Positions 1-64,000 of a stretch of DNA of 64,000 nucleotides are shown here, in pieces. The position numbers and the translations under genes are program-made. Each line of letters starts with the position of its first letter. The first letter of the stretch is position 1. The notes beneath the pieces were generated by a model. That model worked only from the letters and a program-made list of their open reading frames with translations. It was not told where the DNA came from and ran no database searches. The stretch lies in IMG/VR virus record IMGVR_UViG_3300024319_000011; one strand, written 5' to 3'. The stretch is from an uncultured virus (IMG/VR IMGVR_UViG_3300024319_000011). Taxonomy: Duplodnaviria; Heunggongvirae; Uroviricota; Caudoviricetes.

Positions 1-448
1 AGCAATCACTAGTGAAAAGTTTGACGGAGATAGTACAACAACTGCATTTACTCTCTCAAACTCTGCAACAACTGAAACAGTTTTTGTAAGTTTAAATGGT
101 GTAATACAATTACCTACAACAGCTTACACAGTGTCAGGAACAACACTTACTTTTACAGAAGCTCCTGGATCTAATGATAAAATTGAAGTTAGACAAGTAG
201 CACAATCACAAACAGTGTCGGCATTAACTAACAGTGGGGGCACTGCATACGTTGAAACAAACAGTGATGCAACAGTTGATATTGTAGGAACAGAAGTAAA
301 TTTAACAGGCATTATTAAACAACCACAGGCAACTAAGGCCGCAGACGCCACAGGAACAACAGGGCAAATTGCTTGGGATTCAGATTATATTTACATTTGT
401 ACTGCTACAAATACTTGGAAAAGAGTTGCATTAACTGGCGGATATTAA
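1..448 (+). CDS. Tail fibre/structural protein, C-terminal part (5' truncated by window)
   Basis: Frame 2 is open from base 2 (AITSEKFDGDSTTTAFTLSNS...LNGVIQLPTTAYTVSGTTLTFTEAP). The same module recurs near the C-terminus of the 693..5222 protein. Ends in GTTGQIAWDSDYIYICTATNTWKRVAL. Confidence 0.75.
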   Translation, partial: AITSEKFDGDSTTTAFTLSNSATTETVFVSLNGVIQLPTTAYTVSGTTLTFTEAPGSNDKIEVRQVAQSQTVSALTNSGGTAYVETNSDATVDIVGTEVNLTGIIKQPQATKAADATGTTGQIAWDSDYIYICTATNTWKRVALTGGY

Positions 449-692
449 TAAGTTATAATATACCTACATTATAACTCCAATCTGTATTACAGACGCCATA
501 AACACTGATTCCTAAAAAATTCCTAGAAAAATACCAAGATAACAAATTTAATCATTTGCGGTAAATACATGCAAAGAAAGAGTATTCGCTCTTCTTTTAC
601 TTCGAAGTAGAAGATGTATGTCTTCTGAAAACGGAGCACATACACAACATGAGCCCAAAAAGCTCATAACACATTTTATAGGAATATACAAA

Positions 693-3600
693 ATGGCAGT
701 TACAAGAATACACACTAACCAAATGGCAGATAGTATTGTTACTAACGACAAAATTGTAGACGCAACGATTCAGGGCGGTAAGCTAGCAACAAACTTTACT
801 TACGGTTCGAACTTAACAGTGTCTGGTAATTTAACAGTTAATGGTACAACTACTACTGTTGATACGGTTAATACAACAATTGATGATCCAATTTTATTAT
901 TGGGTGCCAACCAAACTGGTTCAGGCGCAGTTGATTTAGGTGTTTTAGGTGAACGTGGCGATGACACTAACGTGTTTATCGGTTATGACGAGTCAGACGA
1001 CGAGTTTGTTGCGGCACTTACATCATCAGCAGATTCATCAACAACAGTTACAATTACTGACTATGCAAACATGCACGTTGGTGGCATAGAAGCTGACGAC
1101 AATGCAACAATTGGCGGAACAGCAACAGTAACAGGTAATATTACAGGTGGTAACTTACTAACAGGTGGTGATGTTGAAGCAGTAAACGTTGACGCTTCAG
1201 GAACAGCTACAGTAGGTACACTAACAGACGGTACAGCTACATTAACAAGTGGAGCACTTTCAGGTGCAACAACTATTGCGGCAAGTTCAACAATTACAGC
1301 AACAGGTAATATCCAAGGTGGCAACATAATCACCACAGGAAAAGTTGATGCAGATATAGTTACCGCTGATGATTACGTAGACTCTGACAATGGTTATACT
1401 GTAGCCGGAGTTCAAGTTATTAACAGTAGTAGGAACCTTCTTAACGCCGGCACTGGATCATTTACTGGCCAAGTTGAAGCTGGTTCATTTACAACAGCTG
1501 GTGCATTAAACGCAGACGGTGCAACTACTTTAGGCGACTTAACAATTGACGCTTCAAGTACAGTTGACATGGGTGCTAACAGAGTTACAAACTTAGGTAC
1601 ACCAACAGCAACAGGTGATGCGGCAACAAAAGCATATGTTGATGGTTTACTATCTTCAGGTTTCACAGTTAGTGATTCAGAAGATACACCAAACACTTCA
1701 GTAATATCACAAGGCGATACTTTAACATTCGCTGGTGTTGCTAACGAAACAACAATGATTGTTGGTACAGATTCATTAACAGTAGGTCTAGTAGATAGTC
1801 CAACAGTTACAGGTACAATAACAGCAGGTACACTAACAGATGGTACAGCAACAATTACATCTGGTGCTATTGCTTCAGTTACAACAATTGGTGCTTCAGG
1901 TCAAATTACTGGTGGTACACTAACTGATGGTACAGCTTCATTGAACTCAGGTGCATTAACAGGCGTTACAAATGCAACTGCTTCAGGTACAGTAACAGGT
2001 GGTACACTAACTGATGGCGCATTTAGCGTTACTTCAGGTGCAGTTACAGGTGCAACAACTATTGCGGCAAGTTCAACTATCACAGCAACAGGTAATATTA
2101 CTGGTGGTAACGTACTTACATCAGCATTAGTTCAAGGTGCTACAGTTACAGCTACAGGTGCAGTTAACGGTGCTACAGTTACAGCTACAGGTGCAGTTAC
2201 AGGTGGTTCACTTACTACAGCTGGTACACTTAACGCTGACGGCGCAACTACTTTAGGTGACCTAACAATTGATGGTACAAGTACTATTGATATGGGTGCT
2301 AACAGAGTTACTAATGTTGCTACTCCAACAGCATCAGGTGATGCAACAACTAAAGGTTATGTTGATGGTTTACTATCATCTGGTTTTACAATAACAGATG
2401 GTTCAACTACACAAACAATCGCTCAAGGCGATACTTTAACATTTGCGGGTACAGCTAATGAAGTTAATGTTGCAGTTTCAGCAACAGATACATTAACAAT
2501 TGGTTTACCAGATGACGTTGTTATTGGAAATGATTTAACAGTTACAGGTGACTTGGTTGTTCAAGGTACTACAACAACAGTTAACTCAACTACAACACAA
2601 CTTGTTGATCCAATTCTACAATTAGGTAGAGGAGCAGACAATGCGGCACTTACATCAAACGATGGTAAAGACCGTGGTATTTCAATGTACTACTACAACA
2701 CTGAAGAAAGAGTTGCTTACATGGGTTGGGATGATCCAACAGATGAATTTAGATTCATACCAGACGCAACTATTACAACAGAAGCAGTTACCGGTGCATT
2801 AGGTACAGCTAACGTAGGTAAAGTACGTGTTGACAATATTGACATTGACGCAAACTTAATTACTGCTACTTCTGGAGATTTAGATCTTTCAGCGGCAGGT
2901 AAAGTTACACTACCAACAGGCAACGAACTAGTTATTGATGACATGGCAGATACTGCTATTTTATTCTCTAACAGTGGTGAAGTTACTGATAATGCAACTG
3001 ACTTATCGTTTGACGGTACAGACTTAGATGCTAAAAACATTACTACTCCAGGTTACGTGACTGCTACAGGTACAGTAACAGGTTCTACATTAACTGACGG
3101 TACAGCAACAATTACATCTGGTGCTATTGCTTCAGTTACAACAATTGGTGCTTCAGGTGCAGTTACAGCTGGTTCATTTACAACAGCTGGTGCGTTGAAT
3201 GCAGACGGTGCTACAACATTAGGTGATCTAACAATTGACGGTTCAAGTACTGTTGATATGGGTGCTAATAGAGTAACAAACGTAGCTACTCCAACAGCAA
3301 CTACAGATGCAACTACAAAATCATATGTTGATACAGCAGTTACTAACGCAAGTACGTTTACAATTACAGACGGTGTTACATCAGATACAGTTACAATTGG
3401 TACTGATACATTAACATTTGCTGATACTGCAAACGAAACAACAGTTACAGTTTCTGATAACACAGTTACAGTAGCATTACCAGATGACGTAACAATTGGC
3501 GATGCACTAACAGTTACAGGTGCGGCAACAGTTGGTACTACTCTTGGTGTAACAGGTGCTACAACAGTAGCGGCAATTACAGCAAGTGGTCTAGCAAGTT

Positions 3601-5222
3601 TAGACGGTGGTATTGATGTTGACGGTGCATTTACTGTTGCAGATACAACAGGTAATATTGCTACAACAGGTAAATTAGATGTTACTGGTGCGGCTACAGT
3701 TGGTTCTTTAACTGACGGTACAGCAACAATTTCATCAGGTGCTGTTTCAGGTGTTACTACACTTGCAATGACATCAGCACTAACAGGTGCTACTAACATT
3801 ACTGGTTCAGGTACAATTACTGGTGGTACATTAACAGATGGTACAGCAAGTATTAATTCTGGTGCAGTTACAGGTGTTACTACACTTGCTACATCAGGTG
3901 AAGCTACACTGGCATCAGCTACAGTATCAGACTTAACAGCAGGTAGAGTTGTATACGCAGGCACTGACGGTGCTTTAGTAGACGAAGCGGCATTTGCATA
4001 TAACGCAAGTACTGACACACTATCAGCAGTTAACGTTACATCAACAGGTACTAACACAGTTGGTACACTAACTGATGGTACAGCTACATTAACAGGCGGT
4101 GCTTTAACAGGCGTAACTACAGCTACAGTTGATAACATTACTATTAACGGTGATGATATTACTACAAGTGGTGCGGCTCTAACACTTAACGATGCTGGCG
4201 GCGACATGGACTTACGTGTTGAATCTGCTAACAACGAAAATATGTTAGTAGTTGACGCTGGTCTTGATCAAGTTATGATTGGTACAGCTACATCAACAAC
4301 AGGTGCAACATTGAAAGTTAGTGCAACTGACTCAATGATGGTACCAGTTGGTACAACAGCTCAACGTCCAGTTACAGGTGTTGCAGGTATGATGCGTTAT
4401 AACTCAACAACTGATCAGTACGAAGCTTATGATGTTTCAGAATCACAGTTTAAAGGCTTAGGTGTTCCAGCGTTTACTGTTATTGCTTCTGAAAACTTTG
4501 ATGGTGATGATACAACAACAGCGTTTACATTAAGCGATAGTCAAACTACTGCTTCATGTATTGTAAGTATTAACGGTGTGGTTCAATTACCAACAACAGC
4601 TTACTCAGTGTCAGGTACTACATTGACATTTACAGAAGCTCCAGCAACTAGTGATAAGATTGAAGTACGTAAAATTACTACTACAACTACTATTACTGGT
4701 TTATCCAACGGTGATTCAAGTATCACTATGGAAACTGGTGCATCATCAGTAGATATTAAAGGTGATGTTATTCCTGAAACTGACGCAACTTACGACTTAG
4801 GTAGTTCATCAAAAGGTTGGGCAACAATCTATGGTGAAGCTACATCAGCACAATACGCTGACTTGGCAGAGAAATATGAAGCTGACGCTGAATATGCTCC
4901 AGGTACAGTTGTAATGTTTGGTGGTGACAAGGAAGTTGCTGAATGTGCAGACGATCATTCAACTAAAGTAGCAGGCGTTGTTTCAACAGCACCAGCTTAC
5001 AGAATGAATGATGGTTTAGAAGCAGAACATACAGCTATGGTAGCATTACAAGGTCGTGTACCATGTAAAGTTACTGGTCCTGTTGCTAAAGGCGACATGA
5101 TGGTATCAGCAGGTAATGGTATGGCTAGAGCAGAAGCTAACCCAACATACGGTGCAGTAATTGGTAAAGCACTTGAAAATTGGGAAGGTGGAGAAGGTGT
5201 TATTGAAGTAGTAGTTAAATAA
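693..5222 (+). CDS. Long repetitive tail fibre protein with C-terminal intramolecular chaperone (peptidase G2/IMC-like) domain
   Basis: Thr/Gly/Ala-rich repeats (GTLTDGTAT; three DAxTKxYVD modules). C-terminal ADLAEKY...PGTVV...VALQGRVPCKV...GDMMVS. ATG 693 preferred over 618 because of the AGGA RBS. Confidence 0.8.
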   Translation: MAVTRIHTNQMADSIVTNDKIVDATIQGGKLATNFTYGSNLTVSGNLTVNGTTTTVDTVNTTIDDPILLLGANQTGSGAVDLGVLGERGDDTNVFIGYDESDDEFVAALTSSADSSTTVTITDYANMHVGGIEADDNATIGGTATVTGNITGGNLLTGGDVEAVNVDASGTATVGTLTDGTATLTSGALSGATTIAASSTITATGNIQGGNIITTGKVDADIVTADDYVDSDNGYTVAGVQVINSSRNLLNAGTGSFTGQVEAGSFTTAGALNADGATTLGDLTIDASSTVDMGANRVTNLGTPTATGDAATKAYVDGLLSSGFTVSDSEDTPNTSVISQGDTLTFAGVANETTMIVGTDSLTVGLVDSPTVTGTITAGTLTDGTATITSGAIASVTTIGASGQITGGTLTDGTASLNSGALTGVTNATASGTVTGGTLTDGAFSVTSGAVTGATTIAASSTITATGNITGGNVLTSALVQGATVTATGAVNGATVTATGAVTGGSLTTAGTLNADGATTLGDLTIDGTSTIDMGANRVTNVATPTASGDATTKGYVDGLLSSGFTITDGSTTQTIAQGDTLTFAGTANEVNVAVSATDTLTIGLPDDVVIGNDLTVTGDLVVQGTTTTVNSTTTQLVDPILQLGRGADNAALTSNDGKDRGISMYYYNTEERVAYMGWDDPTDEFRFIPDATITTEAVTGALGTANVGKVRVDNIDIDANLITATSGDLDLSAAGKVTLPTGNELVIDDMADTAILFSNSGEVTDNATDLSFDGTDLDAKNITTPGYVTATGTVTGSTLTDGTATITSGAIASVTTIGASGAVTAGSFTTAGALNADGATTLGDLTIDGSSTVDMGANRVTNVATPTATTDATTKSYVDTAVTNASTFTITDGVTSDTVTIGTDTLTFADTANETTVTVSDNTVTVALPDDVTIGDALTVTGAATVGTTLGVTGATTVAAITASGLASLDGGIDVDGAFTVADTTGNIATTGKLDVTGAATVGSLTDGTATISSGAVSGVTTLAMTSALTGATNITGSGTITGGTLTDGTASINSGAVTGVTTLATSGEATLASATVSDLTAGRVVYAGTDGALVDEAAFAYNASTDTLSAVNVTSTGTNTVGTLTDGTATLTGGALTGVTTATVDNITINGDDITTSGAALTLNDAGGDMDLRVESANNENMLVVDAGLDQVMIGTATSTTGATLKVSATDSMMVPVGTTAQRPVTGVAGMMRYNSTTDQYEAYDVSESQFKGLGVPAFTVIASENFDGDDTTTAFTLSDSQTTASCIVSINGVVQLPTTAYSVSGTTLTFTEAPATSDKIEVRKITTTTTITGLSNGDSSITMETGASSVDIKGDVIPETDATYDLGSSSKGWATIYGEATSAQYADLAEKYEADAEYAPGTVVMFGGDKEVAECADDHSTKVAGVVSTAPAYRMNDGLEAEHTAMVALQGRVPCKVTGPVAKGDMMVSAGNGMARAEANPTYGAVIGKALENWEGGEGVIEVVVK
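1842..3158 (+). repeat. Identical 60-nt direct repeat (1842-1901 and 3099-3158) plus 33-nt-period tandem duplication (2136-2199) in the fibre gene
   Basis: GGTACAGCAACAATTACATCTGGTGCTATTGCTTCAGTTACAACAATTGGTGCTTCAGGT occurs twice. GGTGCTACAGTTACAGCTACAGGTGCAGTTA occurs at 2136 and 2169. Confidence 0.9.
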
Positions 5223-5254
5223 CAACTAGCTCACAAACCAAAGAAATATAGACT

Positions 5255-5280
5255 AAGCCCTGGCAACAGGGCTTTTTCTT
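5255..5280 (+). terminator. Rho-independent terminator
   Basis: AAGCCCTG-GCAA-CAGGGCTT followed by a T-tract. Confidence 0.85.
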
Positions 5281-5310
5281 GACCTTAAAATCTAATAACT
5301 TTTCAATAAT

Positions 5311-5318
5311 GATAAATA
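5311..5318 (+). promoter_or_regulatory. T4-like late promoter (GATAAATA)
   Basis: Variant of T4 TATAAATA. The same GATAAATA lies before genes at 8228, 14083, 20178, 28545, 32764, 34854, 38716, 43818, 51482, 56368, 60869, and at 12584-12591 on the minus strand. Confidence 0.75.
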
Positions 5319-5346
5319 ATATACAAATAAAGAGGACTTTTAAATC

Positions 5347-6840
5347 ATGGCAAAACAAACAGTTAACATTGGCGTATCAGCCAACGATAATACCGGCGAT
5401 CCGTTACGCACGGCCTTTGATAAGTTAAATGATAACTTTGATGAAGTATATGCGGCAGGACCAGTTGGTACAAACATAACAGTATCAAGTAATACTATTG
5501 CATCAACAAATACTAACGGTAACATTGACTTAAATCCAGCAGGTACTGGTAAAGTTTTAATTAATGGACCAATGGATGCAAATGGTGTTGTAACATTAAA
5601 TTCATCAGCAACAATTACAGGTAACATTAAACCAACAGCTAATGTTACATATAATATTGGTAGCGATACCGAAGCCTATGATGAGATTCACGGTAACGTA
5701 TTACACGTTGGTAGCTTAATACTACGTGAAGTAGACACACAATTAGAAATTTTCCGTACAGATGATTCAACAAACGCTATTTTATCAGGTAATTCAACAA
5801 CAGCAGGTTCTGTATTAAATAACGGTAATACAGTTGTTGCATTAACTCAAGATGGTCCAATTACTTTCTTTGCTGGCACATATGCATCTGGCACACCAAA
5901 CACAGTTATTAACAGCGGAAACATTACAACTCCGGCAGTTGTAGCAACTGGCAACGTAACAGGCGGCAATATTGTTACTGCTGGTAAAATTACAGACGGT
6001 GCACTAATATCAGATTCAGGAACAGTTACAGGTGTAGTAGCACTTACAGCAAGTGGTGCAGTTACCGGTGGCTCACTAACTGATGGAACAGCAACACTAA
6101 CAAGTGGAGCATTATCGAGTGCTACAACAGTTACAGCAAGTGGTGCAGTTACAGGTGGATCATTAACAGACGGCACAGCAACATTAACAAGTGGTGCAAT
6201 AACAGGTGCAACAGATATAACAGCAAGTGGTACAGTTACTGGCGCAACACTAGCAGGAACATTATCAACTGCGGCACAAACAAACATAACATCAGTAGGT
6301 ACACTATCAGCATTGACTGTAACAGGTAACGTTGATACAGCGGCAGTAGAATTTGGATCAACAGGTATTCAAGAAAGAGCTACATATGAAATGTTCCATT
6401 ATCTAACTGCAGACGGTAGTGCTATTTCAGCAACTCCAACAGACGCTTTTGGTGTCTCACCAAACTTAGATGCTGGCAAGTTTTACGAATTCTTTATACA
6501 ATTAAGATTTACTAACAGTTCAACAGGTAATCCAGTGTTTGAATTTAATGATGTATCAGGTGACTTACACGAATTTGACTGTCAGCTTACAACTGGTATT
6601 GCTGGTGGCGCTGTTGGTGCTGATACTAAAGTCTTTGATAATGCAGGCGACACTTTAGTTAGTTCAACATTGAATTCCGCAGATACATATGTTGCTACAT
6701 ACCTTGGCTCATGTAGACCAAACTCAGGTGGTAGATTAGATATTCAAATAAGTGTAGATGCAGGAACAGTTACTCCTTTAGCAGGCAGTAGCTTTAGATT
6801 TACAGAAAGAACAGCGGCATCCTTTGGAGATGTAGCTTAA
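5347..6840 (+). CDS. Baseplate wedge/short fibre protein with gp9/gp10-like N-terminus
   Basis: N-terminal KQTVNIGVSANDNTGDPLRTAFDKLNDNFDEVY; GSLTDGTATLTSGA repeats shared with the long fibre. Confidence 0.7.
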   Translation: MAKQTVNIGVSANDNTGDPLRTAFDKLNDNFDEVYAAGPVGTNITVSSNTIASTNTNGNIDLNPAGTGKVLINGPMDANGVVTLNSSATITGNIKPTANVTYNIGSDTEAYDEIHGNVLHVGSLILREVDTQLEIFRTDDSTNAILSGNSTTAGSVLNNGNTVVALTQDGPITFFAGTYASGTPNTVINSGNITTPAVVATGNVTGGNIVTAGKITDGALISDSGTVTGVVALTASGAVTGGSLTDGTATLTSGALSSATTVTASGAVTGGSLTDGTATLTSGAITGATDITASGTVTGATLAGTLSTAAQTNITSVGTLSALTVTGNVDTAAVEFGSTGIQERATYEMFHYLTADGSAISATPTDAFGVSPNLDAGKFYEFFIQLRFTNSSTGNPVFEFNDVSGDLHEFDCQLTTGIAGGAVGADTKVFDNAGDTLVSSTLNSADTYVATYLGSCRPNSGGRLDIQISVDAGTVTPLAGSSFRFTERTAASFGDVA

Positions 6841-6856
6841 TTAAAAAGGGGTTAGT

Positions 6857-7816
6857 ATGGCATTAACCAGGCCTAGAGCCCATCAGTTATCCGGCGTAAG
6901 TGCTAAATCAGCCGTTCGGATACTTAGCAGTTCAAACGTAACTCTCAGCGGTGGCACTCCAGCTACCGTTGATGGAGTTAGTCTTACTATTGACGATCGT
7001 ATATTAGTCACAGGTCAAACATCAGCTTCAGAAAACGGATTATATAGATGTACAGTTGTAGGATCAGGCTCTAATGGTACCTGGATACGTAGTCGTGACG
7101 GTAGTCATCAAGGAACTATTGTAGCTGGTATGACCTGTATGGTTACAGAAGGTTCAACATATGCTGACACCCTTTGGAAATTAACCACTGACGGTGTAAT
7201 AACAATTGATTCAACAGCATTAACATTTGAACAGCATTCATCCATTGATAGCAGTTCAGTGGATGCTCTAGCAGACGTTACACTTACATCAACAGCAACA
7301 AACGATTTATTACAGTATAATGGCTCACAATGGGTCAATAGTTCGTCAATAGATATATCTGGTGATATTACCGTGTCGGGTGATTTGGATATAGATGATG
7401 CTGATTCAGTGTTTTTACACGGTGACACAGGTTTTGTTAATAAAAGATATGTATTATACGGAACAACTACAGACGACTCAGTTACTGAAATATTTGTAGG
7501 TGGAACAACAGATTCAAGAGTTTCTATTAGCACTGACACAACAATGTTTTATACAGTAGATATTGTAGCTAGAAGAACAGATGCCACAGGCGAATCAGCA
7601 GGTTGGCAGTTAAAAGGTGTAGCAGATAATTTTTCAGGAACAACAGCAGACGTGGGCACAGTTTACGAAGTTGCTGTTGCTCGTGATGACATTGACTGGA
7701 CTGTTGATGCTTTAGCAGGTGATACTGAAGATGCAGTTGTTGTTACTTGTCAAGGAGCCACAGGCAAGACAATTAAATGGATGGCAGTGGTAAAAACAAT
7801 GGAGATTACTAACTAA
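6857..7816 (+). CDS. Tail fibre-associated structural protein
   Basis: VDGVSLTIDDRILVTGQTSASENGLY motif typical of phage fibre modules; lies in the fibre cluster. Confidence 0.6.
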   Translation: MALTRPRAHQLSGVSAKSAVRILSSSNVTLSGGTPATVDGVSLTIDDRILVTGQTSASENGLYRCTVVGSGSNGTWIRSRDGSHQGTIVAGMTCMVTEGSTYADTLWKLTTDGVITIDSTALTFEQHSSIDSSSVDALADVTLTSTATNDLLQYNGSQWVNSSSIDISGDITVSGDLDIDDADSVFLHGDTGFVNKRYVLYGTTTDDSVTEIFVGGTTDSRVSISTDTTMFYTVDIVARRTDATGESAGWQLKGVADNFSGTTADVGTVYEVAVARDDIDWTVDALAGDTEDAVVVTCQGATGKTIKWMAVVKTMEITN

Positions 7817-8226
7817 TGGCTTGGTTCACATCATATTCGAGACGTTCACGAGGATTCAGATTTGATAACGTTTTTAAAACATTTGCATTAGGCGGAACAA
7901 CTGTTGCTGATGCTTCTAGTACAACTCACTTTGATGGTGTGGATAATCAGGATTTAGGTTTAATTACCGACAGGAGTACTAGTGAAGAAGACTTAGGACT
8001 AGTAACAGATACACCAGCTACAGCAACATATAATTTAGGTGTTTTTGCTACAGCAATTACAGCTAGCCAACTAAGCATTCCAGCATACACAGTTAGTACA
8101 GTGCCAACTGCTACTAGTGCAGTAGCACAAATTATATATGTTAGTGACGAAACTAACGGGGCTACTTTAGCGTTTAGTGATGGAACTAATTGGCGACGAG
8201 TTCAAGATCTTGCAATAATCAGTTAG
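7816..8226 (+). CDS. Small virion structural protein
   Basis: C-terminal IIYVSDETNGATLAFSDGTNWRRV; translationally coupled to the previous gene (TAATG). Confidence 0.55.
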   Translation: MAWFTSYSRRSRGFRFDNVFKTFALGGTTVADASSTTHFDGVDNQDLGLITDRSTSEEDLGLVTDTPATATYNLGVFATAITASQLSIPAYTVSTVPTATSAVAQIIYVSDETNGATLAFSDGTNWRRVQDLAIIS

Positions 8227-8259
8227 TGATAAATACTAATATAATAAAGGAATTCAAAC

Positions 8260-8889
8260 GTGGCAAAACAAGTACAATTTAGAAGAGGAACAACAGCACA
8301 GAATAACTCGTTTACTGGTGCAGTAGGAGAACTTACTGTAGACACTGATCGCGATGTGGTTCGTATACACGATGGTTCCACAGCTGGCGGCTTTGAAATT
8401 CCAGGATACACTGTATATGCTGATGTGTTAAATGGTCAAAGTGATGGCACAGGCAATATTGGTAATTCTACTGTAGGATTTAATACAGTTCATGCTAAAT
8501 CAACATCAGCACAATACGCTGACGTTGCTGAGCGTTACACCACTGACAAAACTTATGAACCAGGTACTGTCGTTGTTATTGGCGGCGATAGTGAAGCAAC
8601 TGAATGTACAAAATCAAACGATCATGCAGTACTAGGTATTATTTCAACAGACCCTGCTGTTAAAATGAACCAATCAATTGACGGACAAGACATTGCTCTA
8701 TTAGGTCGTGTTCCATGTAAAGTTGTTGGTCAAGTCAACAGAGGTGATCTATTAGTAACAAGTGCAACACCAGGACATGCAGAAGCACGCAACGGTGAAT
8801 ATGTTCCTGGATCAATTATTGGTAAAGCACTTGAAGCAAAGAACACGGACGACGCAGGAACTGTCGAAGTAGCGGTAGGCAGACTCTAA
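8260..8889 (+). CDS. Mtd-N-like domain fused to IMC/peptidase G2-like chaperone domain (fibre component)
   Basis: QVQFRRGTTAQNNSFTGAVGELTVDTD...IHDGSTAGG N-terminus; ADVAERY...IALLGRVPCKV C-terminus; GTG start after AAGGA. Confidence 0.7.
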   Translation: MAKQVQFRRGTTAQNNSFTGAVGELTVDTDRDVVRIHDGSTAGGFEIPGYTVYADVLNGQSDGTGNIGNSTVGFNTVHAKSTSAQYADVAERYTTDKTYEPGTVVVIGGDSEATECTKSNDHAVLGIISTDPAVKMNQSIDGQDIALLGRVPCKVVGQVNRGDLLVTSATPGHAEARNGEYVPGSIIGKALEAKNTDDAGTVEVAVGRL

Positions 8890-8890
8890 C

Positions 8891-9613
8891 ATGCAAGAAA
8901 TTTACCGTAAAGATTATGACGGTGAATATGTTGTCCTTAATACCATTATCAAAGACGGCAATCGCCAAACTGAAAAAGAGTGGATTGATAATCCAATCAA
9001 AAATCAACACATATCAGGTAGAGCCGCTATTATGGCTAGTGGTGAAAGTCGATTAGCATATGATGTTACAAGATTAGAAAAGCACAGAGGCGGACTACTA
9101 GGTCGTCAAAAACTTCAAACATACGGCACAGGCCAACTGCATAATGAAATGCAGTTAGATTTCTTTATTACTTTCGACGACACAAAGTTACAAGAGTGTA
9201 TTGACAGCGGATACACACAGCGTTGTACAGTATACACATCAGCAAAAAACTGCATAAAATATCCTGGGGAATTCTTTTTAATGCCGCAATCAATGCGTGG
9301 CAGAACTGCATTAGTAGCAACTTGGCTAGCATGTTTTGACGGACATAAAGAAATATTTTTATTAGGATTTGATAATCAGATGAGCCCAAATTATAATAAT
9401 AATGTTTATGTTTCTCAAGATGATCCAGATAAACATCGTACTATAGAAGATCATAAGATGAGACAACAAATGCACAAGCTAATGACAACTTACCCAGGTG
9501 TTGATTTTTATCACGTTAGCAATGATATGCCAGTTCCTAGTACTTGGAGAGATTGTCCAAACTTTAGTAGAATGTCTTACCAAGAGTGGGTAAGCTACTG
9601 TGATGTTCAGTAA
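8891..9613 (+). CDS. Maf/DUF115-like putative glycosyltransferase
   Basis: AAIMASGESR and GHKEIFLLGFD motifs. Confidence 0.45.
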   Translation: MQEIYRKDYDGEYVVLNTIIKDGNRQTEKEWIDNPIKNQHISGRAAIMASGESRLAYDVTRLEKHRGGLLGRQKLQTYGTGQLHNEMQLDFFITFDDTKLQECIDSGYTQRCTVYTSAKNCIKYPGEFFLMPQSMRGRTALVATWLACFDGHKEIFLLGFDNQMSPNYNNNVYVSQDDPDKHRTIEDHKMRQQMHKLMTTYPGVDFYHVSNDMPVPSTWRDCPNFSRMSYQEWVSYCDVQ

Positions 9614-10042
9614 TTAAATAGTTAGTTCTATTGTTTTAATTTTTTCTTTTATTTCATCAACATTAATTGTGGCAAAGAACCCAGGATGTAACGGTTTGGG
9701 TATTTCACCTGAGTTTACCCAAGCATACCCTAAATGTTCATGATTCAATGTTGGTACAAATTCTTTAGAAAGTACTCCAAAGAATGTATGATAAACAAAC
9801 TTATTGTCTGCTGATGTGAAATGTTCTATAGGAATAAGTTTAATAACATCAGGATATTTGCCTAGTTCTTCTTCGCACTCACGTTGCATTGCATCTAATA
9901 GACTTTCGCCAAGTTCAACCTTGCCGCCAGGCAGTCCCCAACTTCCTGGATGCTTTGGATCATTTCTTAAAAGATAAAGATATCTGTTAGTTGCTTGGCT
10001 ATACAACCAAACACCAACAGCATTTATAGGACTAGACTCCAT
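9614..10042 (-). CDS. NUDIX hydrolase
   Basis: Nudix box GGKVELGESLLDAMQRECEEELG. Confidence 0.9.
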   Translation of the reverse strand: MESSPINAVGVWLYSQATNRYLYLLRNDPKHPGSWGLPGGKVELGESLLDAMQRECEEELGKYPDVIKLIPIEHFTSADNKFVYHTFFGVLSKEFVPTLNHEHLGYAWVNSGEIPKPLHPGFFATINVDEIKEKIKTIELTI

Positions 10043-11403
10043 TCGCCACCTTCGTATAAACCTTGATAACTTTTAGTCCAAGTAGTTCCGTCCCATTTAA
10101 ACTGAACACTTGTTGTTAGGTTAGTTACATATTGCGTAGTAGAAGTTGCACTAGCATCAGTTGATACTGTCCAATTAGAACCATCATATTCAATGATATC
10201 ATTTTTTGAAGCAACTAGACTACCCCAAGCATCTGAGGCATCTGTATTATCACTATCACCTATTGCATTTAGTAATAGATAACGTTGACCACTTGCCGCG
10301 ACCGCCAACCCATCACCTGGGCCACTAGTCAGTGGGTCAATAACTGCGGTTACTGCTGTTAAGGTGTTTGTAGGAATAGTATCTTCATCAACCGTAAATA
10401 GCAAGTAATGATCATCTGCTGGATGATATGCTACAGTACCAACAACTTCTGCTGTCGTTCCTGGAATAGTTAATCTAATTTGAGTAATACCTGCACGCAA
10501 TTCTCCGTACACATCTACTAGACTTTTCCAAAAAATACTACTTGGTTGTCCTTGTGCAGGATCCAGTGTTCCTTCGTTTGATTCAACTTGATTATGTTCT
10601 AATAATTGTAGTTGATTACCTATTAGCACAGTTTGATATCCAAACGGTGTAATCTTTTGTCTTGTGCCTAACAGTAAGTCATCATTGACTAGTGCTTCTT
10701 TAGCATCACCGTTAGCATCAAATACTGATGCAATAATCTTATGCACAGCACCCATTTTAGTAACTCTTGCTGGAGGACTAATCCATATAGGTAAGCTAAA
10801 TGTTAATGTACTGATGTCAATATTTGTGTCTTGCCCCATTGGAATTGATCTTGATGACCAGTTAGTATTGTTTAATTCTACAACACTCAATGAAGTCCAG
10901 TCAACATAGTTATCAGTTGATTGTATTTCTAAACTTGGATTAAACAGAGTCAATACTTGTTCTAATATCTGTAATTTCATTGTAGTGTTTGTAGTCCATA
11001 TATCTAAATTAAGTGTTAAGTTATATGGTACTGGCATTAGTCTTTCTACTGTAAACGCATTGCCTTGTGTCTGTTCGTATGTCTGTGTTTCATCGTCCCA
11101 GGTACGTTGCCTAAATACTTTTTTATCTACAAAGTTAGGTTCTTGCATTCTATCTCTAGCATAGTCTAAACTAGTGATATGAAATGTCATCAATGGTGAG
11201 TTAGGTATTTTGTTAGCTGAATTATCTGCCATAATAACTGAAGCCTGTTTCGAACTATCACCGTAACGAATAGGCACTCTAGTATATGTTGGCTGACCGC
11301 TATCATTTCTGCCATACTCAACTTGAAAGTTTGAAAAAATTCTTGTGAACTGTAATAAGAAGCGTCTTATTTGTTCATCATAAAAGAAACTTTGTAAAGC
11401 CAT
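10024..11403 (-). CDS. gp15: Tail sheath stabiliser/tail terminator (T4 gp15-like) with C-terminal extension
   Basis: FFYDEQIRRFLLQF, VPIRYG, PVPYNLTLNLDIW, QILEQVLTLFNP motifs. Confidence 0.8.
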   Translation of the reverse strand: MALQSFFYDEQIRRFLLQFTRIFSNFQVEYGRNDSGQPTYTRVPIRYGDSSKQASVIMADNSANKIPNSPLMTFHITSLDYARDRMQEPNFVDKKVFRQRTWDDETQTYEQTQGNAFTVERLMPVPYNLTLNLDIWTTNTTMKLQILEQVLTLFNPSLEIQSTDNYVDWTSLSVVELNNTNWSSRSIPMGQDTNIDISTLTFSLPIWISPPARVTKMGAVHKIIASVFDANGDAKEALVNDDLLLGTRQKITPFGYQTVLIGNQLQLLEHNQVESNEGTLDPAQGQPSSIFWKSLVDVYGELRAGITQIRLTIPGTTAEVVGTVAYHPADDHYLLFTVDEDTIPTNTLTAVTAVIDPLTSGPGDGLAVAASGQRYLLLNAIGDSDNTDASDAWGSLVASKNDIIEYDGSNWTVSTDASATSTTQYVTNLTTSVQFKWDGTTWTKSYQGLYEGGEWSLVL

Positions 11404-12563
11404 TAGTTATCCTTTGTAGGCTTGAGCAAGTCACTAAGTGATTGACGACTTGAAATATTGCCTCTGTCTGTTGTTGTAATTGTTTCAGAATTATTAACAA
11501 ATCCACTGCGTTGTGTTTTATTATCACTACCTGGAGTAAGATCTGTTCTCACGCCATCTTCTACTTTAACCCAACGAGCTCCGTCATAACGGAATAATCT
11601 ATTTGGAAAGTAATCTAATCTTAGTGCATAATCACCTTCTGCTGGACTGCCTGGAAAAGAAACTCCGCTAGTCACAGGTTTACCATTTGGAGGTATGTTA
11701 TTGCCTGTTAAGTAACCTACTAGGTAACCATCTGCTTGTGCTGACACACCTGGTGTTTCTGTACTATCGCCATCAGCAACATCTTCATGATTGATTGGTT
11801 CATCGTTTTTAGTAGGAACAACATAGAATCCTGCATTGTCGTAACCACTTGATGGAACTTCAACTTCAGCTTGTTGTAATATTTGATCATTAATTTCTAA
11901 ATTCTTTTTCTTTTGACTTACAAAGTCTTCAATGGTACCAGCTGATGGATTATCCTCATCCATTGGCTTGTTAAGTATATCATTGTATTCTTGACTTGCT
12001 GTAAGAGGTGTTAGTTTAACACGCCATAGGTGTGGTAACCATGTTTGTGAGAAACCTTCTGATGCAAAACTTGCATCTTGCACTACATAATATCTTGGTA
12101 ATGCCTTAGGACCCGAATCGTCTAACGGATGATAATCTTTTAAATTAGGAAACTCAATAACATCACCAGCCATAAGTTTACGACCTAGTGTATCGATCAT
12201 ATCATTATAATGGAATGTTACAAATACTGTGTCGCCATTTAAGAATAATCCAAACTGTGTTAGATCAAAGTCAATATCTTGTGCATTATAGACACCACGC
12301 ATGATGTATATGCTATCATCATATTCACGATCTCTATTTTCTAAGAATAAAACATCTTCAATGAACAAGGGATTTGATTCATCATAGACAGGTCTAGTTG
12401 CATCACCAGTATCTCTGTCTGCAGAATCTCCTACTGTTTTTGGTCCTAGATATTTGTGAACGTACATATCCATACCACCAACAGTATACATTTCTCGGAT
12501 AGTGTTATCTAAGAACTTGTAATCGTTTGTTTTATTTGGTCTGTATAAACTTAGTCTTGGCAT
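11403..12563 (-). CDS. gp14: Neck protein (T4 gp14-like)
   Basis: LTQFGLF...GDVIEFP pattern; adjacent to gp15-like gene; late promoter upstream on the minus strand. Confidence 0.65.
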   Translation of the reverse strand: MPRLSLYRPNKTNDYKFLDNTIREMYTVGGMDMYVHKYLGPKTVGDSADRDTGDATRPVYDESNPLFIEDVLFLENRDREYDDSIYIMRGVYNAQDIDFDLTQFGLFLNGDTVFVTFHYNDMIDTLGRKLMAGDVIEFPNLKDYHPLDDSGPKALPRYYVVQDASFASEGFSQTWLPHLWRVKLTPLTASQEYNDILNKPMDEDNPSAGTIEDFVSQKKKNLEINDQILQQAEVEVPSSGYDNAGFYVVPTKNDEPINHEDVADGDSTETPGVSAQADGYLVGYLTGNNIPPNGKPVTSGVSFPGSPAEGDYALRLDYFPNRLFRYDGARWVKVEDGVRTDLTPGSDNKTQRSGFVNNSETITTTDRGNISSRQSLSDLLKPTKDN

Positions 12564-12604
12564 TTCTATTTCCTATTTTGTATTATTTATCGTCTTTGTC
12601 TGCA

Positions 12605-12633
12605 TTGACAATATATCCAAAAGAATATATAAT
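12605..12633 (+). promoter_or_regulatory. Sigma70-type early promoter
   Basis: TTGACA-N17-TATAAT. Confidence 0.85.
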
Positions 12634-12670
12634 AGCTTTACTTTTATAAAATTTTCTATATAGTTAGCAA

Positions 12671-12934
12671 ATGGATAAAATACATTCATCAGTTGATTGG
12701 CAAGCACTAAGAAACCATTTAGAGCAAAAAATCAGCCATTTAGACTATAAAATTCAAAAAGACTTATATATAATGTTTAAAAATACAGATATATTAGTAA
12801 ATGAATTAAGTATACAAGAAGTTGAATGTCGTAGACTGCATAAGCCTACAAGAAAATTTTTAACTAAGTTAGAAGAAACAAATACAATGATAGCAGATAT
12901 AAACAAGATGATAACCATGGGAGCATTACTTTGA
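12671..12934 (+). CDS. Hypothetical protein
   Basis: 87-aa ORF directly behind a consensus promoter; overlaps the next gene. Confidence 0.55.
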   Translation: MDKIHSSVDWQALRNHLEQKISHLDYKIQKDLYIMFKNTDILVNELSIQEVECRRLHKPTRKFLTKLEETNTMIADINKMITMGALL

Positions 12935-14064
12935 AATTTAAAGAACTTAAAGTAGGAATTGAAGATCGTAAAGCTAAAGGCGATGAACCAAAATTTACTA
13001 CTCAGCCAAAGCCTGAAGAACGTCGACTAAAAATGATGTGGGCATACAACTGGTATGGATATGTCTGCGATAAGAAACAAGCTAAAAAATGGATAGTAGA
13101 ATGGCTTACAGAAAATGACAAAGAACAAAGTAAAAAGTTTAATGCTATTAAAGACAGTTGGACACCAACAACTATAGGTTGGTTAATTAGAATGCAACAA
13201 ACAGGCTTAGAGCTAACTGCTGAAGAAATAGAATATATCAGTGTAAAAGCAAAAGAAGCTATACATAATAATGCAAAGAGTTTAGCTAAAGACGATGCTG
13301 AACAAGAACTAAAACCTAAAGCAAATAAACCTAACATACAAGAAATTATGATAGAGCGAGCACATTTAGCCGCAGGTGACATTGATGGACTATGGGACGA
13401 ATACTTATCGGGCGATATTAAATCAAATGAAAAGCCAATGGTACAACAGTTTTTAGCTGAAAGAAACATACTTGCTCAGCATGTTAATATTATTAAAGAT
13501 GAATGGACAAAACAAAAAAGAGAACTTGAGGACTCTGTCGCTGGCGTAGACGCTGATTTAAGCGAAGGATATAGTTGCTATACTAAGACCCAGCAAAAGA
13601 ACATGATCAAGTACTGTGCGGCGATTATAGCAGAATTAGACGCATATCATCAAAGCAAGAAGGCCAAAGTAGGTATTAGAAAGAAAAAACCAGTACCACC
13701 AGAGAAGCAGGTAAGAAAATTAAAACTGCTAAGAAAGTTTGAAGAGTTTAAATTAGAAACTGTAGAACCTACTAAAATTCTTAAGTCAAGTGAGATGTGG
13801 GTTTACAACATTAAAAATCGTAAACTACAATACTATGTTGCTGATGACTATGCTAAAACTTTTACAGTTAAAGGTACAAGTATTTTAGGATTTGATACTA
13901 ACAAGTCAGCACAAAAGACACTACGTAAGCCACAAGAAGTTCTCAAAGAACTTAGAATGTCGGGCAAGCCAGATAGTCGTAAACTGTTCGACAAACTAAA
14001 AACAACAGCCACAGCAGTTAATGGGCGATTCAACGAAAACTTAATTATCATTAAAGCAACTTAA
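12931..14064 (+). CDS. Hypothetical Lys-rich early protein
   Basis: 377-aa ORF, TTG start with GGAG RBS. Confidence 0.7.
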   Translation: MKFKELKVGIEDRKAKGDEPKFTTQPKPEERRLKMMWAYNWYGYVCDKKQAKKWIVEWLTENDKEQSKKFNAIKDSWTPTTIGWLIRMQQTGLELTAEEIEYISVKAKEAIHNNAKSLAKDDAEQELKPKANKPNIQEIMIERAHLAAGDIDGLWDEYLSGDIKSNEKPMVQQFLAERNILAQHVNIIKDEWTKQKRELEDSVAGVDADLSEGYSCYTKTQQKNMIKYCAAIIAELDAYHQSKKAKVGIRKKKPVPPEKQVRKLKLLRKFEEFKLETVEPTKILKSSEMWVYNIKNRKLQYYVADDYAKTFTVKGTSILGFDTNKSAQKTLRKPQEVLKELRMSGKPDSRKLFDKLKTTATAVNGRFNENLIIIKAT

Positions 14065-14110
14065 TCAATACTCTGCCGAGTTGATAAATACTATTAACGG
14101 AGAAACTTAA

Positions 14111-14866
14111 ATGGCAGATTTAACAACACTAAAAGATGAACTATTCAACTATGTTGACAAACGCCTAGGTGGCGGAATTGTTGACGTTGAACTAGATCCA
14201 GATCATTACGAAGTAGCGTACGACAAAGCATTATCAACTTATAGACAAAGAGCACAGAATGCTTACGAAGAAAGTTATAATGTAGTTGAACTACAAGAAA
14301 ATCAAAATACTTACACACTTCCAACAGAAGTTAGTTCTGTTAGACAAGTATTTAGACGTACAATGGGTGACAGTACTGGCCCATATAGTTCAAGTTTTGA
14401 TCCTTTTTCATCAGCAACTTTAAACGTTTATCTATTAAACTATTCACAAGCAGGTGGCCTAGCAACATATGATATGTACACTCAGTATGTAGAAATGGCG
14501 GCAAGAATGTTTGGTGGTTACATGAATTATACATTTAACCCTGTGACTAAAGTATTAAGTTTAGTCCGTGATCCTAAATCATCAGGCGAACAAATACTGT
14601 TATGGACATACAATCAGAAACCTGAGATAGTATTACTACAAGACAATGCAATGAAGCAATGGCTAAGAGATTATACATTTGCGGCAAGTAAAATGATTAT
14701 CGGCGAAGCAAGAGAGAAGTTTGCCTCTATTGCAGGTCCACAAGGTGGTACAGCACTTAATGGTGCATCACTTAAAGCTGAATCACAAGCCGAAATGGAC
14801 AGACTGATTGACGAGTTAGCAACATACACTGATCACAGTCAACCACTTACTTGGATAATTGGTTAA
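14111..14866 (+). CDS. gp13: Neck protein (T4 gp13-like)
   Basis: RLGGGIVDVEL; WLRDYTFA...GEAREKFASIAGPQGGTALNG; late promoter at 14083 and GGAG RBS. Confidence 0.85.
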   Translation: MADLTTLKDELFNYVDKRLGGGIVDVELDPDHYEVAYDKALSTYRQRAQNAYEESYNVVELQENQNTYTLPTEVSSVRQVFRRTMGDSTGPYSSSFDPFSSATLNVYLLNYSQAGGLATYDMYTQYVEMAARMFGGYMNYTFNPVTKVLSLVRDPKSSGEQILLWTYNQKPEIVLLQDNAMKQWLRDYTFAASKMIIGEAREKFASIAGPQGGTALNGASLKAESQAEMDRLIDELATYTDHSQPLTWIIG

Positions 14867-15276
14867 TGAAAATTTCAGAAATTATAACTGAAGGTGCTGT
14901 TTTTGCTCGCTCGGGCAAAGGTGGAGCCGGTGGGTCAGCTAAAGTTAAGATGAAATGGCGATGCGACAGTGGACCAAGAGCAGGTCGTATTGTAGCAAAA
15001 CCTGCAGACTGTGGCGGTGCTATTGATGTTGCTAAACGAGCAAAAATGAAAAAGACTCGTGCTAGAACTAAAGTTAGAGCGGCACGCAGAGCCAAAAAGA
15101 CAAAAAGATTAAATGTAGCAAGTCGTATTATGCAGTCGTTAAATAAGTTTCATCGTAGAGACTTACAAAAACGTGCTAATCAAAAAAGACGTAAACCAAC
15201 AGAAAAAATCAAAAAACGTGCAACACGCCCAACAAGAGCAACACGTCCAAGTAGAAAGCCAAAAAAATTCAAATAG
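14866..15276 (+). CDS. Highly basic putative internal head protein
   Basis: Starts MKISEIITE (capsid-targeting-like), then K/R-rich; ATG overlaps the gp13 stop. Confidence 0.6.
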   Translation: MKISEIITEGAVFARSGKGGAGGSAKVKMKWRCDSGPRAGRIVAKPADCGGAIDVAKRAKMKKTRARTKVRAARRAKKTKRLNVASRIMQSLNKFHRRDLQKRANQKRRKPTEKIKKRATRPTRATRPSRKPKKFK

Positions 15277-15277
15277 G

Positions 15278-15306
15278 TTGACCATTTAATTTGATAATGC
15301 TATAAT
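15278..15306 (+). promoter_or_regulatory. Sigma70-type promoter, probably leaderless transcript
   Basis: TTGACC-N17-TATAAT; ATG 7 nt after the -10 box. Confidence 0.8.
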
Positions 15307-15313
15307 ACGCATT

Positions 15314-15838
15314 ATGGACTTAATGATTGACATAGAAACACTCGCAACTGGACCTGATGCTATGGTTATGACAATAGCGGCACAGGTATTTGATCCTTTA
15401 TCTACAGGATGGCCTGACCGCCACTTCTATGCTAGAGTTACTCCAGAAAGTCAGCCTAATCGTAAAACAGATGATACTACTATTGAATGGTGGGCCCAAC
15501 AAGGACCTGAAGCACAGCGAGAAGTGTTTGAAGAAGTAGGAAGAAGAGATTTACACGACTGTTTAGACGAACTTGGTAAACTGATATGGCAAAGTGATCG
15601 TATATGGGCAAATGGCATTTGTTTTGATATGAACATACTAGAACATGCTTTCAAAGAACATGGTATTCCTTTACCTTGGAAGTTTTGGAGTGTACGTGAT
15701 GCTAGAACTGTTTATGCTCTTTGGCCAGATTTGCCTCAACCCAAGTCTGCTAGCCATCATGCACTAGATGACTGTAAACGACAAATTAAAATGTTACAAG
15801 ATTGTGTTAAACACCTAGGGATAAACAAACTAAAATGA
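15314..15838 (+). CDS. DEDDh 3'-5' exonuclease (RNase AS/DexA-like)
   Basis: MIDIETL, WANGICFD and HHALDD motifs. Confidence 0.85.
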   Translation: MDLMIDIETLATGPDAMVMTIAAQVFDPLSTGWPDRHFYARVTPESQPNRKTDDTTIEWWAQQGPEAQREVFEEVGRRDLHDCLDELGKLIWQSDRIWANGICFDMNILEHAFKEHGIPLPWKFWSVRDARTVYALWPDLPQPKSASHHALDDCKRQIKMLQDCVKHLGINKLK

Positions 15839-16446
15839 TAATAGCACTTAGCGGAGTAGCAGGAAACGGCAAAGATACTGTAGCAGACTATCTTGTAAAT
15901 AATTATGGATTTAGAAGAGAAAGTTTTGCTGGGAATCTCAAAGATGGCATAAGTGCTGTGTTTGGTTGGGATAGAGAAATGTTAGAAGGACGCTCAAAGT
16001 CAAGCAGAGAGTGGAGAGAACAAGTAGATGAATGGTGGGCAAAACGTTTAGATATGCCCAAGCTTACTCCTCGTTGGATCTTACAGTATGTTGGCACTGA
16101 TGTTATCAGAAGTAATTTTCACGATGATATGTGGATAGCTAGCTTAGAAAATAAACTTAGAAAAACAGATGATAACATTGTTATTTCAGATGTTAGATTT
16201 AAAAATGAAGTAGCTATGTTAAGAAACTTAGGTGCGGTCTGTGTAGAAGTTACTAGATTTGAAAAACCAGACTGGTATCAAATTGCTATGGCTGGCGGCA
16301 GTTTAGAAGACTCAGGTATACATCGAAGTGAGTATGATTGGATTGGTACTAAGTTTAATCATACATTAGATAATAATGGTTCTATGGATGAGTTGTATGA
16401 ACAAATAGAATCTTTACTATCTGACTATATTATACATCAGGACTGA
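15835..16446 (+). CDS. Deoxynucleoside monophosphate kinase (T4 gp1-like)
   Basis: P-loop GVAGNGKDT; TPRWILQYVGTD; ISDVRFKNE; HRSE. Confidence 0.9.
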   Translation: MIIALSGVAGNGKDTVADYLVNNYGFRRESFAGNLKDGISAVFGWDREMLEGRSKSSREWREQVDEWWAKRLDMPKLTPRWILQYVGTDVIRSNFHDDMWIASLENKLRKTDDNIVISDVRFKNEVAMLRNLGAVCVEVTRFEKPDWYQIAMAGGSLEDSGIHRSEYDWIGTKFNHTLDNNGSMDELYEQIESLLSDYIIHQD

Positions 16447-16777
16447 TATCACCCGGCTTCCAAGAAGAATCCTGCTTCTGAAGAATAGCACTGCAATTCA
16501 AACAAACTGATCTTAAATTAATTAATTCTGTGTTATTTAAATTTCCATCTATATGATATACCTGTATTTGACTACCATGCTTTGCTCTAAATTTACAAAT
16601 ATCACACGTAGACTTTTTAACATATCCTTTTAAACGCCATCTTGGTGTAGGTGGTTTTACTTTGCGGTTCTTATTAATGCAAACTGCACACCGACTACGG
16701 TAATGTGTTTTACCGTCTTTTTTATAGTTGATAGCGGCCGGAAATTGATTACAGGCCTTGCATATAGGGCGTTTCAT
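16430..16777 (-). CDS. Zn-binding HNH-like protein
   Basis: CxxC pairs; CDIC...YHIDGNLNN...NLRSVCLNC; start moved to MKRPICKAC (TAAATA-N5-ATG). Confidence 0.7.
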   Translation of the reverse strand: MKRPICKACNQFPAAINYKKDGKTHYRSRCAVCINKNRKVKPPTPRWRLKGYVKKSTCDICKFRAKHGSQIQVYHIDGNLNNTELINLRSVCLNCSAILQKQDSSWKPGDISPDV

Positions 16778-16839
16778 AGCAGTATTTAGTAGAAAACCTT
16801 TGCAAAGGCTCACATAACAGGGTGATTTAGGTCTAATCG

Positions 16840-16847
16840 TATAAATA
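16840..16847 (+). promoter_or_regulatory. T4 late promoter, exact consensus
   Basis: TATAAATA upstream of the tail sheath gene. Confidence 0.8.
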
Positions 16848-16889
16848 TTCGTAACAGTTATATACTGAATTATAAACGAGGAAAATATT

Positions 16890-19800
16890 ATGGCATTAGT
16901 ATCCCCAGGCGTAGAAGTAAGTGTAGTTGACGAAAGTCAATACTTACCAGCCGCAACAAATTCAGTTCCTTATTTGCTTATTGCAACAGCACAAAATAAA
17001 GTAAGTGGTACAGGAACAGGAGTAGCGACAGCAACAACTGCCGCAAACGCAAACAACATACAACTAGTGACTAGTCAACGAGAACTAGCATCACTATACG
17101 GTAGTCCATTCTTTTATTCAAGTACTAACGGTACTCCATTAAATGGCTACGAACTTAATGAATACGGATTATTAGCCGCTCACTCAGTGTTAGGTGTTTC
17201 TAACAGAGCATACGTTCAACGTGTTGACGTTGACTTAGCGGCACTATCAGCAAGACTAACTAGACCAGTTGGTGACGCAGATGATAATTCATACTGGTTA
17301 GACACTGCAGAAACTAAATGGGGTTTATTTGAATTTAGTGCAACGACTGGTAAATTTACAAATAAAGTACCAGTAGCAATTACATCAACAGACGACTTAA
17401 CTGGTGGTGTTCCAAAAGCATCAGTTGGCGCAATTGGTGATTATGCAGTGGTTACAACTAACACAGCAAATCCAGTTTACTATAAAAATAGTGCAGGTGC
17501 GTGGGTATTAGTTGGATCAGACGATTGGCAAAATGCTTGGTACTCAGTACAAAGCGGAACAACTAATCCAGTACTAACAGCAGGACATACTATTATTATT
17601 AATGGTATAACTGTTACTGCTTCAGGTACAACTGTTACTTCGTTAGCAAGTGATATTAACACTTTATCAATTGCTGGTATTACTGCGGCCGCTGTTGAAG
17701 GCAAGCTAGAAATTTATGCAGACTCAGATGTGACTCCAGAAGGATCAGCAGGTGATGGTGCATGGGATATTATAGCAGGCACAGGTACACTACTAACAGA
17801 TTTAAGTATTACAGCTGGTACAAAATATGCTCCAGAATTTACACAGGCTAAGCATACAAGTTTACCACGTTGGAAATCAACTGACACAACTGCACGTCCA
17901 ACAGGCTCTTTATGGCAAAAAACTACTTCAGTTAACAATGGTGCTAACATTGTTGTTAAACAGTATGATGAAGCTACAGATGCTTGGACTACAATCACAG
18001 TTCCATTATACGCTGATGATGCCACAGCAAATAAAGAACTTGATCCAGCAGGCGGCGGTAGAAATGTTACAGCAGGTGTAGTATACGGATATCTAGATTG
18101 GTCTGAAAACTATACAGCTACATTAAAATTACATGTTCGTTCACAAACAGGCGAAACAACAGTAACATCAACAACAGCTAATCCAACAATTACAACAGGT
18201 TCAGAATTTACTATCTCAGCTAGTGCGAAAGGTTCGTCAACAATGACAACAGCAGTTACAGCTACAGTTAGTGGTACAACAATTCAAGACTATGCTTCAG
18301 CATTTAATACTGCTGGTGTAGCTAACACTGTTGCTTCAGTAACTGATGGATTCTTAACAATTAAGCATACACAAGGTGGTGCTATTGAAATTAAAGATAC
18401 AACAAATACAGCTACATTAGAAGCGTTTGGTATTTCAGCGTTAGCTGATTTAGGTGCTAACACAAGAGTTAAAGCAGACGGTTCAACAGTTATATTTTCA
18501 AACTGGAACTCATTAACATATGAAGCTAAAGCAACTGAACCTACACAGGATCCAGCTAACTTAACATACTGGTATCATTCAGCAGTTGACGAAGTTGACA
18601 TGCTAGTACATGATGGTTCTAACTGGAAAGGTTACCTAACAGTAACAAATGATGTTAGAGGATTCAATCTTTCTAACACAAATGCTAAAGGTATTCAAGT
18701 ATCAGCAAGTGCACCAACAACACAGAACGATACTGCTAAAACAGCATTAGCATATGGTGACTTATGGTTAGACTCAAGTGACTTAGAAAACTATCCAATA
18801 GTTAAACGTTGGGAAAGTGTTGACGGAACTGATCAATGGGTAACTATTGATAACGCAGATCAAACAACAGAAAACGGTATTTTATTTGCAGACGCTCGTT
18901 GGTCAACAGCAGATGTTGATCCAGTAAGTGGAGATATAGCAACTATTACAGCACTAGCATCAAGCAACTATCTAGATGCAGATGCACCGAGTGCGGCACT
19001 ATATCCAGCAGGTACATTATTGTTTAACACACGACGTTCAGGTTACACAGTTAAACAATATAAAACAGATTACTTTAATGCAACTGACTTTCCAGATGCT
19101 AGCTTACCAACAAACAAAGATGCGTGGGTAACTGTGTCAGGTAATAAAGCAGATGGTTCACCTTACATGGGTAGAAAAGCACAACGTCAAGTTGTGGTAG
19201 CGGCTATGAAAGCAGGCATTGATACAAACACAGCAATACGTGAAGAACAAAGAGAGTTTAACTTATTAGCGGCTCCAGGTTATCCAGAGTTAATTCAAAA
19301 TATGGTAGCACTTAACAATGACAGAAACAACACTGGTTTTGTTATTGGTGATACACCATTTAGATTATCAGATAACTCAACAGCGTTACAAAACTGGGCA
19401 AGCGATGCAGGTGGTGAAGGTACAGACGGTGAAGATGGACTAGTAACAAATGATCCATATGCGTCAGTATTTTATCCGTCAGCTAGAGCAAATGACTTAA
19501 CAGGCACAGCAGTAGTTGTTCCAGCATCACATGCGATATTAAGAACAATTATTAGAAACGACGAGCAAGGTTATCCATGGTTAGCTCCAGCAGGTAACAG
19601 ACGTGGTTTAATTGACAATGTTACAGCATTAGGTTATGTTACAGCAACTGGTGAGTTTGAACAAGTTGCAAACAGAGAATCAGTACGTGACACTCTATAT
19701 GAAAACAATGTTAACCCACTAACTTTTGTTCCAGGTAGCGGCTTAACTAACTACGGTAACAAAACTGTTGCAGGTGCTACATCAGCACTAGACAGAATTA

Positions 19801-20114
19801 ACGTAGCTAGATTAGTTGCATACTTACGTGGTAAATTAGAAGCAACTGGTAAAGCATTTATGTTTGAACCAAATGATACAATTACACGTAACGAAGTTAA
19901 GAATGCAGTAGAACAGTTATTAAACGATATTACTGCTAAACGTGGTATTTACGATTACCTAGTTGTTTGTGACGAAACAAACAACACTCCAGCAAGAATT
20001 GATAGAAATGAACTTTATATTGATATTGCTATTGAACCAACTAAAGCAGTTGAGTTCATTTACATTCCAGTAAGAATTAAAAACACTGGAGAAATTGAAG
20101 CAGGTAATTTATAA
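16890..20114 (+). CDS. gp18: Tail sheath protein
   Basis: LVSPGVEVSVVDES N-terminus; PWLAPAG, ALDRINVARL, FEPND, VVCDETNNTPARIDRNEL, IEPTKAVEFIYI. Confidence 0.95.
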   Translation: MALVSPGVEVSVVDESQYLPAATNSVPYLLIATAQNKVSGTGTGVATATTAANANNIQLVTSQRELASLYGSPFFYSSTNGTPLNGYELNEYGLLAAHSVLGVSNRAYVQRVDVDLAALSARLTRPVGDADDNSYWLDTAETKWGLFEFSATTGKFTNKVPVAITSTDDLTGGVPKASVGAIGDYAVVTTNTANPVYYKNSAGAWVLVGSDDWQNAWYSVQSGTTNPVLTAGHTIIINGITVTASGTTVTSLASDINTLSIAGITAAAVEGKLEIYADSDVTPEGSAGDGAWDIIAGTGTLLTDLSITAGTKYAPEFTQAKHTSLPRWKSTDTTARPTGSLWQKTTSVNNGANIVVKQYDEATDAWTTITVPLYADDATANKELDPAGGGRNVTAGVVYGYLDWSENYTATLKLHVRSQTGETTVTSTTANPTITTGSEFTISASAKGSSTMTTAVTATVSGTTIQDYASAFNTAGVANTVASVTDGFLTIKHTQGGAIEIKDTTNTATLEAFGISALADLGANTRVKADGSTVIFSNWNSLTYEAKATEPTQDPANLTYWYHSAVDEVDMLVHDGSNWKGYLTVTNDVRGFNLSNTNAKGIQVSASAPTTQNDTAKTALAYGDLWLDSSDLENYPIVKRWESVDGTDQWVTIDNADQTTENGILFADARWSTADVDPVSGDIATITALASSNYLDADAPSAALYPAGTLLFNTRRSGYTVKQYKTDYFNATDFPDASLPTNKDAWVTVSGNKADGSPYMGRKAQRQVVVAAMKAGIDTNTAIREEQREFNLLAAPGYPELIQNMVALNNDRNNTGFVIGDTPFRLSDNSTALQNWASDAGGEGTDGEDGLVTNDPYASVFYPSARANDLTGTAVVVPASHAILRTIIRNDEQGYPWLAPAGNRRGLIDNVTALGYVTATGEFEQVANRESVRDTLYENNVNPLTFVPGSGLTNYGNKTVAGATSALDRINVARLVAYLRGKLEATGKAFMFEPNDTITRNEVKNAVEQLLNDITAKRGIYDYLVVCDETNNTPARIDRNELYIDIAIEPTKAVEFIYIPVRIKNTGEIEAGNL

Positions 20115-20140
20115 AAGTATAAGTAATTATATACGCAGAT

Positions 20141-20164
20141 AATGGTTCTTCGGAGCCATTTTTT
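20141..20164 (+). terminator. Rho-independent terminator
   Basis: AATGGTTC-TTCG-GAGCCATT plus T-tract. Confidence 0.85.
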
Positions 20165-20212
20165 GTGACTGCAGAGTGATAAATACTTGCATAACAAGAA
20201 GGAGATATACAA

Positions 20213-20830
20213 ATGGCGGTTTCATCATTAACAAAAATGACTGTACCTTTAGCGAGCGATCAGAGTGCATCAACGCAAGGCTTATTGATGCCAAAACTCA
20301 AGTACCGCTTTAGAGCAGTATTTGAAAACTTAGGTGTTTCAACACCAAGAACAGAATTAACAAAACAAGTAATGGACTTTACTAGACCATCAGTTTCGTT
20401 TGAAGATATTACAATTGATCTTTATAACTCAAAAATGAGAATGGCAGGTAAACATACATGGGACGACGTAACAGTAAACTTCCGTGATGATGCAGGCGGC
20501 AACGTTGCAAAATTAATGGGCGAACAGTTACAGAAACAATTTGACTTTATGGAACAATCATCTGCTTCAGCAGGTATTGACTATAAATTTATTACACGTT
20601 GCGAAGTATTAGACGGTGGTAACGGTGCTAATGAACCAGTTGTTTTAGAAACATGGGAACTATATGGTTGTTACTTGACTTCAGTTAACTATAACGACTT
20701 AACATATACAGATTCAGCTCCAGCAACTGTAACAGCATCGATTAGATTTGATAATGCTATACAAACACCAATTGGTGACGGTGTAGGCACAGAAGTTGGT
20801 AGAGCACTAGGCACAGTAGTAACAGGTTAA
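20213..20830 (+). CDS. gp19: Tail tube protein
   Basis: Follows the sheath gene; AGKHTWDDVTVNFRDD and ETWELYGC motifs. Confidence 0.85.
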   Translation: MAVSSLTKMTVPLASDQSASTQGLLMPKLKYRFRAVFENLGVSTPRTELTKQVMDFTRPSVSFEDITIDLYNSKMRMAGKHTWDDVTVNFRDDAGGNVAKLMGEQLQKQFDFMEQSSASAGIDYKFITRCEVLDGGNGANEPVVLETWELYGCYLTSVNYNDLTYTDSAPATVTASIRFDNAIQTPIGDGVGTEVGRALGTVVTG

Positions 20831-20836
20831 TAGACT

Positions 20837-22561
20837 ATGGCAGGCTTCTTCGACAATGTTTTGAAGGGGTTCTTGGGTGGTGATTATCTAAAAGACTACA
20901 GGCACGCCAGCAAAACTTTTACATCTGCTGGATATGCCCTTGCACCTAGGTTAAAATACCTTTTCCATGTGTATTTCAATGTTAATACAACTGAGATACC
21001 TGGACTAACGAAACTCTTCGGCGCAAGAGATAGTTCGCGTGTCAGTGTGTTGACTAAATCTATTCAACTACCAAACTATACGTTTGATATTGAAACGATG
21101 AATCAATACAATAGAAAGCGTAACATCCAAACTAAAATTAACTACGAACCAGTACAAGTTGACTTCCATGATGATTCAAGTGATATTGTAAGATCATTAT
21201 GGTTTGCATACTACAACTATTTCTATAAAGATCCTGCTCAAGCCTACGGCGGAAATCAATCAACACAATCAACTAATCTATTATCAGGTACAGGCATTGG
21301 TGACTTTGTTAACGGTATACTTCCAATAAATACCGACGATATATTTGGTGGTATTCAAGGACCAGCAAGTCGCGGTAACCAAGCAGATCAAAATGCTAGA
21401 GATATATATGCTCCAGATAAAATAGGTAACGATTGGGGATATATAGGCGAAGGTGTTGGTGGAGCAATTGACAAGCCTCAGTTCTTTAGAGATATTACAA
21501 TATATGGATTTAATCAACATAGCTTTGTTTCTTACACATTAGTTAATCCAATTATTACAGACTTTAGACACGACACTTATGATTATTCAGCAGGTGGCGA
21601 TTCGATGTCAAACTCAATGACTATCAAATTTGAATCAGTAAAATATGGTAGTGGTGCTATTGGAAAAAGTCAAGTACCAGGATTCAATAGTTCAGAACAC
21701 TATGATACAGTGCCAAGTTCACTAAGCCGTCCAGGGACCACTAACTCCTTCTTTGGTCAGGGCGGAATATTAGATGCTGGTGTAGGTGCATTTGAAGATT
21801 TATCACAAGGTAATTTATTGGGTGCAGTAATTAAAGGTGGTTCTGCTGTTTATAATTACAGTAAGATAGATGATCCAAATGATACATTTAAAGAAGAGAT
21901 TAATGCTGAAGCTTCAAAAGAAATTAGAAAAGTAACAGGCAATCCAGCAACATCAGCAACAGTATTTCCTAGTCCTAGTACAAAAAAAGCTAAAACAAGA
22001 GCTCAAGTAATTGAAGAAAGTAGAGGGTCATTAGCACCATTGGCACAAAATGAGACACGTGTAAGAAATTCTGGAGCTACAAGTAACGGACAAAATGTTG
22101 GTGTTGCTGGTATTGGTGCTGTCAGTGTCGAAGCTGAATCAATTACATCTCAAGAAGAAATATTTAATCCGCCAGGGTGGCCTGTAGGAACTGTTTTAGA
22201 AAGAAGAACAACTCTTGAAGATGTTAGTTATGCTGGAGGAGTAGTGGTTGGTGCGGTAGCTGATAGCAATACAGCAGGAGGTGCTGGAGTCTCTGCACAA
22301 ACTGCAACTATAGGAAGAATGATAGTAACAGACGTTTATAGAAGACCTGATGGATCAGTATATAACTCAACTCCAGAAATTAGTACAGATATTACAAAGA
22401 GTAATGCAGAAGTTGTAGCTTTTGCAAATAGGAGCGGTGCCAAAATTAAACCAAAAATAGAAAAACCGTTGTCAGATTCTGGACTACGAACATCGCCAGC
22501 ACCAGTAGATAATCTAACCAGTAGTACAATTAGGGTTAAATATAGATATGAGTACAGTTAA
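20837..22561 (+). CDS. Baseplate tube-initiator/cap protein (gp54/gp48-like) with long C-terminal extension
   Basis: Tube-like motifs KSIQLPNYTF, NQYNRKR, INYEPVQVDFHDD, YTLVNPII. Confidence 0.6.
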   Translation: MAGFFDNVLKGFLGGDYLKDYRHASKTFTSAGYALAPRLKYLFHVYFNVNTTEIPGLTKLFGARDSSRVSVLTKSIQLPNYTFDIETMNQYNRKRNIQTKINYEPVQVDFHDDSSDIVRSLWFAYYNYFYKDPAQAYGGNQSTQSTNLLSGTGIGDFVNGILPINTDDIFGGIQGPASRGNQADQNARDIYAPDKIGNDWGYIGEGVGGAIDKPQFFRDITIYGFNQHSFVSYTLVNPIITDFRHDTYDYSAGGDSMSNSMTIKFESVKYGSGAIGKSQVPGFNSSEHYDTVPSSLSRPGTTNSFFGQGGILDAGVGAFEDLSQGNLLGAVIKGGSAVYNYSKIDDPNDTFKEEINAEASKEIRKVTGNPATSATVFPSPSTKKAKTRAQVIEESRGSLAPLAQNETRVRNSGATSNGQNVGVAGIGAVSVEAESITSQEEIFNPPGWPVGTVLERRTTLEDVSYAGGVVVGAVADSNTAGGAGVSAQTATIGRMIVTDVYRRPDGSVYNSTPEISTDITKSNAEVVAFANRSGAKIKPKIEKPLSDSGLRTSPAPVDNLTSSTIRVKYRYEYS

Positions 22562-22907
22562 CATTAAAAAGTCAGACACTGATGCATCTATAATAATCTT
22601 TGACAGCTTCTATAAAAGAGAAATTAAAGTAGATATTAACGAGTATGATCTTATTAGAGCATATTTTTTAGATCTATATCAAAATCCAAATATTGCAGAT
22701 GACTTTACAGGAGTAGTATTTCAAATTGCTACAGGGTATGAAAAGTCTGCATTAGACATACTTGAGGAAATGAAAGGTCAAGATGGTGTTTCTGTAAATG
22801 CTACTATTGCTTACTATCTTAATGGTTTAAGATCAAAAGCAACATTGTTAGGCGTTACAAATGTACAACAACCAAATATCTATGCCGCAAGAAACGTGCA
22901 GGTGTAG
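22548..22907 (+). CDS. Hypothetical protein (tail/baseplate region)
   Basis: 119-aa ORF within the structural operon. Confidence 0.6.
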   Translation: MSTVNIKKSDTDASIIIFDSFYKREIKVDINEYDLIRAYFLDLYQNPNIADDFTGVVFQIATGYEKSALDILEEMKGQDGVSVNATIAYYLNGLRSKATLLGVTNVQQPNIYAARNVQV

Positions 22908-22910
22908 CTA

Positions 22911-23345
22911 ATGGCTAGATTTCACAAAGGTAAGTTCACTGTAAAAAATCCAGAAAAATTTGTAGGAAGTAAAGCACCAACCTATCGATCTAGTTGGGAA
23001 AGTGCATTTATGCAATTTTGTGATTCGCATCCTAGCGTAGTCAAGTGGGCAAGTGAATGTGTTAAGATCCCTTACAAACACCCGTTCACAGGTAAAAATA
23101 CAAATTACATTCCTGACTTTTTAGTCCAGTACCAAGACAAAACAGGTAAATTAATAACAGAGCTGGTAGAAATTAAACCTAAAAATCAAAGTATAATTGA
23201 AAGTAAAAATCAAAATCGTAGGCTAGCAGAAACAGTAGCAATTAATCATGCTAAATGGGAACAAGCAATGCGATGGTGTAAACAAAACGGACTACGGTTT
23301 AGAGTAGTTACAGAAGAAGATATATTTAGAAGTGGGGCAAGATAA
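22911..23345 (+). CDS. gp4: Head completion nuclease (T4 gp4-like, TnsA-type PD-(D/E)XK)
   Basis: YRSSWE, WASE, IPY, YIPDF, EIKP, NHAKW motifs. Confidence 0.9.
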   Translation: MARFHKGKFTVKNPEKFVGSKAPTYRSSWESAFMQFCDSHPSVVKWASECVKIPYKHPFTGKNTNYIPDFLVQYQDKTGKLITELVEIKPKNQSIIESKNQNRRLAETVAINHAKWEQAMRWCKQNGLRFRVVTEEDIFRSGAR

Positions 23346-23857
23346 TGACAAAGAAACTAGAAGAAATATTTAACTTAGATCCTAAAGACAAAGAAGAGGT
23401 TGATGTTACAGAACCTTTGCCTCAAGAAACAAAGGCTAAGCCACAGTTACCACAAGAAACATTAACTAACATAGAAAAAATTGAAGATGCACTTCCAAGT
23501 GTTAGAGGACTAGAAGCTGGCGACAATGAAATGGATGACCTAGCAGATATGGCTAAAAATTCATACAAAGACTTAATGGACTTAGGTATGAATGTAGACT
23601 CACGCTTTTCATCAGAGATATTTGGTGTTGCTAGTGGACTACTAGGACACGCTATTACAGCAAAAACTGCTAAAATAAACAAAAAGTTACGTATGGTTGA
23701 TCTACAACTTAAGAAAGCACAACTAGATCAAAAAGAAAGACAACTGCAAGATAAAAGAAACGAAACAGATGATGTTGAACAAGGAGAAGGAATGGTCCTT
23801 GATCGAAATGAACTGCTAAAAGAATTACTAAAAAAAGATACACCAAAAGATGAGTAG
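23345..23857 (+). CDS. Terminase small subunit (T4 gp16-like)
   Basis: Helical YKDLMDLGMNVDSRFSSEIFGVA core followed by a coiled coil; next to gp4. Confidence 0.6.
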   Translation: MTKKLEEIFNLDPKDKEEVDVTEPLPQETKAKPQLPQETLTNIEKIEDALPSVRGLEAGDNEMDDLADMAKNSYKDLMDLGMNVDSRFSSEIFGVASGLLGHAITAKTAKINKKLRMVDLQLKKAQLDQKERQLQDKRNETDDVEQGEGMVLDRNELLKELLKKDTPKDE

Positions 23858-23891
23858 TAGCATAAATACTACCATAGGGGAATAAAAAAAT

Positions 23892-24482
23892 ATGAAAACA
23901 TTTACACAATATTTAACAGAGTCAGCTCAAACTTACTCTTACAAAATTAAAGTAGCAGGAGGCTGTGATGCTGACTGTATTAAACATTTAGAAGAACAAT
24001 TAGGGCGTTATGACATTATTAAAATGACTGAGCCTAAAACAACTCCAGTTATGGAAGATCCATTAGATTTTCCAGGTGTTAAAAACATGGAAGTTTGTAT
24101 GTTTGAAGTTGAATTAAATTATCCAGCAAGCCAGCAAGAACTATTTCAAATGATTGAAGCATGCACACGTAAGCCACAATCACAAATTAAAATTGTTACT
24201 TCGGCATTTGCAGATGGATGGGAAAACAATGAAGGTGCAGAAGCTGAAGAAGCTCCTTTACTAGAAAAAGATTACCCAGAAGAAACTAAAGAACAAAAAG
24301 AAGCAAAAGAAAAACATGCTAAACCAGAAGATCATATTGAAAATCCAGGTGATGCTAAATTTGAAGTAGCAGGAGGCGAAACCCCTAAAGCTGAATCTAC
24401 TAACGACTTACCGATGGGCGATAAGAGTCCAGTGGGTAGTACTGAAAACAAAAAGCCAGAGCCTAAAAGCTCAGCTAGATAA
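23892..24482 (+). CDS. Putative internal head/prohead core protein
   Basis: MKTFTQYLTE N-terminus closely resembles the T4 capsid-targeting sequence; CATAAATA at 23861. Confidence 0.6.
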   Translation: MKTFTQYLTESAQTYSYKIKVAGGCDADCIKHLEEQLGRYDIIKMTEPKTTPVMEDPLDFPGVKNMEVCMFEVELNYPASQQELFQMIEACTRKPQSQIKIVTSAFADGWENNEGAEAEEAPLLEKDYPEETKEQKEAKEKHAKPEDHIENPGDAKFEVAGGETPKAESTNDLPMGDKSPVGSTENKKPEPKSSAR

Positions 24483-24496
24483 TAGGACTAAACATT

Positions 24497-25804
24497 ATGG
24501 ACATGCAAAACGTATTAGATAAATTAAAGCAGATTGAAACTCCGACTGAAGATCAAACAGCGGCTATTAAATCAGCAGAAGCAATGACTACTGCACCAGC
24601 AGAAGCAGTTGCTGAACAAACTCCAGCAGTAACAGCAGAAAGTACATACACAGAATATACTCCAACATCAACTCCACAAGACATTGCTAAACTAGCAGGT
24701 GTTGATACAATAGCAGTAGTTGGTGATACTTTAACAACAAACGAGTCAGTAGAAACAAAAGAAGAAGTTATTACTGAAGCTCAAAGTCCTGCACAGAAAG
24801 CGGCATTTCAAAAAATGCTAGATGCTAAAAAAGACAAAAAAGAAGATAAAGAAGAAGTAGAAGAAGTTAAAGAAGAAATTGAAGTACATGAGGACGATGC
24901 ACAAGAAGTTGTTGCTGAAGGACCTACTAGAAAAGACTTCCAAATGGTAGCTGACTTACTTAAAGATAATCCAGATATGGCTGATCGTACAGCTAAAGCA
25001 AAAGACTACTGTAATAAATTTAAGGCAATGAATCCACGTTTTGACAAAGAAAGATTTATGAAAGCGTGTGGTGTTGAAGAAGCATATGAGTCAATTGAAG
25101 AAGCATATAGCCCAGAACATGTTGCTGACATTATTAAAAAACATGAAGAAGCTGGTCACCAAGTTGAAATGGATCCGTACAAAGATGATGAAGCAGGATT
25201 TACTGTTACATTCTTAGACGGTAAACGTAGACATTACAAATATACAGACACAGGGTCAAAAGTTACTTCACTAGAACCAGTTGATCCATTAGTAGATCCA
25301 AACGCACCAAAGCGTGGTCGTGGTCGTCCTGCTAAAGAAGCTGTTGAAGAAACAGAAGTAGATGAACTAACAAGAGCGTTTGAATCAAAGCTAGCTGAAG
25401 AACTTCCAGAAGAGGAAGTAGTTACAGAAGAAGCAGAACAGGTTAATGAAAGTGTTCAAGTAACACAAACAATCAATGATGAAGGCCAAGAGTCAGTTAA
25501 TATTAATGCTCAAGGTGATCATGTTGATATGGTTAAACAAATGATGCAACTAGCTGGTCAACCACAAGGTTATGAAGAATACAAAGGTGAAGAAGAGCCA
25601 GAAGCTGAAGAAGCTAATGAAGAACTAGCTAATTCACCTAACCCACAAACAACTGATGTTGATACGCAGTTAAACAAACAGTCAGGTGGTTTAAATGGAC
25701 CTAAAGATAAGTCAGCATTAAAAGGTAATTCATTTCCTTTGCATGACAGCAAAGAACTAGAAGAAAGCCTAACAGACTTATATAAAGAATACAAAGGCGA
25801 GTAA
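24497..25804 (+). CDS. Acidic prohead core/scaffold-like protein with AT-hook-like motif
   Basis: Very Glu-rich with many xTE/xNE sites; PKRGRGRPAK. Confidence 0.55.
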   Translation: MDMQNVLDKLKQIETPTEDQTAAIKSAEAMTTAPAEAVAEQTPAVTAESTYTEYTPTSTPQDIAKLAGVDTIAVVGDTLTTNESVETKEEVITEAQSPAQKAAFQKMLDAKKDKKEDKEEVEEVKEEIEVHEDDAQEVVAEGPTRKDFQMVADLLKDNPDMADRTAKAKDYCNKFKAMNPRFDKERFMKACGVEEAYESIEEAYSPEHVADIIKKHEEAGHQVEMDPYKDDEAGFTVTFLDGKRRHYKYTDTGSKVTSLEPVDPLVDPNAPKRGRGRPAKEAVEETEVDELTRAFESKLAEELPEEEVVTEEAEQVNESVQVTQTINDEGQESVNINAQGDHVDMVKQMMQLAGQPQGYEEYKGEEEPEAEEANEELANSPNPQTTDVDTQLNKQSGGLNGPKDKSALKGNSFPLHDSKELEESLTDLYKEYKGE

Positions 25805-25805
25805 T

Positions 25806-26360
25806 ATGCGTATTGGTGAAATAACCAAAGACGTCATCAAAGAATCAATAGAATGGCACTTGACAAACCAAGTGCCTTTTTTTGAAAGCGTATTTAGAGC
25901 AGGTAGCGAAAACTACTACAAGCTATTTAATAATGTTAGACAACAGTACAACGAAGGTAGTATTGAATTAACAGCATTAGATCGTGCATTAATTACTGAA
26001 ACAGACATTGGTCAATTTGATATGTATGAAGGACAACGTGTTCCTCTAGATAGCCCAATGCAAGAAGCAGAGTACCAAGGAAGAGATGTAGATCTTAACA
26101 AACCTAAACGTGGTGGTAGACGTAAGTATCAAGTGTACGTTAAAGACCCTAAAACAGGTAATGTTAAGAAAGTTTCATTTGGTGATAACGTTACAGGGCT
26201 AACTGCAAAAATAAGCGACCCAGAAGCACGCAAGAATTTTGCCGCCAGACATAGATGCGACACTAAAAAAGATAAAACCAAAGCAGGTTATTGGAGTTGT
26301 AATCTTCCAAGATATGCTAAAAGTTTAGGATTAAGTGGTGGCGGAAATTTCTACTGGTAA
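25806..26360 (+). CDS. Putative internal head protein with basic C-terminal domain
   Basis: EAEYQGR...VYVKDPKTGNVKKVSFG...FAARHRC...AGYWSC. Confidence 0.6.
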   Translation: MRIGEITKDVIKESIEWHLTNQVPFFESVFRAGSENYYKLFNNVRQQYNEGSIELTALDRALITETDIGQFDMYEGQRVPLDSPMQEAEYQGRDVDLNKPKRGGRRKYQVYVKDPKTGNVKKVSFGDNVTGLTAKISDPEARKNFAARHRCDTKKDKTKAGYWSCNLPRYAKSLGLSGGGNFYW

Positions 26361-26628
26361 AGACAATCCATATTTTGAAGTCGACTTAGGCAATGTAAAG
26401 TATAGACGCTTTGAAGAAACAGTTGATGATCAAGAGTTAGTATGGCATCGCGATAAAAATGATAGAAGAATAGTAGTTAAAGAAGGTAAAGGGTGGAAGT
26501 TACAGTTTGATAATGAACTACCAGAAGAATTAGTTAATGGACAAAGCTACTTTATACAAGCAGAAGAGTATCATAGACTAATAAAAGGCCAAGGCCAATT
26601 AATTATAGAAGTCACTGAAGAAATATGA
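26335..26628 (+). CDS. Cupin-like protein
   Basis: LVWHRD...EGKGW...FIQAEEYHRLIKG two-His cupin pattern. Confidence 0.55.
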   Translation: MVAEISTGKDNPYFEVDLGNVKYRRFEETVDDQELVWHRDKNDRRIVVKEGKGWKLQFDNELPEELVNGQSYFIQAEEYHRLIKGQGQLIIEVTEEI

Positions 26629-26984
26629 AAGCAAAAGAATTTGTTACTGAGAAAAGAAACACACCAGGTAAACCAATATCTACACATGCCGCGGCTAGTC
26701 CAGGAGCAATGACTGCAATGAACGCAGATAGATACTATGGTCTTTACCGTGCTAGTATGCTTATGGGAAGATATCCTGAGGCAATGGATGATATTGATTC
26801 AGAATCAATGATGGGAAATAAGTTTTTTATTGGAACATATACAGAAGAAGAAAAGAAAATGTATCTTGCGGCCTGCGAAGCATTAGGCATTGACTGTCAT
26901 GAAATGATTAAAGGCCCTAGTGCTGAACCAGAAGATACAAACACTCAATCAACAATACAACCTTTTAAAGGATACCCTAGATAA
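26625..26984 (+). CDS. Putative internal head protein
   Basis: MKAKEFVTE N-terminus. Confidence 0.55.
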   Translation: MKAKEFVTEKRNTPGKPISTHAAASPGAMTAMNADRYYGLYRASMLMGRYPEAMDDIDSESMMGNKFFIGTYTEEEKKMYLAACEALGIDCHEMIKGPSAEPEDTNTQSTIQPFKGYPR

Positions 26985-27130
26985 TGAGCAAATGTGCAAA
27001 CTGTGGATGTGGATGCCATTGCGGTCAATCATGTACAGAGTGTTATGACTGTCCTGATTGTAATTGCAAAAGTGCATTGGTAGAAGATGTACAAGTTGTA
27101 GATCACATGTTAGCAGATATAAGAGATTAA
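26984..27130 (+). CDS. Metallothionein-like Cys-rich peptide (48 aa; absent from the ORF track)
   Basis: MSKCANCGCGCHCGQSCTECYDCPDCNCKSALVEDVQVVDHMLADIRD; ATG overlaps the upstream TAA and its stop lies 1 nt before the next ATG. Confidence 0.75.
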   Translation: MSKCANCGCGCHCGQSCTECYDCPDCNCKSALVEDVQVVDHMLADIRD

Positions 27131-27131
27131 C

Positions 27132-27590
27132 ATGTACGAATATGCAGTAACAATTAAAAGAGTAGTAGATGGCGACACTGTCGATGTAGACATTGACCTA
27201 GGCTTTGGCGTAGTATTAGTTAAAGAACGTGTTCGCATAATGGGCATTGACACACCAGAAAGTCGCACAAGAGACAAAGTAGAAAAAGTATTTGGGTTAG
27301 CCGCAAAGGATAAACTTAAATCATTGCTAGGTAAAAAATCAGTTCTAAAGTGTAAGAAGTATGATGCCAAAGGTAAGTTTGGACGTATATTGGGTGACTT
27401 TATAACCAATGACGGCAACATGGCAACAGATGTTATGATTGAATCTGGACATTGTGTAGCATACTTTGGTGGATCAAAAAACGAAGTTGAAGCAAAGCAT
27501 TTAGTTAATAGAGAAAAACTTCTACGTGAAGGTGCTATTAACATGAAAGACTATAACAAAGCTGTTAAGCTAATGGAAAAGAAAAAATGA
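27132..27590 (+). CDS. Thermonuclease (SNase-like)
   Basis: RVVDGDTVDV, VRIMGIDTPE, GKFGRILG. Confidence 0.9.
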   Translation: MYEYAVTIKRVVDGDTVDVDIDLGFGVVLVKERVRIMGIDTPESRTRDKVEKVFGLAAKDKLKSLLGKKSVLKCKKYDAKGKFGRILGDFITNDGNMATDVMIESGHCVAYFGGSKNEVEAKHLVNREKLLREGAINMKDYNKAVKLMEKKK

Positions 27591-28144
27591 AGTTTACTGA
27601 ATTTCAAGAAGGCAAATACAGAGACAATGACGTAGAAGAATTTGTTCCTAATGACGAGCAACTTGACAAAATTAAAAACAAGTTTCTTCCTGATTGGGAA
27701 ATGTTAGATCATAGAATAATACAAACAATGTATGTTTGCCAAGATCACAGACAAGCAGAAGAAATGATAGGCTTTATTAATGACCTATCTGAGAAAATGG
27801 ATCACTTTGCAGAAGTAACACAAGATGTTACAGAAGTTAAAGTAAAGACGTCTACGTTTGACGTTAAGGGTCTTACAGTGCTTGATTTCCAACTAGCTAT
27901 GTCAATAGACGCTTGGGCTGAAGAAAAAGGCATTAAACAGGCATCTACGTCAGGTAACTTTGGTATGCACGAAGATCAAGGCTTAACAGAAGCACAGTTT
28001 GATGAAGCGGCTGGAAAGAAAGATGCTTGCTATCACAAAGTAAAATCAAGATACAAAGTATGGCCTAGTGCATATGCTAGTGGTGCGTTAGTTAAGTGCC
28101 GTAAAGTAGGTGCTAAGAACTGGGGCAACAGCAAGAAGAAATGA
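27587..28144 (+). CDS. Pterin-4a-carbinolamine dehydratase-like domain fused to a basic C-terminal module
   Basis: W...SEKMDHFAE...KTSTFDVKGLTVLDFQLA follows the PCD pattern; MKFTEFQE start; C-terminal DACYHKVKSRYKVWPSAYASGALVKCRK. Confidence 0.6.
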   Translation: MKFTEFQEGKYRDNDVEEFVPNDEQLDKIKNKFLPDWEMLDHRIIQTMYVCQDHRQAEEMIGFINDLSEKMDHFAEVTQDVTEVKVKTSTFDVKGLTVLDFQLAMSIDAWAEEKGIKQASTSGNFGMHEDQGLTEAQFDEAAGKKDACYHKVKSRYKVWPSAYASGALVKCRKVGAKNWGNSKKK

Positions 28145-28530
28145 GAGCTAGTGACTTCATAACAGAACTTAATTGTCAGTATGGTGAATACTATTGTTCC
28201 CATGACAAGAAAATGAAGTGTCGCAAAACTCCTAAAAAATCAAGAACAACAGAAGATCTACGTGCTTGGTTTGGCAAAGGTAAAAAAGGTGGAGCAGGAG
28301 GAGGCGGCTGGGACCGCTATAACACTAAAGGCGAACGTATAGGTAAATGTGGAGATGCCGGAGAAGGAGAAGGCAAACCTAAATGTTTATCAAAGTCTAA
28401 AGCGGCTAGTTTAAGAGCCAAAGGCGGTAAAAAAGCAATAGCACAAGCAGTAAATAGAAAACGCAGACAGGATCCAAAGAAAGATAGGAAAGGCTCTGCT
28501 AAGAACGTCACAAACAAATATAAAAAATAA
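28141..28530 (+). CDS. Basic putative internal head protein
   Basis: MRASDFITE start; EDLRAWFGKG...PKCL...RKR. Confidence 0.6.
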   Translation: MRASDFITELNCQYGEYYCSHDKKMKCRKTPKKSRTTEDLRAWFGKGKKGGAGGGGWDRYNTKGERIGKCGDAGEGEGKPKCLSKSKAASLRAKGGKKAIAQAVNRKRRQDPKKDRKGSAKNVTNKYKK

Positions 28531-28557
28531 TTCCAACACAATCTGATAAATAGTTAT

Positions 28558-28809
28558 ATGGCACTTACACTATCATCATCAGACCCTGATCAGTCTGCAT
28601 TGAACAGACCAAACGATCCAAGAGATCCGAATGGTATAGCTCATGCGACTAATACAGTTACTCCTGCAGATACAAAAGCAGATAGAGCCACAACCAAGTT
28701 AGCTTATGCAACATGGTTAGCTACTTGGAAAACTAATTCGGGTGGAGATGCAAGTTACGAAGAAGAATTTACTGAGGCAGGCTCAGGAATAACATATGCG
28801 GATGATTAG
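28558..28809 (+). CDS. Hypothetical late protein
   Basis: TAAATA-N5-ATG start. Confidence 0.6.
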   Translation: MALTLSSSDPDQSALNRPNDPRDPNGIAHATNTVTPADTKADRATTKLAYATWLATWKTNSGGDASYEEEFTEAGSGITYADD

Positions 28810-28811
28810 AT

Positions 28812-29672
28812 ATGGCAGATAGAGAAAATACAACCAGTTATGTACACCCACAAGAAACTAACTTATTAAACCTACATAAGGCTATGGAGTATGATTCTGC
28901 TGGTCAACCAGTAGTACGTACAACAGGTAACTATTATGATTGGTCAATTGATTTATCAGCAGGAAACTTAGATGGTGTTGGATACATTGAAAAGTTTGGA
29001 CGTAATGCCACAATGTCAGCAAACATTGAAACTATTTGGGACGGCAGTGACTTATATGAATACCTAGGAACAGCAAGTTCAGTTTATGTTACATCAAGTG
29101 ATGGAGACGACAATCCCACTGGTAACGGCGCTAGAACTGTAACAGTTGAAGGACTTGATGCTACATACAATGAAATATCTGAAGAAGTTAACGTAGATGA
29201 CGGGGCCAGCACTGCTGAATTCTTAAGAGTATTTCGTGTTACTACAAAAACAACAGGTAGCACAGGACAAGCAGAAGGTGTTATATCAGTTCGCTCAGCT
29301 ACAGGCGGTGGCGGAGTTTTACTAGCACAGATACAAAAAGTTGGCACAGGTGGCGGTAGTAGTCTAGGACAAACATTTATGGCATTGTACACAGTGCCAG
29401 CAGGTAAGACAGCATATATAACACAATGGATAGTAGGTGCCGGTGCTCAGAACGCAGACACCACAGCACTTTTAACATCCAGACAATTTGGTGATGGTGG
29501 ATTTAATGCCAAAGACATTATCATATCAGCAGGACAACAGTTTGCCAAAGACTATAAAATTCCTTTACAGTTTCTAGAAAAAACTGACATTGAAGTGCGA
29601 GGATTTACTAGTTCAGCAGGTAACGACTGTTCGTCAACTTTTAACATAATACTGATAGACAACCCAGCGTAA
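28812..29672 (+). CDS. Putative virion structural protein
   Basis: Gly/Thr-rich beta-type composition; GQTFMALYTVPAGKTAYI, EKTDIEVR. Confidence 0.55.
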   Translation: MADRENTTSYVHPQETNLLNLHKAMEYDSAGQPVVRTTGNYYDWSIDLSAGNLDGVGYIEKFGRNATMSANIETIWDGSDLYEYLGTASSVYVTSSDGDDNPTGNGARTVTVEGLDATYNEISEEVNVDDGASTAEFLRVFRVTTKTTGSTGQAEGVISVRSATGGGGVLLAQIQKVGTGGGSSLGQTFMALYTVPAGKTAYITQWIVGAGAQNADTTALLTSRQFGDGGFNAKDIIISAGQQFAKDYKIPLQFLEKTDIEVRGFTSSAGNDCSSTFNIILIDNPA

Positions 29673-30289
29673 TGTTTCAACGTATTGATGTTCCATTAGT
29701 ACGCAATCCTAGATGCCAACAAGCTGTTGACGGACTTACAGCCAAAGACTTTCGTTATTACGACAAAGATGGCTTTGAGCTATGTCAAGCAGAACAACGC
29801 TACTACGAAGCGGAAAACCACCCTATAGAGCAACCTATACTTAATCATAGACTATGGCAAGAAGAATGGATGACCATTGATCATGATAGACTACACTTTG
29901 ATCATGCTATGATCTTACACCGTTGTTCATATGAAGGGCAAGCTCGAGAACAACTCCAAGAACTAAAATCAACTATACCACAAGCAGACTTATTGTTGCG
30001 TACTAAACCACAGTGGGGCTACGACTTTGATTTAGACTACATTACTGAAAGCGGTGAAATCTTTGAAGTGTTACATATTGAATGTGACTTCAACGACTTT
30101 GATGAGTTTCAAGATAAGTTATATAAATTTGAAGATCGTATAGAACGTATAGACTTTGAAGAAGCGGCCAGGTCGATATGGCGTGAAAGAGACCAATGGC
30201 AACACCTCAAAGCATTCACACAAAATGACTGGAAAGCTAACCACTTATTAGGTTGGGAAAAATCTGAGTATACAGAAAAAGCCTTATAA
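29672..30289 (+). CDS. Hypothetical protein
   Basis: 205-aa translationally coupled ORF. Confidence 0.65.
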   Translation: MFQRIDVPLVRNPRCQQAVDGLTAKDFRYYDKDGFELCQAEQRYYEAENHPIEQPILNHRLWQEEWMTIDHDRLHFDHAMILHRCSYEGQAREQLQELKSTIPQADLLLRTKPQWGYDFDLDYITESGEIFEVLHIECDFNDFDEFQDKLYKFEDRIERIDFEEAARSIWRERDQWQHLKAFTQNDWKANHLLGWEKSEYTEKAL

Positions 30290-30335
30290 GTAATACAAAC
30301 AATACAACAAACAAGCAACTATAAGGACATGCTCA

Positions 30336-30986
30336 ATGAAATTTGATTCAGTAAAATTTAAACTCTATTATGATTTTATTTTAACACAGGTGTATGCTGA
30401 ACCTGAAAGTGATTATCATAAAATTACAACACAAGAAATATATGATCTTATGATCAAACCACTCAAACTTAAAAAGTCAGCAAATATATTAGACGTTGGC
30501 TGTGGTCCAGGTTATTTCTTAGATATAATGAAAAAAGAAAAATATAAAAACGTTGTAGGCACAGCAGGTACTAGAGAAGATCTTGAAATATGCAAAAAGA
30601 AAAAGCATAAAGTAAGAGATGAAGATATCAGTTTCTTGTCTGATAAAGACGAGTCATTAGACTTTATCTTTTGTAGACAAGTATTAGAGCATTCACCATT
30701 TCCTTATATAACACTGTTAGAGTATAATAGAGTACTAAAACCAGATGCTAAAATATATATTGAAACACCGGCACCTGGCAACGTAAGAAATCATGAAGCA
30801 AACCCAAACCATTATTCTATATTAACAGATAAGATGATATTAAACCTACTTGTTAGAGCTGGGTTTGATCTTGATATATCAAACAACTTAGAATCAACAG
30901 CACTAGATAAAAAGTCTGGAGAAGAGTTTACTGAAATGAGTTATGGTATTATAGCCACTAAAAAGAGACCAATAGACGTTAAATAA
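30336..30986 (+). CDS. Class I SAM-dependent methyltransferase
   Basis: ILDVGCGPG, DFIFCRQVLEH, RVLKP. Confidence 0.9.
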   Translation: MKFDSVKFKLYYDFILTQVYAEPESDYHKITTQEIYDLMIKPLKLKKSANILDVGCGPGYFLDIMKKEKYKNVVGTAGTREDLEICKKKKHKVRDEDISFLSDKDESLDFIFCRQVLEHSPFPYITLLEYNRVLKPDAKIYIETPAPGNVRNHEANPNHYSILTDKMILNLLVRAGFDLDISNNLESTALDKKSGEEFTEMSYGIIATKKRPIDVK

Positions 30987-30990
30987 TAGT

Positions 30991-31185
30991 ATGGATATAG
31001 AACAACTTAAACAACTAGCAGGTGTAAATGACACTCCTACAATGGGAGAGAACATATCACATACTGCCACGGAGAAAAGTGAATATATGAAAAAACATGA
31101 TATTCGCCCAGGGTCTCCAGAATGGTTTAAGTTATGGTTCTCACAACCTCACTTAACAGGTGAAAATCCAATGCCAAGGAAGTAG
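30991..31185 (+). CDS. Small hypothetical late protein
   Basis: LKQLAGV, IRPGSPEWFKLWF; TAAATA-N5-ATG start. Confidence 0.65.
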   Translation: MDIEQLKQLAGVNDTPTMGENISHTATEKSEYMKKHDIRPGSPEWFKLWFSQPHLTGENPMPRK

Positions 31186-31186
31186 C

Positions 31187-32752
31187 ATGGCTAAATCACT
31201 AGACGGCGTATTAATTAAAAAAGCACACAAGAAGCAACAGTTCACAAAAAAAGAACTTCAAGAATTTAAAAAGTGTGCTGATCCCGTAATGGGTCCAATG
31301 TATTTTATGAGCAACTTCTTTACCATACAGCATCCTGTACATGGTAGCATGAAGTATACTCCATATGAATATCAAGAACGTCTAATAGAAGCATATCACG
31401 AAAATAGATTTTCAATATCAATGATGCCTAGACAGACAGGCAAATCAACATCAGCCGCAGGCTATTTGTTATGGTATGCTATGTTCAATTCAGATGCAAC
31501 AGTGTTAGTGGCCGCACACAAATATGCAGGTGCACAAGAAATTATGCAACGTGTTAGATATGCTTATGAGTCATGTCCAGATCATATCAGAGCAGGTGCT
31601 GTTAGTTACAATAAAGGATCAATAGAGTTTGACAACGGCAGTCGTATAGTAGCACAAACAACAACTGAAAACACTGGACGAGGTATGTCAATATCAATGT
31701 TATACTGTGATGAGTTTGCGTTTGTTAGACCTACTATTGCTCGAGAGTTTTGGACTTCAATATCACCTACACTTACTACTGGTGGTAAAGCAATTATTAC
31801 ATCAACACCAAACTCAGATGAAGATCAATTTGCACTATTATGGAAACAAGCAAACAAGTGCGAGGATGAGCACGGTAACGAAACAAAATTAGGCATTAAT
31901 GGATTTAAAGCATATAGGTCATATTGGAACGAGCATCCAGACAGAGATGAAGAATGGGCGAAACGAGAAAGAGGCACATTGGGAGATGAACGATTTAGGC
32001 GTGAGATGGATTGTGAATTTATTATCAATGACGAAACACTTATTGCACCTACCAAGCTAATTGACCTAGCAGGAATAGAACCAATTCAGCAAATGGGACA
32101 AGTGCGTTGGTATGAGAAACCAAGGAAAGGTGACATCTACGTAGTTTCCTGGGATCCAAGTTTAGGAACAGGAGGAGACTTTGCGGCCATGCAGGTTGTT
32201 AATGCTAATACTACAACACAGATAGCAGAATGGAAACATAACAAAACTACTATACCCGAACAAGTAAGAGTGTTTAGTGAAATTATCAAACACCTGAATG
32301 AACAAATAGAAGATAGAAATTCAATTTACTACTCAGTTGAAAATAATACTATTGGTGAAGCGGCATTGATTAGTTTAGATGAGTACGGAGAACAATCAAT
32401 ACCTGGAACATTTTTAAGTGAAACAAAAGCAATAGGTAAAGGCAGACGTTTCCGTAAAGGATTTAATACAACAAACAAAAGCAAGATTGCTAGTTGTGCT
32501 AAATTTAAAAATTTAGTAGAGTCAGGTAAATTTAAAATTAAGTCGAGACCATTGGTCAGCGAACTTAAAAACTTTGTAGCACATGGAACAAGCTATGCGG
32601 CCAAACCCGGTGAGCATGATGATCTAGTAATGGCAACAATATTAGCAGTACGTATGATGCAACAACTTCAAGAATATCATAAAGACATAGGTGATAAACT
32701 AAGAGATCACGATGATGACGTTGTAGAACCACTTCCGTTCATTATGATTTAA
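31187..32752 (+). CDS. gp17: Terminase large subunit
   Basis: PRQTGKS Walker A, LYCDEFAF Walker B, ITSTPN, WDPSLGTGGD, HDDLVMA; ATG 31187 with AAGGA RBS. Confidence 0.95.
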   Translation: MAKSLDGVLIKKAHKKQQFTKKELQEFKKCADPVMGPMYFMSNFFTIQHPVHGSMKYTPYEYQERLIEAYHENRFSISMMPRQTGKSTSAAGYLLWYAMFNSDATVLVAAHKYAGAQEIMQRVRYAYESCPDHIRAGAVSYNKGSIEFDNGSRIVAQTTTENTGRGMSISMLYCDEFAFVRPTIAREFWTSISPTLTTGGKAIITSTPNSDEDQFALLWKQANKCEDEHGNETKLGINGFKAYRSYWNEHPDRDEEWAKRERGTLGDERFRREMDCEFIINDETLIAPTKLIDLAGIEPIQQMGQVRWYEKPRKGDIYVVSWDPSLGTGGDFAAMQVVNANTTTQIAEWKHNKTTIPEQVRVFSEIIKHLNEQIEDRNSIYYSVENNTIGEAALISLDEYGEQSIPGTFLSETKAIGKGRRFRKGFNTTNKSKIASCAKFKNLVESGKFKIKSRPLVSELKNFVAHGTSYAAKPGEHDDLVMATILAVRMMQQLQEYHKDIGDKLRDHDDDVVEPLPFIMI

Positions 32753-32776
32753 TTGACAGCTTAGATAAATACACTT

Positions 32777-34759
32777 ATGATATCATTAGACACCACAAGA
32801 CAAAAATTATTTGATTTACTAGTAGCTAAAGGGTTTGATTTAACAACCCGTGACGCAAAAGGTAAAGAAACAACTGAACCAAAGAACGCTGATCTATTTT
32901 CGTTTAACTATAAAGTTGGTGATAACAGTTACGGTACAGTAGTAGTAACAGTTAATCCTGAAGGAGAGTTAGAAGTTTATTACGGTGACGTGCTTGGTAA
33001 AGGTATGGATTCTGATCATAAGAAAGAATGGTATGATTTTTTATATCAATTGAGACACTTTTCTAAACGTAACATGTTAGAGTTTAGTTTAAAGCATATG
33101 AATAAACTTAAATATTCAATGCAGACAATGGCACAAGTATCTGAGAATAGAGAAATTAACGAATCTAAATACTACGGTTTCAAAAAAACATCATACACTA
33201 AACAAACAAAAGAAGCAAAACTCAAAATAGTACATTCAAAACCAATTGACGAAGAAGCAGGTGATCAACGTTACAGAAATGTAGCATCACTATATGTTGA
33301 AACATCAGAGGGCGAACGTTTTAAATTACCATTTACTAAACTATATGCAGGTCGTGCTATGGCAAGACACGTTAGTGAAGGTGGTAATCCGTACGATAGT
33401 TTTGGTACTTATATATGTGAGTTAGTTAGCGATATTAATACACTAGGTGCATTTACTAGATATGCTCGTGGGCATGACTGGCAAAATACTGAAACTGCTG
33501 GATTAGCAGAAAGAGGACTTAAACACTTTGGTGCTATTAAACGCAAAGTTAAATCAATGATTGGCAAACGTGGTTATCATAAAGCACTTGAAGCATTTGA
33601 TCAACGCACTGAACTTCCAGAACAAGAAACAATGGATAAAGTTCGTGAATTATTTACAGAAAAATTATTAGATACTAGAGTAGAGTCGGCATTACCGGTG
33701 TTGACTAAATTAGAATTAGAGGGTAAGTCAATGAAAGAAGTTAATGAATTTGAACAATGGGCAGAGTCAACAGTGCAAGAAGGATTTGATCCAGAAGAAT
33801 TTGAAGGTAAAGTTACTGTTCCTGGACCAGGTGGTTTTCCAACAGATATCACGTATACTGCTAAGGTAGACAACGAACAAAACACAGTACATGTAACTAA
33901 GTGTTCAAACGAGCAATATAGAGATGAATGTCAAGATGATGCTGAGGAAGAATGGGCTGATAGAGATGTTGACGTTCCAATGGAAGCCAAAGAATATGAA
34001 TGTCCAACTTGTCGAGGTGCAGGTGATTATCGCGATGAAGAACATAAAAAACATGATTGTCCAGACTGTGAAGGTGAAGGCAAATATGTTGACGAAGGTA
34101 AAATGAAAGACCTAGCTATGGATATGAAAGAATTGTCAGACAAAGAGTTTGAAGAAAAATACCAAACTAAAAAGTCTGATTGGTCTGAAGTTAAAACACC
34201 TGGACTAAGACAGGATCCAAAGTATCCAGCATACATTGGTAAAATGAAAACATTTGCAGGCGACATAGCCGCAGAAGCAGAAGAAAAATTTACACAAGAA
34301 GAAATCCAAAAAGCTATTAGAATAGCAATGCACATGAAAGGTGATATGACAGACGCAACAGATGCTATTGATGCTATACACCCTGGATTAACTAACCATC
34401 CTGAAGTTGATGATGCTCTTAAACAAGCTAACGAAAGTGTAGAAGTAACAGAACAGTATGCACCATCAGTAGGTGATCAAATTGTTACAGGTAAAGGTAC
34501 TAAAGGCACTGTTGAAACAGTAACAGATGAAGCAGTTGAGTTTAGAACTGAAACAGGTAAACTATTAAAAACTGCTATTTCAAACGTTGAACCAGATGCA
34601 GTAAACGAAGATGATGTAGAAGAAGGTAACGAGTTTACACTAGCCCTTGCTAACGCTAAACGTGATGGCAAAGATGAGTTTGAAGTAGATGGTAAAGTAT
34701 ATAAAGTAGAAGAAAGTCAAGTTGGACGTATAGTAGATTTGGTAAACTATAGAAAGTAA
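32777..34759 (+). CDS. Modular late protein with acidic C-terminal half and DnaJ-type Zn finger
   Basis: CPTCRGAG...CPDCEGEG; Glu-delimited modules; TAAATA-N5-ATG start. Confidence 0.65.
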   Translation: MISLDTTRQKLFDLLVAKGFDLTTRDAKGKETTEPKNADLFSFNYKVGDNSYGTVVVTVNPEGELEVYYGDVLGKGMDSDHKKEWYDFLYQLRHFSKRNMLEFSLKHMNKLKYSMQTMAQVSENREINESKYYGFKKTSYTKQTKEAKLKIVHSKPIDEEAGDQRYRNVASLYVETSEGERFKLPFTKLYAGRAMARHVSEGGNPYDSFGTYICELVSDINTLGAFTRYARGHDWQNTETAGLAERGLKHFGAIKRKVKSMIGKRGYHKALEAFDQRTELPEQETMDKVRELFTEKLLDTRVESALPVLTKLELEGKSMKEVNEFEQWAESTVQEGFDPEEFEGKVTVPGPGGFPTDITYTAKVDNEQNTVHVTKCSNEQYRDECQDDAEEEWADRDVDVPMEAKEYECPTCRGAGDYRDEEHKKHDCPDCEGEGKYVDEGKMKDLAMDMKELSDKEFEEKYQTKKSDWSEVKTPGLRQDPKYPAYIGKMKTFAGDIAAEAEEKFTQEEIQKAIRIAMHMKGDMTDATDAIDAIHPGLTNHPEVDDALKQANESVEVTEQYAPSVGDQIVTGKGTKGTVETVTDEAVEFRTETGKLLKTAISNVEPDAVNEDDVEEGNEFTLALANAKRDGKDEFEVDGKVYKVEESQVGRIVDLVNYRK

Positions 34760-34782
34760 CAGTATTGACAAACCCTCAAAAG

Positions 34783-34813
34783 AAGCACATAATTTAGTTT
34801 ATGTGCTTTTTTT
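34783..34813 (+). terminator. Rho-independent terminator
   Basis: AAGCACATAA-loop-TTATGTGCTT plus T-tract. Confidence 0.75.
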
Positions 34814-34846
34814 ACGACCATTTGGTAAAATATACCAATATAACCG

Positions 34847-34875
34847 TTGACGGGATAAATAAATTATATTACACT
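34847..34875 (+). promoter_or_regulatory. Overlapping sigma70-type and late promoters for gp32
   Basis: TTGACG-N17-TACACT with GATAAATA (34854) in the spacer. Confidence 0.6.
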
Positions 34876-34943
34876 ATTAAGGTAGTGTTTTATTAGGCAC
34901 ACATTAAGGCAAATTATTATGGCACATAAAGGAGAAATACATT

Positions 34944-35987
34944 ATGGCAAGTTTAGCAGATATCAGAGCAAAATTACAAGCTTCTGAAAACAACAACAGT
35001 AACAATCAACGTTCAGGTGGCGATAACGCAATTTACGCACACTGGAATATCAAAGAAGGCGAATCAGCGGCAATTAGATTCCTTCCAGACGCAGATCCAA
35101 ACAACACATTCTTTTGGCAAGAACGAAACATGATTCGTTTACCATTTAACGGCGTTAAAGGCGAAATGGATAACAAGAACGTATTAGTTCAAGTTCCGTG
35201 TATTGAAATGTGGGGTGAATCATGCCCAATTCTAGCAGAAGTTAGAACATGGTTTAAAGATTCATCACTAGAAGAAATGGGTCGTAAGTATTGGAAGAAA
35301 AAGTCATACATCTTTCAAGGGTTTGTTAGACAAAATCCTATAGGTGATGATACTACACCAGCTAATCCAATTAGACGTTTTATTATGAGTCCTCAAATCT
35401 TTACTATTATTAAGTCAAGTTTGATGGATCCAGACATGGAAGAATTACCAACAGACTATAATGCTGGTTTAGATTTCCGTGTTACTAAAACACAAAAAGG
35501 TGGCTATGCTGATTACACAACATCAAACTGGGCAAGAAAAGAGTCTGCACTAACAGAAGCAGAACAGGCCGCAGTTAATGAACATGGCTTATTTACACTA
35601 GGAGATTTTCTTCCTAAGAAACCTAGTGAACAAGAATTAAAAGTAATGAAAGAAATGTTTGAAGCATCAGTAGATGGGCAACCATATGATGCTGAAAGAT
35701 GGGGTGCGTACTACAGACCATCAGGTATGATGGCTCCAAAAGGATCACAACCAACAACTTCTACACCAAGTGCAACTACAACGCCAGCGGCAGACACATT
35801 TGAACAAGTGGCTCCAGCGGCTCCTGTAGCAGAAACTGCACCAGCAACTCCGGCTCCAACAGCAGAAGTAACACCTGCTCCAGTAGCTGAAGCGGCGCCA
35901 ACAGAAACACCAGCACCAGCGGCTGAGGGTGGATCTAAAGCAGAAGATATTTTGAACATGATCCGTTCAAGACAGAAAACATCGTAA
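34944..35987 (+). CDS. gp32: Single-stranded DNA-binding protein (T4 gp32-like)
   Basis: IRFLPD, C...CPI, GYADYTTSNW; Ala/Pro linker; precedes uvsX-uvsY. Confidence 0.85.
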   Translation: MASLADIRAKLQASENNNSNNQRSGGDNAIYAHWNIKEGESAAIRFLPDADPNNTFFWQERNMIRLPFNGVKGEMDNKNVLVQVPCIEMWGESCPILAEVRTWFKDSSLEEMGRKYWKKKSYIFQGFVRQNPIGDDTTPANPIRRFIMSPQIFTIIKSSLMDPDMEELPTDYNAGLDFRVTKTQKGGYADYTTSNWARKESALTEAEQAAVNEHGLFTLGDFLPKKPSEQELKVMKEMFEASVDGQPYDAERWGAYYRPSGMMAPKGSQPTTSTPSATTTPAADTFEQVAPAAPVAETAPATPAPTAEVTPAPVAEAAPTETPAPAAEGGSKAEDILNMIRSRQKTS

Positions 35988-35993
35988 CTAATT

Positions 35994-36030
35994 AGTAGTG
36001 GGCGATATAATACTATCGCTCACACTTTTT
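35994..36030 (+). terminator. Rho-independent terminator
   Basis: GTGGGCGATA-loop-TATCGCTCAC plus T-tract. Confidence 0.7.
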
Positions 36031-36113
36031 AATTTGGCAATTTAATCGTTGCACAATTTATTTGATGACTGTAAAATTACTTTTAAACACACAAGAAGAA
36101 CAAGGAAGAGATT

Positions 36114-37235
36114 ATGGCAAAACCATTTGACGTAAGTAAGTTTAGAAAGAGTATTAGTAAATCAATTTCTGGACTATCAATTGGATTTAACGATCCAACA
36201 GATTGGGTATCGACAGGTAACTATGCCCTAAATTATTTAATTAGTGGTGACTTTAACAAAGGTATTCCGTTAGGCAAAGTAACAGTGTTTGCTGGCGAAT
36301 CAGGTGCAGGTAAAAGTTATATTTGTTCAGGTAACATTGTTAAAGAAGCACAAGAACAAGGTATCTTTGTAGTACTGATTGATTCAGAGAACGCACTTGA
36401 TGAAGCTTGGCTACAAGCATTAAAAGTTGACACTGGACCAGAGAAACTGCTCAAACTCAATATGGCTATGATTGATGACGTAGCTAAAACTATCAATGAC
36501 TTTATGGCTGAGTATCGTGCTATGAATGAAGAAGAAAGACCTAAAGTATTATTTGTTATTGATTCATTGGGTATGTTGTTAACACCAACAGATGTTGCTC
36601 AGTTTGAAAAAGGTGACATGAAAGGTGATATGGGTAGGAAACCTAAAGCATTAACATCACTAGTGCGTAATACAGTTAATATGTTTGGTAGTGCTAATGT
36701 AGGTATGGTGTGTACTAATCATACATACGCATCACAAGACATGTTTGATCCAGATGATAAAATATCAGGTGGACAAGGTTTTATTTACGCTTCAAGTATT
36801 GTAGTAGCAATGAAGAAAATGAAACTGAAAGAAGACGAAGATGGCAACAAGATATCAGAAGTTAAAGGTATTAGAGCTGGTTGTAAGATTATGAAAACAC
36901 GTTACGCTAAACCTTTTGAAGGCGTGCAAGTTAAAATACCATATGAAACAGGCATGAACCCGTACAGCGGACTAGTTGATCTAGCAGAGAAACAAGGCAT
37001 ACTTAAGAAAGACGGTAATAGACTACGCTTTGGTGAGCCAGATAGTGCTAATGAAATTAAACAGTTCCGTAAAGCATGGGAATCAAATACTGATGGTTGT
37101 TTAGATAAAGTAATGGAACACTTAAAAAATCAGAACAATGAGGTAAATATCGAAGATATTGAGGCAAGCATGGATGTAGCTACAGAAATGCAAGCACCGG
37201 AGGCAGTAGAACCAGTAGAAGAAACAAAGGAATAA
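36114..37235 (+). CDS. uvsX: RecA-like recombinase
   Basis: AGESGAGKS, IDSENALD, FVIDSLGML, NHTY, SGGQG. Confidence 0.93.
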   Translation: MAKPFDVSKFRKSISKSISGLSIGFNDPTDWVSTGNYALNYLISGDFNKGIPLGKVTVFAGESGAGKSYICSGNIVKEAQEQGIFVVLIDSENALDEAWLQALKVDTGPEKLLKLNMAMIDDVAKTINDFMAEYRAMNEEERPKVLFVIDSLGMLLTPTDVAQFEKGDMKGDMGRKPKALTSLVRNTVNMFGSANVGMVCTNHTYASQDMFDPDDKISGGQGFIYASSIVVAMKKMKLKEDEDGNKISEVKGIRAGCKIMKTRYAKPFEGVQVKIPYETGMNPYSGLVDLAEKQGILKKDGNRLRFGEPDSANEIKQFRKAWESNTDGCLDKVMEHLKNQNNEVNIEDIEASMDVATEMQAPEAVEPVEETKE

Positions 37236-37239
37236 AAAC

Positions 37240-37506
37240 ATGCTAAACGCAGTTGCAGAAATTTTTGAAACGTTAAAAACACATATCAATGAAAGCAATC
37301 ACAAAGAAGCCGCCATTGATTTAGTACACACTCTGGTCGATACCCAGGGTGTTAGTCCTAAAGAGATCAGAGAATCTACACTAATGGATGACGAAGAAGT
37401 TCGTGAAGCATTAATAGATTATGATGATACTGTTATTGAAGAAGATGACGGTTTAGATGTCTGGGGCGACGAATTTGACGATAGCGAAGAAGAAGAGGAT
37501 TACTAA
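37240..37506 (+). CDS. Small acidic hypothetical protein
   Basis: AAGGA RBS; acidic tail; lies between uvsX and uvsY. Confidence 0.65.
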   Translation: MLNAVAEIFETLKTHINESNHKEAAIDLVHTLVDTQGVSPKEIRESTLMDDEEVREALIDYDDTVIEEDDGLDVWGDEFDDSEEEEDY

Positions 37507-37961
37507 TGACTTGGTACAGTGATGTAACTAAAGATATTACAAAAATACCTGATATGCTGTTATTTTATGAAAATGAATTAATGACAGCTAAGAAGGAATG
37601 CTCGGTATACGGTAACGTAGAAAAGAACATTCGTGACTTACCTGGTATTACTGAACATCGCTTTAATCAATTACAAGAAATAGAAGCAGTGCTTAATTAT
37701 CTAAACATACAACTACGTAAGATTAGACGTAAGCACTTTCAAAAGTATCTTGAAGCTTACCAACGAGCATTAACATCACGTGATGCAGAAAAGTATGTGG
37801 ATGGAGAAGACGAAGTTATTGACTTTGAAACATTGATCAATGATGTAGCACTGTTAAGAAACAAATGGCTTGGCATATTAAAAGGTTTTGAATCAAAGAA
37901 CTTTATGCTAGGACACATAGTTAGATTAAGAACATCAGGAATGGAAGACGTTAGTGTATAG
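37506..37961 (+). CDS. uvsY: Recombination mediator UvsY-like
   Basis: Helical; AEKYVDGE...LKGFESKNFMLGHIVRLR; synteny with uvsX. Confidence 0.75.
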   Translation: MTWYSDVTKDITKIPDMLLFYENELMTAKKECSVYGNVEKNIRDLPGITEHRFNQLQEIEAVLNYLNIQLRKIRRKHFQKYLEAYQRALTSRDAEKYVDGEDEVIDFETLINDVALLRNKWLGILKGFESKNFMLGHIVRLRTSGMEDVSV

Positions 37962-38712
37962 ACAATTATTAGGTCAAGAAAGTCACGACAGTAGTCTACA
38001 GATCCTAAACGAACTTGGTCACTATACTTCATTTATGGAGTCAGTTGGAACTGTTCTCGATATTGGACACGGTAACGGACATGATTTAAATTGGTGGGCA
38101 ACTAGAACTATTGACCCAGATGACGAGACTCCTTTAAACATCAAGTGTACTGGTATTGATATTGACGATACGTTTGACTCAAAATATTCCCATCACAATA
38201 TCACAACGGTAACAGATAACTTTGAAGACAGTAAATTAAAACATAGTCAATTTGATGTAATTTATGCTCACAATGTTTTACAATATGCTGTCAATCCATT
38301 GCAAACTTTAGGACATTGGTGGGATTTAGCAAGAGATAACGCAATGTTAGTAATTGCTGTTCCAGAATCAACATTCTTACAACACAATGCAGTAATAGCT
38401 GACCAACATAGTCATGACTACCATCATTGGAGTCTAGTCAGTCTAATACATCACCTAGCTGTCAACGGCTGGGACTGTAAAGATGGATTTTTTAAAAAAG
38501 AAAGAAACAACCCTTGGATATATGCAGTAGCTTATAAACAACCTAACTTTCAAAAATTAGACTATCGTACTACAACCTGGTTTGATCTAGCTGAACAAGA
38601 ACTGTTACCTGAAACAGCAGTCAACAGTTTAAATCAATGGAACCTTGTTAGGCAACAGGATCTTAAAGTGATGTGGTTAAATAAACAAATTTTCGACTTC
38701 CGCAACTACTAA
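37954..38712 (+). CDS. Class I SAM-dependent methyltransferase
   Basis: VLDIGHGNG, FDVIYAHNVLQY. Confidence 0.8.
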   Translation: MYRQLLGQESHDSSLQILNELGHYTSFMESVGTVLDIGHGNGHDLNWWATRTIDPDDETPLNIKCTGIDIDDTFDSKYSHHNITTVTDNFEDSKLKHSQFDVIYAHNVLQYAVNPLQTLGHWWDLARDNAMLVIAVPESTFLQHNAVIADQHSHDYHHWSLVSLIHHLAVNGWDCKDGFFKKERNNPWIYAVAYKQPNFQKLDYRTTTWFDLAEQELLPETAVNSLNQWNLVRQQDLKVMWLNKQIFDFRNY

Positions 38713-38750
38713 CCTGATAAATATAAACTTAGTATATAATTATTGAGTTT

Positions 38751-40490
38751 ATGTCAACAATACCACATACAGTAATCAATGTTTTTATAGGCTGGGATTC
38801 AAGAGAACCTATTGCCGCAGATGTCTGTGCATACAGCATATTGAAACACGCATCATGTCCTGTTAAGATACACTATCTCAAATTAAACGAACTAGAATCT
38901 CAAGGTACAATAACCAGAGAGAGAGATAAGAACTCCTCAACTGAATTTACATATACTCGATTCCTAGTTCCTTATCTAATGAATTATACTGGTAAAGCTA
39001 TATTTTGTGATTGTGATTTTTTATGGACCAGTGATATCAAAGAAGTATATGATCTATTGCCCAATCATAAATCAGTAGCAGTGGTGCCACATGATGAATA
39101 TGGTTATAGTCCAAAGACAGCAAGCAAGATGGACGGGCAACTACAAACATTTTATCCTCGTAAGAATTGGTCATCAATGATGGTATTCAATTGTGATACT
39201 GCTGACAGTCAACGATTAACATTAGATGCAGTCAATGGAAAGAAACCTAGCTATTTGCATAGACTTGAGTGGGTGGGCTCTGACAACAGTATTGAGAAAT
39301 TGCCGCCGAACTGGAACTGGTTATCGGGATACTACAAAGAAAAAGATTACGGCACACCTAACGTTATACACTATACCGACGGTGGTCCTTGGTTTGATGA
39401 TAAGGATCTCCCGTTTGAAATGCACCTCAACAGCTGGAACGATGTACAGTACGGATACTTGTGGAATGATTATCTAGCGGAGCACAAAAAGTCTTGCCCT
39501 GTTGATAAAAGAAATAGGATTGAAGTTGATCAAGTAACGTACGGCCCAGAAATGAAACGGTTATATACTGATTTACAAAAAGTATTATTAGATGGGTATG
39601 ACGTATACAATACCCAATCTTGTCAGGACATAATTAAACAGATTAAAAAACAACGCAGTACACAAGGAGTATTAGGAGTAAGCGATATGAGTGAGCTAAG
39701 TCAATCATTACGAGATAAAGGATATAAATGGGACAAGGTAGTTGAATATTTCTGTCAAGGTGCTGGCGGCACACTAACTGATTGGAAAACAATATACGAC
39801 GGAAAAGCTAAACAAGATAAACGACCATTGGCATTTAGAGGTATTACTAAACGACATATCTATGATTGGTGTCAAGACAATAAGAGAGACTTTTACTTTG
39901 TTGATACCGGCTACTTTGGCAATACAAAAACAAAAAACTGGCATAGAGTAACTAAAAATAGTTTACAGTATTGTGGCAAGTTAAGAGATGTTCCTAGTGA
40001 TAGATACATTAAAGCAAATGGGTATACAAAAAAGTTTACTCCAGGTGGAAAAATATTATTGTGTCCGCCCAGTGAAAAGGCTATGCAGTTTTATGGAGAA
40101 GACTTAGATGAGTGGATGGAAAATACATTATCGCAGATTAAAAAACATACTGATAGAGAAATTGTAGTTCGTCTTAAAAAGTCAAGAAAAGAAAGAGTCT
40201 ACCAAGACACTATACAACAAGCTCTTCAGGATGACATACACTGTTTAGTTACTTACAATTCAATTGCTAGCATTGAAGCATTAATGGAGGGCAAACCTGC
40301 GTTTGTTCTAGGGCAAAATGCCGGGTCACCTCTATGTTTAAATGATTTAAGTAAAATTGAAACACCTTTATATCCAAGTCAAGATGAAGTTATGTACTTG
40401 TTAAGTAATCTTGCCTATCATCAATTTACACAAGCTGAGTTACAAAACGGTGATGCCTGGAGATTAGTACAGGAATGGAATAGTAAATGA
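38751..40490 (+). CDS. Two-domain glycosyltransferase (GT-A/GT8-like plus KpsS/KpsC-like)
   Basis: FIGWDSRE, STEFTYTRF, FCDCDFL, RKNWSS, HYTDGGPW; then DTGYF, VTYNS, EALMEGKP. Confidence 0.75.
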   Translation: MSTIPHTVINVFIGWDSREPIAADVCAYSILKHASCPVKIHYLKLNELESQGTITRERDKNSSTEFTYTRFLVPYLMNYTGKAIFCDCDFLWTSDIKEVYDLLPNHKSVAVVPHDEYGYSPKTASKMDGQLQTFYPRKNWSSMMVFNCDTADSQRLTLDAVNGKKPSYLHRLEWVGSDNSIEKLPPNWNWLSGYYKEKDYGTPNVIHYTDGGPWFDDKDLPFEMHLNSWNDVQYGYLWNDYLAEHKKSCPVDKRNRIEVDQVTYGPEMKRLYTDLQKVLLDGYDVYNTQSCQDIIKQIKKQRSTQGVLGVSDMSELSQSLRDKGYKWDKVVEYFCQGAGGTLTDWKTIYDGKAKQDKRPLAFRGITKRHIYDWCQDNKRDFYFVDTGYFGNTKTKNWHRVTKNSLQYCGKLRDVPSDRYIKANGYTKKFTPGGKILLCPPSEKAMQFYGEDLDEWMENTLSQIKKHTDREIVVRLKKSRKERVYQDTIQQALQDDIHCLVTYNSIASIEALMEGKPAFVLGQNAGSPLCLNDLSKIETPLYPSQDEVMYLLSNLAYHQFTQAELQNGDAWRLVQEWNSK

Positions 40491-41416
40491 AAGTAGCCGT
40501 TTACCTTAGCGGAATACCTAAACGAAGCAAGAACGAATTTAAAAAAATGATCTTGCGTAGTTGGCACGACGGTGTACGAGCTGTAGGTGATAAAGTTGTA
40601 CTAGTAGAAGACAATCGTATTGTCAACTGCGACATTGCTGTAATACAAGGATATGTACACGAACACAGCAGACAAAGTCCACATCTATTAATTAGAAAAA
40701 ATGCAATTGATCATCAACGACAGCATGGTAAACACAGTTTAATCATTGATAGCAATCTTTATCAATTTATGAATCCACAAGATATTAACAAATATTTACG
40801 TTACGGACTAGATGGCATATTTGCAAATGACGCTTGGTACTTTAATAAAAATCCTGATCTATCTAGATGGAACAAAATTAAACAGTCATATGGATTTGAG
40901 GAACGTGACTATCACTCAGGTACAGATATTTTAGTATGCTTACAACGAAGTGGTGGGTGGTCAATGGCAGGCGAAGATGTTTTAAATTGGATAACCAAAA
41001 CTATTAATGTTGTTAGAGCAAGTACAGATAGACCAATTGTTGTTAGAGGACATCCAGGCAATTTAGAAACAATTCAGCAGTTTGATAATACACGATGGCG
41101 TAATGTAACAAAACAAAATCCTAAAGAAGTTGATCTTATAACGCAACTTGATCGTACACATGCAACAGTGACTTATAATTCATCACCTGGCGTTGCTAGT
41201 TTATTATGTGGAGTACCGGTATTTGTTACAGATCCACAACCAGAACGTAGTCAGGTTTTCCCTTACTGCAATACTGATTTATCTCACATTGAAATACCTA
41301 CAAAGCACGATAGACAAGAGTTTTATCATAAACTTGCACAGTGTCATTGGACTACAGCTGAAGTACAATCTGGAGAAGCGTATCGCTTTATGCGAAGTCG
41401 TTTACCTAACTCTTAG
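40487..41416 (+). CDS. KpsS/KpsC-like glycosyltransferase
   Basis: VCLQ, VRGHP, VTYNSS, GVPVF motifs. Confidence 0.6.
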   Translation: MKVAVYLSGIPKRSKNEFKKMILRSWHDGVRAVGDKVVLVEDNRIVNCDIAVIQGYVHEHSRQSPHLLIRKNAIDHQRQHGKHSLIIDSNLYQFMNPQDINKYLRYGLDGIFANDAWYFNKNPDLSRWNKIKQSYGFEERDYHSGTDILVCLQRSGGWSMAGEDVLNWITKTINVVRASTDRPIVVRGHPGNLETIQQFDNTRWRNVTKQNPKEVDLITQLDRTHATVTYNSSPGVASLLCGVPVFVTDPQPERSQVFPYCNTDLSHIEIPTKHDRQEFYHKLAQCHWTTAEVQSGEAYRFMRSRLPNS

Positions 41417-42242
41417 TAACACGTTTCCAATACTTAACGTTTTGATTTGCACCTTGATTTCTTATAGTAACATCTTCTGGGAAACTATGGCCTAGCTCTT
41501 TGCGTCTAAAGCCTTTCATATGATCCATTACTGTACCTAGTTGACTAGCAATAAATGGATGTCCAGGTCCTTTACCTGGTAGCTCAGGCGACAAGTTATA
41601 AAACTTTGTGCCTTGTTCTTGATATTGTTTACGTATATGATCAAACACATAACTATCGTGATATTCTTTTAAGTTAAATACACCTTCGTTAACATACAAG
41701 TCACGCCAATCAAGCATAAACTTTTTGCAGTCAGCGTGTTTGACATTGTATGCTACCCAACCACACTCTGAATGATACTTGGCTCTGCGTCCTAGATAAC
41801 TTACAAAGTGACTACCTGGGCATACTTGGCTGAGAAATTCTTCTGTTACCGGACTATGTGTTTTTGAGTCTGCATCAATCCATATTACCCAATCACTATC
41901 TATGGTCTGACAGGCATCTATAACTGTGAATACTTTGTTTGAAAATCTAACAGCGTCCCACTTAAAGTTGTTTTGCTCAAACTTTAGTCCTGTTTCTTTC
42001 ATCTCTTCGCCATTGGCCCAAGGAACTGTTTTAAATTTATTTTTAAATGCAACAAGTTCAGGGGAACGCTCATGCAAGTCAACAACTTTTACATTGCTCT
42101 TAGTTGTTATAGGAGTACAGTCTTCAGCATAACATACTAAATCAACTGAATCAGGCCAATATTTTTCAAAAGTATCAATCATGGTTTGTGCATATTGATC
42201 CAATCCAGGCTTGTGAAAAGTTGTTATTAGAGTGTATTTCAT
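41406..42242 (-). CDS. GT-A fold glycosyltransferase
   Basis: WDAVRFSNKV, WIDAD (DxD), ECG, YHDS, HMKG. Confidence 0.7.
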   Translation of the reverse strand: MKYTLITTFHKPGLDQYAQTMIDTFEKYWPDSVDLVCYAEDCTPITTKSNVKVVDLHERSPELVAFKNKFKTVPWANGEEMKETGLKFEQNNFKWDAVRFSNKVFTVIDACQTIDSDWVIWIDADSKTHSPVTEEFLSQVCPGSHFVSYLGRRAKYHSECGWVAYNVKHADCKKFMLDWRDLYVNEGVFNLKEYHDSYVFDHIRKQYQEQGTKFYNLSPELPGKGPGHPFIASQLGTVMDHMKGFRRKELGHSFPEDVTIRNQGANQNVKYWKRVTKS

Positions 42243-42261
42243 ATAAGTATTTACACAGATT

Positions 42262-43119
42262 ATGAAAACACTAACTTATTTTCCGGACTATTGCAGTCTT
42301 AACTCTAAGCCGGTCATTGAAGCATTCCTAGAGAGTGCTAGCAAACATTACAAAATAGTAGAAAACGATATAAATGCAGATGTTGCAGTTATATGGTCGT
42401 GTCTCTGGGCGGGTCGTATGAGAGGCAATGAAGAAGTATACAACCACTTTAAAAACCACAATAAACCCTGTCTAATACTTGAAGTAGGCGCCCTACAACG
42501 CAATATCACCTGGAAAGTAGCTCTTAACCACATAACAAATGACGGCACTTACGGAAATAAAGATAATTTAGATTGGGATAGACCTAAGAAATTAGGCTTA
42601 CCTGAATTACACCCACCACGCAGACATTATCAAAAAGAATCAATCCTAGTCTGCCTACAGCATGATAAAAGTGAACAAGTAAGTGATATACATGGGATGG
42701 AATATTGGCTACACGATACAATAAAAAATATAGAAGCAAAAACAGATAGACCTATTATTATCAGACCTCACCCAAGATCAGTGTTTGACAGACAAAAGTT
42801 TTTAGACTATGAATTTGAAACACCTAAAAAAATAGAAAGTACATATGATGATTTTGATATTGAATTTAATTATTGGGCAATGATAAACTATAACTCAGCA
42901 GGTCCAGCAGTGCAAAGTTTAATACATGGTTGTCCAATTATAGTAGATGAAACTAGTCTTGCTTATCCTTGTAGTAATAAGTACAGTAACTTAGATAAAC
43001 CTGTAATTGATCTTTATACCAGAGATAAATGGTATGTTGAGATGGCACACACAGAGTATACAGTAGATGAGATTAGAGACGGTCGATGGTATGAGAGGTT
43101 AAAATGGGCGATAGAGTGA
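42262..43119 (+). CDS. KpsS/KpsC-like glycosyltransferase
   Basis: LQHDKS, IRPHP, NYNS, GCP; paralogous to 40487..41416. Confidence 0.6.
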   Translation: MKTLTYFPDYCSLNSKPVIEAFLESASKHYKIVENDINADVAVIWSCLWAGRMRGNEEVYNHFKNHNKPCLILEVGALQRNITWKVALNHITNDGTYGNKDNLDWDRPKKLGLPELHPPRRHYQKESILVCLQHDKSEQVSDIHGMEYWLHDTIKNIEAKTDRPIIIRPHPRSVFDRQKFLDYEFETPKKIESTYDDFDIEFNYWAMINYNSAGPAVQSLIHGCPIIVDETSLAYPCSNKYSNLDKPVIDLYTRDKWYVEMAHTEYTVDEIRDGRWYERLKWAIE

Positions 43120-43826
43120 TTGACTTTGGGTGTTTAATACACGGCAATTATTACAGTTGGGAGTATGTTGAAATACTAAAAGCAAGTATCCAACGCAATA
43201 TATCATCACCTATACGTATGCACGTCTGGACCGAACGAGAACGTGAGGTACCAGCAGGATATATCAAACACAACTTAGTTGACATTGGACTTAGTGGTCC
43301 TAAAAAAGCCTGGTGGTATAAAACACAACTGTTTAATCCTAAAATATATAGCGGTCCAATTATCTATATGGATCTTGACGTTATCATAACAGGCAACTTA
43401 GATTGGATGCGTAAACTATCTTATGAAAACTTTCATGCCGCAAAGGATTTTAAATGTTTATGGAAACGTCATAGGCATGCAATCAATTCAAGCGTTATGG
43501 TTTTTAATACTGCAAACTATGATCATGTATGGGTCAAATATAGAGATAACCAAGAACGTATAACGCATATGTACCACGGTGATCAAAATTATATTGATGA
43601 AGAAATAGTAGATACTAAACGTGAACTACCGCCTGAAAAAATTGTAAGTTATAGATGGCAAGTGTTGCATGGCGGTATGGACTTTAAGAATAGATCGTAT
43701 CCGCATAAAGATGAAATAGACGTTGACATACCCGTAGATGCAAGTATTGTAGTATTTCACGGTGATCCTAAACCACATCAAATAGATAACAATATATTAA
43801 AGCAATTCTGGCGAATAGATAAATAA
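43104..43826 (+). CDS. GT8-like glycosyltransferase
   Basis: WWYK, YMDLD, NSSVM, GDQNYI, VFHGDPKP. Confidence 0.8.
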   Translation: MGDRVIDFGCLIHGNYYSWEYVEILKASIQRNISSPIRMHVWTEREREVPAGYIKHNLVDIGLSGPKKAWWYKTQLFNPKIYSGPIIYMDLDVIITGNLDWMRKLSYENFHAAKDFKCLWKRHRHAINSSVMVFNTANYDHVWVKYRDNQERITHMYHGDQNYIDEEIVDTKRELPPEKIVSYRWQVLHGGMDFKNRSYPHKDEIDVDIPVDASIVVFHGDPKPHQIDNNILKQFWRIDK

Positions 43827-43865
43827 ACATAGCAATAAGCATGCTTAAATTAGGAGAATTATAAA

Positions 43866-44513
43866 ATGGCAAGAACTTTTAAACAATACGGTTGTGCTCA
43901 TGACACAACAGGTTCTGTTAATGTTGCAGTCAGCATTGGCGGAACAGAAGTCTACAATGGTGCTGTTACTGCAGATACAGAACCACATGACGGCGACTTT
44001 CCAAGTGCAGAACTATTTACATTTGAACTAGCTGAAGATGTGTCAGGTGACACAGCTTGGTCAGTTACTGTTACAGGTAGCGAAGGTGCATATGTTAACT
44101 TAGGTAATTTAGAATGTAACAAAGTGAATCCAGAAACAACGATTCCTTTAACTTACTTTACAGATAAAATTGCAACATTTACATCAGCAGACGATATGTT
44201 TACAGCTGAAGAGCAAACATATATTGATACGACACTAGGTGATAGTTTAACATCAGATGTTCGTTCAAAACTACAAGCAGGAACATCAAAACCAGCTGAC
44301 GATGCAAGAGTAGTTATGGAAGCCAATGAAACAGGTAATATGGATCCAGCACAATATGAAGCAGTAGCTAAAGAACTTTCAAATGGTCAACTTGACGGTA
44401 ATGCTCTAGCTGTTGCAGATACAGAACCATCAGTAGGTAACGGCGAAGTTTTAACAATGACAGCAAACTTAACTATACCAACATTTGAGTATAATCCACC
44501 GCTACCAGCGTAA
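43866..44513 (+). CDS. Acidic late (probably structural) protein
   Basis: Late promoter at 43818, AGGAG RBS, followed by a terminator. Confidence 0.65.
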   Translation: MARTFKQYGCAHDTTGSVNVAVSIGGTEVYNGAVTADTEPHDGDFPSAELFTFELAEDVSGDTAWSVTVTGSEGAYVNLGNLECNKVNPETTIPLTYFTDKIATFTSADDMFTAEEQTYIDTTLGDSLTSDVRSKLQAGTSKPADDARVVMEANETGNMDPAQYEAVAKELSNGQLDGNALAVADTEPSVGNGEVLTMTANLTIPTFEYNPPLPA

Positions 44514-44544
44514 AGATTGACTCTACCACTGAGCTAAAATAAAG

Positions 44545-44570
44545 AAAGCACTAGAGATAGTGCTTTTTTT
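44545..44570 (+). terminator. Rho-independent terminator
   Basis: AAAGCACTA-GAGA-TAGTGCTTT plus T-tract. Confidence 0.85.
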
Positions 44571-44580
44571 GTGGCTATTT

Positions 44581-44631
44581 ACACAATATCTAGTCAAAGG
44601 TATTGACATAAAACACAACATATAGTATAAT
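44581..44631 (+). promoter_or_regulatory. Consensus sigma70 promoter with tandem NrdR-like boxes
   Basis: TTGACA (44603)-N17-TATAAT (44626); ACACAATATCTAGTCA (44581) and ACACAACATATAGTAT (44613), 32 bp apart. Confidence 0.7.
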
Positions 44632-44666
44632 TACTGAGTAATTTAAATAAACTCAAGGAGAATTAT

Positions 44667-44819
44667 ATGTTAACACCCAACGATAAAAAGAATTTAGAGA
44701 AAATGTTTCGCCAGGTAAATTTTATAAATGGAGTAGTTACAGCCTTTTTGTTTACTATGTTTATATTAGCTGGCTTTATGTTAGTAGATCTAGTACTTCA
44801 AGGTGCAGGTATAATTTAG
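44667..44819 (+). CDS. 50-aa single-pass membrane peptide (absent from the ORF track)
   Basis: AAGGAG RBS; MLTPNDKKNLEKMFRQVNFINGVVTAFLFTMFILAGFMLVDLVLQGAGII. Confidence 0.75.
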   Translation: MLTPNDKKNLEKMFRQVNFINGVVTAFLFTMFILAGFMLVDLVLQGAGII

Positions 44820-44822
44820 TGG

Positions 44823-44851
44823 TTGACCAAAAAATCCAAAATTGCTATAAT
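44823..44851 (+). promoter_or_regulatory. Sigma70-type early promoter
   Basis: TTGACC-N17-TATAAT with TG extension. Confidence 0.85.
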
Positions 44852-44882
44852 GTAGTTAACAAATAAGATAAAGGAGCAGACA

Positions 44883-45236
44883 ATGGGATTAGATATGACA
44901 GCGTATGCAATAGATCCAACAGCAGACAAAACTCAAGAGCCTACAAAGCTAGCTGAGTGGAGAAAGCATCCTAACTTACACGGGTGGATGGAAAAGTTAT
45001 ATCGTGCTAAGGGTGGTACTGAGGAATCTTTTAATTGTGTTGAAGTTGAATTAACTAAAGCTGATCTTGACAAGCTGTTTGAAGATGTCTGCTTTAATAG
45101 ACTGCCTGATACCACTGGCTTCTTTTATGGTGGTGATGCTGATGACTTTTACAAGCAGAACGACAAGTTCTTTGTTAAAGATGCCTTAGAAGCAATATCC
45201 AAAGGTATGAAAGTCTTTTACAGCAGTTGGTGGTAA
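44883..45236 (+). CDS. Early hypothetical phage protein
   Basis: MGLDM...WRKHPNLHGWM...FNC...TTGFFYG...YSSWW; AAGGAG RBS. Confidence 0.75.
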   Translation: MGLDMTAYAIDPTADKTQEPTKLAEWRKHPNLHGWMEKLYRAKGGTEESFNCVEVELTKADLDKLFEDVCFNRLPDTTGFFYGGDADDFYKQNDKFFVKDALEAISKGMKVFYSSWW

Positions 45237-45237
45237 C

Positions 45238-45420
45238 GTGACGGACTATCGGGAGTATACAGATCAAAACGTATGGGCAAAGGTAGATGACCTATCCATA
45301 AGCACTATAAACAATTTACAGAGACAATTGATTATGTTAGGAATCAATGTTGATGATCAAGACCTAGAAGATATATATGAATTAATTAAACAAAAAGTGG
45401 TAAAAACGGTTGACAATTAA
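45238..45420 (+). CDS. Small hypothetical protein
   Basis: 60-aa ORF filling the gap; GTG start 1 nt after the upstream stop. Confidence 0.5.
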   Translation: MTDYREYTDQNVWAKVDDLSISTINNLQRQLIMLGINVDDQDLEDIYELIKQKVVKTVDN

Positions 45421-45438
45421 TTCAGTTGGTCATATAAT
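45410..45438 (+). promoter_or_regulatory. Sigma70-type early promoter
   Basis: TTGACA-N17-TATAAT. Confidence 0.85.
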
Positions 45439-45480
45439 AATAAAGTTAGGAAAGCAAATAAAACATATTAAGGAGCGAAT

Positions 45481-46296
45481 ATGAAAACAGCAAAAACAAT
45501 ACCATTTAAGAAAGAAACAGATGCTCAAATCATTGAGCGTATTCAACAAAGATTCAATATTCTAGACGATATGACTAAAGCCTGCATCAACGGTGATGTT
45601 AGAGCTATGATCGTAGTAGGCCCTCCAGGGGTAGGTAAGTCATATGGTGTTGAACAGCAACTTGAAAAAGCTAGTTTAATGACTCAACTAGCTAGTCGTC
45701 CTAAACCTTTTGATGTAGTTAAAGGTGCTATGTCAGCTATTGGTTTATATACTAAACTTTTTAACTACAAAGAAAAAGATAATGTCCTGGTGTTTGATGA
45801 TTGTGATTCAGTTTTACAAGATGAACTATCACTAAACATTATCAAAGCGGCACTTGATTCAAAGAAGACTCGTAGAATTTGTTGGAACACTGATTCATAT
45901 AAACTACGCAATGAAGGTGTACCTGAAACATTTGATTTTAAAGGTTCAGCAATTTTTATTACTAATGTTAAGTTTGATAATATTAGAAGTAAAAAGTTAC
46001 AGGATCACTTACAGGCTGTTCAATCAAGATGTCACTACTTGGATCTTACACTAGACACAATGCGTGATAAACTATTGCGTATTAAACAAATTGCTGGTAC
46101 AGGTGCTCTGTTTCAAGACTATGATCTAAATGGACACCAGCAAGAAGAAATATTAGATTTCTTAACAGACAACTGTGAAAAGTTAAACGAAGTAAGTCTG
46201 CGTATGGCACTTAAGGTTGCTGATCTTAGAAAAGTGTCACAATCAAACTGGAGAGCAATGGCCGAAGTAACTTGTATGAAACGCAGAGCGGCTTAG
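45481..46296 (+). CDS. AAA+ ATPase
   Basis: GPPGVGKS Walker A, VLVFDDCD Walker B, IFITN sensor, SRC arginine finger. Confidence 0.85.
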   Translation: MKTAKTIPFKKETDAQIIERIQQRFNILDDMTKACINGDVRAMIVVGPPGVGKSYGVEQQLEKASLMTQLASRPKPFDVVKGAMSAIGLYTKLFNYKEKDNVLVFDDCDSVLQDELSLNIIKAALDSKKTRRICWNTDSYKLRNEGVPETFDFKGSAIFITNVKFDNIRSKKLQDHLQAVQSRCHYLDLTLDTMRDKLLRIKQIAGTGALFQDYDLNGHQQEEILDFLTDNCEKLNEVSLRMALKVADLRKVSQSNWRAMAEVTCMKRRAA

Positions 46297-46300
46297 TTTT

Positions 46301-46375
46301 TAGTCAGTTAGTATCGCTCCTAACATCTTTCTAACTGACTATCGAAAGGCACATTACCAAATTAGTGTGCCTTTC
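46301..46375 (+). other. Two consecutive 3'-UTR hairpins
   Basis: TAGTCAGTTAG/CTAACTGACTA (11 bp, 19-nt loop) and GAAAGGCACA/TGTGCCTTTC. Confidence 0.75.
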
Positions 46376-46400
46376 ACCTTTTATACTATATAATAACTAT

Positions 46401-47861
46401 ATGCGAAATTGTAAAATCATAGTACGTGATGAAGTAAACATCAAGATTGAAGGACTAGAACTTGATGCTCGTAAAACACTGACTAATAAATTTAAGTATG
46501 AAGTTCCTGGTGCTCGTTATATGCCTGCTGTTAGATTAGGTAGGTGGGACGGCAAAGTTGGATTCTTTCAACTCGGTGGAAGTTCATTTGTTAATCTACT
46601 TCCAGACATTATTCCTGTGCTAGAAGAACAGCACTACAATATTGAAGTAGAAGATATTCGTGACTATTCAACTGATTATGGATTTGAAAGAGTCCAAGAA
46701 GATAGTTATAGTGATTATGTATGGCCTCCAAATCATCCTGTTGAAGGCGAACCAATAATGCTACGTGACTATCAGGTTGAAGTGGTTAACAAGTTTTTAG
46801 AAAATCCACAGTGCATACAAGAAGTAGCAACAGGTGCAGGCAAAACATTAATCACAGCAGTGCTAAGTCATAGGTGTGAAGCACATGGACGTACAATAGT
46901 TATTGTTCCAAACAAATCGTTAGTTACACAAACAGAAGCTGACTATATCAATATGGGATTAGATGTAGGAGTGTTCTTTGGCGATCGTAAAGAGTTTGGC
47001 AAGACACATACTATTTGTACTTGGCAGAGCTTAAACATCATGATGAAAAAAACTCGTGCTAAAGATATTGACATCACAATAGATGAGTTTATTGAAGGTG
47101 TTGTCTGCATCATGGTAGATGAAGTACACATGGCCAAAGCAGATGCGTTAAGGACTTTGCTAACGGGCCCAATGAGTGAAATACCTATTCGTTGGGGACT
47201 AACAGGCACAGTGCCAAAAGAAGAATATGAGTTTATGAGTTTAAAGTGTAGCCTAGGTGATGTTATAGGCAGACTAAGTGCAAATGAATTACAACAAGAG
47301 GGTGTATTAGCTCAATGTCATGTTAATGTAGTACAGCTAGTTGATCATGTTGAATACAAATCATATCAAGATGAACTAAAATATTTGTTAGAAACAGAAA
47401 AGAGAGTCAAATATGTTGCTAGCTTAATTGAAACAATTAAAGAAAGTGGAAATACTTTGGTGCTGGTAGATAGGATAGCACCAGGTAAAGCTCTTAGTGA
47501 ACAGATACCTGACTCAGTTTTTGTATCAGGTGCAACTAAAGCACAAGCAAGGAAAGACGAATATGACGAAATTGCAACTATGGACGGTAAGGTTATTATT
47601 GCTACTTATGGCGTGGCCGCTGTGGGCATTAATATACCTAGAATTTTCAACCTCATCCTCGTCGAGCCTGGCAAGAGCTTCGTCAGAGTTATCCAGTCAA
47701 TCGGTAGAGGTATCAGAAAAGCTGAAGATAAAGATTTTGTTCAAATCTGGGATATAACATCCACATGCAAATTTGCTAAAAGACATTTAACTAAACGTAA
47801 ACAATTTTATCGAGAAGCAAACTATCCATTTACTATAGAAAAAACAGATTGGCAAGGATAA
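46401..47861 (+). CDS. uvsW: SF2 DNA helicase (UvsW-like)
   Basis: LRDYQ, ATGAGKT, DEVH, GLTGT, QSIGRGIR; ATG 46401 lies 6 nt after TATAAT. Confidence 0.9.
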   Translation: MRNCKIIVRDEVNIKIEGLELDARKTLTNKFKYEVPGARYMPAVRLGRWDGKVGFFQLGGSSFVNLLPDIIPVLEEQHYNIEVEDIRDYSTDYGFERVQEDSYSDYVWPPNHPVEGEPIMLRDYQVEVVNKFLENPQCIQEVATGAGKTLITAVLSHRCEAHGRTIVIVPNKSLVTQTEADYINMGLDVGVFFGDRKEFGKTHTICTWQSLNIMMKKTRAKDIDITIDEFIEGVVCIMVDEVHMAKADALRTLLTGPMSEIPIRWGLTGTVPKEEYEFMSLKCSLGDVIGRLSANELQQEGVLAQCHVNVVQLVDHVEYKSYQDELKYLLETEKRVKYVASLIETIKESGNTLVLVDRIAPGKALSEQIPDSVFVSGATKAQARKDEYDEIATMDGKVIIATYGVAAVGINIPRIFNLILVEPGKSFVRVIQSIGRGIRKAEDKDFVQIWDITSTCKFAKRHLTKRKQFYREANYPFTIEKTDWQG

Positions 47862-47862
47862 G

Positions 47863-47891
47863 TTGACAATCATCAATGAGGACAGTATAAT
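47863..47891 (+). promoter_or_regulatory. Sigma70-type promoter, probably leaderless transcript
   Basis: TTGACA-N17-TATAAT; ATG 6 nt after the -10 box. Confidence 0.85.
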
Positions 47892-47897
47892 AACTAT

Positions 47898-48398
47898 ATG
47901 AGAATATTAACACTAGACAACATTAGATATGAATTAGACACACTACCTGAAGAAGTAGAAGACATGCGTTTTTCAGTATTAGATAATTCAGACCCGGCTA
48001 ATCCTGATCATCATTGGATTCCTTTAATCTTTTTAGAATCATTCAACTCACCTGCATTAGTATTGCGTATAGGCGAGCATGAAATTAAGATGCCTGTAGA
48101 TTGGCAAATATTAATTGGTGAACCAGACTGCGGAAACTTAGAAGTATTACCATTGACTGCAATCAACGACAGAGGATTTAAAGCGTTTCAGTTTAATCCA
48201 CTAACAGGATTTAGAGGAACCTTTCTTGACATTGAGATTGTAGATGTCTATAATGATGTTAACTGGTACTGTCCGAAACTTAAGAACGGGCAGATGTTAA
48301 CCATACCGTTGGGTGATGAAAAAGAACCTGACTGTATATATTTTGTAAAAGATATTTCACGTAACTGTGAAGTTGTACAATATCATATGGTAGTGTAA
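47898..48398 (+). CDS. Hypothetical protein, possibly degenerate Hint (intein-like) fold
   Basis: Strand pattern parallels intein blocks A, B and F, but the catalytic residues are absent. Confidence 0.45.
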   Translation: MRILTLDNIRYELDTLPEEVEDMRFSVLDNSDPANPDHHWIPLIFLESFNSPALVLRIGEHEIKMPVDWQILIGEPDCGNLEVLPLTAINDRGFKAFQFNPLTGFRGTFLDIEIVDVYNDVNWYCPKLKNGQMLTIPLGDEKEPDCIYFVKDISRNCEVVQYHMVV

Positions 48399-48874
48399 TG
48401 GCAAATACGGATCCACTATACATTGGTAATGAAATGGCGGCCTTTGATCGTAAAGACAGAGACTACTATGATAAATTTACTGATGAACAAAAGAAAAAGT
48501 TTTCAACATATTTGATGTTGCGTTATGGTGCAAGTGTAGGTGGTAACGGAGATCTACAAGCATACTATTTAATGGCAACTAATAAGTATGTCAACAAGCA
48601 CTTCTTTGATTTAAACAAACATACAAAACTACAATGGTTAATGTGTACAGCAGTTAGTCCAAGTATGGGCAAACAGTTTCACTATTGGTTAGCGGCTAAA
48701 AAGAAAGAAGGCAAAGCACCATCAAGTAAAGTAAGGAAATTTGTTAGTGAACTATATCCTAACATGAAATCAGATGAAATGGACTTACTGTTATCATTAT
48801 TAAAACCAAAAGAACTTAAAGAGTTGGCAAAAGAACATGGCTGGGACGACAAACGAATTAAAGCAGACTTATAA
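48398..48874 (+). CDS. Clamp loader small subunit-like (T4 gp62-like)
   Basis: FSTYLMLRY...N...KLQW...W pattern and length similar to gp62 homologues. Confidence 0.55.
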   Translation: MANTDPLYIGNEMAAFDRKDRDYYDKFTDEQKKKFSTYLMLRYGASVGGNGDLQAYYLMATNKYVNKHFFDLNKHTKLQWLMCTAVSPSMGKQFHYWLAAKKKEGKAPSSKVRKFVSELYPNMKSDEMDLLLSLLKPKELKELAKEHGWDDKRIKADL

Positions 48875-49538
48875 GTGTAAGTTTTGTGAGCGAGAATTTG
48901 CTAGAGAGAATACTCTAAGCGTCCACGTCTGTGAACAAAAGAAACGTTTTCAAGACAAAGATTCACCAGCAAGTCGTATAGGCTTTACTAACTTTCTACG
49001 CTTTTATGAAATGACACAAGGTTCAGCAAAGCAAAAAACGTTTGATGACTTTGCAACATCAGCATACTATAAAGCATTTATCAAGTTTGGTCACTATTGT
49101 GTTAATGCAAGAGTAGTTAATGCAGAACGTTTTGCTGATTGGTTATTAAAAAATAACAAACGTATTGATCATTGGGGCAGTGATAAACTATATGCAGAAT
49201 TCTTAGGTGACTGGGTATATAGAGAACCAGCAACAGATGCAATGGCTCGTGCATTAGAAACAGGAGTTGCCTGGGCATATGATACAACTAATCCAACAGA
49301 CGACTTTTTACGTTACGGTAATTCAAATAAGATATGTCATTTTATTACAACAGGTCGTGTAACAGGATGGACTATTTTTAATTGTGATTCGGGGCATGAA
49401 TTTTTAGAAAATCTAAGCCAAGAGCAGTTAGAGATAGTATATGAATTTATTGATCCAGAACGATGGGCTAAAAAACTAAAAGACTATCCAGGTGATACAG
49501 AGTATGTTAAAGAAATGTTAAAACAGGCAGGTTGGTAA
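48837..49538 (+). CDS. Zn-finger protein, possibly helicase loader (gp59-like)
   Basis: YKCKFCEREFARENTLSVHVC; helical body with ITTGRVTGWTIFNCD and WAKKLKDY. Confidence 0.45.
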   Translation: MAGTTNELKQTYKCKFCEREFARENTLSVHVCEQKKRFQDKDSPASRIGFTNFLRFYEMTQGSAKQKTFDDFATSAYYKAFIKFGHYCVNARVVNAERFADWLLKNNKRIDHWGSDKLYAEFLGDWVYREPATDAMARALETGVAWAYDTTNPTDDFLRYGNSNKICHFITTGRVTGWTIFNCDSGHEFLENLSQEQLEIVYEFIDPERWAKKLKDYPGDTEYVKEMLKQAGW

Positions 49539-50122
49539 TGAAGTTTGATGCAGACATAGATATAGATTTTGCAGATAGAGAAGATATATTAAAACATATC
49601 AAACATGTGTCTGCACGACAAGAACACAAAGATGGTGTGCGTAAACATAACTCTGGTGTGTATGTAACAGAAGTTCCCTATGATCCAATCAATGACTGTG
49701 CAAGTATAGACTATGAAACAGCAACTGAACGAGGATATGTTAAAATTGACTTTCTTAATGTTAATGTTTACAAGTTAATTAAAGATCAAACACAGTATGA
49801 TCAATTGTTAGCACAAGAACCTGATTGGGGATTATTAAAAGATAAGGACTTTGTAGAAAAGATTATACATATTGGTAATCATTATGATTTGATTAAAGAT
49901 ATGGAAGTAAATTCAATTCCAAGAATGGCTATGTTCTTAGCACTAATACGTCCTGGCAAAAGACACTTGTTAGGTAAAGACTGGAACGAAATCAGTAAAG
50001 ACATTTGGACAGTACCAGATGACGGTAGTTACTATTTTAAAAAAGCACATGCAGTCAGTTATGCTGTATTGGTTGCGTTGCATATGAATCTAGTCAATGA
50101 AAGTCTACGTACACAAGGATAG
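49538..50122 (+). CDS. Miniature DNA polymerase III alpha (DnaE)-like catalytic core, 194 aa
   Basis: DIDIDF, KHNSGVYV, GYVKIDFL, ALIRPG, FKKAHAVSYA in DnaE order. Confidence 0.8.
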   Translation: MKFDADIDIDFADREDILKHIKHVSARQEHKDGVRKHNSGVYVTEVPYDPINDCASIDYETATERGYVKIDFLNVNVYKLIKDQTQYDQLLAQEPDWGLLKDKDFVEKIIHIGNHYDLIKDMEVNSIPRMAMFLALIRPGKRHLLGKDWNEISKDIWTVPDDGSYYFKKAHAVSYAVLVALHMNLVNESLRTQG

Positions 50123-51086
50123 CACAATACGTGATGTCTGTGACATCCGTGAAGAAAGATACTACTCAGTAGAATATCTCAAAACACTGCCTGACAATAC
50201 AATACAAATAATTCCAATCAAGTATGATGACACGTACTTTTTAGATTACATCAAACAATCAAATGCTACTATTATATTAGAAAATCTAGTCGAAGGTGGC
50301 GATACATTTATGCGTATGCTAGACAACCAAGGACTACTTAAAGGTGCCTTAGAAGGTCGCTACGCAACGATCTCTTCTGGCGAGCTACCAGAGACAATCA
50401 ATAATTTTAATACAAATTATATGATGTATAAAACTGCTGAAGTTAACGAACATAACAAACATATTGCTTACAGTAGGCACGAAAGAGATTATGATTTCTT
50501 ATTCCTAAACAACAGACCAAGAACACACAGAATAGAATTAATAAATCAACTTGAGAAAGAAGGCTTATTAGAGACAGCATTGTGGACTCATATCACAGAG
50601 GGCAGACGACTACCTAGGGAATTTGAAAAGAATGATATTACATTTGAAAGTTTAATAGATTGGCAACGTTGGGACGCCGGTGAATGTATAACACAACAAT
50701 ACTTTGACACTTACTTTAGCTTACAAGCTGAGTCAACTGTGTTACACCGTTATAGTTTCTTTACTGAAAAAACCTGGAAGCCTATTATTGCTAATCACAA
50801 TTGGATTACACTAGGCAGTGCTAACCATTATGAAGAATTACGTAAGCTAGGATATGAAGTTCCTAAATGGGAGTGGACTACAAGAGAAGATTGGCAAGAC
50901 AGACTCAAAGGTTGCATAGAGCAAATCAAAATACAAAAAGAGTACGGACTACATCAATGGGATATAGATACTAGACCCGAACGTAGACATAATCAAGATG
51001 TTTTTTGGAAACAATACGATGAATATTATTGGACTACAAGGCAAGAATTAGAACAGTGGTTTAGTGATTTGGGTGGAGATATTTAA
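50097..51086 (+). CDS. Putative glycosyltransferase (GT10-like C-terminal motif)
   Basis: FLFLNNRPRTHR, AEST...FFTEKTWKPI, LRKLGY. Confidence 0.5.
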   Translation: MKVYVHKDSTIRDVCDIREERYYSVEYLKTLPDNTIQIIPIKYDDTYFLDYIKQSNATIILENLVEGGDTFMRMLDNQGLLKGALEGRYATISSGELPETINNFNTNYMMYKTAEVNEHNKHIAYSRHERDYDFLFLNNRPRTHRIELINQLEKEGLLETALWTHITEGRRLPREFEKNDITFESLIDWQRWDAGECITQQYFDTYFSLQAESTVLHRYSFFTEKTWKPIIANHNWITLGSANHYEELRKLGYEVPKWEWTTREDWQDRLKGCIEQIKIQKEYGLHQWDIDTRPERRHNQDVFWKQYDEYYWTTRQELEQWFSDLGGDI

Positions 51087-51461
51087 TTACATTCTGCGTA
51101 CTAGTGTAATTGATTTTTTCTTAGTACGTTTCTTAGCAAGTTCATTTAATGATGTAGCAGGTCCGTATAGTATTTCTAAATCTTTATTAATAAATGTTTG
51201 CAAATAAGGTTTAAACTGAGCCCATTCTTCACGTAAGAATATGTTGATTGGAATACTTCTGTTTGATTCCCACCACCAAGTTTCTGCAAGTTGTAAAAAT
51301 GTTTGTTTAAGATCCAGATCTACTATACGACCAAAGTCATACATAGTAGTTACTATTTGATCACGGTTCTGTACTATGCCTACATATTCGGCACGACCGT
51401 ACATCACAACAGTGATAAATGGATACTTCTCTGATAGCTGTTTAAAAAAGTCGCTTGACAT
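51087..51461 (-). CDS. Hypothetical protein
   Basis: KYPFITV...EYVGIVQN...WWWESNRSIPINIFL; start moved to MSSDFF. Confidence 0.7.
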   Translation of the reverse strand: MSSDFFKQLSEKYPFITVVMYGRAEYVGIVQNRDQIVTTMYDFGRIVDLDLKQTFLQLAETWWWESNRSIPINIFLREEWAQFKPYLQTFINKDLEILYGPATSLNELAKKRTKKKSITLVRRM

Positions 51462-51497
51462 AAAATTAATTAATAGTTTACGATAAATATACGTACA

Positions 51498-52250
51498 ATG
51501 TATAATACTCAAGTCTATTTATATCAACAGAATCAATTGGTAATATTAAACGATTATACCAATAGCGAAATAACTCAAGTGAGGTGGGCACCCGTGTACG
51601 CAAAAGATTTAAAACTACATAAAGGAACAGACACAGTCTTAACTTTTAGATTTCAAAACCAGGATCAAAAGGCTGTAAATTTAACAGATACAACTGTAAC
51701 ATTTAGATTAATTGATAGAGAGGGTGAAGAACTTATCCTGGCTAAAGATTTAGAAATGCTTGACGCAGTTAAAGGTAAAGCCAAAGTTACTATAACAGAA
51801 GCTGAGCTCGATACAGTATCAACACAGAATGCACAATACAGTTTAGAACGTAAATTAACATCAAGTTCTACTTATGATCCAACATTTGTTGATGACGATG
51901 CCAATGCCCGCGGTACTTGTCAAATATTAGATTCAGTATTACCAAAACACACTGCAAGCCGTGCAGTTACTATTCCAGATCACGGTGACGATACAACATA
52001 CAATTCAAGTACCTGGAACGGCAACGATCAAGGCTTGATAACACTTCAATATACACCTACTGCATTTACAGGTAGTTTACAGGTAGAGGGTGCTGTTGAC
52101 GATTCAGGTCAATGGTATGATGTTGAGTCAGCAGTATCATTATCTTCAAGCTCAGACACAGGCTATATAAATATCAATGGATTTCATCCGTACTTAAGAT
52201 TAAACATTACAGAAACTTCGGGTTCAGTAGCAAGTATAAAAATAAGATAA
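51498..52250 (+). CDS. Late beta-sandwich structural protein (BppU-like)
   Basis: Late promoter at 51482; KGTDTVLTFRFQNQDQKAVNLT...KGKAKVTI. Confidence 0.55.
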   Translation: MYNTQVYLYQQNQLVILNDYTNSEITQVRWAPVYAKDLKLHKGTDTVLTFRFQNQDQKAVNLTDTTVTFRLIDREGEELILAKDLEMLDAVKGKAKVTITEAELDTVSTQNAQYSLERKLTSSSTYDPTFVDDDANARGTCQILDSVLPKHTASRAVTIPDHGDDTTYNSSTWNGNDQGLITLQYTPTAFTGSLQVEGAVDDSGQWYDVESAVSLSSSSDTGYININGFHPYLRLNITETSGSVASIKIR

Positions 52251-52251
52251 A

Positions 52252-52968
52252 TTGAATATAAAACAACTAGCAGTATTTGGTGATAGTTGGGTATATGGAG
52301 ATGAATTAATTGACCCTGCTCATCCAGAGTGGGAGTGTTGTGATCACTACAATAATGATTATAGACTCAGTCATTGCTTCTCAGGCCTAATTGCAAAAGA
52401 ACTTGGTGTACCTTATGAAAATTTTGGTCACCCAGGTGGTAGTCTGCAGTCTGCAATTTGGACTTTCCTTTGGTTTTTAGAAAATAGAGATTGGACCGAT
52501 ACACTCTGTGTTATTGGACTAACATCACCTAATAGACAAACTTGGTATAATCCAGAACATGAACATATGGGAGATGATCCTGAATGGAATAAGTTTATAC
52601 ATTCTACTTGGATAAACTTTGGTAGCGACAGTATCAGTCCTGAATGGCAAAAGTTTGGCAAACACTATGTCGCTTATAGTGAAGACGATAAATTATCACA
52701 GTATAACTATCAACAGGCAGTTTATTTGTTTGACGGCTTAGCTAAAATTAAAAACATTCCACTAGTACAATTTAACTTATATGAACCAGAAACTGTGATC
52801 AATGGCTGTGATACACTGTTATGGCCTGATCAGAATATGCAAGGAACACTGTTAGACAGACCAGACGTTAATCAAATACACGCACCAGGAAATCATCCAA
52901 ATGAACTTGGGCATTCTATCGTATCAAAAGAGTTGTTATCCAAAATAAATGATGTTATACTAACTTAA
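52252..52968 (+). CDS. SGNH/GDSL hydrolase-like protein
   Basis: FGDSW, NFGHPGGS, NHPNELGH; TTG start. Confidence 0.7.
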   Translation: MNIKQLAVFGDSWVYGDELIDPAHPEWECCDHYNNDYRLSHCFSGLIAKELGVPYENFGHPGGSLQSAIWTFLWFLENRDWTDTLCVIGLTSPNRQTWYNPEHEHMGDDPEWNKFIHSTWINFGSDSISPEWQKFGKHYVAYSEDDKLSQYNYQQAVYLFDGLAKIKNIPLVQFNLYEPETVINGCDTLLWPDQNMQGTLLDRPDVNQIHAPGNHPNELGHSIVSKELLSKINDVILT

Positions 52969-53939
52969 TGTTAGATATTACGACTGTTATTCCTAGTAAG
53001 CATAAAAGAACTGCCTCTGGTTGGGTAAGTTTTAATGCTGTCTGTTGTACACATAATGGTGAGAATCAAGATAAAAGACAGCGTGGGGGCATTAAACAAA
53101 ACGGCGATGATTGGTCATATCACTGTTTCAATTGTGGATACAAAGCAAGTTTTAAACTAGGACGTACATTGAGCTATAAAGCACGTAAGCTGTTAGGTTG
53201 GATGGGCTTAGATCAAAATACAATATCAGGTATAAACTTAGAAAGTCTAAAACACAAGGATCTAGCAGAGCTAGTAGAAACAAGAAAGCGTGTAGAAGTT
53301 AAGGTTACATTTGAACACAAAGAATTACCTAAAGAGCTACGCTTGTTAGAAACTAGTGATAATACATTTATAGAATACCTGCGTGATAGAAAGATTGATT
53401 GGCAAGATTATCCCTACATGATAAGTCCTGATGAAAAAGGTCGTAACGCAAAACGTATTGTAGTTCCGTATACTTACGAAGGTGATGTAGTAGGATGGTC
53501 TGGTCGATACTTAGATAATCGTACTCCAAAGTTTATCAATGAACAACAACCAGGTTATGTGTTTGGTCTTGATCTACAACAAGAACACTGGACACAGTTA
53601 ATTGTAGTAGAAGGATTGTTTGATGCGTTGAGTATTAACGCAGTAGCAGTTTTGCACAACACAGTCAATGACAAACAAGCACAGATTATAAAACAGCAAC
53701 ACAAACAAATAACAGTAGTGCCAGATCAAGATGAAGCTGGGCTAAAACTAATTGATCGTGCTGTTGAACTAGGATGGGCAGTAAGTATTCCAGACTGGCC
53801 TGAACATATTAAAGATGTAAATGATGCTGTAAAACATTATGGTAAATTAGGTACATTGATAACTATTATGAACACTAGAGAAACTAGTAAAATTAAAATT
53901 GAATTGGCAAAAAGAAAACTTGTTAAAAAAGTCAAATAA
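52968..53939 (+). CDS. gp61: DNA primase (gp61/DnaG-like)
   Basis: Zn-binding CC...HCFNCG; TOPRIM VEGLFDA, PDQDEAG, KDVND. Confidence 0.9.
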   Translation: MLDITTVIPSKHKRTASGWVSFNAVCCTHNGENQDKRQRGGIKQNGDDWSYHCFNCGYKASFKLGRTLSYKARKLLGWMGLDQNTISGINLESLKHKDLAELVETRKRVEVKVTFEHKELPKELRLLETSDNTFIEYLRDRKIDWQDYPYMISPDEKGRNAKRIVVPYTYEGDVVGWSGRYLDNRTPKFINEQQPGYVFGLDLQQEHWTQLIVVEGLFDALSINAVAVLHNTVNDKQAQIIKQQHKQITVVPDQDEAGLKLIDRAVELGWAVSIPDWPEHIKDVNDAVKHYGKLGTLITIMNTRETSKIKIELAKRKLVKKVK

Positions 53940-53954
53940 CGTATAATTAAACAT

Positions 53955-55370
53955 ATGGCAAAAGAAAACAATAAAGAATACACATTAGAAATGCAAAAAC
54001 TGTTTTTGGAGATGATGCTCCAGGACGCTGAAAGCTATGTGCGTGTGCAGAACATTTATAATCCAGAAAACTTTGATCGTAGTTTACAAAGTGTAGCTGA
54101 GTTCATTAAAGAACATATAGAGAATCATAAAAGCATTCCTACACTTGAACAAGTAAAAGCAGTTACAAATGTGCAGATGCAACATGTGCCTGACTTAACT
54201 GAAGAGCATTATGGTTGGTTCTTTGAAGAGTTTGAAGGCTTTACTAGACGTCAAGAACTAGAACGTGCTATTCTTAAGAGTGCAGACTTATTAGAAAAAG
54301 GTAATTACAACCCAGTAGAAAAACTAATCAAAGAAGCAGTGCAGATTAGTTTAACTAAAGACATGGGTACAGATTACTTTGATGATCCTAAAGGTAGATT
54401 AGAATTACTTAAAAGTAAAAACGGACAAGTATCAACAGGTTGGCCAATGTTAGATAGACCATTGTATGGTGGATTTAACAGAGGTGAGCTACAGATATTT
54501 GCTGGTGGATCAGGATCAGGTAAGAGTTTGGTTATGCAGAACTTGTCAGTAAATTGGAGTCAGCAAGGACTTAACGGTGTGTACATATCCTTAGAGCTAA
54601 GTGAAGGACTGTGTGCAATGCGTATTGATAGTATGATGACTAACACATCATCAAAAGAAATATTTAAGAAACTTGAAGATGTTGAAATGAAAGTTAAGTT
54701 AGTTGGTAAGAAGTCGGGTAAACTACACATCAAATATATGCCAGCACAATCAAACGTTAATGACATTAGAGCATACTTGAAAGAACTAGAAGTACAGACA
54801 GGTAAGAAGACAGACTTTTTATGTGTTGACTATTTAGATTTGATTATGCCTGTGAGTGCTAAAGTTAGCCCAAATGATTTATTTGTTAAAGACAAATACG
54901 TATCAGAAGAATTAAGAAACTTGGCAAAAGAATTAGATGTTATATTTGTTACAGCTTCGCAGTTAAATAGAGGAGCAGTAGAAGAAGTAGAGTTTGATCA
55001 TAGTCACATTGCAGGTGGGTTAAGTAAAATTAATACAGCTGATAATGTGTTTGGTATATTTACAAGTCGTGCAATGCGAGAACGTGGAAGATATCAAATA
55101 CAGTTAATGAAAACTAGATCAAGTTCTGGTGTTGGCAGTAAAGTAGATCTAGAGTTTAATTTAGAAAGTTTAAGAATAACAGACCTAGGTGAAGAAGCAC
55201 AAGAAGGGTATACTAGACAAGCACCAAGTGACTTGATGAAATCAATTAAAACAACTACAACAGTTGGCGAACAGCCTGTAGCAAATGTAGAAGGTGAGCA
55301 ACCTAAAGTTACAGGCGAAGTACAAAGTAACAAATTGAAACAGATGTTAGGCAACTTAAAATCCAAGTAA
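53955..55370 (+). CDS. gp41: Replicative DnaB-like helicase (gp41-like)
   Basis: STGWPMLD, GGSGSGKS, ISLE, VDYLDL, TASQLNR, KTR. Confidence 0.92.
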   Translation: MAKENNKEYTLEMQKLFLEMMLQDAESYVRVQNIYNPENFDRSLQSVAEFIKEHIENHKSIPTLEQVKAVTNVQMQHVPDLTEEHYGWFFEEFEGFTRRQELERAILKSADLLEKGNYNPVEKLIKEAVQISLTKDMGTDYFDDPKGRLELLKSKNGQVSTGWPMLDRPLYGGFNRGELQIFAGGSGSGKSLVMQNLSVNWSQQGLNGVYISLELSEGLCAMRIDSMMTNTSSKEIFKKLEDVEMKVKLVGKKSGKLHIKYMPAQSNVNDIRAYLKELEVQTGKKTDFLCVDYLDLIMPVSAKVSPNDLFVKDKYVSEELRNLAKELDVIFVTASQLNRGAVEEVEFDHSHIAGGLSKINTADNVFGIFTSRAMRERGRYQIQLMKTRSSSGVGSKVDLEFNLESLRITDLGEEAQEGYTRQAPSDLMKSIKTTTTVGEQPVANVEGEQPKVTGEVQSNKLKQMLGNLKSK

Positions 55371-55376
55371 TATTAG

Positions 55377-56369
55377 ATGTATAGTATCAAAGACGTCAGG
55401 CATCTGCATTTAGAAATATCTAGCCTATGTAATGCTCGTTGTCCACTATGCCCTCGTAACTTCCACGGTTACCCCTATAATGATGGATATATAGAAAGAA
55501 ACCTCACACTTGAAGATGTTAAAAAGATATTTGAACCCAACTTTGTAAAACAGTTAACAGGAATAATGATCAATGGTAACTTTGGAGACTGTGTTATGAA
55601 TACAGAAACTCCGGCAATAGTCAAATACTTTCGACAACATAATTCCAACCTAGAAATAAAAATAAACACCAACGGCGGAGCAAGAAGTAAACAGTTTTGG
55701 CAACAGTTAGCTGAGTTAGATGCTCACGTACTGTTTGCATTAGACGGACTAGCTGATACACATTCAATATACAGACAAGACACTGTGTACGAAACAGTGT
55801 TAAAAAATGCTAAGACTTTTATTAAAGCAGGTGGTCAAGCTACATGGAAGATGATTCCATTTGATCATAATCAGCATCAAATTAAAACTTGCCGAGAACT
55901 GAGCAAGCAACTTGGATTTAGTAATTTTACATTAACAGACCAAGGTAGAGACACTGGTATTGCTGTTGATAAAAAAGGCAAGGTAGTTAACCTGTTGGGC
56001 ACACCTAAAAAGATTAATTTTGAACAGCTATTACAATCTAAAAAAACTGATCAAGTATTGTTAGAAGATCTTGACCCCAAAGTTAAACAAATAACCTGCG
56101 AAGTAAAGAAAAGTAAATCAATATATGTAACATCAACAGGTGAAGTGTATCCTTGTTGTTATACTGGCTTTTATCCAAGAACATACGGACACGGTCAGTA
56201 CTATGAAGTAGTTAATAAACAGTTAAAAAATATTATTGAACCTAACAATGCCTTAGAAACTTCATTAGAAGAAAGCATTGGGTGGTTTAATATAATAGAA
56301 CAGAGTTGGAACACTGAAGACTTTAAACAAGGCCGCTTACTGATATGTAATGATGTGTGCGGTTCCTGA
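55377..56369 (+). CDS. Radical SAM enzyme with C-terminal SPASM/twitch-like domain
   Basis: CNARCPLC (CxxxCxxC); NTNG; C...GEVYPCC...CNDVC. Confidence 0.88.
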   Translation: MYSIKDVRHLHLEISSLCNARCPLCPRNFHGYPYNDGYIERNLTLEDVKKIFEPNFVKQLTGIMINGNFGDCVMNTETPAIVKYFRQHNSNLEIKINTNGGARSKQFWQQLAELDAHVLFALDGLADTHSIYRQDTVYETVLKNAKTFIKAGGQATWKMIPFDHNQHQIKTCRELSKQLGFSNFTLTDQGRDTGIAVDKKGKVVNLLGTPKKINFEQLLQSKKTDQVLLEDLDPKVKQITCEVKKSKSIYVTSTGEVYPCCYTGFYPRTYGHGQYYEVVNKQLKNIIEPNNALETSLEESIGWFNIIEQSWNTEDFKQGRLLICNDVCGS

Positions 56370-56399
56370 TAAATACTATCACTAACGGAAACTTAACTT

Positions 56400-56645
56400 A
56401 TGCAACGTAAAACAAAAAGTATTTTAGATGAACTGAGCTCAATGCACATTAGCAAAGACAGAAACCACTTAGTGGAAAGTCGTGCTAATAACATTATTCA
56501 ATCTGCTATCAATATTTTTGAACAGATTGATAATCTATACGATTCTGAAGCGGCAGAAGATTTACAGCGTAAGTTTGTTAACGCAATTAAATCAAGAGAC
56601 CCTAAAAAGTTTTCCCGATCAGTGAGACGTAAAGATGAAGATTAA
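56400..56645 (+). CDS. Small hypothetical late protein
   Basis: Late promoter at 56368; MQRKTKSILDEL. Confidence 0.7.
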   Translation: MQRKTKSILDELSSMHISKDRNHLVESRANNIIQSAINIFEQIDNLYDSEAAEDLQRKFVNAIKSRDPKKFSRSVRRKDED

Positions 56646-57165
56646 TGAAATTGTTCAAGAAGGTATACTAGATAACCTTAAAGGTAAAATTGGTAGATAC
56701 CAAAATGCTCAGGCAATGAAGCAAGCTGGTGTACTTGGTGCACGTGCCTGGAAAAAGTACCTTGCTGGTTTAGAAGCCGCAAATGACTACAACGAAATAC
56801 AACCAGGACTAGTTAAAACACATTTACGTAATTGGATTGATCAATCATTATTCGGAAGGTATAGTTTAAATACTGCACCTGGCCCGATACAGCAAAGCGT
56901 CAATGCTTTTATTGGACAACTTGCTCAAGATCCTAAAGATACTACTAAGTTAGAAAAAGCATTTTCTGCAATTCTTAACCAAACACGTAAGATGCAGTTA
57001 GACCCAGGTGCAAAATCTACACAACAAAAACCAGTTGCTGGCGGCAAACAAATATGTGACCAACCAACAAAACAAATTGGTAATTCATTATTTGTGTGCG
57101 GACAAGAAATAAAACAAGGCGATCCAGGATATGATGAGCTTGTTAAAAAACTGGGCGTAGAATAA
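56635..57165 (+). CDS. Putative internal head protein
   Basis: MKINEIVQE N-terminus. Confidence 0.6.
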   Translation: MKINEIVQEGILDNLKGKIGRYQNAQAMKQAGVLGARAWKKYLAGLEAANDYNEIQPGLVKTHLRNWIDQSLFGRYSLNTAPGPIQQSVNAFIGQLAQDPKDTTKLEKAFSAILNQTRKMQLDPGAKSTQQKPVAGGKQICDQPTKQIGNSLFVCGQEIKQGDPGYDELVKKLGVE

Positions 57166-57166
57166 C

Positions 57167-58966
57167 ATGCAAATAATCGAAGGCGGAAACGTATTTAAAG
57201 ATGAGAAAGGTACAGCGTTAACTAAACGTATCAATCTTGTCGACGTTAAGCCCACTGTTAAGTATTTAGAATCGTTAACAGGACTTTCCCTACTAGATAA
57301 CATGCTAGGGTCAACAGGCAAAAAACCTACATCAGGTGACTTAGATCTTGCAGTAGATGCAAAAAAACATACCAAAGATGAAGTATACAACAAATTAATT
57401 GCAAAAGGTGCAAGTCCCCAGGACGTTGCTAAATCAGGCGACTCAGTCCATTATAAGTGCCCAATCAACGGTGATCCAATGAACGGATATGTGCAAGTTG
57501 ACTTTATGTTTGGTGATCCTAAATGGCAACAATTTGCATTAAATGCAAGTTCTGATTCAGAATTTAAAGGTGTACACCGTGCAATACTATTAGCTAGCAT
57601 TGCCAAAGCAAGAGGTATGAAATGGTCATACAAATACGGACTAGTATCAAGAGAAACAAATAAAGTTATTTCAAATGATCCAGATGAAATTGCAAAAATG
57701 CTAATAGGCGGAACACGTAAAGATCTAGCAAGTGTAGAAACAATTATTGCACAAGCACAAAAGAACAACGACTATGAAGAACTAGTAGCAGACGCAAGAG
57801 AATACTTTGCTAAGGATGGACTACAATTTGAATCAACAGAAGTTAATTGGATTGCTCGTACAAGAGATAGACTTATTAATCAAGGTATGCAGGTTATTAC
57901 AGAAGCGGCTCGTATTGAACATCCTGAAGATATGATCTTTGATAGTGGAAGCCAAGGTGCATTAAAAGCTGTTACTGATTTAAAAACATTACCGCAAAAA
58001 GCCAAAGACATTACAATTAAATGGGACGGTAAGCCAGCAATTATATTTGGACGTGATGAAGATGGCCAGTTTGTATTAACAGATAAGTCAGGCTTTACAG
58101 CTAAAACATATCAAGGACTAGCACGTTCTCCAGAAGAGCTAGAAAAAGTAATGCAAATGAGAGGCGGCGATCGTACAGAATTAATTAACATGTACAAAGC
58201 ACTATGGGCACCATTAGAAGCACAGACACCAAAATCAATGACAGGTTATCTCAAAGGTGATTTATTATATACAGGTACTCCAAGCAAACAAGGAAACAAA
58301 TACGTGTTTACACCAAACACTGTTACATACTCAGTTGATGCAGATACTGACTTAGGTAAACAGATTGGAACTAGTAAAGCAGGTGTAGCAATACATACAC
58401 GTTTAACTGACCCACAAGATGCAGGAACACCGTTCTATGCAGTAGAACAACTGCCAACAGGCCCTGTGTTATTTGTAGGACCTAAAATGAAAGATACGCC
58501 TAAGGTAGATATACCAACAGATAGATTAGAACAAATTGAAAAAACAGTTAAGGCTAGCCAAGGTGCTATTGATGCTTTCTTTTCACCTAACAACCTACGT
58601 GAGATACAGATGGCAAACTTACCAGCTTTAATGAAACAGTATGCCAACTTTAAAGTTAGAGAAGGTAACTTTGATAACATGGCTGAAAACTTTTTAGCAT
58701 GGGCAACAACTAAAGTAAGTGCACCTAAAGCACAAAGACTAGAACAATATATTAACAATAATATGAAGATAGTAGAATTAATATTTTCTATCTTTAAGGC
58801 CATTGCTGTTATTAAGACACAGGTAGTTAGAGCGTTAGATCAACAAGGCGGTGGTATAACAGCATCAATAGATGGCGAGTCAGGGCATGAAGGTTATGTA
58901 GCAGGTGGACTTAAATATGTTGATCGTTTAAGATTTTCAAAATCAAACTTTGCGAAGAATGTATAA
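57167..58966 (+). CDS. Fusion of Pol-beta-type nucleotidyltransferase and ATP-dependent ligase-like domain
   Basis: LGSTGKKPTSGDLDLAVD...VQVDFM; then HPED, IKWDG, KGDLLY, EGYV, KYVDR. Confidence 0.65.
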   Translation: MQIIEGGNVFKDEKGTALTKRINLVDVKPTVKYLESLTGLSLLDNMLGSTGKKPTSGDLDLAVDAKKHTKDEVYNKLIAKGASPQDVAKSGDSVHYKCPINGDPMNGYVQVDFMFGDPKWQQFALNASSDSEFKGVHRAILLASIAKARGMKWSYKYGLVSRETNKVISNDPDEIAKMLIGGTRKDLASVETIIAQAQKNNDYEELVADAREYFAKDGLQFESTEVNWIARTRDRLINQGMQVITEAARIEHPEDMIFDSGSQGALKAVTDLKTLPQKAKDITIKWDGKPAIIFGRDEDGQFVLTDKSGFTAKTYQGLARSPEELEKVMQMRGGDRTELINMYKALWAPLEAQTPKSMTGYLKGDLLYTGTPSKQGNKYVFTPNTVTYSVDADTDLGKQIGTSKAGVAIHTRLTDPQDAGTPFYAVEQLPTGPVLFVGPKMKDTPKVDIPTDRLEQIEKTVKASQGAIDAFFSPNNLREIQMANLPALMKQYANFKVREGNFDNMAENFLAWATTKVSAPKAQRLEQYINNNMKIVELIFSIFKAIAVIKTQVVRALDQQGGGITASIDGESGHEGYVAGGLKYVDRLRFSKSNFAKNV

Positions 58967-59538
58967 TGGACTTTATTAAAGAATTAATTGAATCAAGAAT
59001 GTATCGTAGACTTGAACAAGTTAAAGGTACTGATGTGGCTACAATAGGCAGTCTAGTGTTTGATCACATGTTAATGTTAAGAGTTTTATATTATATTGAT
59101 AAAAAGAAAGCACAGCGGTATGCTAAAGATACAATGAAACAACAAAACTTTAGTGGCTTTAGACAGTCAATGACTGACTTATATAATTTCTTAACACTGG
59201 TTATTAGTCAACGTCAATATGCAGATAAGCTATTCAATGATTGGGATATTGTTATTCCAGAATTAAGAATCAAACGTGTTCTACGTGCTGTTGCAGATGG
59301 CGACATGGACGAAAGAGATTATGATTCGTTATTACTATTGTTAAGCAGACGTATTAAAAACTTAACCGGAGACCAAATGTGGTTACGTAGACTAGTGCAA
59401 GACTGGCAAAAACGTATCAGCAGAATGGACCAGACACAAGCAATGACTCGTATACTACAAACAGTTAGACGTCCTATTAATACTGACTTGTATATGGCAT
59501 TGCAATCATCAAGTAAAGTAACTCCAACAAATACATAA
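58966..59538 (+). CDS. Hypothetical protein with capsid-targeting-like start
   Basis: MDFIKELIE-SRMYR; translationally coupled. Confidence 0.65.
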   Translation: MDFIKELIESRMYRRLEQVKGTDVATIGSLVFDHMLMLRVLYYIDKKKAQRYAKDTMKQQNFSGFRQSMTDLYNFLTLVISQRQYADKLFNDWDIVIPELRIKRVLRAVADGDMDERDYDSLLLLLSRRIKNLTGDQMWLRRLVQDWQKRISRMDQTQAMTRILQTVRRPINTDLYMALQSSSKVTPTNT

Positions 59539-59780
59539 TGGCTAATTGGGCATACGTAATATTCGCCTGTGCTATGATAAATGGCGATCCACAATGTGAT
59601 CCAGAACCTGTATCTATAGTTGATAACTTCACTACTGAAACAGCGTGTACTGTCTTTGCAGTATTGTCCACAACAATGATTAATGACGATATGTACAAAC
59701 AAGGTATTACAGACAGTTGGGCAGTGCCATCACAGTGCCAGATTGTGCCCGGAGAAGCTGATAAATTCTTTGTATATTAA
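59538..59780 (+). CDS. Small 4-Cys hypothetical protein with hydrophobic N-terminus
   Basis: WAYVIFACAM...C...C...C; coupled start. Confidence 0.55.
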   Translation: MANWAYVIFACAMINGDPQCDPEPVSIVDNFTTETACTVFAVLSTTMINDDMYKQGITDSWAVPSQCQIVPGEADKFFVY

Positions 59781-59864
59781 TAAACTGTACTTAAAATAGT
59801 TGAATATTAGACTAAATAAGTGTAGGGAAAGAATAAATTCCCATATAACTAAGGAGATATTATT

Positions 59865-60116
59865 ATGGCAGTTTTAGCAGGTAAAGGAACAGTTTCACAA
59901 TCACAAGGCGTAGGTCCAAAAACTTACATCTATGCAATCACTACAGGTACAATTACAGTATCAGACGCATGTGACTCAATCACTACAACTTACTTCGGTA
60001 CAGTTGCGGCAGTTGAAGGTACAGCAGACGGCAACCATATTATGGTTCAAGGTGGACCAGGTGGTGCTGAAGCAGTTTCAGGTATTGCACTAGTAGCTAC
60101 ATTCGCTAACGCTTAA
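59865..60116 (+). CDS. Small late structural protein
   Basis: CTAAATA promoter, AAGGAG RBS, terminator downstream. Confidence 0.7.
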   Translation: MAVLAGKGTVSQSQGVGPKTYIYAITTGTITVSDACDSITTTYFGTVAAVEGTADGNHIMVQGGPGGAEAVSGIALVATFANA

Positions 60117-60142
60117 TTGAGTTAGACTAGTACTAAATTAAA

Positions 60143-60171
60143 GAGCCCTACTTTTTTAAGTGGGGTTTTTT
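60143..60171 (+). terminator. Rho-independent terminator
   Basis: GAGCCCTACTT/AAGTGGGGTTT stem plus T-tract. Confidence 0.7.
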
Positions 60172-60189
60172 ATTGGGTTAAATATCTAT

Positions 60190-60444
60190 ATGGAACAACA
60201 AGAACTGTTTAAGAAAGATACTACTCGTTGGATATATGAATCACCTGATGGTGGGTCAACTTTATATAGACGTAAAGCCAACGATCCTCATCACAAGCGT
60301 GAACTAGTTAAACAGTTAGATGATGAATTCAAAGATTATAGAGACTGGATGTATAAACAGGATTGGTCTGAGCTAAGTAAAAATTCAATGGTTAAAGAAT
60401 CTATAGATAAGTTGAGAGTGCTGGTAGAACTTATAAAAGAATGA
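60190..60444 (+). CDS. Hypothetical protein
   Basis: WIYESPDGGSTLYRR; start moved to the ATG 5 nt after TAAATA. Confidence 0.7.
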   Translation: MEQQELFKKDTTRWIYESPDGGSTLYRRKANDPHHKRELVKQLDDEFKDYRDWMYKQDWSELSKNSMVKESIDKLRVLVELIKE

Positions 60445-60860
60445 TCCGTTGTTACACATTAGTTGATATTACTCAGACCGGGTTTACTAGAAAGCCAAAA
60501 ACTCCTGAGCAGATTGTACAGCGTAATCAACAACGCAATTATGAAACATTTATACAGCTAATATCATTACGAAGCCAACCTCAACTAATTCACGCTCCGC
60601 AACAAATAGAAAATATTGATATAGGCGATTATGAGTTTGGTAGCTATTATATGCCAAGTATTTTTCAATATAACCTATGGATATTTGATTTTAACAGTGA
60701 TCACCTAGACTCGTATGCTACAGTCAACAACCCTGTGGGAAGTTTAACTAACGATTTCAATAACATACCTATAATCAGCGGATTGTCGGAGACTGCCAGT
60801 ATACAAGGGGTTATAAGCACCCATGGTGAACACCTCAACACTTATTTTCAGTGTTTTTAG
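60441..60860 (+). CDS. Hypothetical protein
   Basis: YTLVDITQTG...RNQQRNYETFIQLISLRSQP. Confidence 0.7.
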   Translation: MIRCYTLVDITQTGFTRKPKTPEQIVQRNQQRNYETFIQLISLRSQPQLIHAPQQIENIDIGDYEFGSYYMPSIFQYNLWIFDFNSDHLDSYATVNNPVGSLTNDFNNIPIISGLSETASIQGVISTHGEHLNTYFQCF

Positions 60861-60997
60861 ACTATTGTGATAAATAAAAACAAGAACTAGTTTAACTAGT
60901 AACAAAGCATTTACGATAACATTTTATAGGCACAAACAGGCTACTTTTAGGCACAACATAGTAAGATTGCTTTAATATCCTATTGGAGAAAAAAGCA

Positions 60998-61255
60998 GTG
61001 AGTACTACTCGAATTGAGAAAGAGAATTTAGAAGCCCACGTAGAGTTATGTGCCGAGAGGTATGATGCGTTGGAAACTAAATTAGACACAGTTGAAGAAA
61101 AAGTAAGTTCACTTGAAACCAGTGTAGGCGAAATCAAAGATATGATTACTCATCTTGATAGACGTCGTTCCACACAGTTAATCACTTGGGCAGGTACAGC
61201 AATTACAATGCTAATTGGCGTTGTTGGCTGGCTTTTAACAAAGTTTGTTTGGTAG
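60998..61255 (+). CDS. Coiled-coil protein with C-terminal transmembrane helix (holin/XhlA-like)
   Basis: LEAHVELCAERY heptads then LITWAGTAITMLIGVVGWLL; GTG start after GGAG. Confidence 0.6.
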   Translation: MSTTRIEKENLEAHVELCAERYDALETKLDTVEEKVSSLETSVGEIKDMITHLDRRRSTQLITWAGTAITMLIGVVGWLLTKFVW

Positions 61256-61260
61256 TCACT

Positions 61261-61746
61261 ATGACTACAGAAACTTCCTTTCGTAAACTAAAATCTCTCA
61301 CTACTCATAGTCTACAAAGTCTTTCTGCAAATATTATCGTCAAAGTTAAAGATGATTATATAGTTTTTAATCGCTACAAAATTTCCCCAACAGATCATGG
61401 TTACTATGAAGTATATCGTAACGACACTTTAGTACACGAGTTTACAAATAGTCGTAATGCGTTAGCATGGTGTATACTAGAAAAGCATGCAAGGATAGAA
61501 GATGCAAATAGCTTATTAGGTCAAGATAAAAAGATAGGGTGGCTTGAGCTAGATATTGATAGACAAACACAGATAATGAACACCACTCAAGATAATGATA
61601 GAAGAGCGTTGATGGCAACTAAAGTAACTAATAACATTCATGTAAGAGGTGATATTAAAATTAAGTTACAAGAGCAAATTGAATTGGCTAAATACTATCA
61701 ACAAAAAGGATTCGACAATGAAACTGCAAGAACTAGCAAAAAATAA
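61261..61746 (+). CDS. Hypothetical protein
   Basis: ORF filling the gap; ATG 61261 avoids overlap with the upstream gene. Confidence 0.6.
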   Translation: MTTETSFRKLKSLTTHSLQSLSANIIVKVKDDYIVFNRYKISPTDHGYYEVYRNDTLVHEFTNSRNALAWCILEKHARIEDANSLLGQDKKIGWLELDIDRQTQIMNTTQDNDRRALMATKVTNNIHVRGDIKIKLQEQIELAKYYQQKGFDNETARTSKK

Positions 61747-62545
61747 AATAAAACAGGTTGGCAAAATCATGGAAGGCCACTTTAATCGAGATATTAATGT
61801 GTCAAAACTATCAATGGAACAAGCAAAAACATTGTTAGCTAAGACATCTAACATAGTTGCTGAAGTACAGTCTAGCATTAACAGACACACAAGTGAAAGT
61901 AATCCAACATATCTCCAAGCACTAATGATGAAAGAAGCATTAGAAGCATATATTAAAGAAGGTACAGCTGAAACTAGAAATCCATATGCAGGCGGTACAG
62001 GAGAGCAAAAACATATTGCTCCAGGTGCAATGGCTCCAGCAGACATCAAAAAAGATGATGACGAAATGGAAGAAGCATGTGGCTCTACTCATAAAAAGAA
62101 AATGAAAGAGTACGGTAAGAAAAAAACTTACGAAGCTAAACAAATTAACGAAGCAGACGTTGAAGAAGCTCAAGTAACATTAGCGGCTCAAGACGTAGTT
62201 GATAGAATCCAAAAAATGTATGAAGATACAGCAGAAATGCAATATAAAGACTTACCTAACCTAGCACAAATGATGAAACAAGAGCTAGGCATTAATCAAA
62301 CACAGGCATACTATGATGCAACTAACACAGCAATTTCAACACTAGTTACTGCATTAGAGCAAGCAAAGACAGACTTAGAAAGTGCAATGGCTCCAATCAC
62401 AGGTGAAGAAACTATTAGCCCTGAAGAATTTACAGAACCAGAAGCAGATGTAGAAGATAACAGCACACCGCCAGAAATGGATGATGAAGAAGCAGTTATT
62501 GACGCACCGGAACTAGATACAGATTTAGGCAGAGAAAGAAGATAA
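61718..62545 (+). CDS. Acidic prohead core/scaffold-like protein
   Basis: MKLQEL start, CTAAATA promoter, AAGGA RBS, INE-ADVEEAQVTLAA, acidic tail. Confidence 0.55.
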   Translation: MKLQELAKNKIKQVGKIMEGHFNRDINVSKLSMEQAKTLLAKTSNIVAEVQSSINRHTSESNPTYLQALMMKEALEAYIKEGTAETRNPYAGGTGEQKHIAPGAMAPADIKKDDDEMEEACGSTHKKKMKEYGKKKTYEAKQINEADVEEAQVTLAAQDVVDRIQKMYEDTAEMQYKDLPNLAQMMKQELGINQTQAYYDATNTAISTLVTALEQAKTDLESAMAPITGEETISPEEFTEPEADVEDNSTPPEMDDEEAVIDAPELDTDLGRERR

Positions 62546-62865
62546 TGAAACTATTTGAGGTATATGGTTCAGAGCATGAGCTAGCGGCCTTAGTTCAGTA
62601 TCTTATCAGCCGTTCAGAAGATTTAGGCACTAAAGGAAAAGTAGGAACAGAATCTTTTCTTAAAATGGCAGATAATTTAGGTGTTAATGTGTCGATGTCA
62701 CAACTACAATCAATGGCACAACGACAGCCATTAAGCAATATGATTGCAGATGTTAATCCACAGCATGTTAGTTTTGATTTAACAAGCACAAAGAATCCTA
62801 CAATGAGTGTTGATAAAGCACGTAAAACAGTTGACTCCATGGCAAAACGAGCGATGAAAAGGTAA
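62545..62865 (+). CDS. Putative head-associated protein
   Basis: MKLFE start; translationally coupled. Confidence 0.6.
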   Translation: MKLFEVYGSEHELAALVQYLISRSEDLGTKGKVGTESFLKMADNLGVNVSMSQLQSMAQRQPLSNMIADVNPQHVSFDLTSTKNPTMSVDKARKTVDSMAKRAMKR

Positions 62866-62893
62866 ACTCAACATCAATCGTTGCTACTCCAGT

Positions 62894-62920
62894 AGCCCTA
62901 TCTTTTGGTAGGGCTTTTTT
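62894..62920 (+). terminator. Rho-independent terminator
   Basis: AGCCCTATC-TTTT-GGTAGGGCT plus T-tract. Confidence 0.85.
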
Positions 62921-62924
62921 ATGG

Positions 62925-62954
62925 TTGACATTCAGACAATAAATAGTATACAAT
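62925..62954 (+). promoter_or_regulatory. Overlapping sigma70-type and late promoters for the isc genes
   Basis: TTGACA-N18-TACAAT with ATAAATA (62939-62945) in the spacer. Confidence 0.55.
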
Positions 62955-62981
62955 AATACAATGTATTAAGGAAAAATATAT

Positions 62982-63362
62982 ATGGCATATTCAGATAAAG
63001 TTTTAGATCATTATGAGAATCCAAGAAATGTTGGATCTTTAGATAAAGACAGTAAAGATGTAGGAACTGGCATGGTTGGCGCACCTGCTTGTGGTGACGT
63101 TATGAAACTACAGATACAGGTAGAAGAAGGTGTTATCAAAGATGCCAAGTTCAAAACATATGGATGCGGTTCGGCTATAGCAAGTTCAAGTCTAGTAACA
63201 GAAATGTTAAAAGGTAAAACTATTGACCAAGCAGGTGATATTAAAAACTCAGCAATAGCAGAAGAACTAGCACTACCACCAGTTAAGATACATTGCTCTG
63301 TACTAGCAGAGGACGCTATCAAATCAGCAATAATTGATTACAAAGAGAAGAATTCTAAATGA
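62982..63362 (+). CDS. iscU: Fe-S cluster scaffold IscU
   Basis: [37 protein letters not shown]. Confidence 0.97.
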
Positions 63363-63688
63363 TAACAGTAACAGAGTCAGCAGTAAAAAAATTAAAAGAA
63401 ATACTAGCAGAAGAAAACAACCCTGATCTTAAAGTTAGAATGTTTGTTAGTGGAGGTGGGTGCAGTGGTATGCAATATGGATTCACACTAGAAGATCAAC
63501 CTGCAAATGAAGATGACTTTGATTTAGAAGTTGCACCAGGTGTACACATGTTAGTAGACGCAATGAGCGGACAGTATGTACAAGGTGCTGAAGTTGATTG
63601 GAAAGAGTCAGTACAAGGTGCACAGTTTGCTATTAGCAATCCTAACGCACAAACAAGTTGTGGATGTGGATCCAGTTTCTCAGTATGA
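63359..63688 (+). CDS. erpA: A-type Fe-S carrier ErpA-like
   Basis: [32 protein letters not shown]. Confidence 0.85.
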
Positions 63689-64000
63689 TAACTTTAACAG
63701 ATAAAGCATACGAACGAGCGTTACATTCAATTCAATCAAGAGAAAATACTATAGGACTTCGTGTTGGAGTAAGAACAGCAGGATGTTCTGGACTTGCTTA
63801 TGTATTAGAGTTTGTTGACCAAATTGGTGAACATGACGAAGTGTTTGAGATTAAAGATGTTAAAATAATAATAGACAAGAAAAGTCTTGTATATCTTAAT
63901 GGATTAGAAATGGATTGGGTTAAACAAGGACTCAACGAAGGCTTTGAATTTAATAACCCAAATGCCAATGGTGAATGTGGCTGTGGGGAAAGTTTTACTG
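63685..64000 (+). CDS. iscA: A-type Fe-S carrier IscA (3' end truncated by window)
   Basis: MITLTDKA...[20 protein letters not shown]...[24 protein letters not shown]. Confidence 0.92.

Follow-up and report, generated by a model that had tools for sequence, protein, structure and literature searches.

A predicted fusion of Pol X-like and ligase-like domains in a late operon of a marine jumbo phage, a candidate for packaging in the capsid

The DNA analysed here, a stretch of 64,000 nucleotides (the window), derives from a ~340-kb T4-related marine jumbo phage and carries, in a late operon, a gene for a 599-aa protein in which a polymerase-like and a ligase-like domain are predicted to be joined. 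We give about an even chance to the interpretation that this protein is a capsid-packaged polyprotein of two enzymes, one extending and one sealing a polynucleotide, which would be released by a protease and ejected with the DNA.

The late operon and its fusion gene

The genes between positions 56400 and 59780 abut or overlap, with stop/start positions of 56645/56635, 57165/57167, 58966/58966 and 59538/59538, and are preceded by the late-promoter-like TGATAAATA at 56369. The features of the region are as follows.

56369..56375, +, late-promoter-like ATAAATA (context TGATAAATAC), 31 nt before the first operon gene
56400..56645, +, p81, 81 aa, 10-residue leader ending I-L-[E/D], match to phrog_11854
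56635..57165, +, p176, fast-evolving, M-K-I-N-E leader, stop 1 nt before the fusion gene start
57167..57181, +, leader M-Q-I-I-E, putative prohead-protease propeptide (cut E5/G6), from motif conservation and pLDDT
57182..57766, +, Pol X-like nucleotidyltransferase domain, residues 6–200 (palm with G48-S49, D58, D60, D112; thumb), from structure alignment
57767..57904, +, helical tail and flexible linker, residues 201–246, ending V-I-T-E246 as second putative protease site, from pLDDT and motif
57905..58963, +, ligase-like covalent nucleotidyltransferase domain (DUF6267), residues 247–599, from Pfam and structure model
58517..58840, +, all-helical insert, residues 451–558, between the motif IIIa region and motif IV, from modelled secondary structure
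58966..59538, +, p190, leader M-D-F-I-K-E-L-I-E, ORF without family match in profile searches
59538..59780, +, p80, ORF without family match in profile searches
59865..62915, +, remaining conserved late block p83, p94, p139, p90, p186, p298, p106, from synteny in 80 loci and leaders

ATAAATA occurs 17 times on the + strand and twice on the − strand, and 13 of the 17 + strand copies lie 12–49 nt before a gene start, including those of the tail sheath, tail tube and head-tail adaptor. Of 60 distinct relatives, 51 carry the motif at most 80 nt before the p81 gene, as compared with a background of 1.75%, and it was found before none of 25 helicase and none of 11 primase genes. This indicates that the operon with the fusion gene is headed by a conserved, putative promoter motif of the T4 late type, here and in relatives, in agreement with the late operon that a sequence-only reading had proposed.

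The first gene product, p81, matches phrog_11854 'virion structural protein' (E 7.4e-17), was found in 67 of 80 related loci and has a conserved leader, MQKKTRS[IL][LF][ED]E; in the phages PA5oct and Phosso, p81 homologues come after primase-helicase. By tblastn, p176 was matched in 1 of 80 loci. The ORFs at its position comprise 69 distinct sequences in 16 clusters, and 34 of the 35 members of the largest cluster have [LIVMF]xE within the first 16 residues, while in one 789-aa protein (P0079) a p176 homologue is fused N-terminal to the enzyme. The p190 gene was found in 19 of the 80 loci, and its leader is kept in close relatives. Capsid-targeting-like starts had also been read into both flanking genes, and MKINEIVQE (56635) and MDFIKELIE (58966) are indeed present. 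Further downstream, a second ATAAATA is located at 60870, after p139 and before p90. The true start of p298, which matches phrog_14154 'virion structural protein', is at 61718 with the leader MKLQE; p106 starts with MKLFE, and the block ends at an intrinsic terminator (62894–62915) with a 9-pair stem and a T-run.

The fusion gene itself is the ORF 57167–58966 (+), and its translation contains all motif strings quoted in the sequence-only reading: LGSTGKKPTSGDLDL at residues 47–61 and VQVDFM at 109–114; the ligase-type strings KWDG (285–288), KGDLLY (363–368), EGYV (575–578) and KYVDR (583–587); and the putative cut strings IIE/GGN (3–8) and ITE/AARIEH (244–252). In an alignment with 30 relatives (47–82% identity), the catalytic residues proved invariant, namely G48, D58, D60 and D112 in the N-terminal domain, K285, W286, D287, G288 and D365 in motifs I and III, and E575, G576, Y577, V578, K583, D586 and R587 in motifs IV and V. 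The three aspartates D58, D60 and D112 are also kept in the stand-alone homologues of PA5oct and Phosso.

Predicted folds of the two domains

In VIA-align 2 comparisons, the model of the N-terminal domain was matched by Pol beta (4rpx; Z 10.6, rmsd 3.5, 164 residues aligned), Thermus PolX (Z 10.4) and ASFV Pol X (5hr9; Z 9.2, 156 of 176 residues aligned), and the Pol X matches span both palm and thumb (156–175 residues). Other Pol-beta nucleotidyltransferases reached Z values of at most 8.1 over ~90 residues, and CD-NTases and protein-modifying minimal nucleotidyltransferases matched the palm only (Z 6–7). The CCA-adding, poly(A), cGAS and toxin classes were a poorer fit than Pol X. When the two domains were searched apart with Foldseek, Pol lambda, mu, beta and Tth PolX were the best matches of the N-terminal domain (E ~1e-3), whereas the matches of the DUF6267 domain in the PDB were weak (E ≥ 0.14). 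The Pfam search gave the N-terminal domain no match apart from weak thumb matches at E ≥ 0.14 (3 of 19); PF10127 (RlaP) did not match at E up to 10, and PDB profile searches returned nothing linking this domain to Pol X or the DUF6267 domain to ligases. The model thus suggests that the N-terminal domain has the fold of a minimal family X polymerase of palm and thumb, without 8-kDa or fingers domains. The Pol-beta-type fold with conserved aspartates that had been claimed is therefore retained, but not as a generic one: it appears Pol X-like, of the ASFV Pol X type.

The C-terminal domain belongs to Pfam PF19782 (DUF6267; E 1.8e-46), the only family that Pfam gave, and falls outside the Rnl Pfam families. 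Its model (pLDDT 93.4) contains motifs I (K285-W-D-G), III (G-D365-L-L-Y), IV (E575-G-Y-V) and V (K583-x-V-D-R). In VIA-align 2, the top 23 rows were all polynucleotide ligases, led by NgrRnl (5cot; 180 residues aligned) with a Z of 7.9, below 8 and thus in the range that the program calls common. T4 Rnl2 (Z 6.6), T4 Rnl1 (Z 6.2) and Trl1 (Z 6.0) followed, and DNA ligases reached Z 5.1–5.9. These alignments take in ~180 of the 353 residues and skip the helical insert (451–558). Residues 235–298 of the domain model match small helical bundles (saposin-like, Z ~5). Only 12 residues remain past KYVDR, modelled as one terminal helix, and the protein therefore lacks an OB domain, as had been noted; in the model, the helical insert appears to replace it. 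Taken with the invariant motifs, the fold matches bear out the ligase-like domain of the sequence-only reading. DUF6267 is modelled to fold like an ATP-dependent polynucleotide ligase without OB domain, nearest to nick-sealing RNA ligases, and we predict that this half is a hitherto unrecognised ligase-type enzyme.

The question whether the domains occur as separate genes in relatives was answered positively, since stand-alone forms of each half are known. DUF6267, before or after the N-domain, is present in 30 of 46 long N-domain proteins, and N-domain relatives are also fused to Tad3, ART-PolyVal, NUDIX, NT5C, Amidoligase_2 or cytidylyltransferase-like (HIGH NTase) domains. In cyanophage S-PM2, DUF6267 likewise shares a chain with a cytidylyltransferase-like domain, and in S-WAM1 and Melnitz its gene adjoins a cytidylyltransferase-like gene, a link that the extension-and-sealing model leaves unexplained.

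Putative prohead-protease sites and virion data

The T4 prohead protease gp21 cleaves C-terminal to L/I-X-E, and Alt, an enzyme packaged in the T4 head, sheds a propeptide of seven residues (PMC9026906); the complete 344-kb relative G002 encodes a Peptidase_S77 prohead protease. In 80 viral loci, [LIVMF]xE stands immediately N-terminal to GGN in 77 of 77 domain starts. Among family representatives the same holds for 104 of 110, including 60 of the 62 with an internal domain, against a frequency of the motif of 1.8% at any fixed place; the representatives are homologues, and the counts are not independent events. N-domain proteins carry a leader or else start M-GG, and leaderless M-[GS]-G starts were seen in three representatives, PA5oct and Phosso. 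Before the second domain, E246 with I, L or V at P3 is kept in 30 of 30 aligned relatives, and 37 of 40 representatives have [LIVMF]xE within 12 residues of the DUF6267 start, as compared with 15% of random 12-mers. Both segments are modelled with low confidence (pLDDT < 50 for residues 1–6; block means of 53, 62 and 48 for residues 221–250). Both domains are thus preceded by a conserved motif of the T4 prohead-protease type in an apparently disordered segment, and the potential maturation sites proposed earlier are conserved far above chance, though the [L/I]xE residues could just belong to the domains themselves.

EST35_0231 of the Pseudomonas phage PA5oct, a stand-alone homologue of the N-terminal domain, was detected in virions by mass spectrometry (6 peptides, 56.96% coverage; Table S5, PMC7318152), as were 11 annotated neighbours within a 14-kb stretch. 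The same data list seven 'virion-unrelated enzymes', so that some contamination is possible. The late promoter, the [L/I]xE sites, the PA5oct virion data and the polyvalent-type fusions all point to packaging. Against packaging of the whole pair, EST35_0228, the candidate PA5oct counterpart of the ligase half, is absent among the entries annotated as detected, and the stand-alone cyanophage DUF6267 proteins have no leader, 16 of 18 checked also lacking the late motif over the 90 nt before the gene. Of the virion-delivered two-enzyme kit that had been proposed, the modelled folds, the late operon, the conserved sites and the N-domain homologue in virions stand, whereas these observations on the ligase half do not fit it.

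Proposed function and known systems

According to the packaged-polyprotein interpretation, the protein would be made late and taken into the prohead core, and a T4-type prohead protease would cut at E5/G6 and E246/A247 to give two free enzymes, both of which would be ejected along with the phage DNA. In the cell, the Pol X-like enzyme would put one or a few nucleotides on the 3'-OH of a damaged end or of a gap, and the ligase, via a Lys285-AMP intermediate, would close the resulting nick. The substrate may be the incoming phage DNA, at gaps or nicks that are possibly patched with ribonucleotides, or broken structured RNA such as tRNA. A duplex is favoured because Rnl5/Rnl2-type ligases seal duplex nicks and the polymerase half has a fold of the type that fills gaps on a template; DNA and RNA are both candidates. 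G002 yielded neither an AP endonuclease nor a clear polynucleotide kinase nor RlaP, and a complete set for BER or for RNA healing is not apparent there.

Unlikely, in our view, is a cytoplasmic, non-packaged late enzyme of RNA or tRNA repair, in which the Pol-beta-type domain would restore lost nucleotides and the OB-less ligase would reseal the strand, as a counterpart of the RlaP and Rnl pairs of jumbo phages. The proximity of DUF6267 to RNA ligases, its lack of an OB domain and the cyanophage proteins without packaging signals are in line with this, the association of Pol-beta nucleotidyltransferases with RNA ligases is an established theme (PMC7824862), and RlaP adds one or two NMPs to damaged RNA (10.64898/2025.12.29.696909). 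Moreover, the fusion could be the only RNA-ligase-type system of G002, because that genome has no RlaP and no ligase-family match besides the canonical DNA ligase, although the Rnl1 search was without a working control. However, the N-terminal domain matches the palm and thumb of Pol X rather than RlaP, no kinase or phosphatase partner for end healing was seen in G002, and the four lines of evidence for packaging argue against a cytoplasmic enzyme.

Quite unlikely is a packaged counter-defence or takeover effector without a role in polynucleotide repair, whose nucleotidyltransferase would attach a nucleotide to a protein or else synthesise or modify a small nucleotide, and whose ligase-like domain would be an adenylyltransferase linked to the metabolism of NAD+ or nucleotides. 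The fusions of N-domain relatives, among them that to the Thoeris inhibitor Tad3, and the cytidylyltransferase-like partners of DUF6267 would suit such an effector, as would the reading of jumbo-phage HIGH NTases as NMN adenylyltransferases of NAD+ salvage (PMC7824862). Yet the thumb is typical of templated polymerases and is left unmatched by CD-NTases and minimal nucleotidyltransferases, motifs III, IV and V, which position a polynucleotide 5'-phosphate, are invariant, and polyvalent-protein fusions may mean co-delivery rather than a common pathway. Very improbable is an enzyme of the replication module that would process Okazaki fragments or gaps in place of a missing replicative DNA ligase: the gene does lie ~1.8 kb downstream of a DnaB-like helicase, with a primase just before the helicase, a position shared with cyanophages, Melnitz, PA5oct and Phosso, but a replicative role is disfavoured because all five relatives' records searched, including the complete 344-kb genome, hold a separate canonical ATP-dependent DNA ligase (PF01068, ~460 aa), the late-type motif, absent before helicase and primase, stands ahead of p81 and starts a unit apart from the helicase/radical-SAM genes, and the ligase fold lacks an OB domain.

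Among known systems, ASFV carries its Pol X and ligase in the virion. Its Pol X, which shares the minimal palm and thumb with the N-domain model, works with the viral ATP-dependent DNA ligase in base excision repair of damaged viral DNA (PMC9353306). As described there, the two are separate genes and not one fused chain, the DNA ligase has an OB and a DNA-binding domain, unlike the DUF6267 half, and an AP endonuclease is a partner, whereas none was found in G002. PgVPolX of Phaeocystis globosa virus 16T is, like the 599-aa protein as modelled here, a polymerase and ligase in one chain, and both gap filling and nick sealing were demonstrated for it (PMC5537341). That enzyme of a giant algal virus is described with an NAD+-dependent DNA ligase module and dRP/AP-lyase activity, in contrast to the palm and thumb only, the OB-less RNA-ligase-like ATP-type fold (DUF6267), the bacterial host and the prohead-protease-type sites of the present protein.

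RlaP (PF10127) with Rnl similarly couples a Pol-beta-superfamily nucleotidyltransferase to an OB-less ATP-dependent RNA ligase (PMC7824862), with nucleotide addition proposed to precede ligation (10.64898/2025.12.29.696909). The known pairs in these sources, however, are separate cytoplasmic proteins and not late leader-bearing fusions, and both halves of the 599-aa protein fall outside their families. T4 Alt and the internal proteins, which enter the head and are cleaved by gp21, resemble it in late expression and in a short N-terminal propeptide ending in L/I-X-E (PMC9026906), and likewise in the T4-type prohead protease of the lineage and the expected ejection with DNA. Alt, by contrast, is an ADP-ribosyltransferase, T4 is not known to package a polymerase-ligase, and here the leader has five residues and a polyprotein would be divided at the internal site. 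Polyvalent proteins of phages and conjugative elements, predicted to be packaged, peptidase-processed and injected early (PMC5512222), also combine several unrelated enzymatic domains per chain, and relatives of the N-terminal domain carry ART-PolyVal and Tad3. The survey covers minimal Pol-beta nucleotidyltransferases of Firmicute elements and zincin-like processing, and in the sections available we found no mention of the present Pol X-like domain, DUF6267 or prohead-protease sites. Our literature search found no published description of the Pol X-like and DUF6267 combination; as a kind, such a system is already known from the PgV PolX-ligase, from RlaP with Rnl and from T4 Alt.

Gene setting and predicted late expression

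From its sequence, the 599-aa protein had been read as a dual nucleotidyltransferase travelling in the capsid, and all motif strings quoted for it were found in the translation of the ORF at 57167-58966 (plus strand). The putative catalytic residues were all invariant in 30 homologues with 47-82% identity. Metagenomes contained more than 3,000 homologues, the fused form of ~600 aa being common, and the AlphaFold2 model of the whole protein had a mean pLDDT of 86.3, with low values only at residues 1-6 and in the linker (~221-250). The gene is surrounded by the following features.

52968-53939, primase (family match)
53955-55370, DnaB-like helicase (family match)
56400-56645, plus strand, p81
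56635-57165, plus strand, p176
57167-58966, plus strand, fusion protein (N-domain from residue 6 to ~200, DUF6267 C-domain at 247-599)
58966-59538, plus strand, p190
59538-59780, plus strand, p80

Pfam and PHROG searches of the window identified T4-related myovirus proteins (tail sheath, tube, terminase, and gp32-, UvsX-, UvsY- and Dda-like proteins), and no tRNA genes were found in it. Since the related contig G002 is complete at 344 kb (terminal repeats, 100% estimated completeness), and CheckV scaling of partial related records gave a similar size, we regard the virus as a jumbo phage. Its helicase shares 54% identity with that of the Pseudomonas jumbo phage PA5oct and only about 24% with the helicases of cyanophage S-WAM1 and phage Melnitz. 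Some neighbouring genes deserve mention in their own right. A 238-aa protein with a weakly GDSL-lipase-like C-terminus (52252-52968) is flanked by a tail-fibre-like gene and the primase, and was present at 5 of 80 related loci. A radical SAM/SPASM protein (55377-56369) separates the helicase from the late operon, while an IscU-like gene and two IscA-like Fe-S assembly genes (62982-63999) follow the conserved block; at the same position in relatives, IscU was found at 21 and IscA at 15 of 80 loci. These IscU/IscA-like genes could serve the radical SAM enzyme.

The assignment of the genes to a late operon was supported, even though they follow the replication module. The 7-mer ATAAATA, mostly in the form TGATAAATA, occurred 17 times on the plus strand of the window and twice on the minus strand, and 13 of the 17 plus-strand copies lay 12-49 nt before a gene start, including those of the tail sheath, the tail tube and the head-tail adaptor. 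The copy at 56369 precedes the first gene of the enzyme's operon. The TGATAAATA-type motifs (5312, 8229, 14084, 16841, 20179, 23862, 28546, 32765, 38717, 43819, 51483, 56369, 60870 and 62939) look like markers of late transcription units across the window. Exact matches to TATAAATA, the T4 late promoter, numbered three in the window, fewer than in shuffled sequences; the informative motif is ATAAATA in the TGATAAATA context. Of 60 distinct sequences from relatives, 51 carried it within 80 nt upstream of the p81 gene, against a background of 1.75%, and it was seen before none of 25 helicase and none of 11 primase genes. Between 56400 and 59780, neighbouring genes touch or overlap, and the conserved block runs on to a strong terminator at 62894-62915. 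Between 55000 and 63000, sigma-70-type promoters and terminators were as numerous as in shuffles, and only the 62894 terminator was convincing. Together, these motif data support late expression of the predicted operon. Pfam searches with the variable-region genes and the downstream block returned no families save a sub-threshold match to DUF7310.

The two domains also exist apart, as was seen when relatives were checked for separate genes. Among 46 long proteins with the N-domain, 30 carry DUF6267 too, mostly after the N-domain; the order is reversed in three (P0168, P0169 and P0189). In cyanomyovirus S-WAM1 and in Melnitz, a stand-alone DUF6267 protein of ~400 aa is encoded downstream of the helicase, and a similarity search with the cyanophage gene upstream of DUF6267 found no relation to the N-domain. 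Stand-alone N-domains of 237 aa in PA5oct (EST35_0231) and 286 aa in phage Phosso follow a primase-helicase and a p81 homologue. Three genes upstream of EST35_0231, PA5oct encodes a possible divergent ligase-like protein, EST35_0228. It had a BFVD match (E 6.8e-4) to a PA5oct protein that is likewise 446 aa long, and a local profile match covering the EGYV...K-VD region with 70% probability, which is weak evidence. Phosso protein 446 was not supported as a ligase-like relative (hhalign probability 0.4%). In one relative, P0079 (789 aa), a p176 homologue forms an in-frame fusion with the enzyme, the corresponding pair in the window being separated by TAA plus one base.

Folds of the two domains

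The sequence-only reading had assigned the N-terminal half to the Pol-beta nucleotidyltransferases at large. The Pol-beta-type palm and its carboxylates were borne out: G48-S49, D58, D60 and D112 were invariant in 30 fused relatives and also in 19 sequences including the stand-alone PA5oct and Phosso forms. The generic class was not, since a Pol X palm plus thumb fits better. In an exhaustive structural comparison, Pol beta residues 139-335 aligned to model residues 11-191 over palm and thumb (Z 10.6, 164 residues), Thermus PolX reached Z 10.4, and residues -1 to 174 of ASFV Pol X aligned to model residues 19-190 (Z 9.2, 156 of 176 residues). Foldseek likewise ranked family X first (Pol lambda, mu, beta and Thermus PolX, E about 1e-3). 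For terminal uridylyltransferases, CD-NTases, CCA-adding enzymes and toxin NTases, the alignments covered only ~90 palm residues, with Z no higher than 8.1. Because the family X alignments span palm and thumb and those of the other nucleotidyltransferases the palm only, the N-domain is, according to the model, a predicted minimal Pol X-like enzyme.

Profile searches were silent on this relationship. Residues 1-245 had no Pfam or PHROG match, of the Pfam profiles DNA_pol_B_palm and DNA_pol_B_thumb just the thumb was matched, by 3 of 19 N-domain members (best E 0.14), a PDB profile search with a limit of E 10 gave no Pol X chain, and with the same limit none of the 19 N-domain sequences matched RlaP (PF10127). 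Neither the N-domain nor the C-domain could be linked to a solved structure by sequence profiles. The 8-kDa lyase and fingers domains are absent, the N-domain starting at residue 6 and aligning from the palm onwards. ASFV Pol X lacks both as well, so they are not required of every family X member. As a candidate for the missing 8-kDa/fingers part, p176 was dropped: it has no Pfam or PHROG family, occurs at 1 of 80 loci, and the genes in its position form 16 unrelated clusters. The N-domain family comprises 1,372 representative clusters at E ≤ 0.001 (785 at E ≤ 1e-10), and the domain occurs alone (about 230-260 aa) or within longer chains.

The C-terminal half matched DUF6267 (PF19782) with E 1.8e-46 and 159.7 bits (gathering score 27), residues 250-597 covering positions 4-374 of the 376 in the profile. 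Motif I, K285-W-D-G288, was invariant in 30 fused relatives and in 33 sequences including cyanophage stand-alone proteins. G-D365-L-L, E575-G-Y-V and K583-x-V-D-R were invariant too and follow one another in the order III-IV-V, but IV and V are just 8 residues apart; these strings are putative motifs III, IV and V of the ligase consensus. The putative motif V contains a single lysine together with an arginine, and a helical insert of about 108 residues precedes motif IV.

The C-domain model, built from 33 sequences including the cyanophage forms, had a pLDDT of 93.4 and a pTM of 0.88. The best 23 of 48,161 representative chains compared with it were all polynucleotide ligases, RNA ligases first, in agreement with the ligase-like fold proposed earlier. 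At the head stood the Naegleria nick-sealing ligase NgrRnl (Z 7.9, rmsd 4.2, 180 aligned residues), followed among RNA ligases by T4 Rnl2 (Z 6.6), T4 Rnl1 (6.2) and fungal Trl1 (6.0); DNA ligases gave Z 5.1-5.9. All these matches had Z below 8 and Foldseek E of at least 0.14, which makes them consistent rather than strong. The ligase identity rests on the uniformly ligase matches, on the invariant motifs in order, and on an Atlas lead to an RNA_ligase cluster whose score of 0.78 is under the threshold for more than a lead. Searches of the fusion protein with Pfam, including the Rnl families PF09511 and PF09414, returned nothing but DUF6267 at E up to 0.1. An OB domain is indeed lacking, as the chain stops 12 residues past motif V with one terminal helix.

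Two further features concern the surroundings of the C-domain. DUF6267 is fused to a cytidylyltransferase-like (HIGH-type) domain in S-PM2 and uncultured phages, and it is followed by a cytidylyltransferase-like gene in S-WAM1 and Melnitz; the same domain is found in 9 of the 46 long N-domain proteins. This recurrent link, noted at L001 (5191-6246), at L002 (5583-7535) and in BFVD matches, keeps a nucleotide- or NAD+-related reading alive. Secondly, an isolated helix at residues 225-238 (57839-57880), before the second [L/I]xE and belonging to neither fold, is strongly conserved, with the consensus ARLRDRIVNQGM and invariant R233, D234 and R235. Docking or targeting is a possible role for this helix.

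Putative protease sites and predicted packaging

The prohead protease of phage T4, gp21, cuts head proteins after L/I-X-E, and the packaged T4 enzyme Alt loses a propeptide of 7 residues, according to PMC9026906, from which we also took the motif definition. In the family studied here, 80 viral loci yielded 77 domain starts, and at every one of them [LIVMF]xE stood right before the invariant GGN. Among family representatives it was present at 104 of 110 domain starts (those found by pattern among the 149 representatives P0149-P0297), including 60 of 62 that are internal to a longer chain, and its frequency at any fixed place is 1.8% of positions. Three representatives, PA5oct and Phosso have no leader and begin with M-[G/S]-G. 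A cleavage site predicts just such a choice between a leader and nothing, which would be less expected if the tripeptide were a structural element; the model shows disorder at residues 1-6. A second putative site at E246 was present in 30 of 30 close relatives, and 37 of 40 representatives have [LIVMF]xE at varying distance within 12 residues before DUF6267, compared with 15% of random 12-mers. The sequences in all these motif counts are homologues and not independent events.

The same kind of leader was found on p176 and on the genes that take its place at other loci (34 of 35 members of the largest cluster), on p106 and p298 of the downstream block and, in a 10-residue form, on p81. An M-x-[LIVMF]-x-E start is shared by 7 of 75 window ORFs. 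Leaders ending in [L/I]xE were also noted elsewhere in the window: MKTFTQYLTE (23892-24482), MKISE (14866-15276), MRIGE (25806-26360), MKFTE (27587-28144) and MRASDFITE (28141-28530). The ORF with MKTFTQYLTE matches a "virion structural protein" PHROG, and from their leader sequences all five may encode packaged, protease-processed proteins. The interval between p81 and the enzyme (56635-57165 in the window) was hypervariable across loci L003-L082, with 69 distinct ORFs of at least 70 aa in 16 clusters. Ten representatives had no Pfam family, and nearly all of the ORFs keep an M-x-I-x-E leader. The interval is reminiscent of the variable loci for internal proteins in T4-like phages.

A Peptidase_S77 prohead protease was identified in the complete relative G002 (E 5.9e-24) and not in four fragmentary records; a PHROG scan of the window ORFs had no prohead-protease family among its matches. 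In PA5oct, virion mass spectrometry detected EST35_0231 with 6 peptides and 56.96% coverage, in a list that includes some non-virion enzymes. It lies in a 14-kb stretch of 20 annotated features, in which 11 others are also marked as MS-detected structural proteins; EST35_0228 has no such annotation. Further N-domain relatives are fused to ART-PolyVal and Tad3, as is typical of injected "polyvalent" proteins (PMC5512222). The Pol X-like domain was also encountered in giant multi-domain proteins (P0194, P0230, P0280, P0185, P0186, P0179 and P0195), its partners being Tad3 (a Thoeris inhibitor), ART-PolyVal, NUDIX, NT5C, Amidoligase_2 and DUF5661. A point against packaging is that cyanophage DUF6267 proteins lack a leader and start directly with the domain, and that for 16 of 18 checked the upstream 90 nt contained no late motif. 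Indirect support for the predicted packaging of the fusion protein comes from its N-domain homologue in PA5oct virions, and the two putative sites would be where it is cleaved.

Function and relation to known systems

As modelled, the pair of folds, of the templated gap-filling polymerase and nick-sealing ligase types, suggests that a 3' end would first be extended and then sealed, in a duplex context. The folds and timing of the earlier interpretation, a two-enzyme kit acting at infection, were supported, and its packaging indirectly so; the substrate may be DNA or RNA. The idea that the enzyme stands in for a missing replicative DNA ligase was set aside: a canonical PF01068 ligase was found in five of five relatives' records searched and the gene lies in a late unit, which makes a replicative role unlikely. 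PF09414 matches in relatives were to this same PF01068 gene, and the absence of a PF01068 match from G001, a 32.7-kb fragment, is uninformative at such length. Potential partners failed to discriminate DNA from RNA, as searches of G002 for an AP endonuclease, a clear polynucleotide kinase and RlaP gave nothing or a sub-threshold match only. No additional RNA-ligase-family gene was found in G002. A search of relatives for Rnl1 (PF09511) had no match, but neither had its control in any genome, so that this result carries no weight. PF10127 had no match in five relatives' records, the control being positive in two genomes.

A more elaborate scheme, which we consider improbable, is that the prohead protease activates both enzymes and that an injected lyase-polymerase-ligase machine mends phage DNA at entry. 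The protease cut, or an M-G-G start, would expose a free glycine immediately ahead of the invariant G-N-x-F-K. Its alpha-amino group, perhaps with K11, could then be the Schiff-base nucleophile of a dRP/AP lyase, replacing the 8-kDa domain; in T4 endonuclease V and Fpg the N-terminal residue has this role. The injected set would repair sunlight- or oxidation-damaged phage DNA as the genome enters, and gaps might be filled with ribonucleotides, which an Rnl2/Rnl5-like ligase would prefer at the nick. Ribonucleotide filling at the nick is known from bacterial LigD repair.

If packaging and extend-and-seal activity are real, DUF6267, which is among the core genes in marine cyanomyoviruses and in many uncultured jumbo phages, would gain a function, as would the unnamed Pol X-like family with its 1,372 representative clusters. 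The packaged enzymes known from phages serve to modify host proteins, to block restriction or to transcribe; enzymes that repair nucleic acids and enter together with the genome would add a new class to this virion cargo. Such a pre-loaded kit would bear on how phages withstand DNA damage while outside a cell and on how nuclease-based defences are pre-empted before phage gene expression. Compact polymerases of about 195 aa and OB-less ligases are also possible laboratory tools. Packaging is directly testable in the culturable phage PA5oct, in which the virion-detected EST35_0231 and the candidate EST35_0228 are separate genes. In the literature searched, no paper contained the name "DUF6267", and none of the papers listed named this fusion in its title or abstract.

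The fusion combines known kinds: polymerase-ligase fusions, nucleotidyltransferase-ligase repair pairs and packaged enzymes of the T4 type. Acting on DNA, ASFV Pol X is paired with the ASFV ligase, and PMC5537341 describes PgVPolX, a polymerase-lyase-ligase fusion. The RNA precedent is RlaP plus Rnl, as presented in PMC7824862 and in the preprint 10.64898/2025.12.29.696909.
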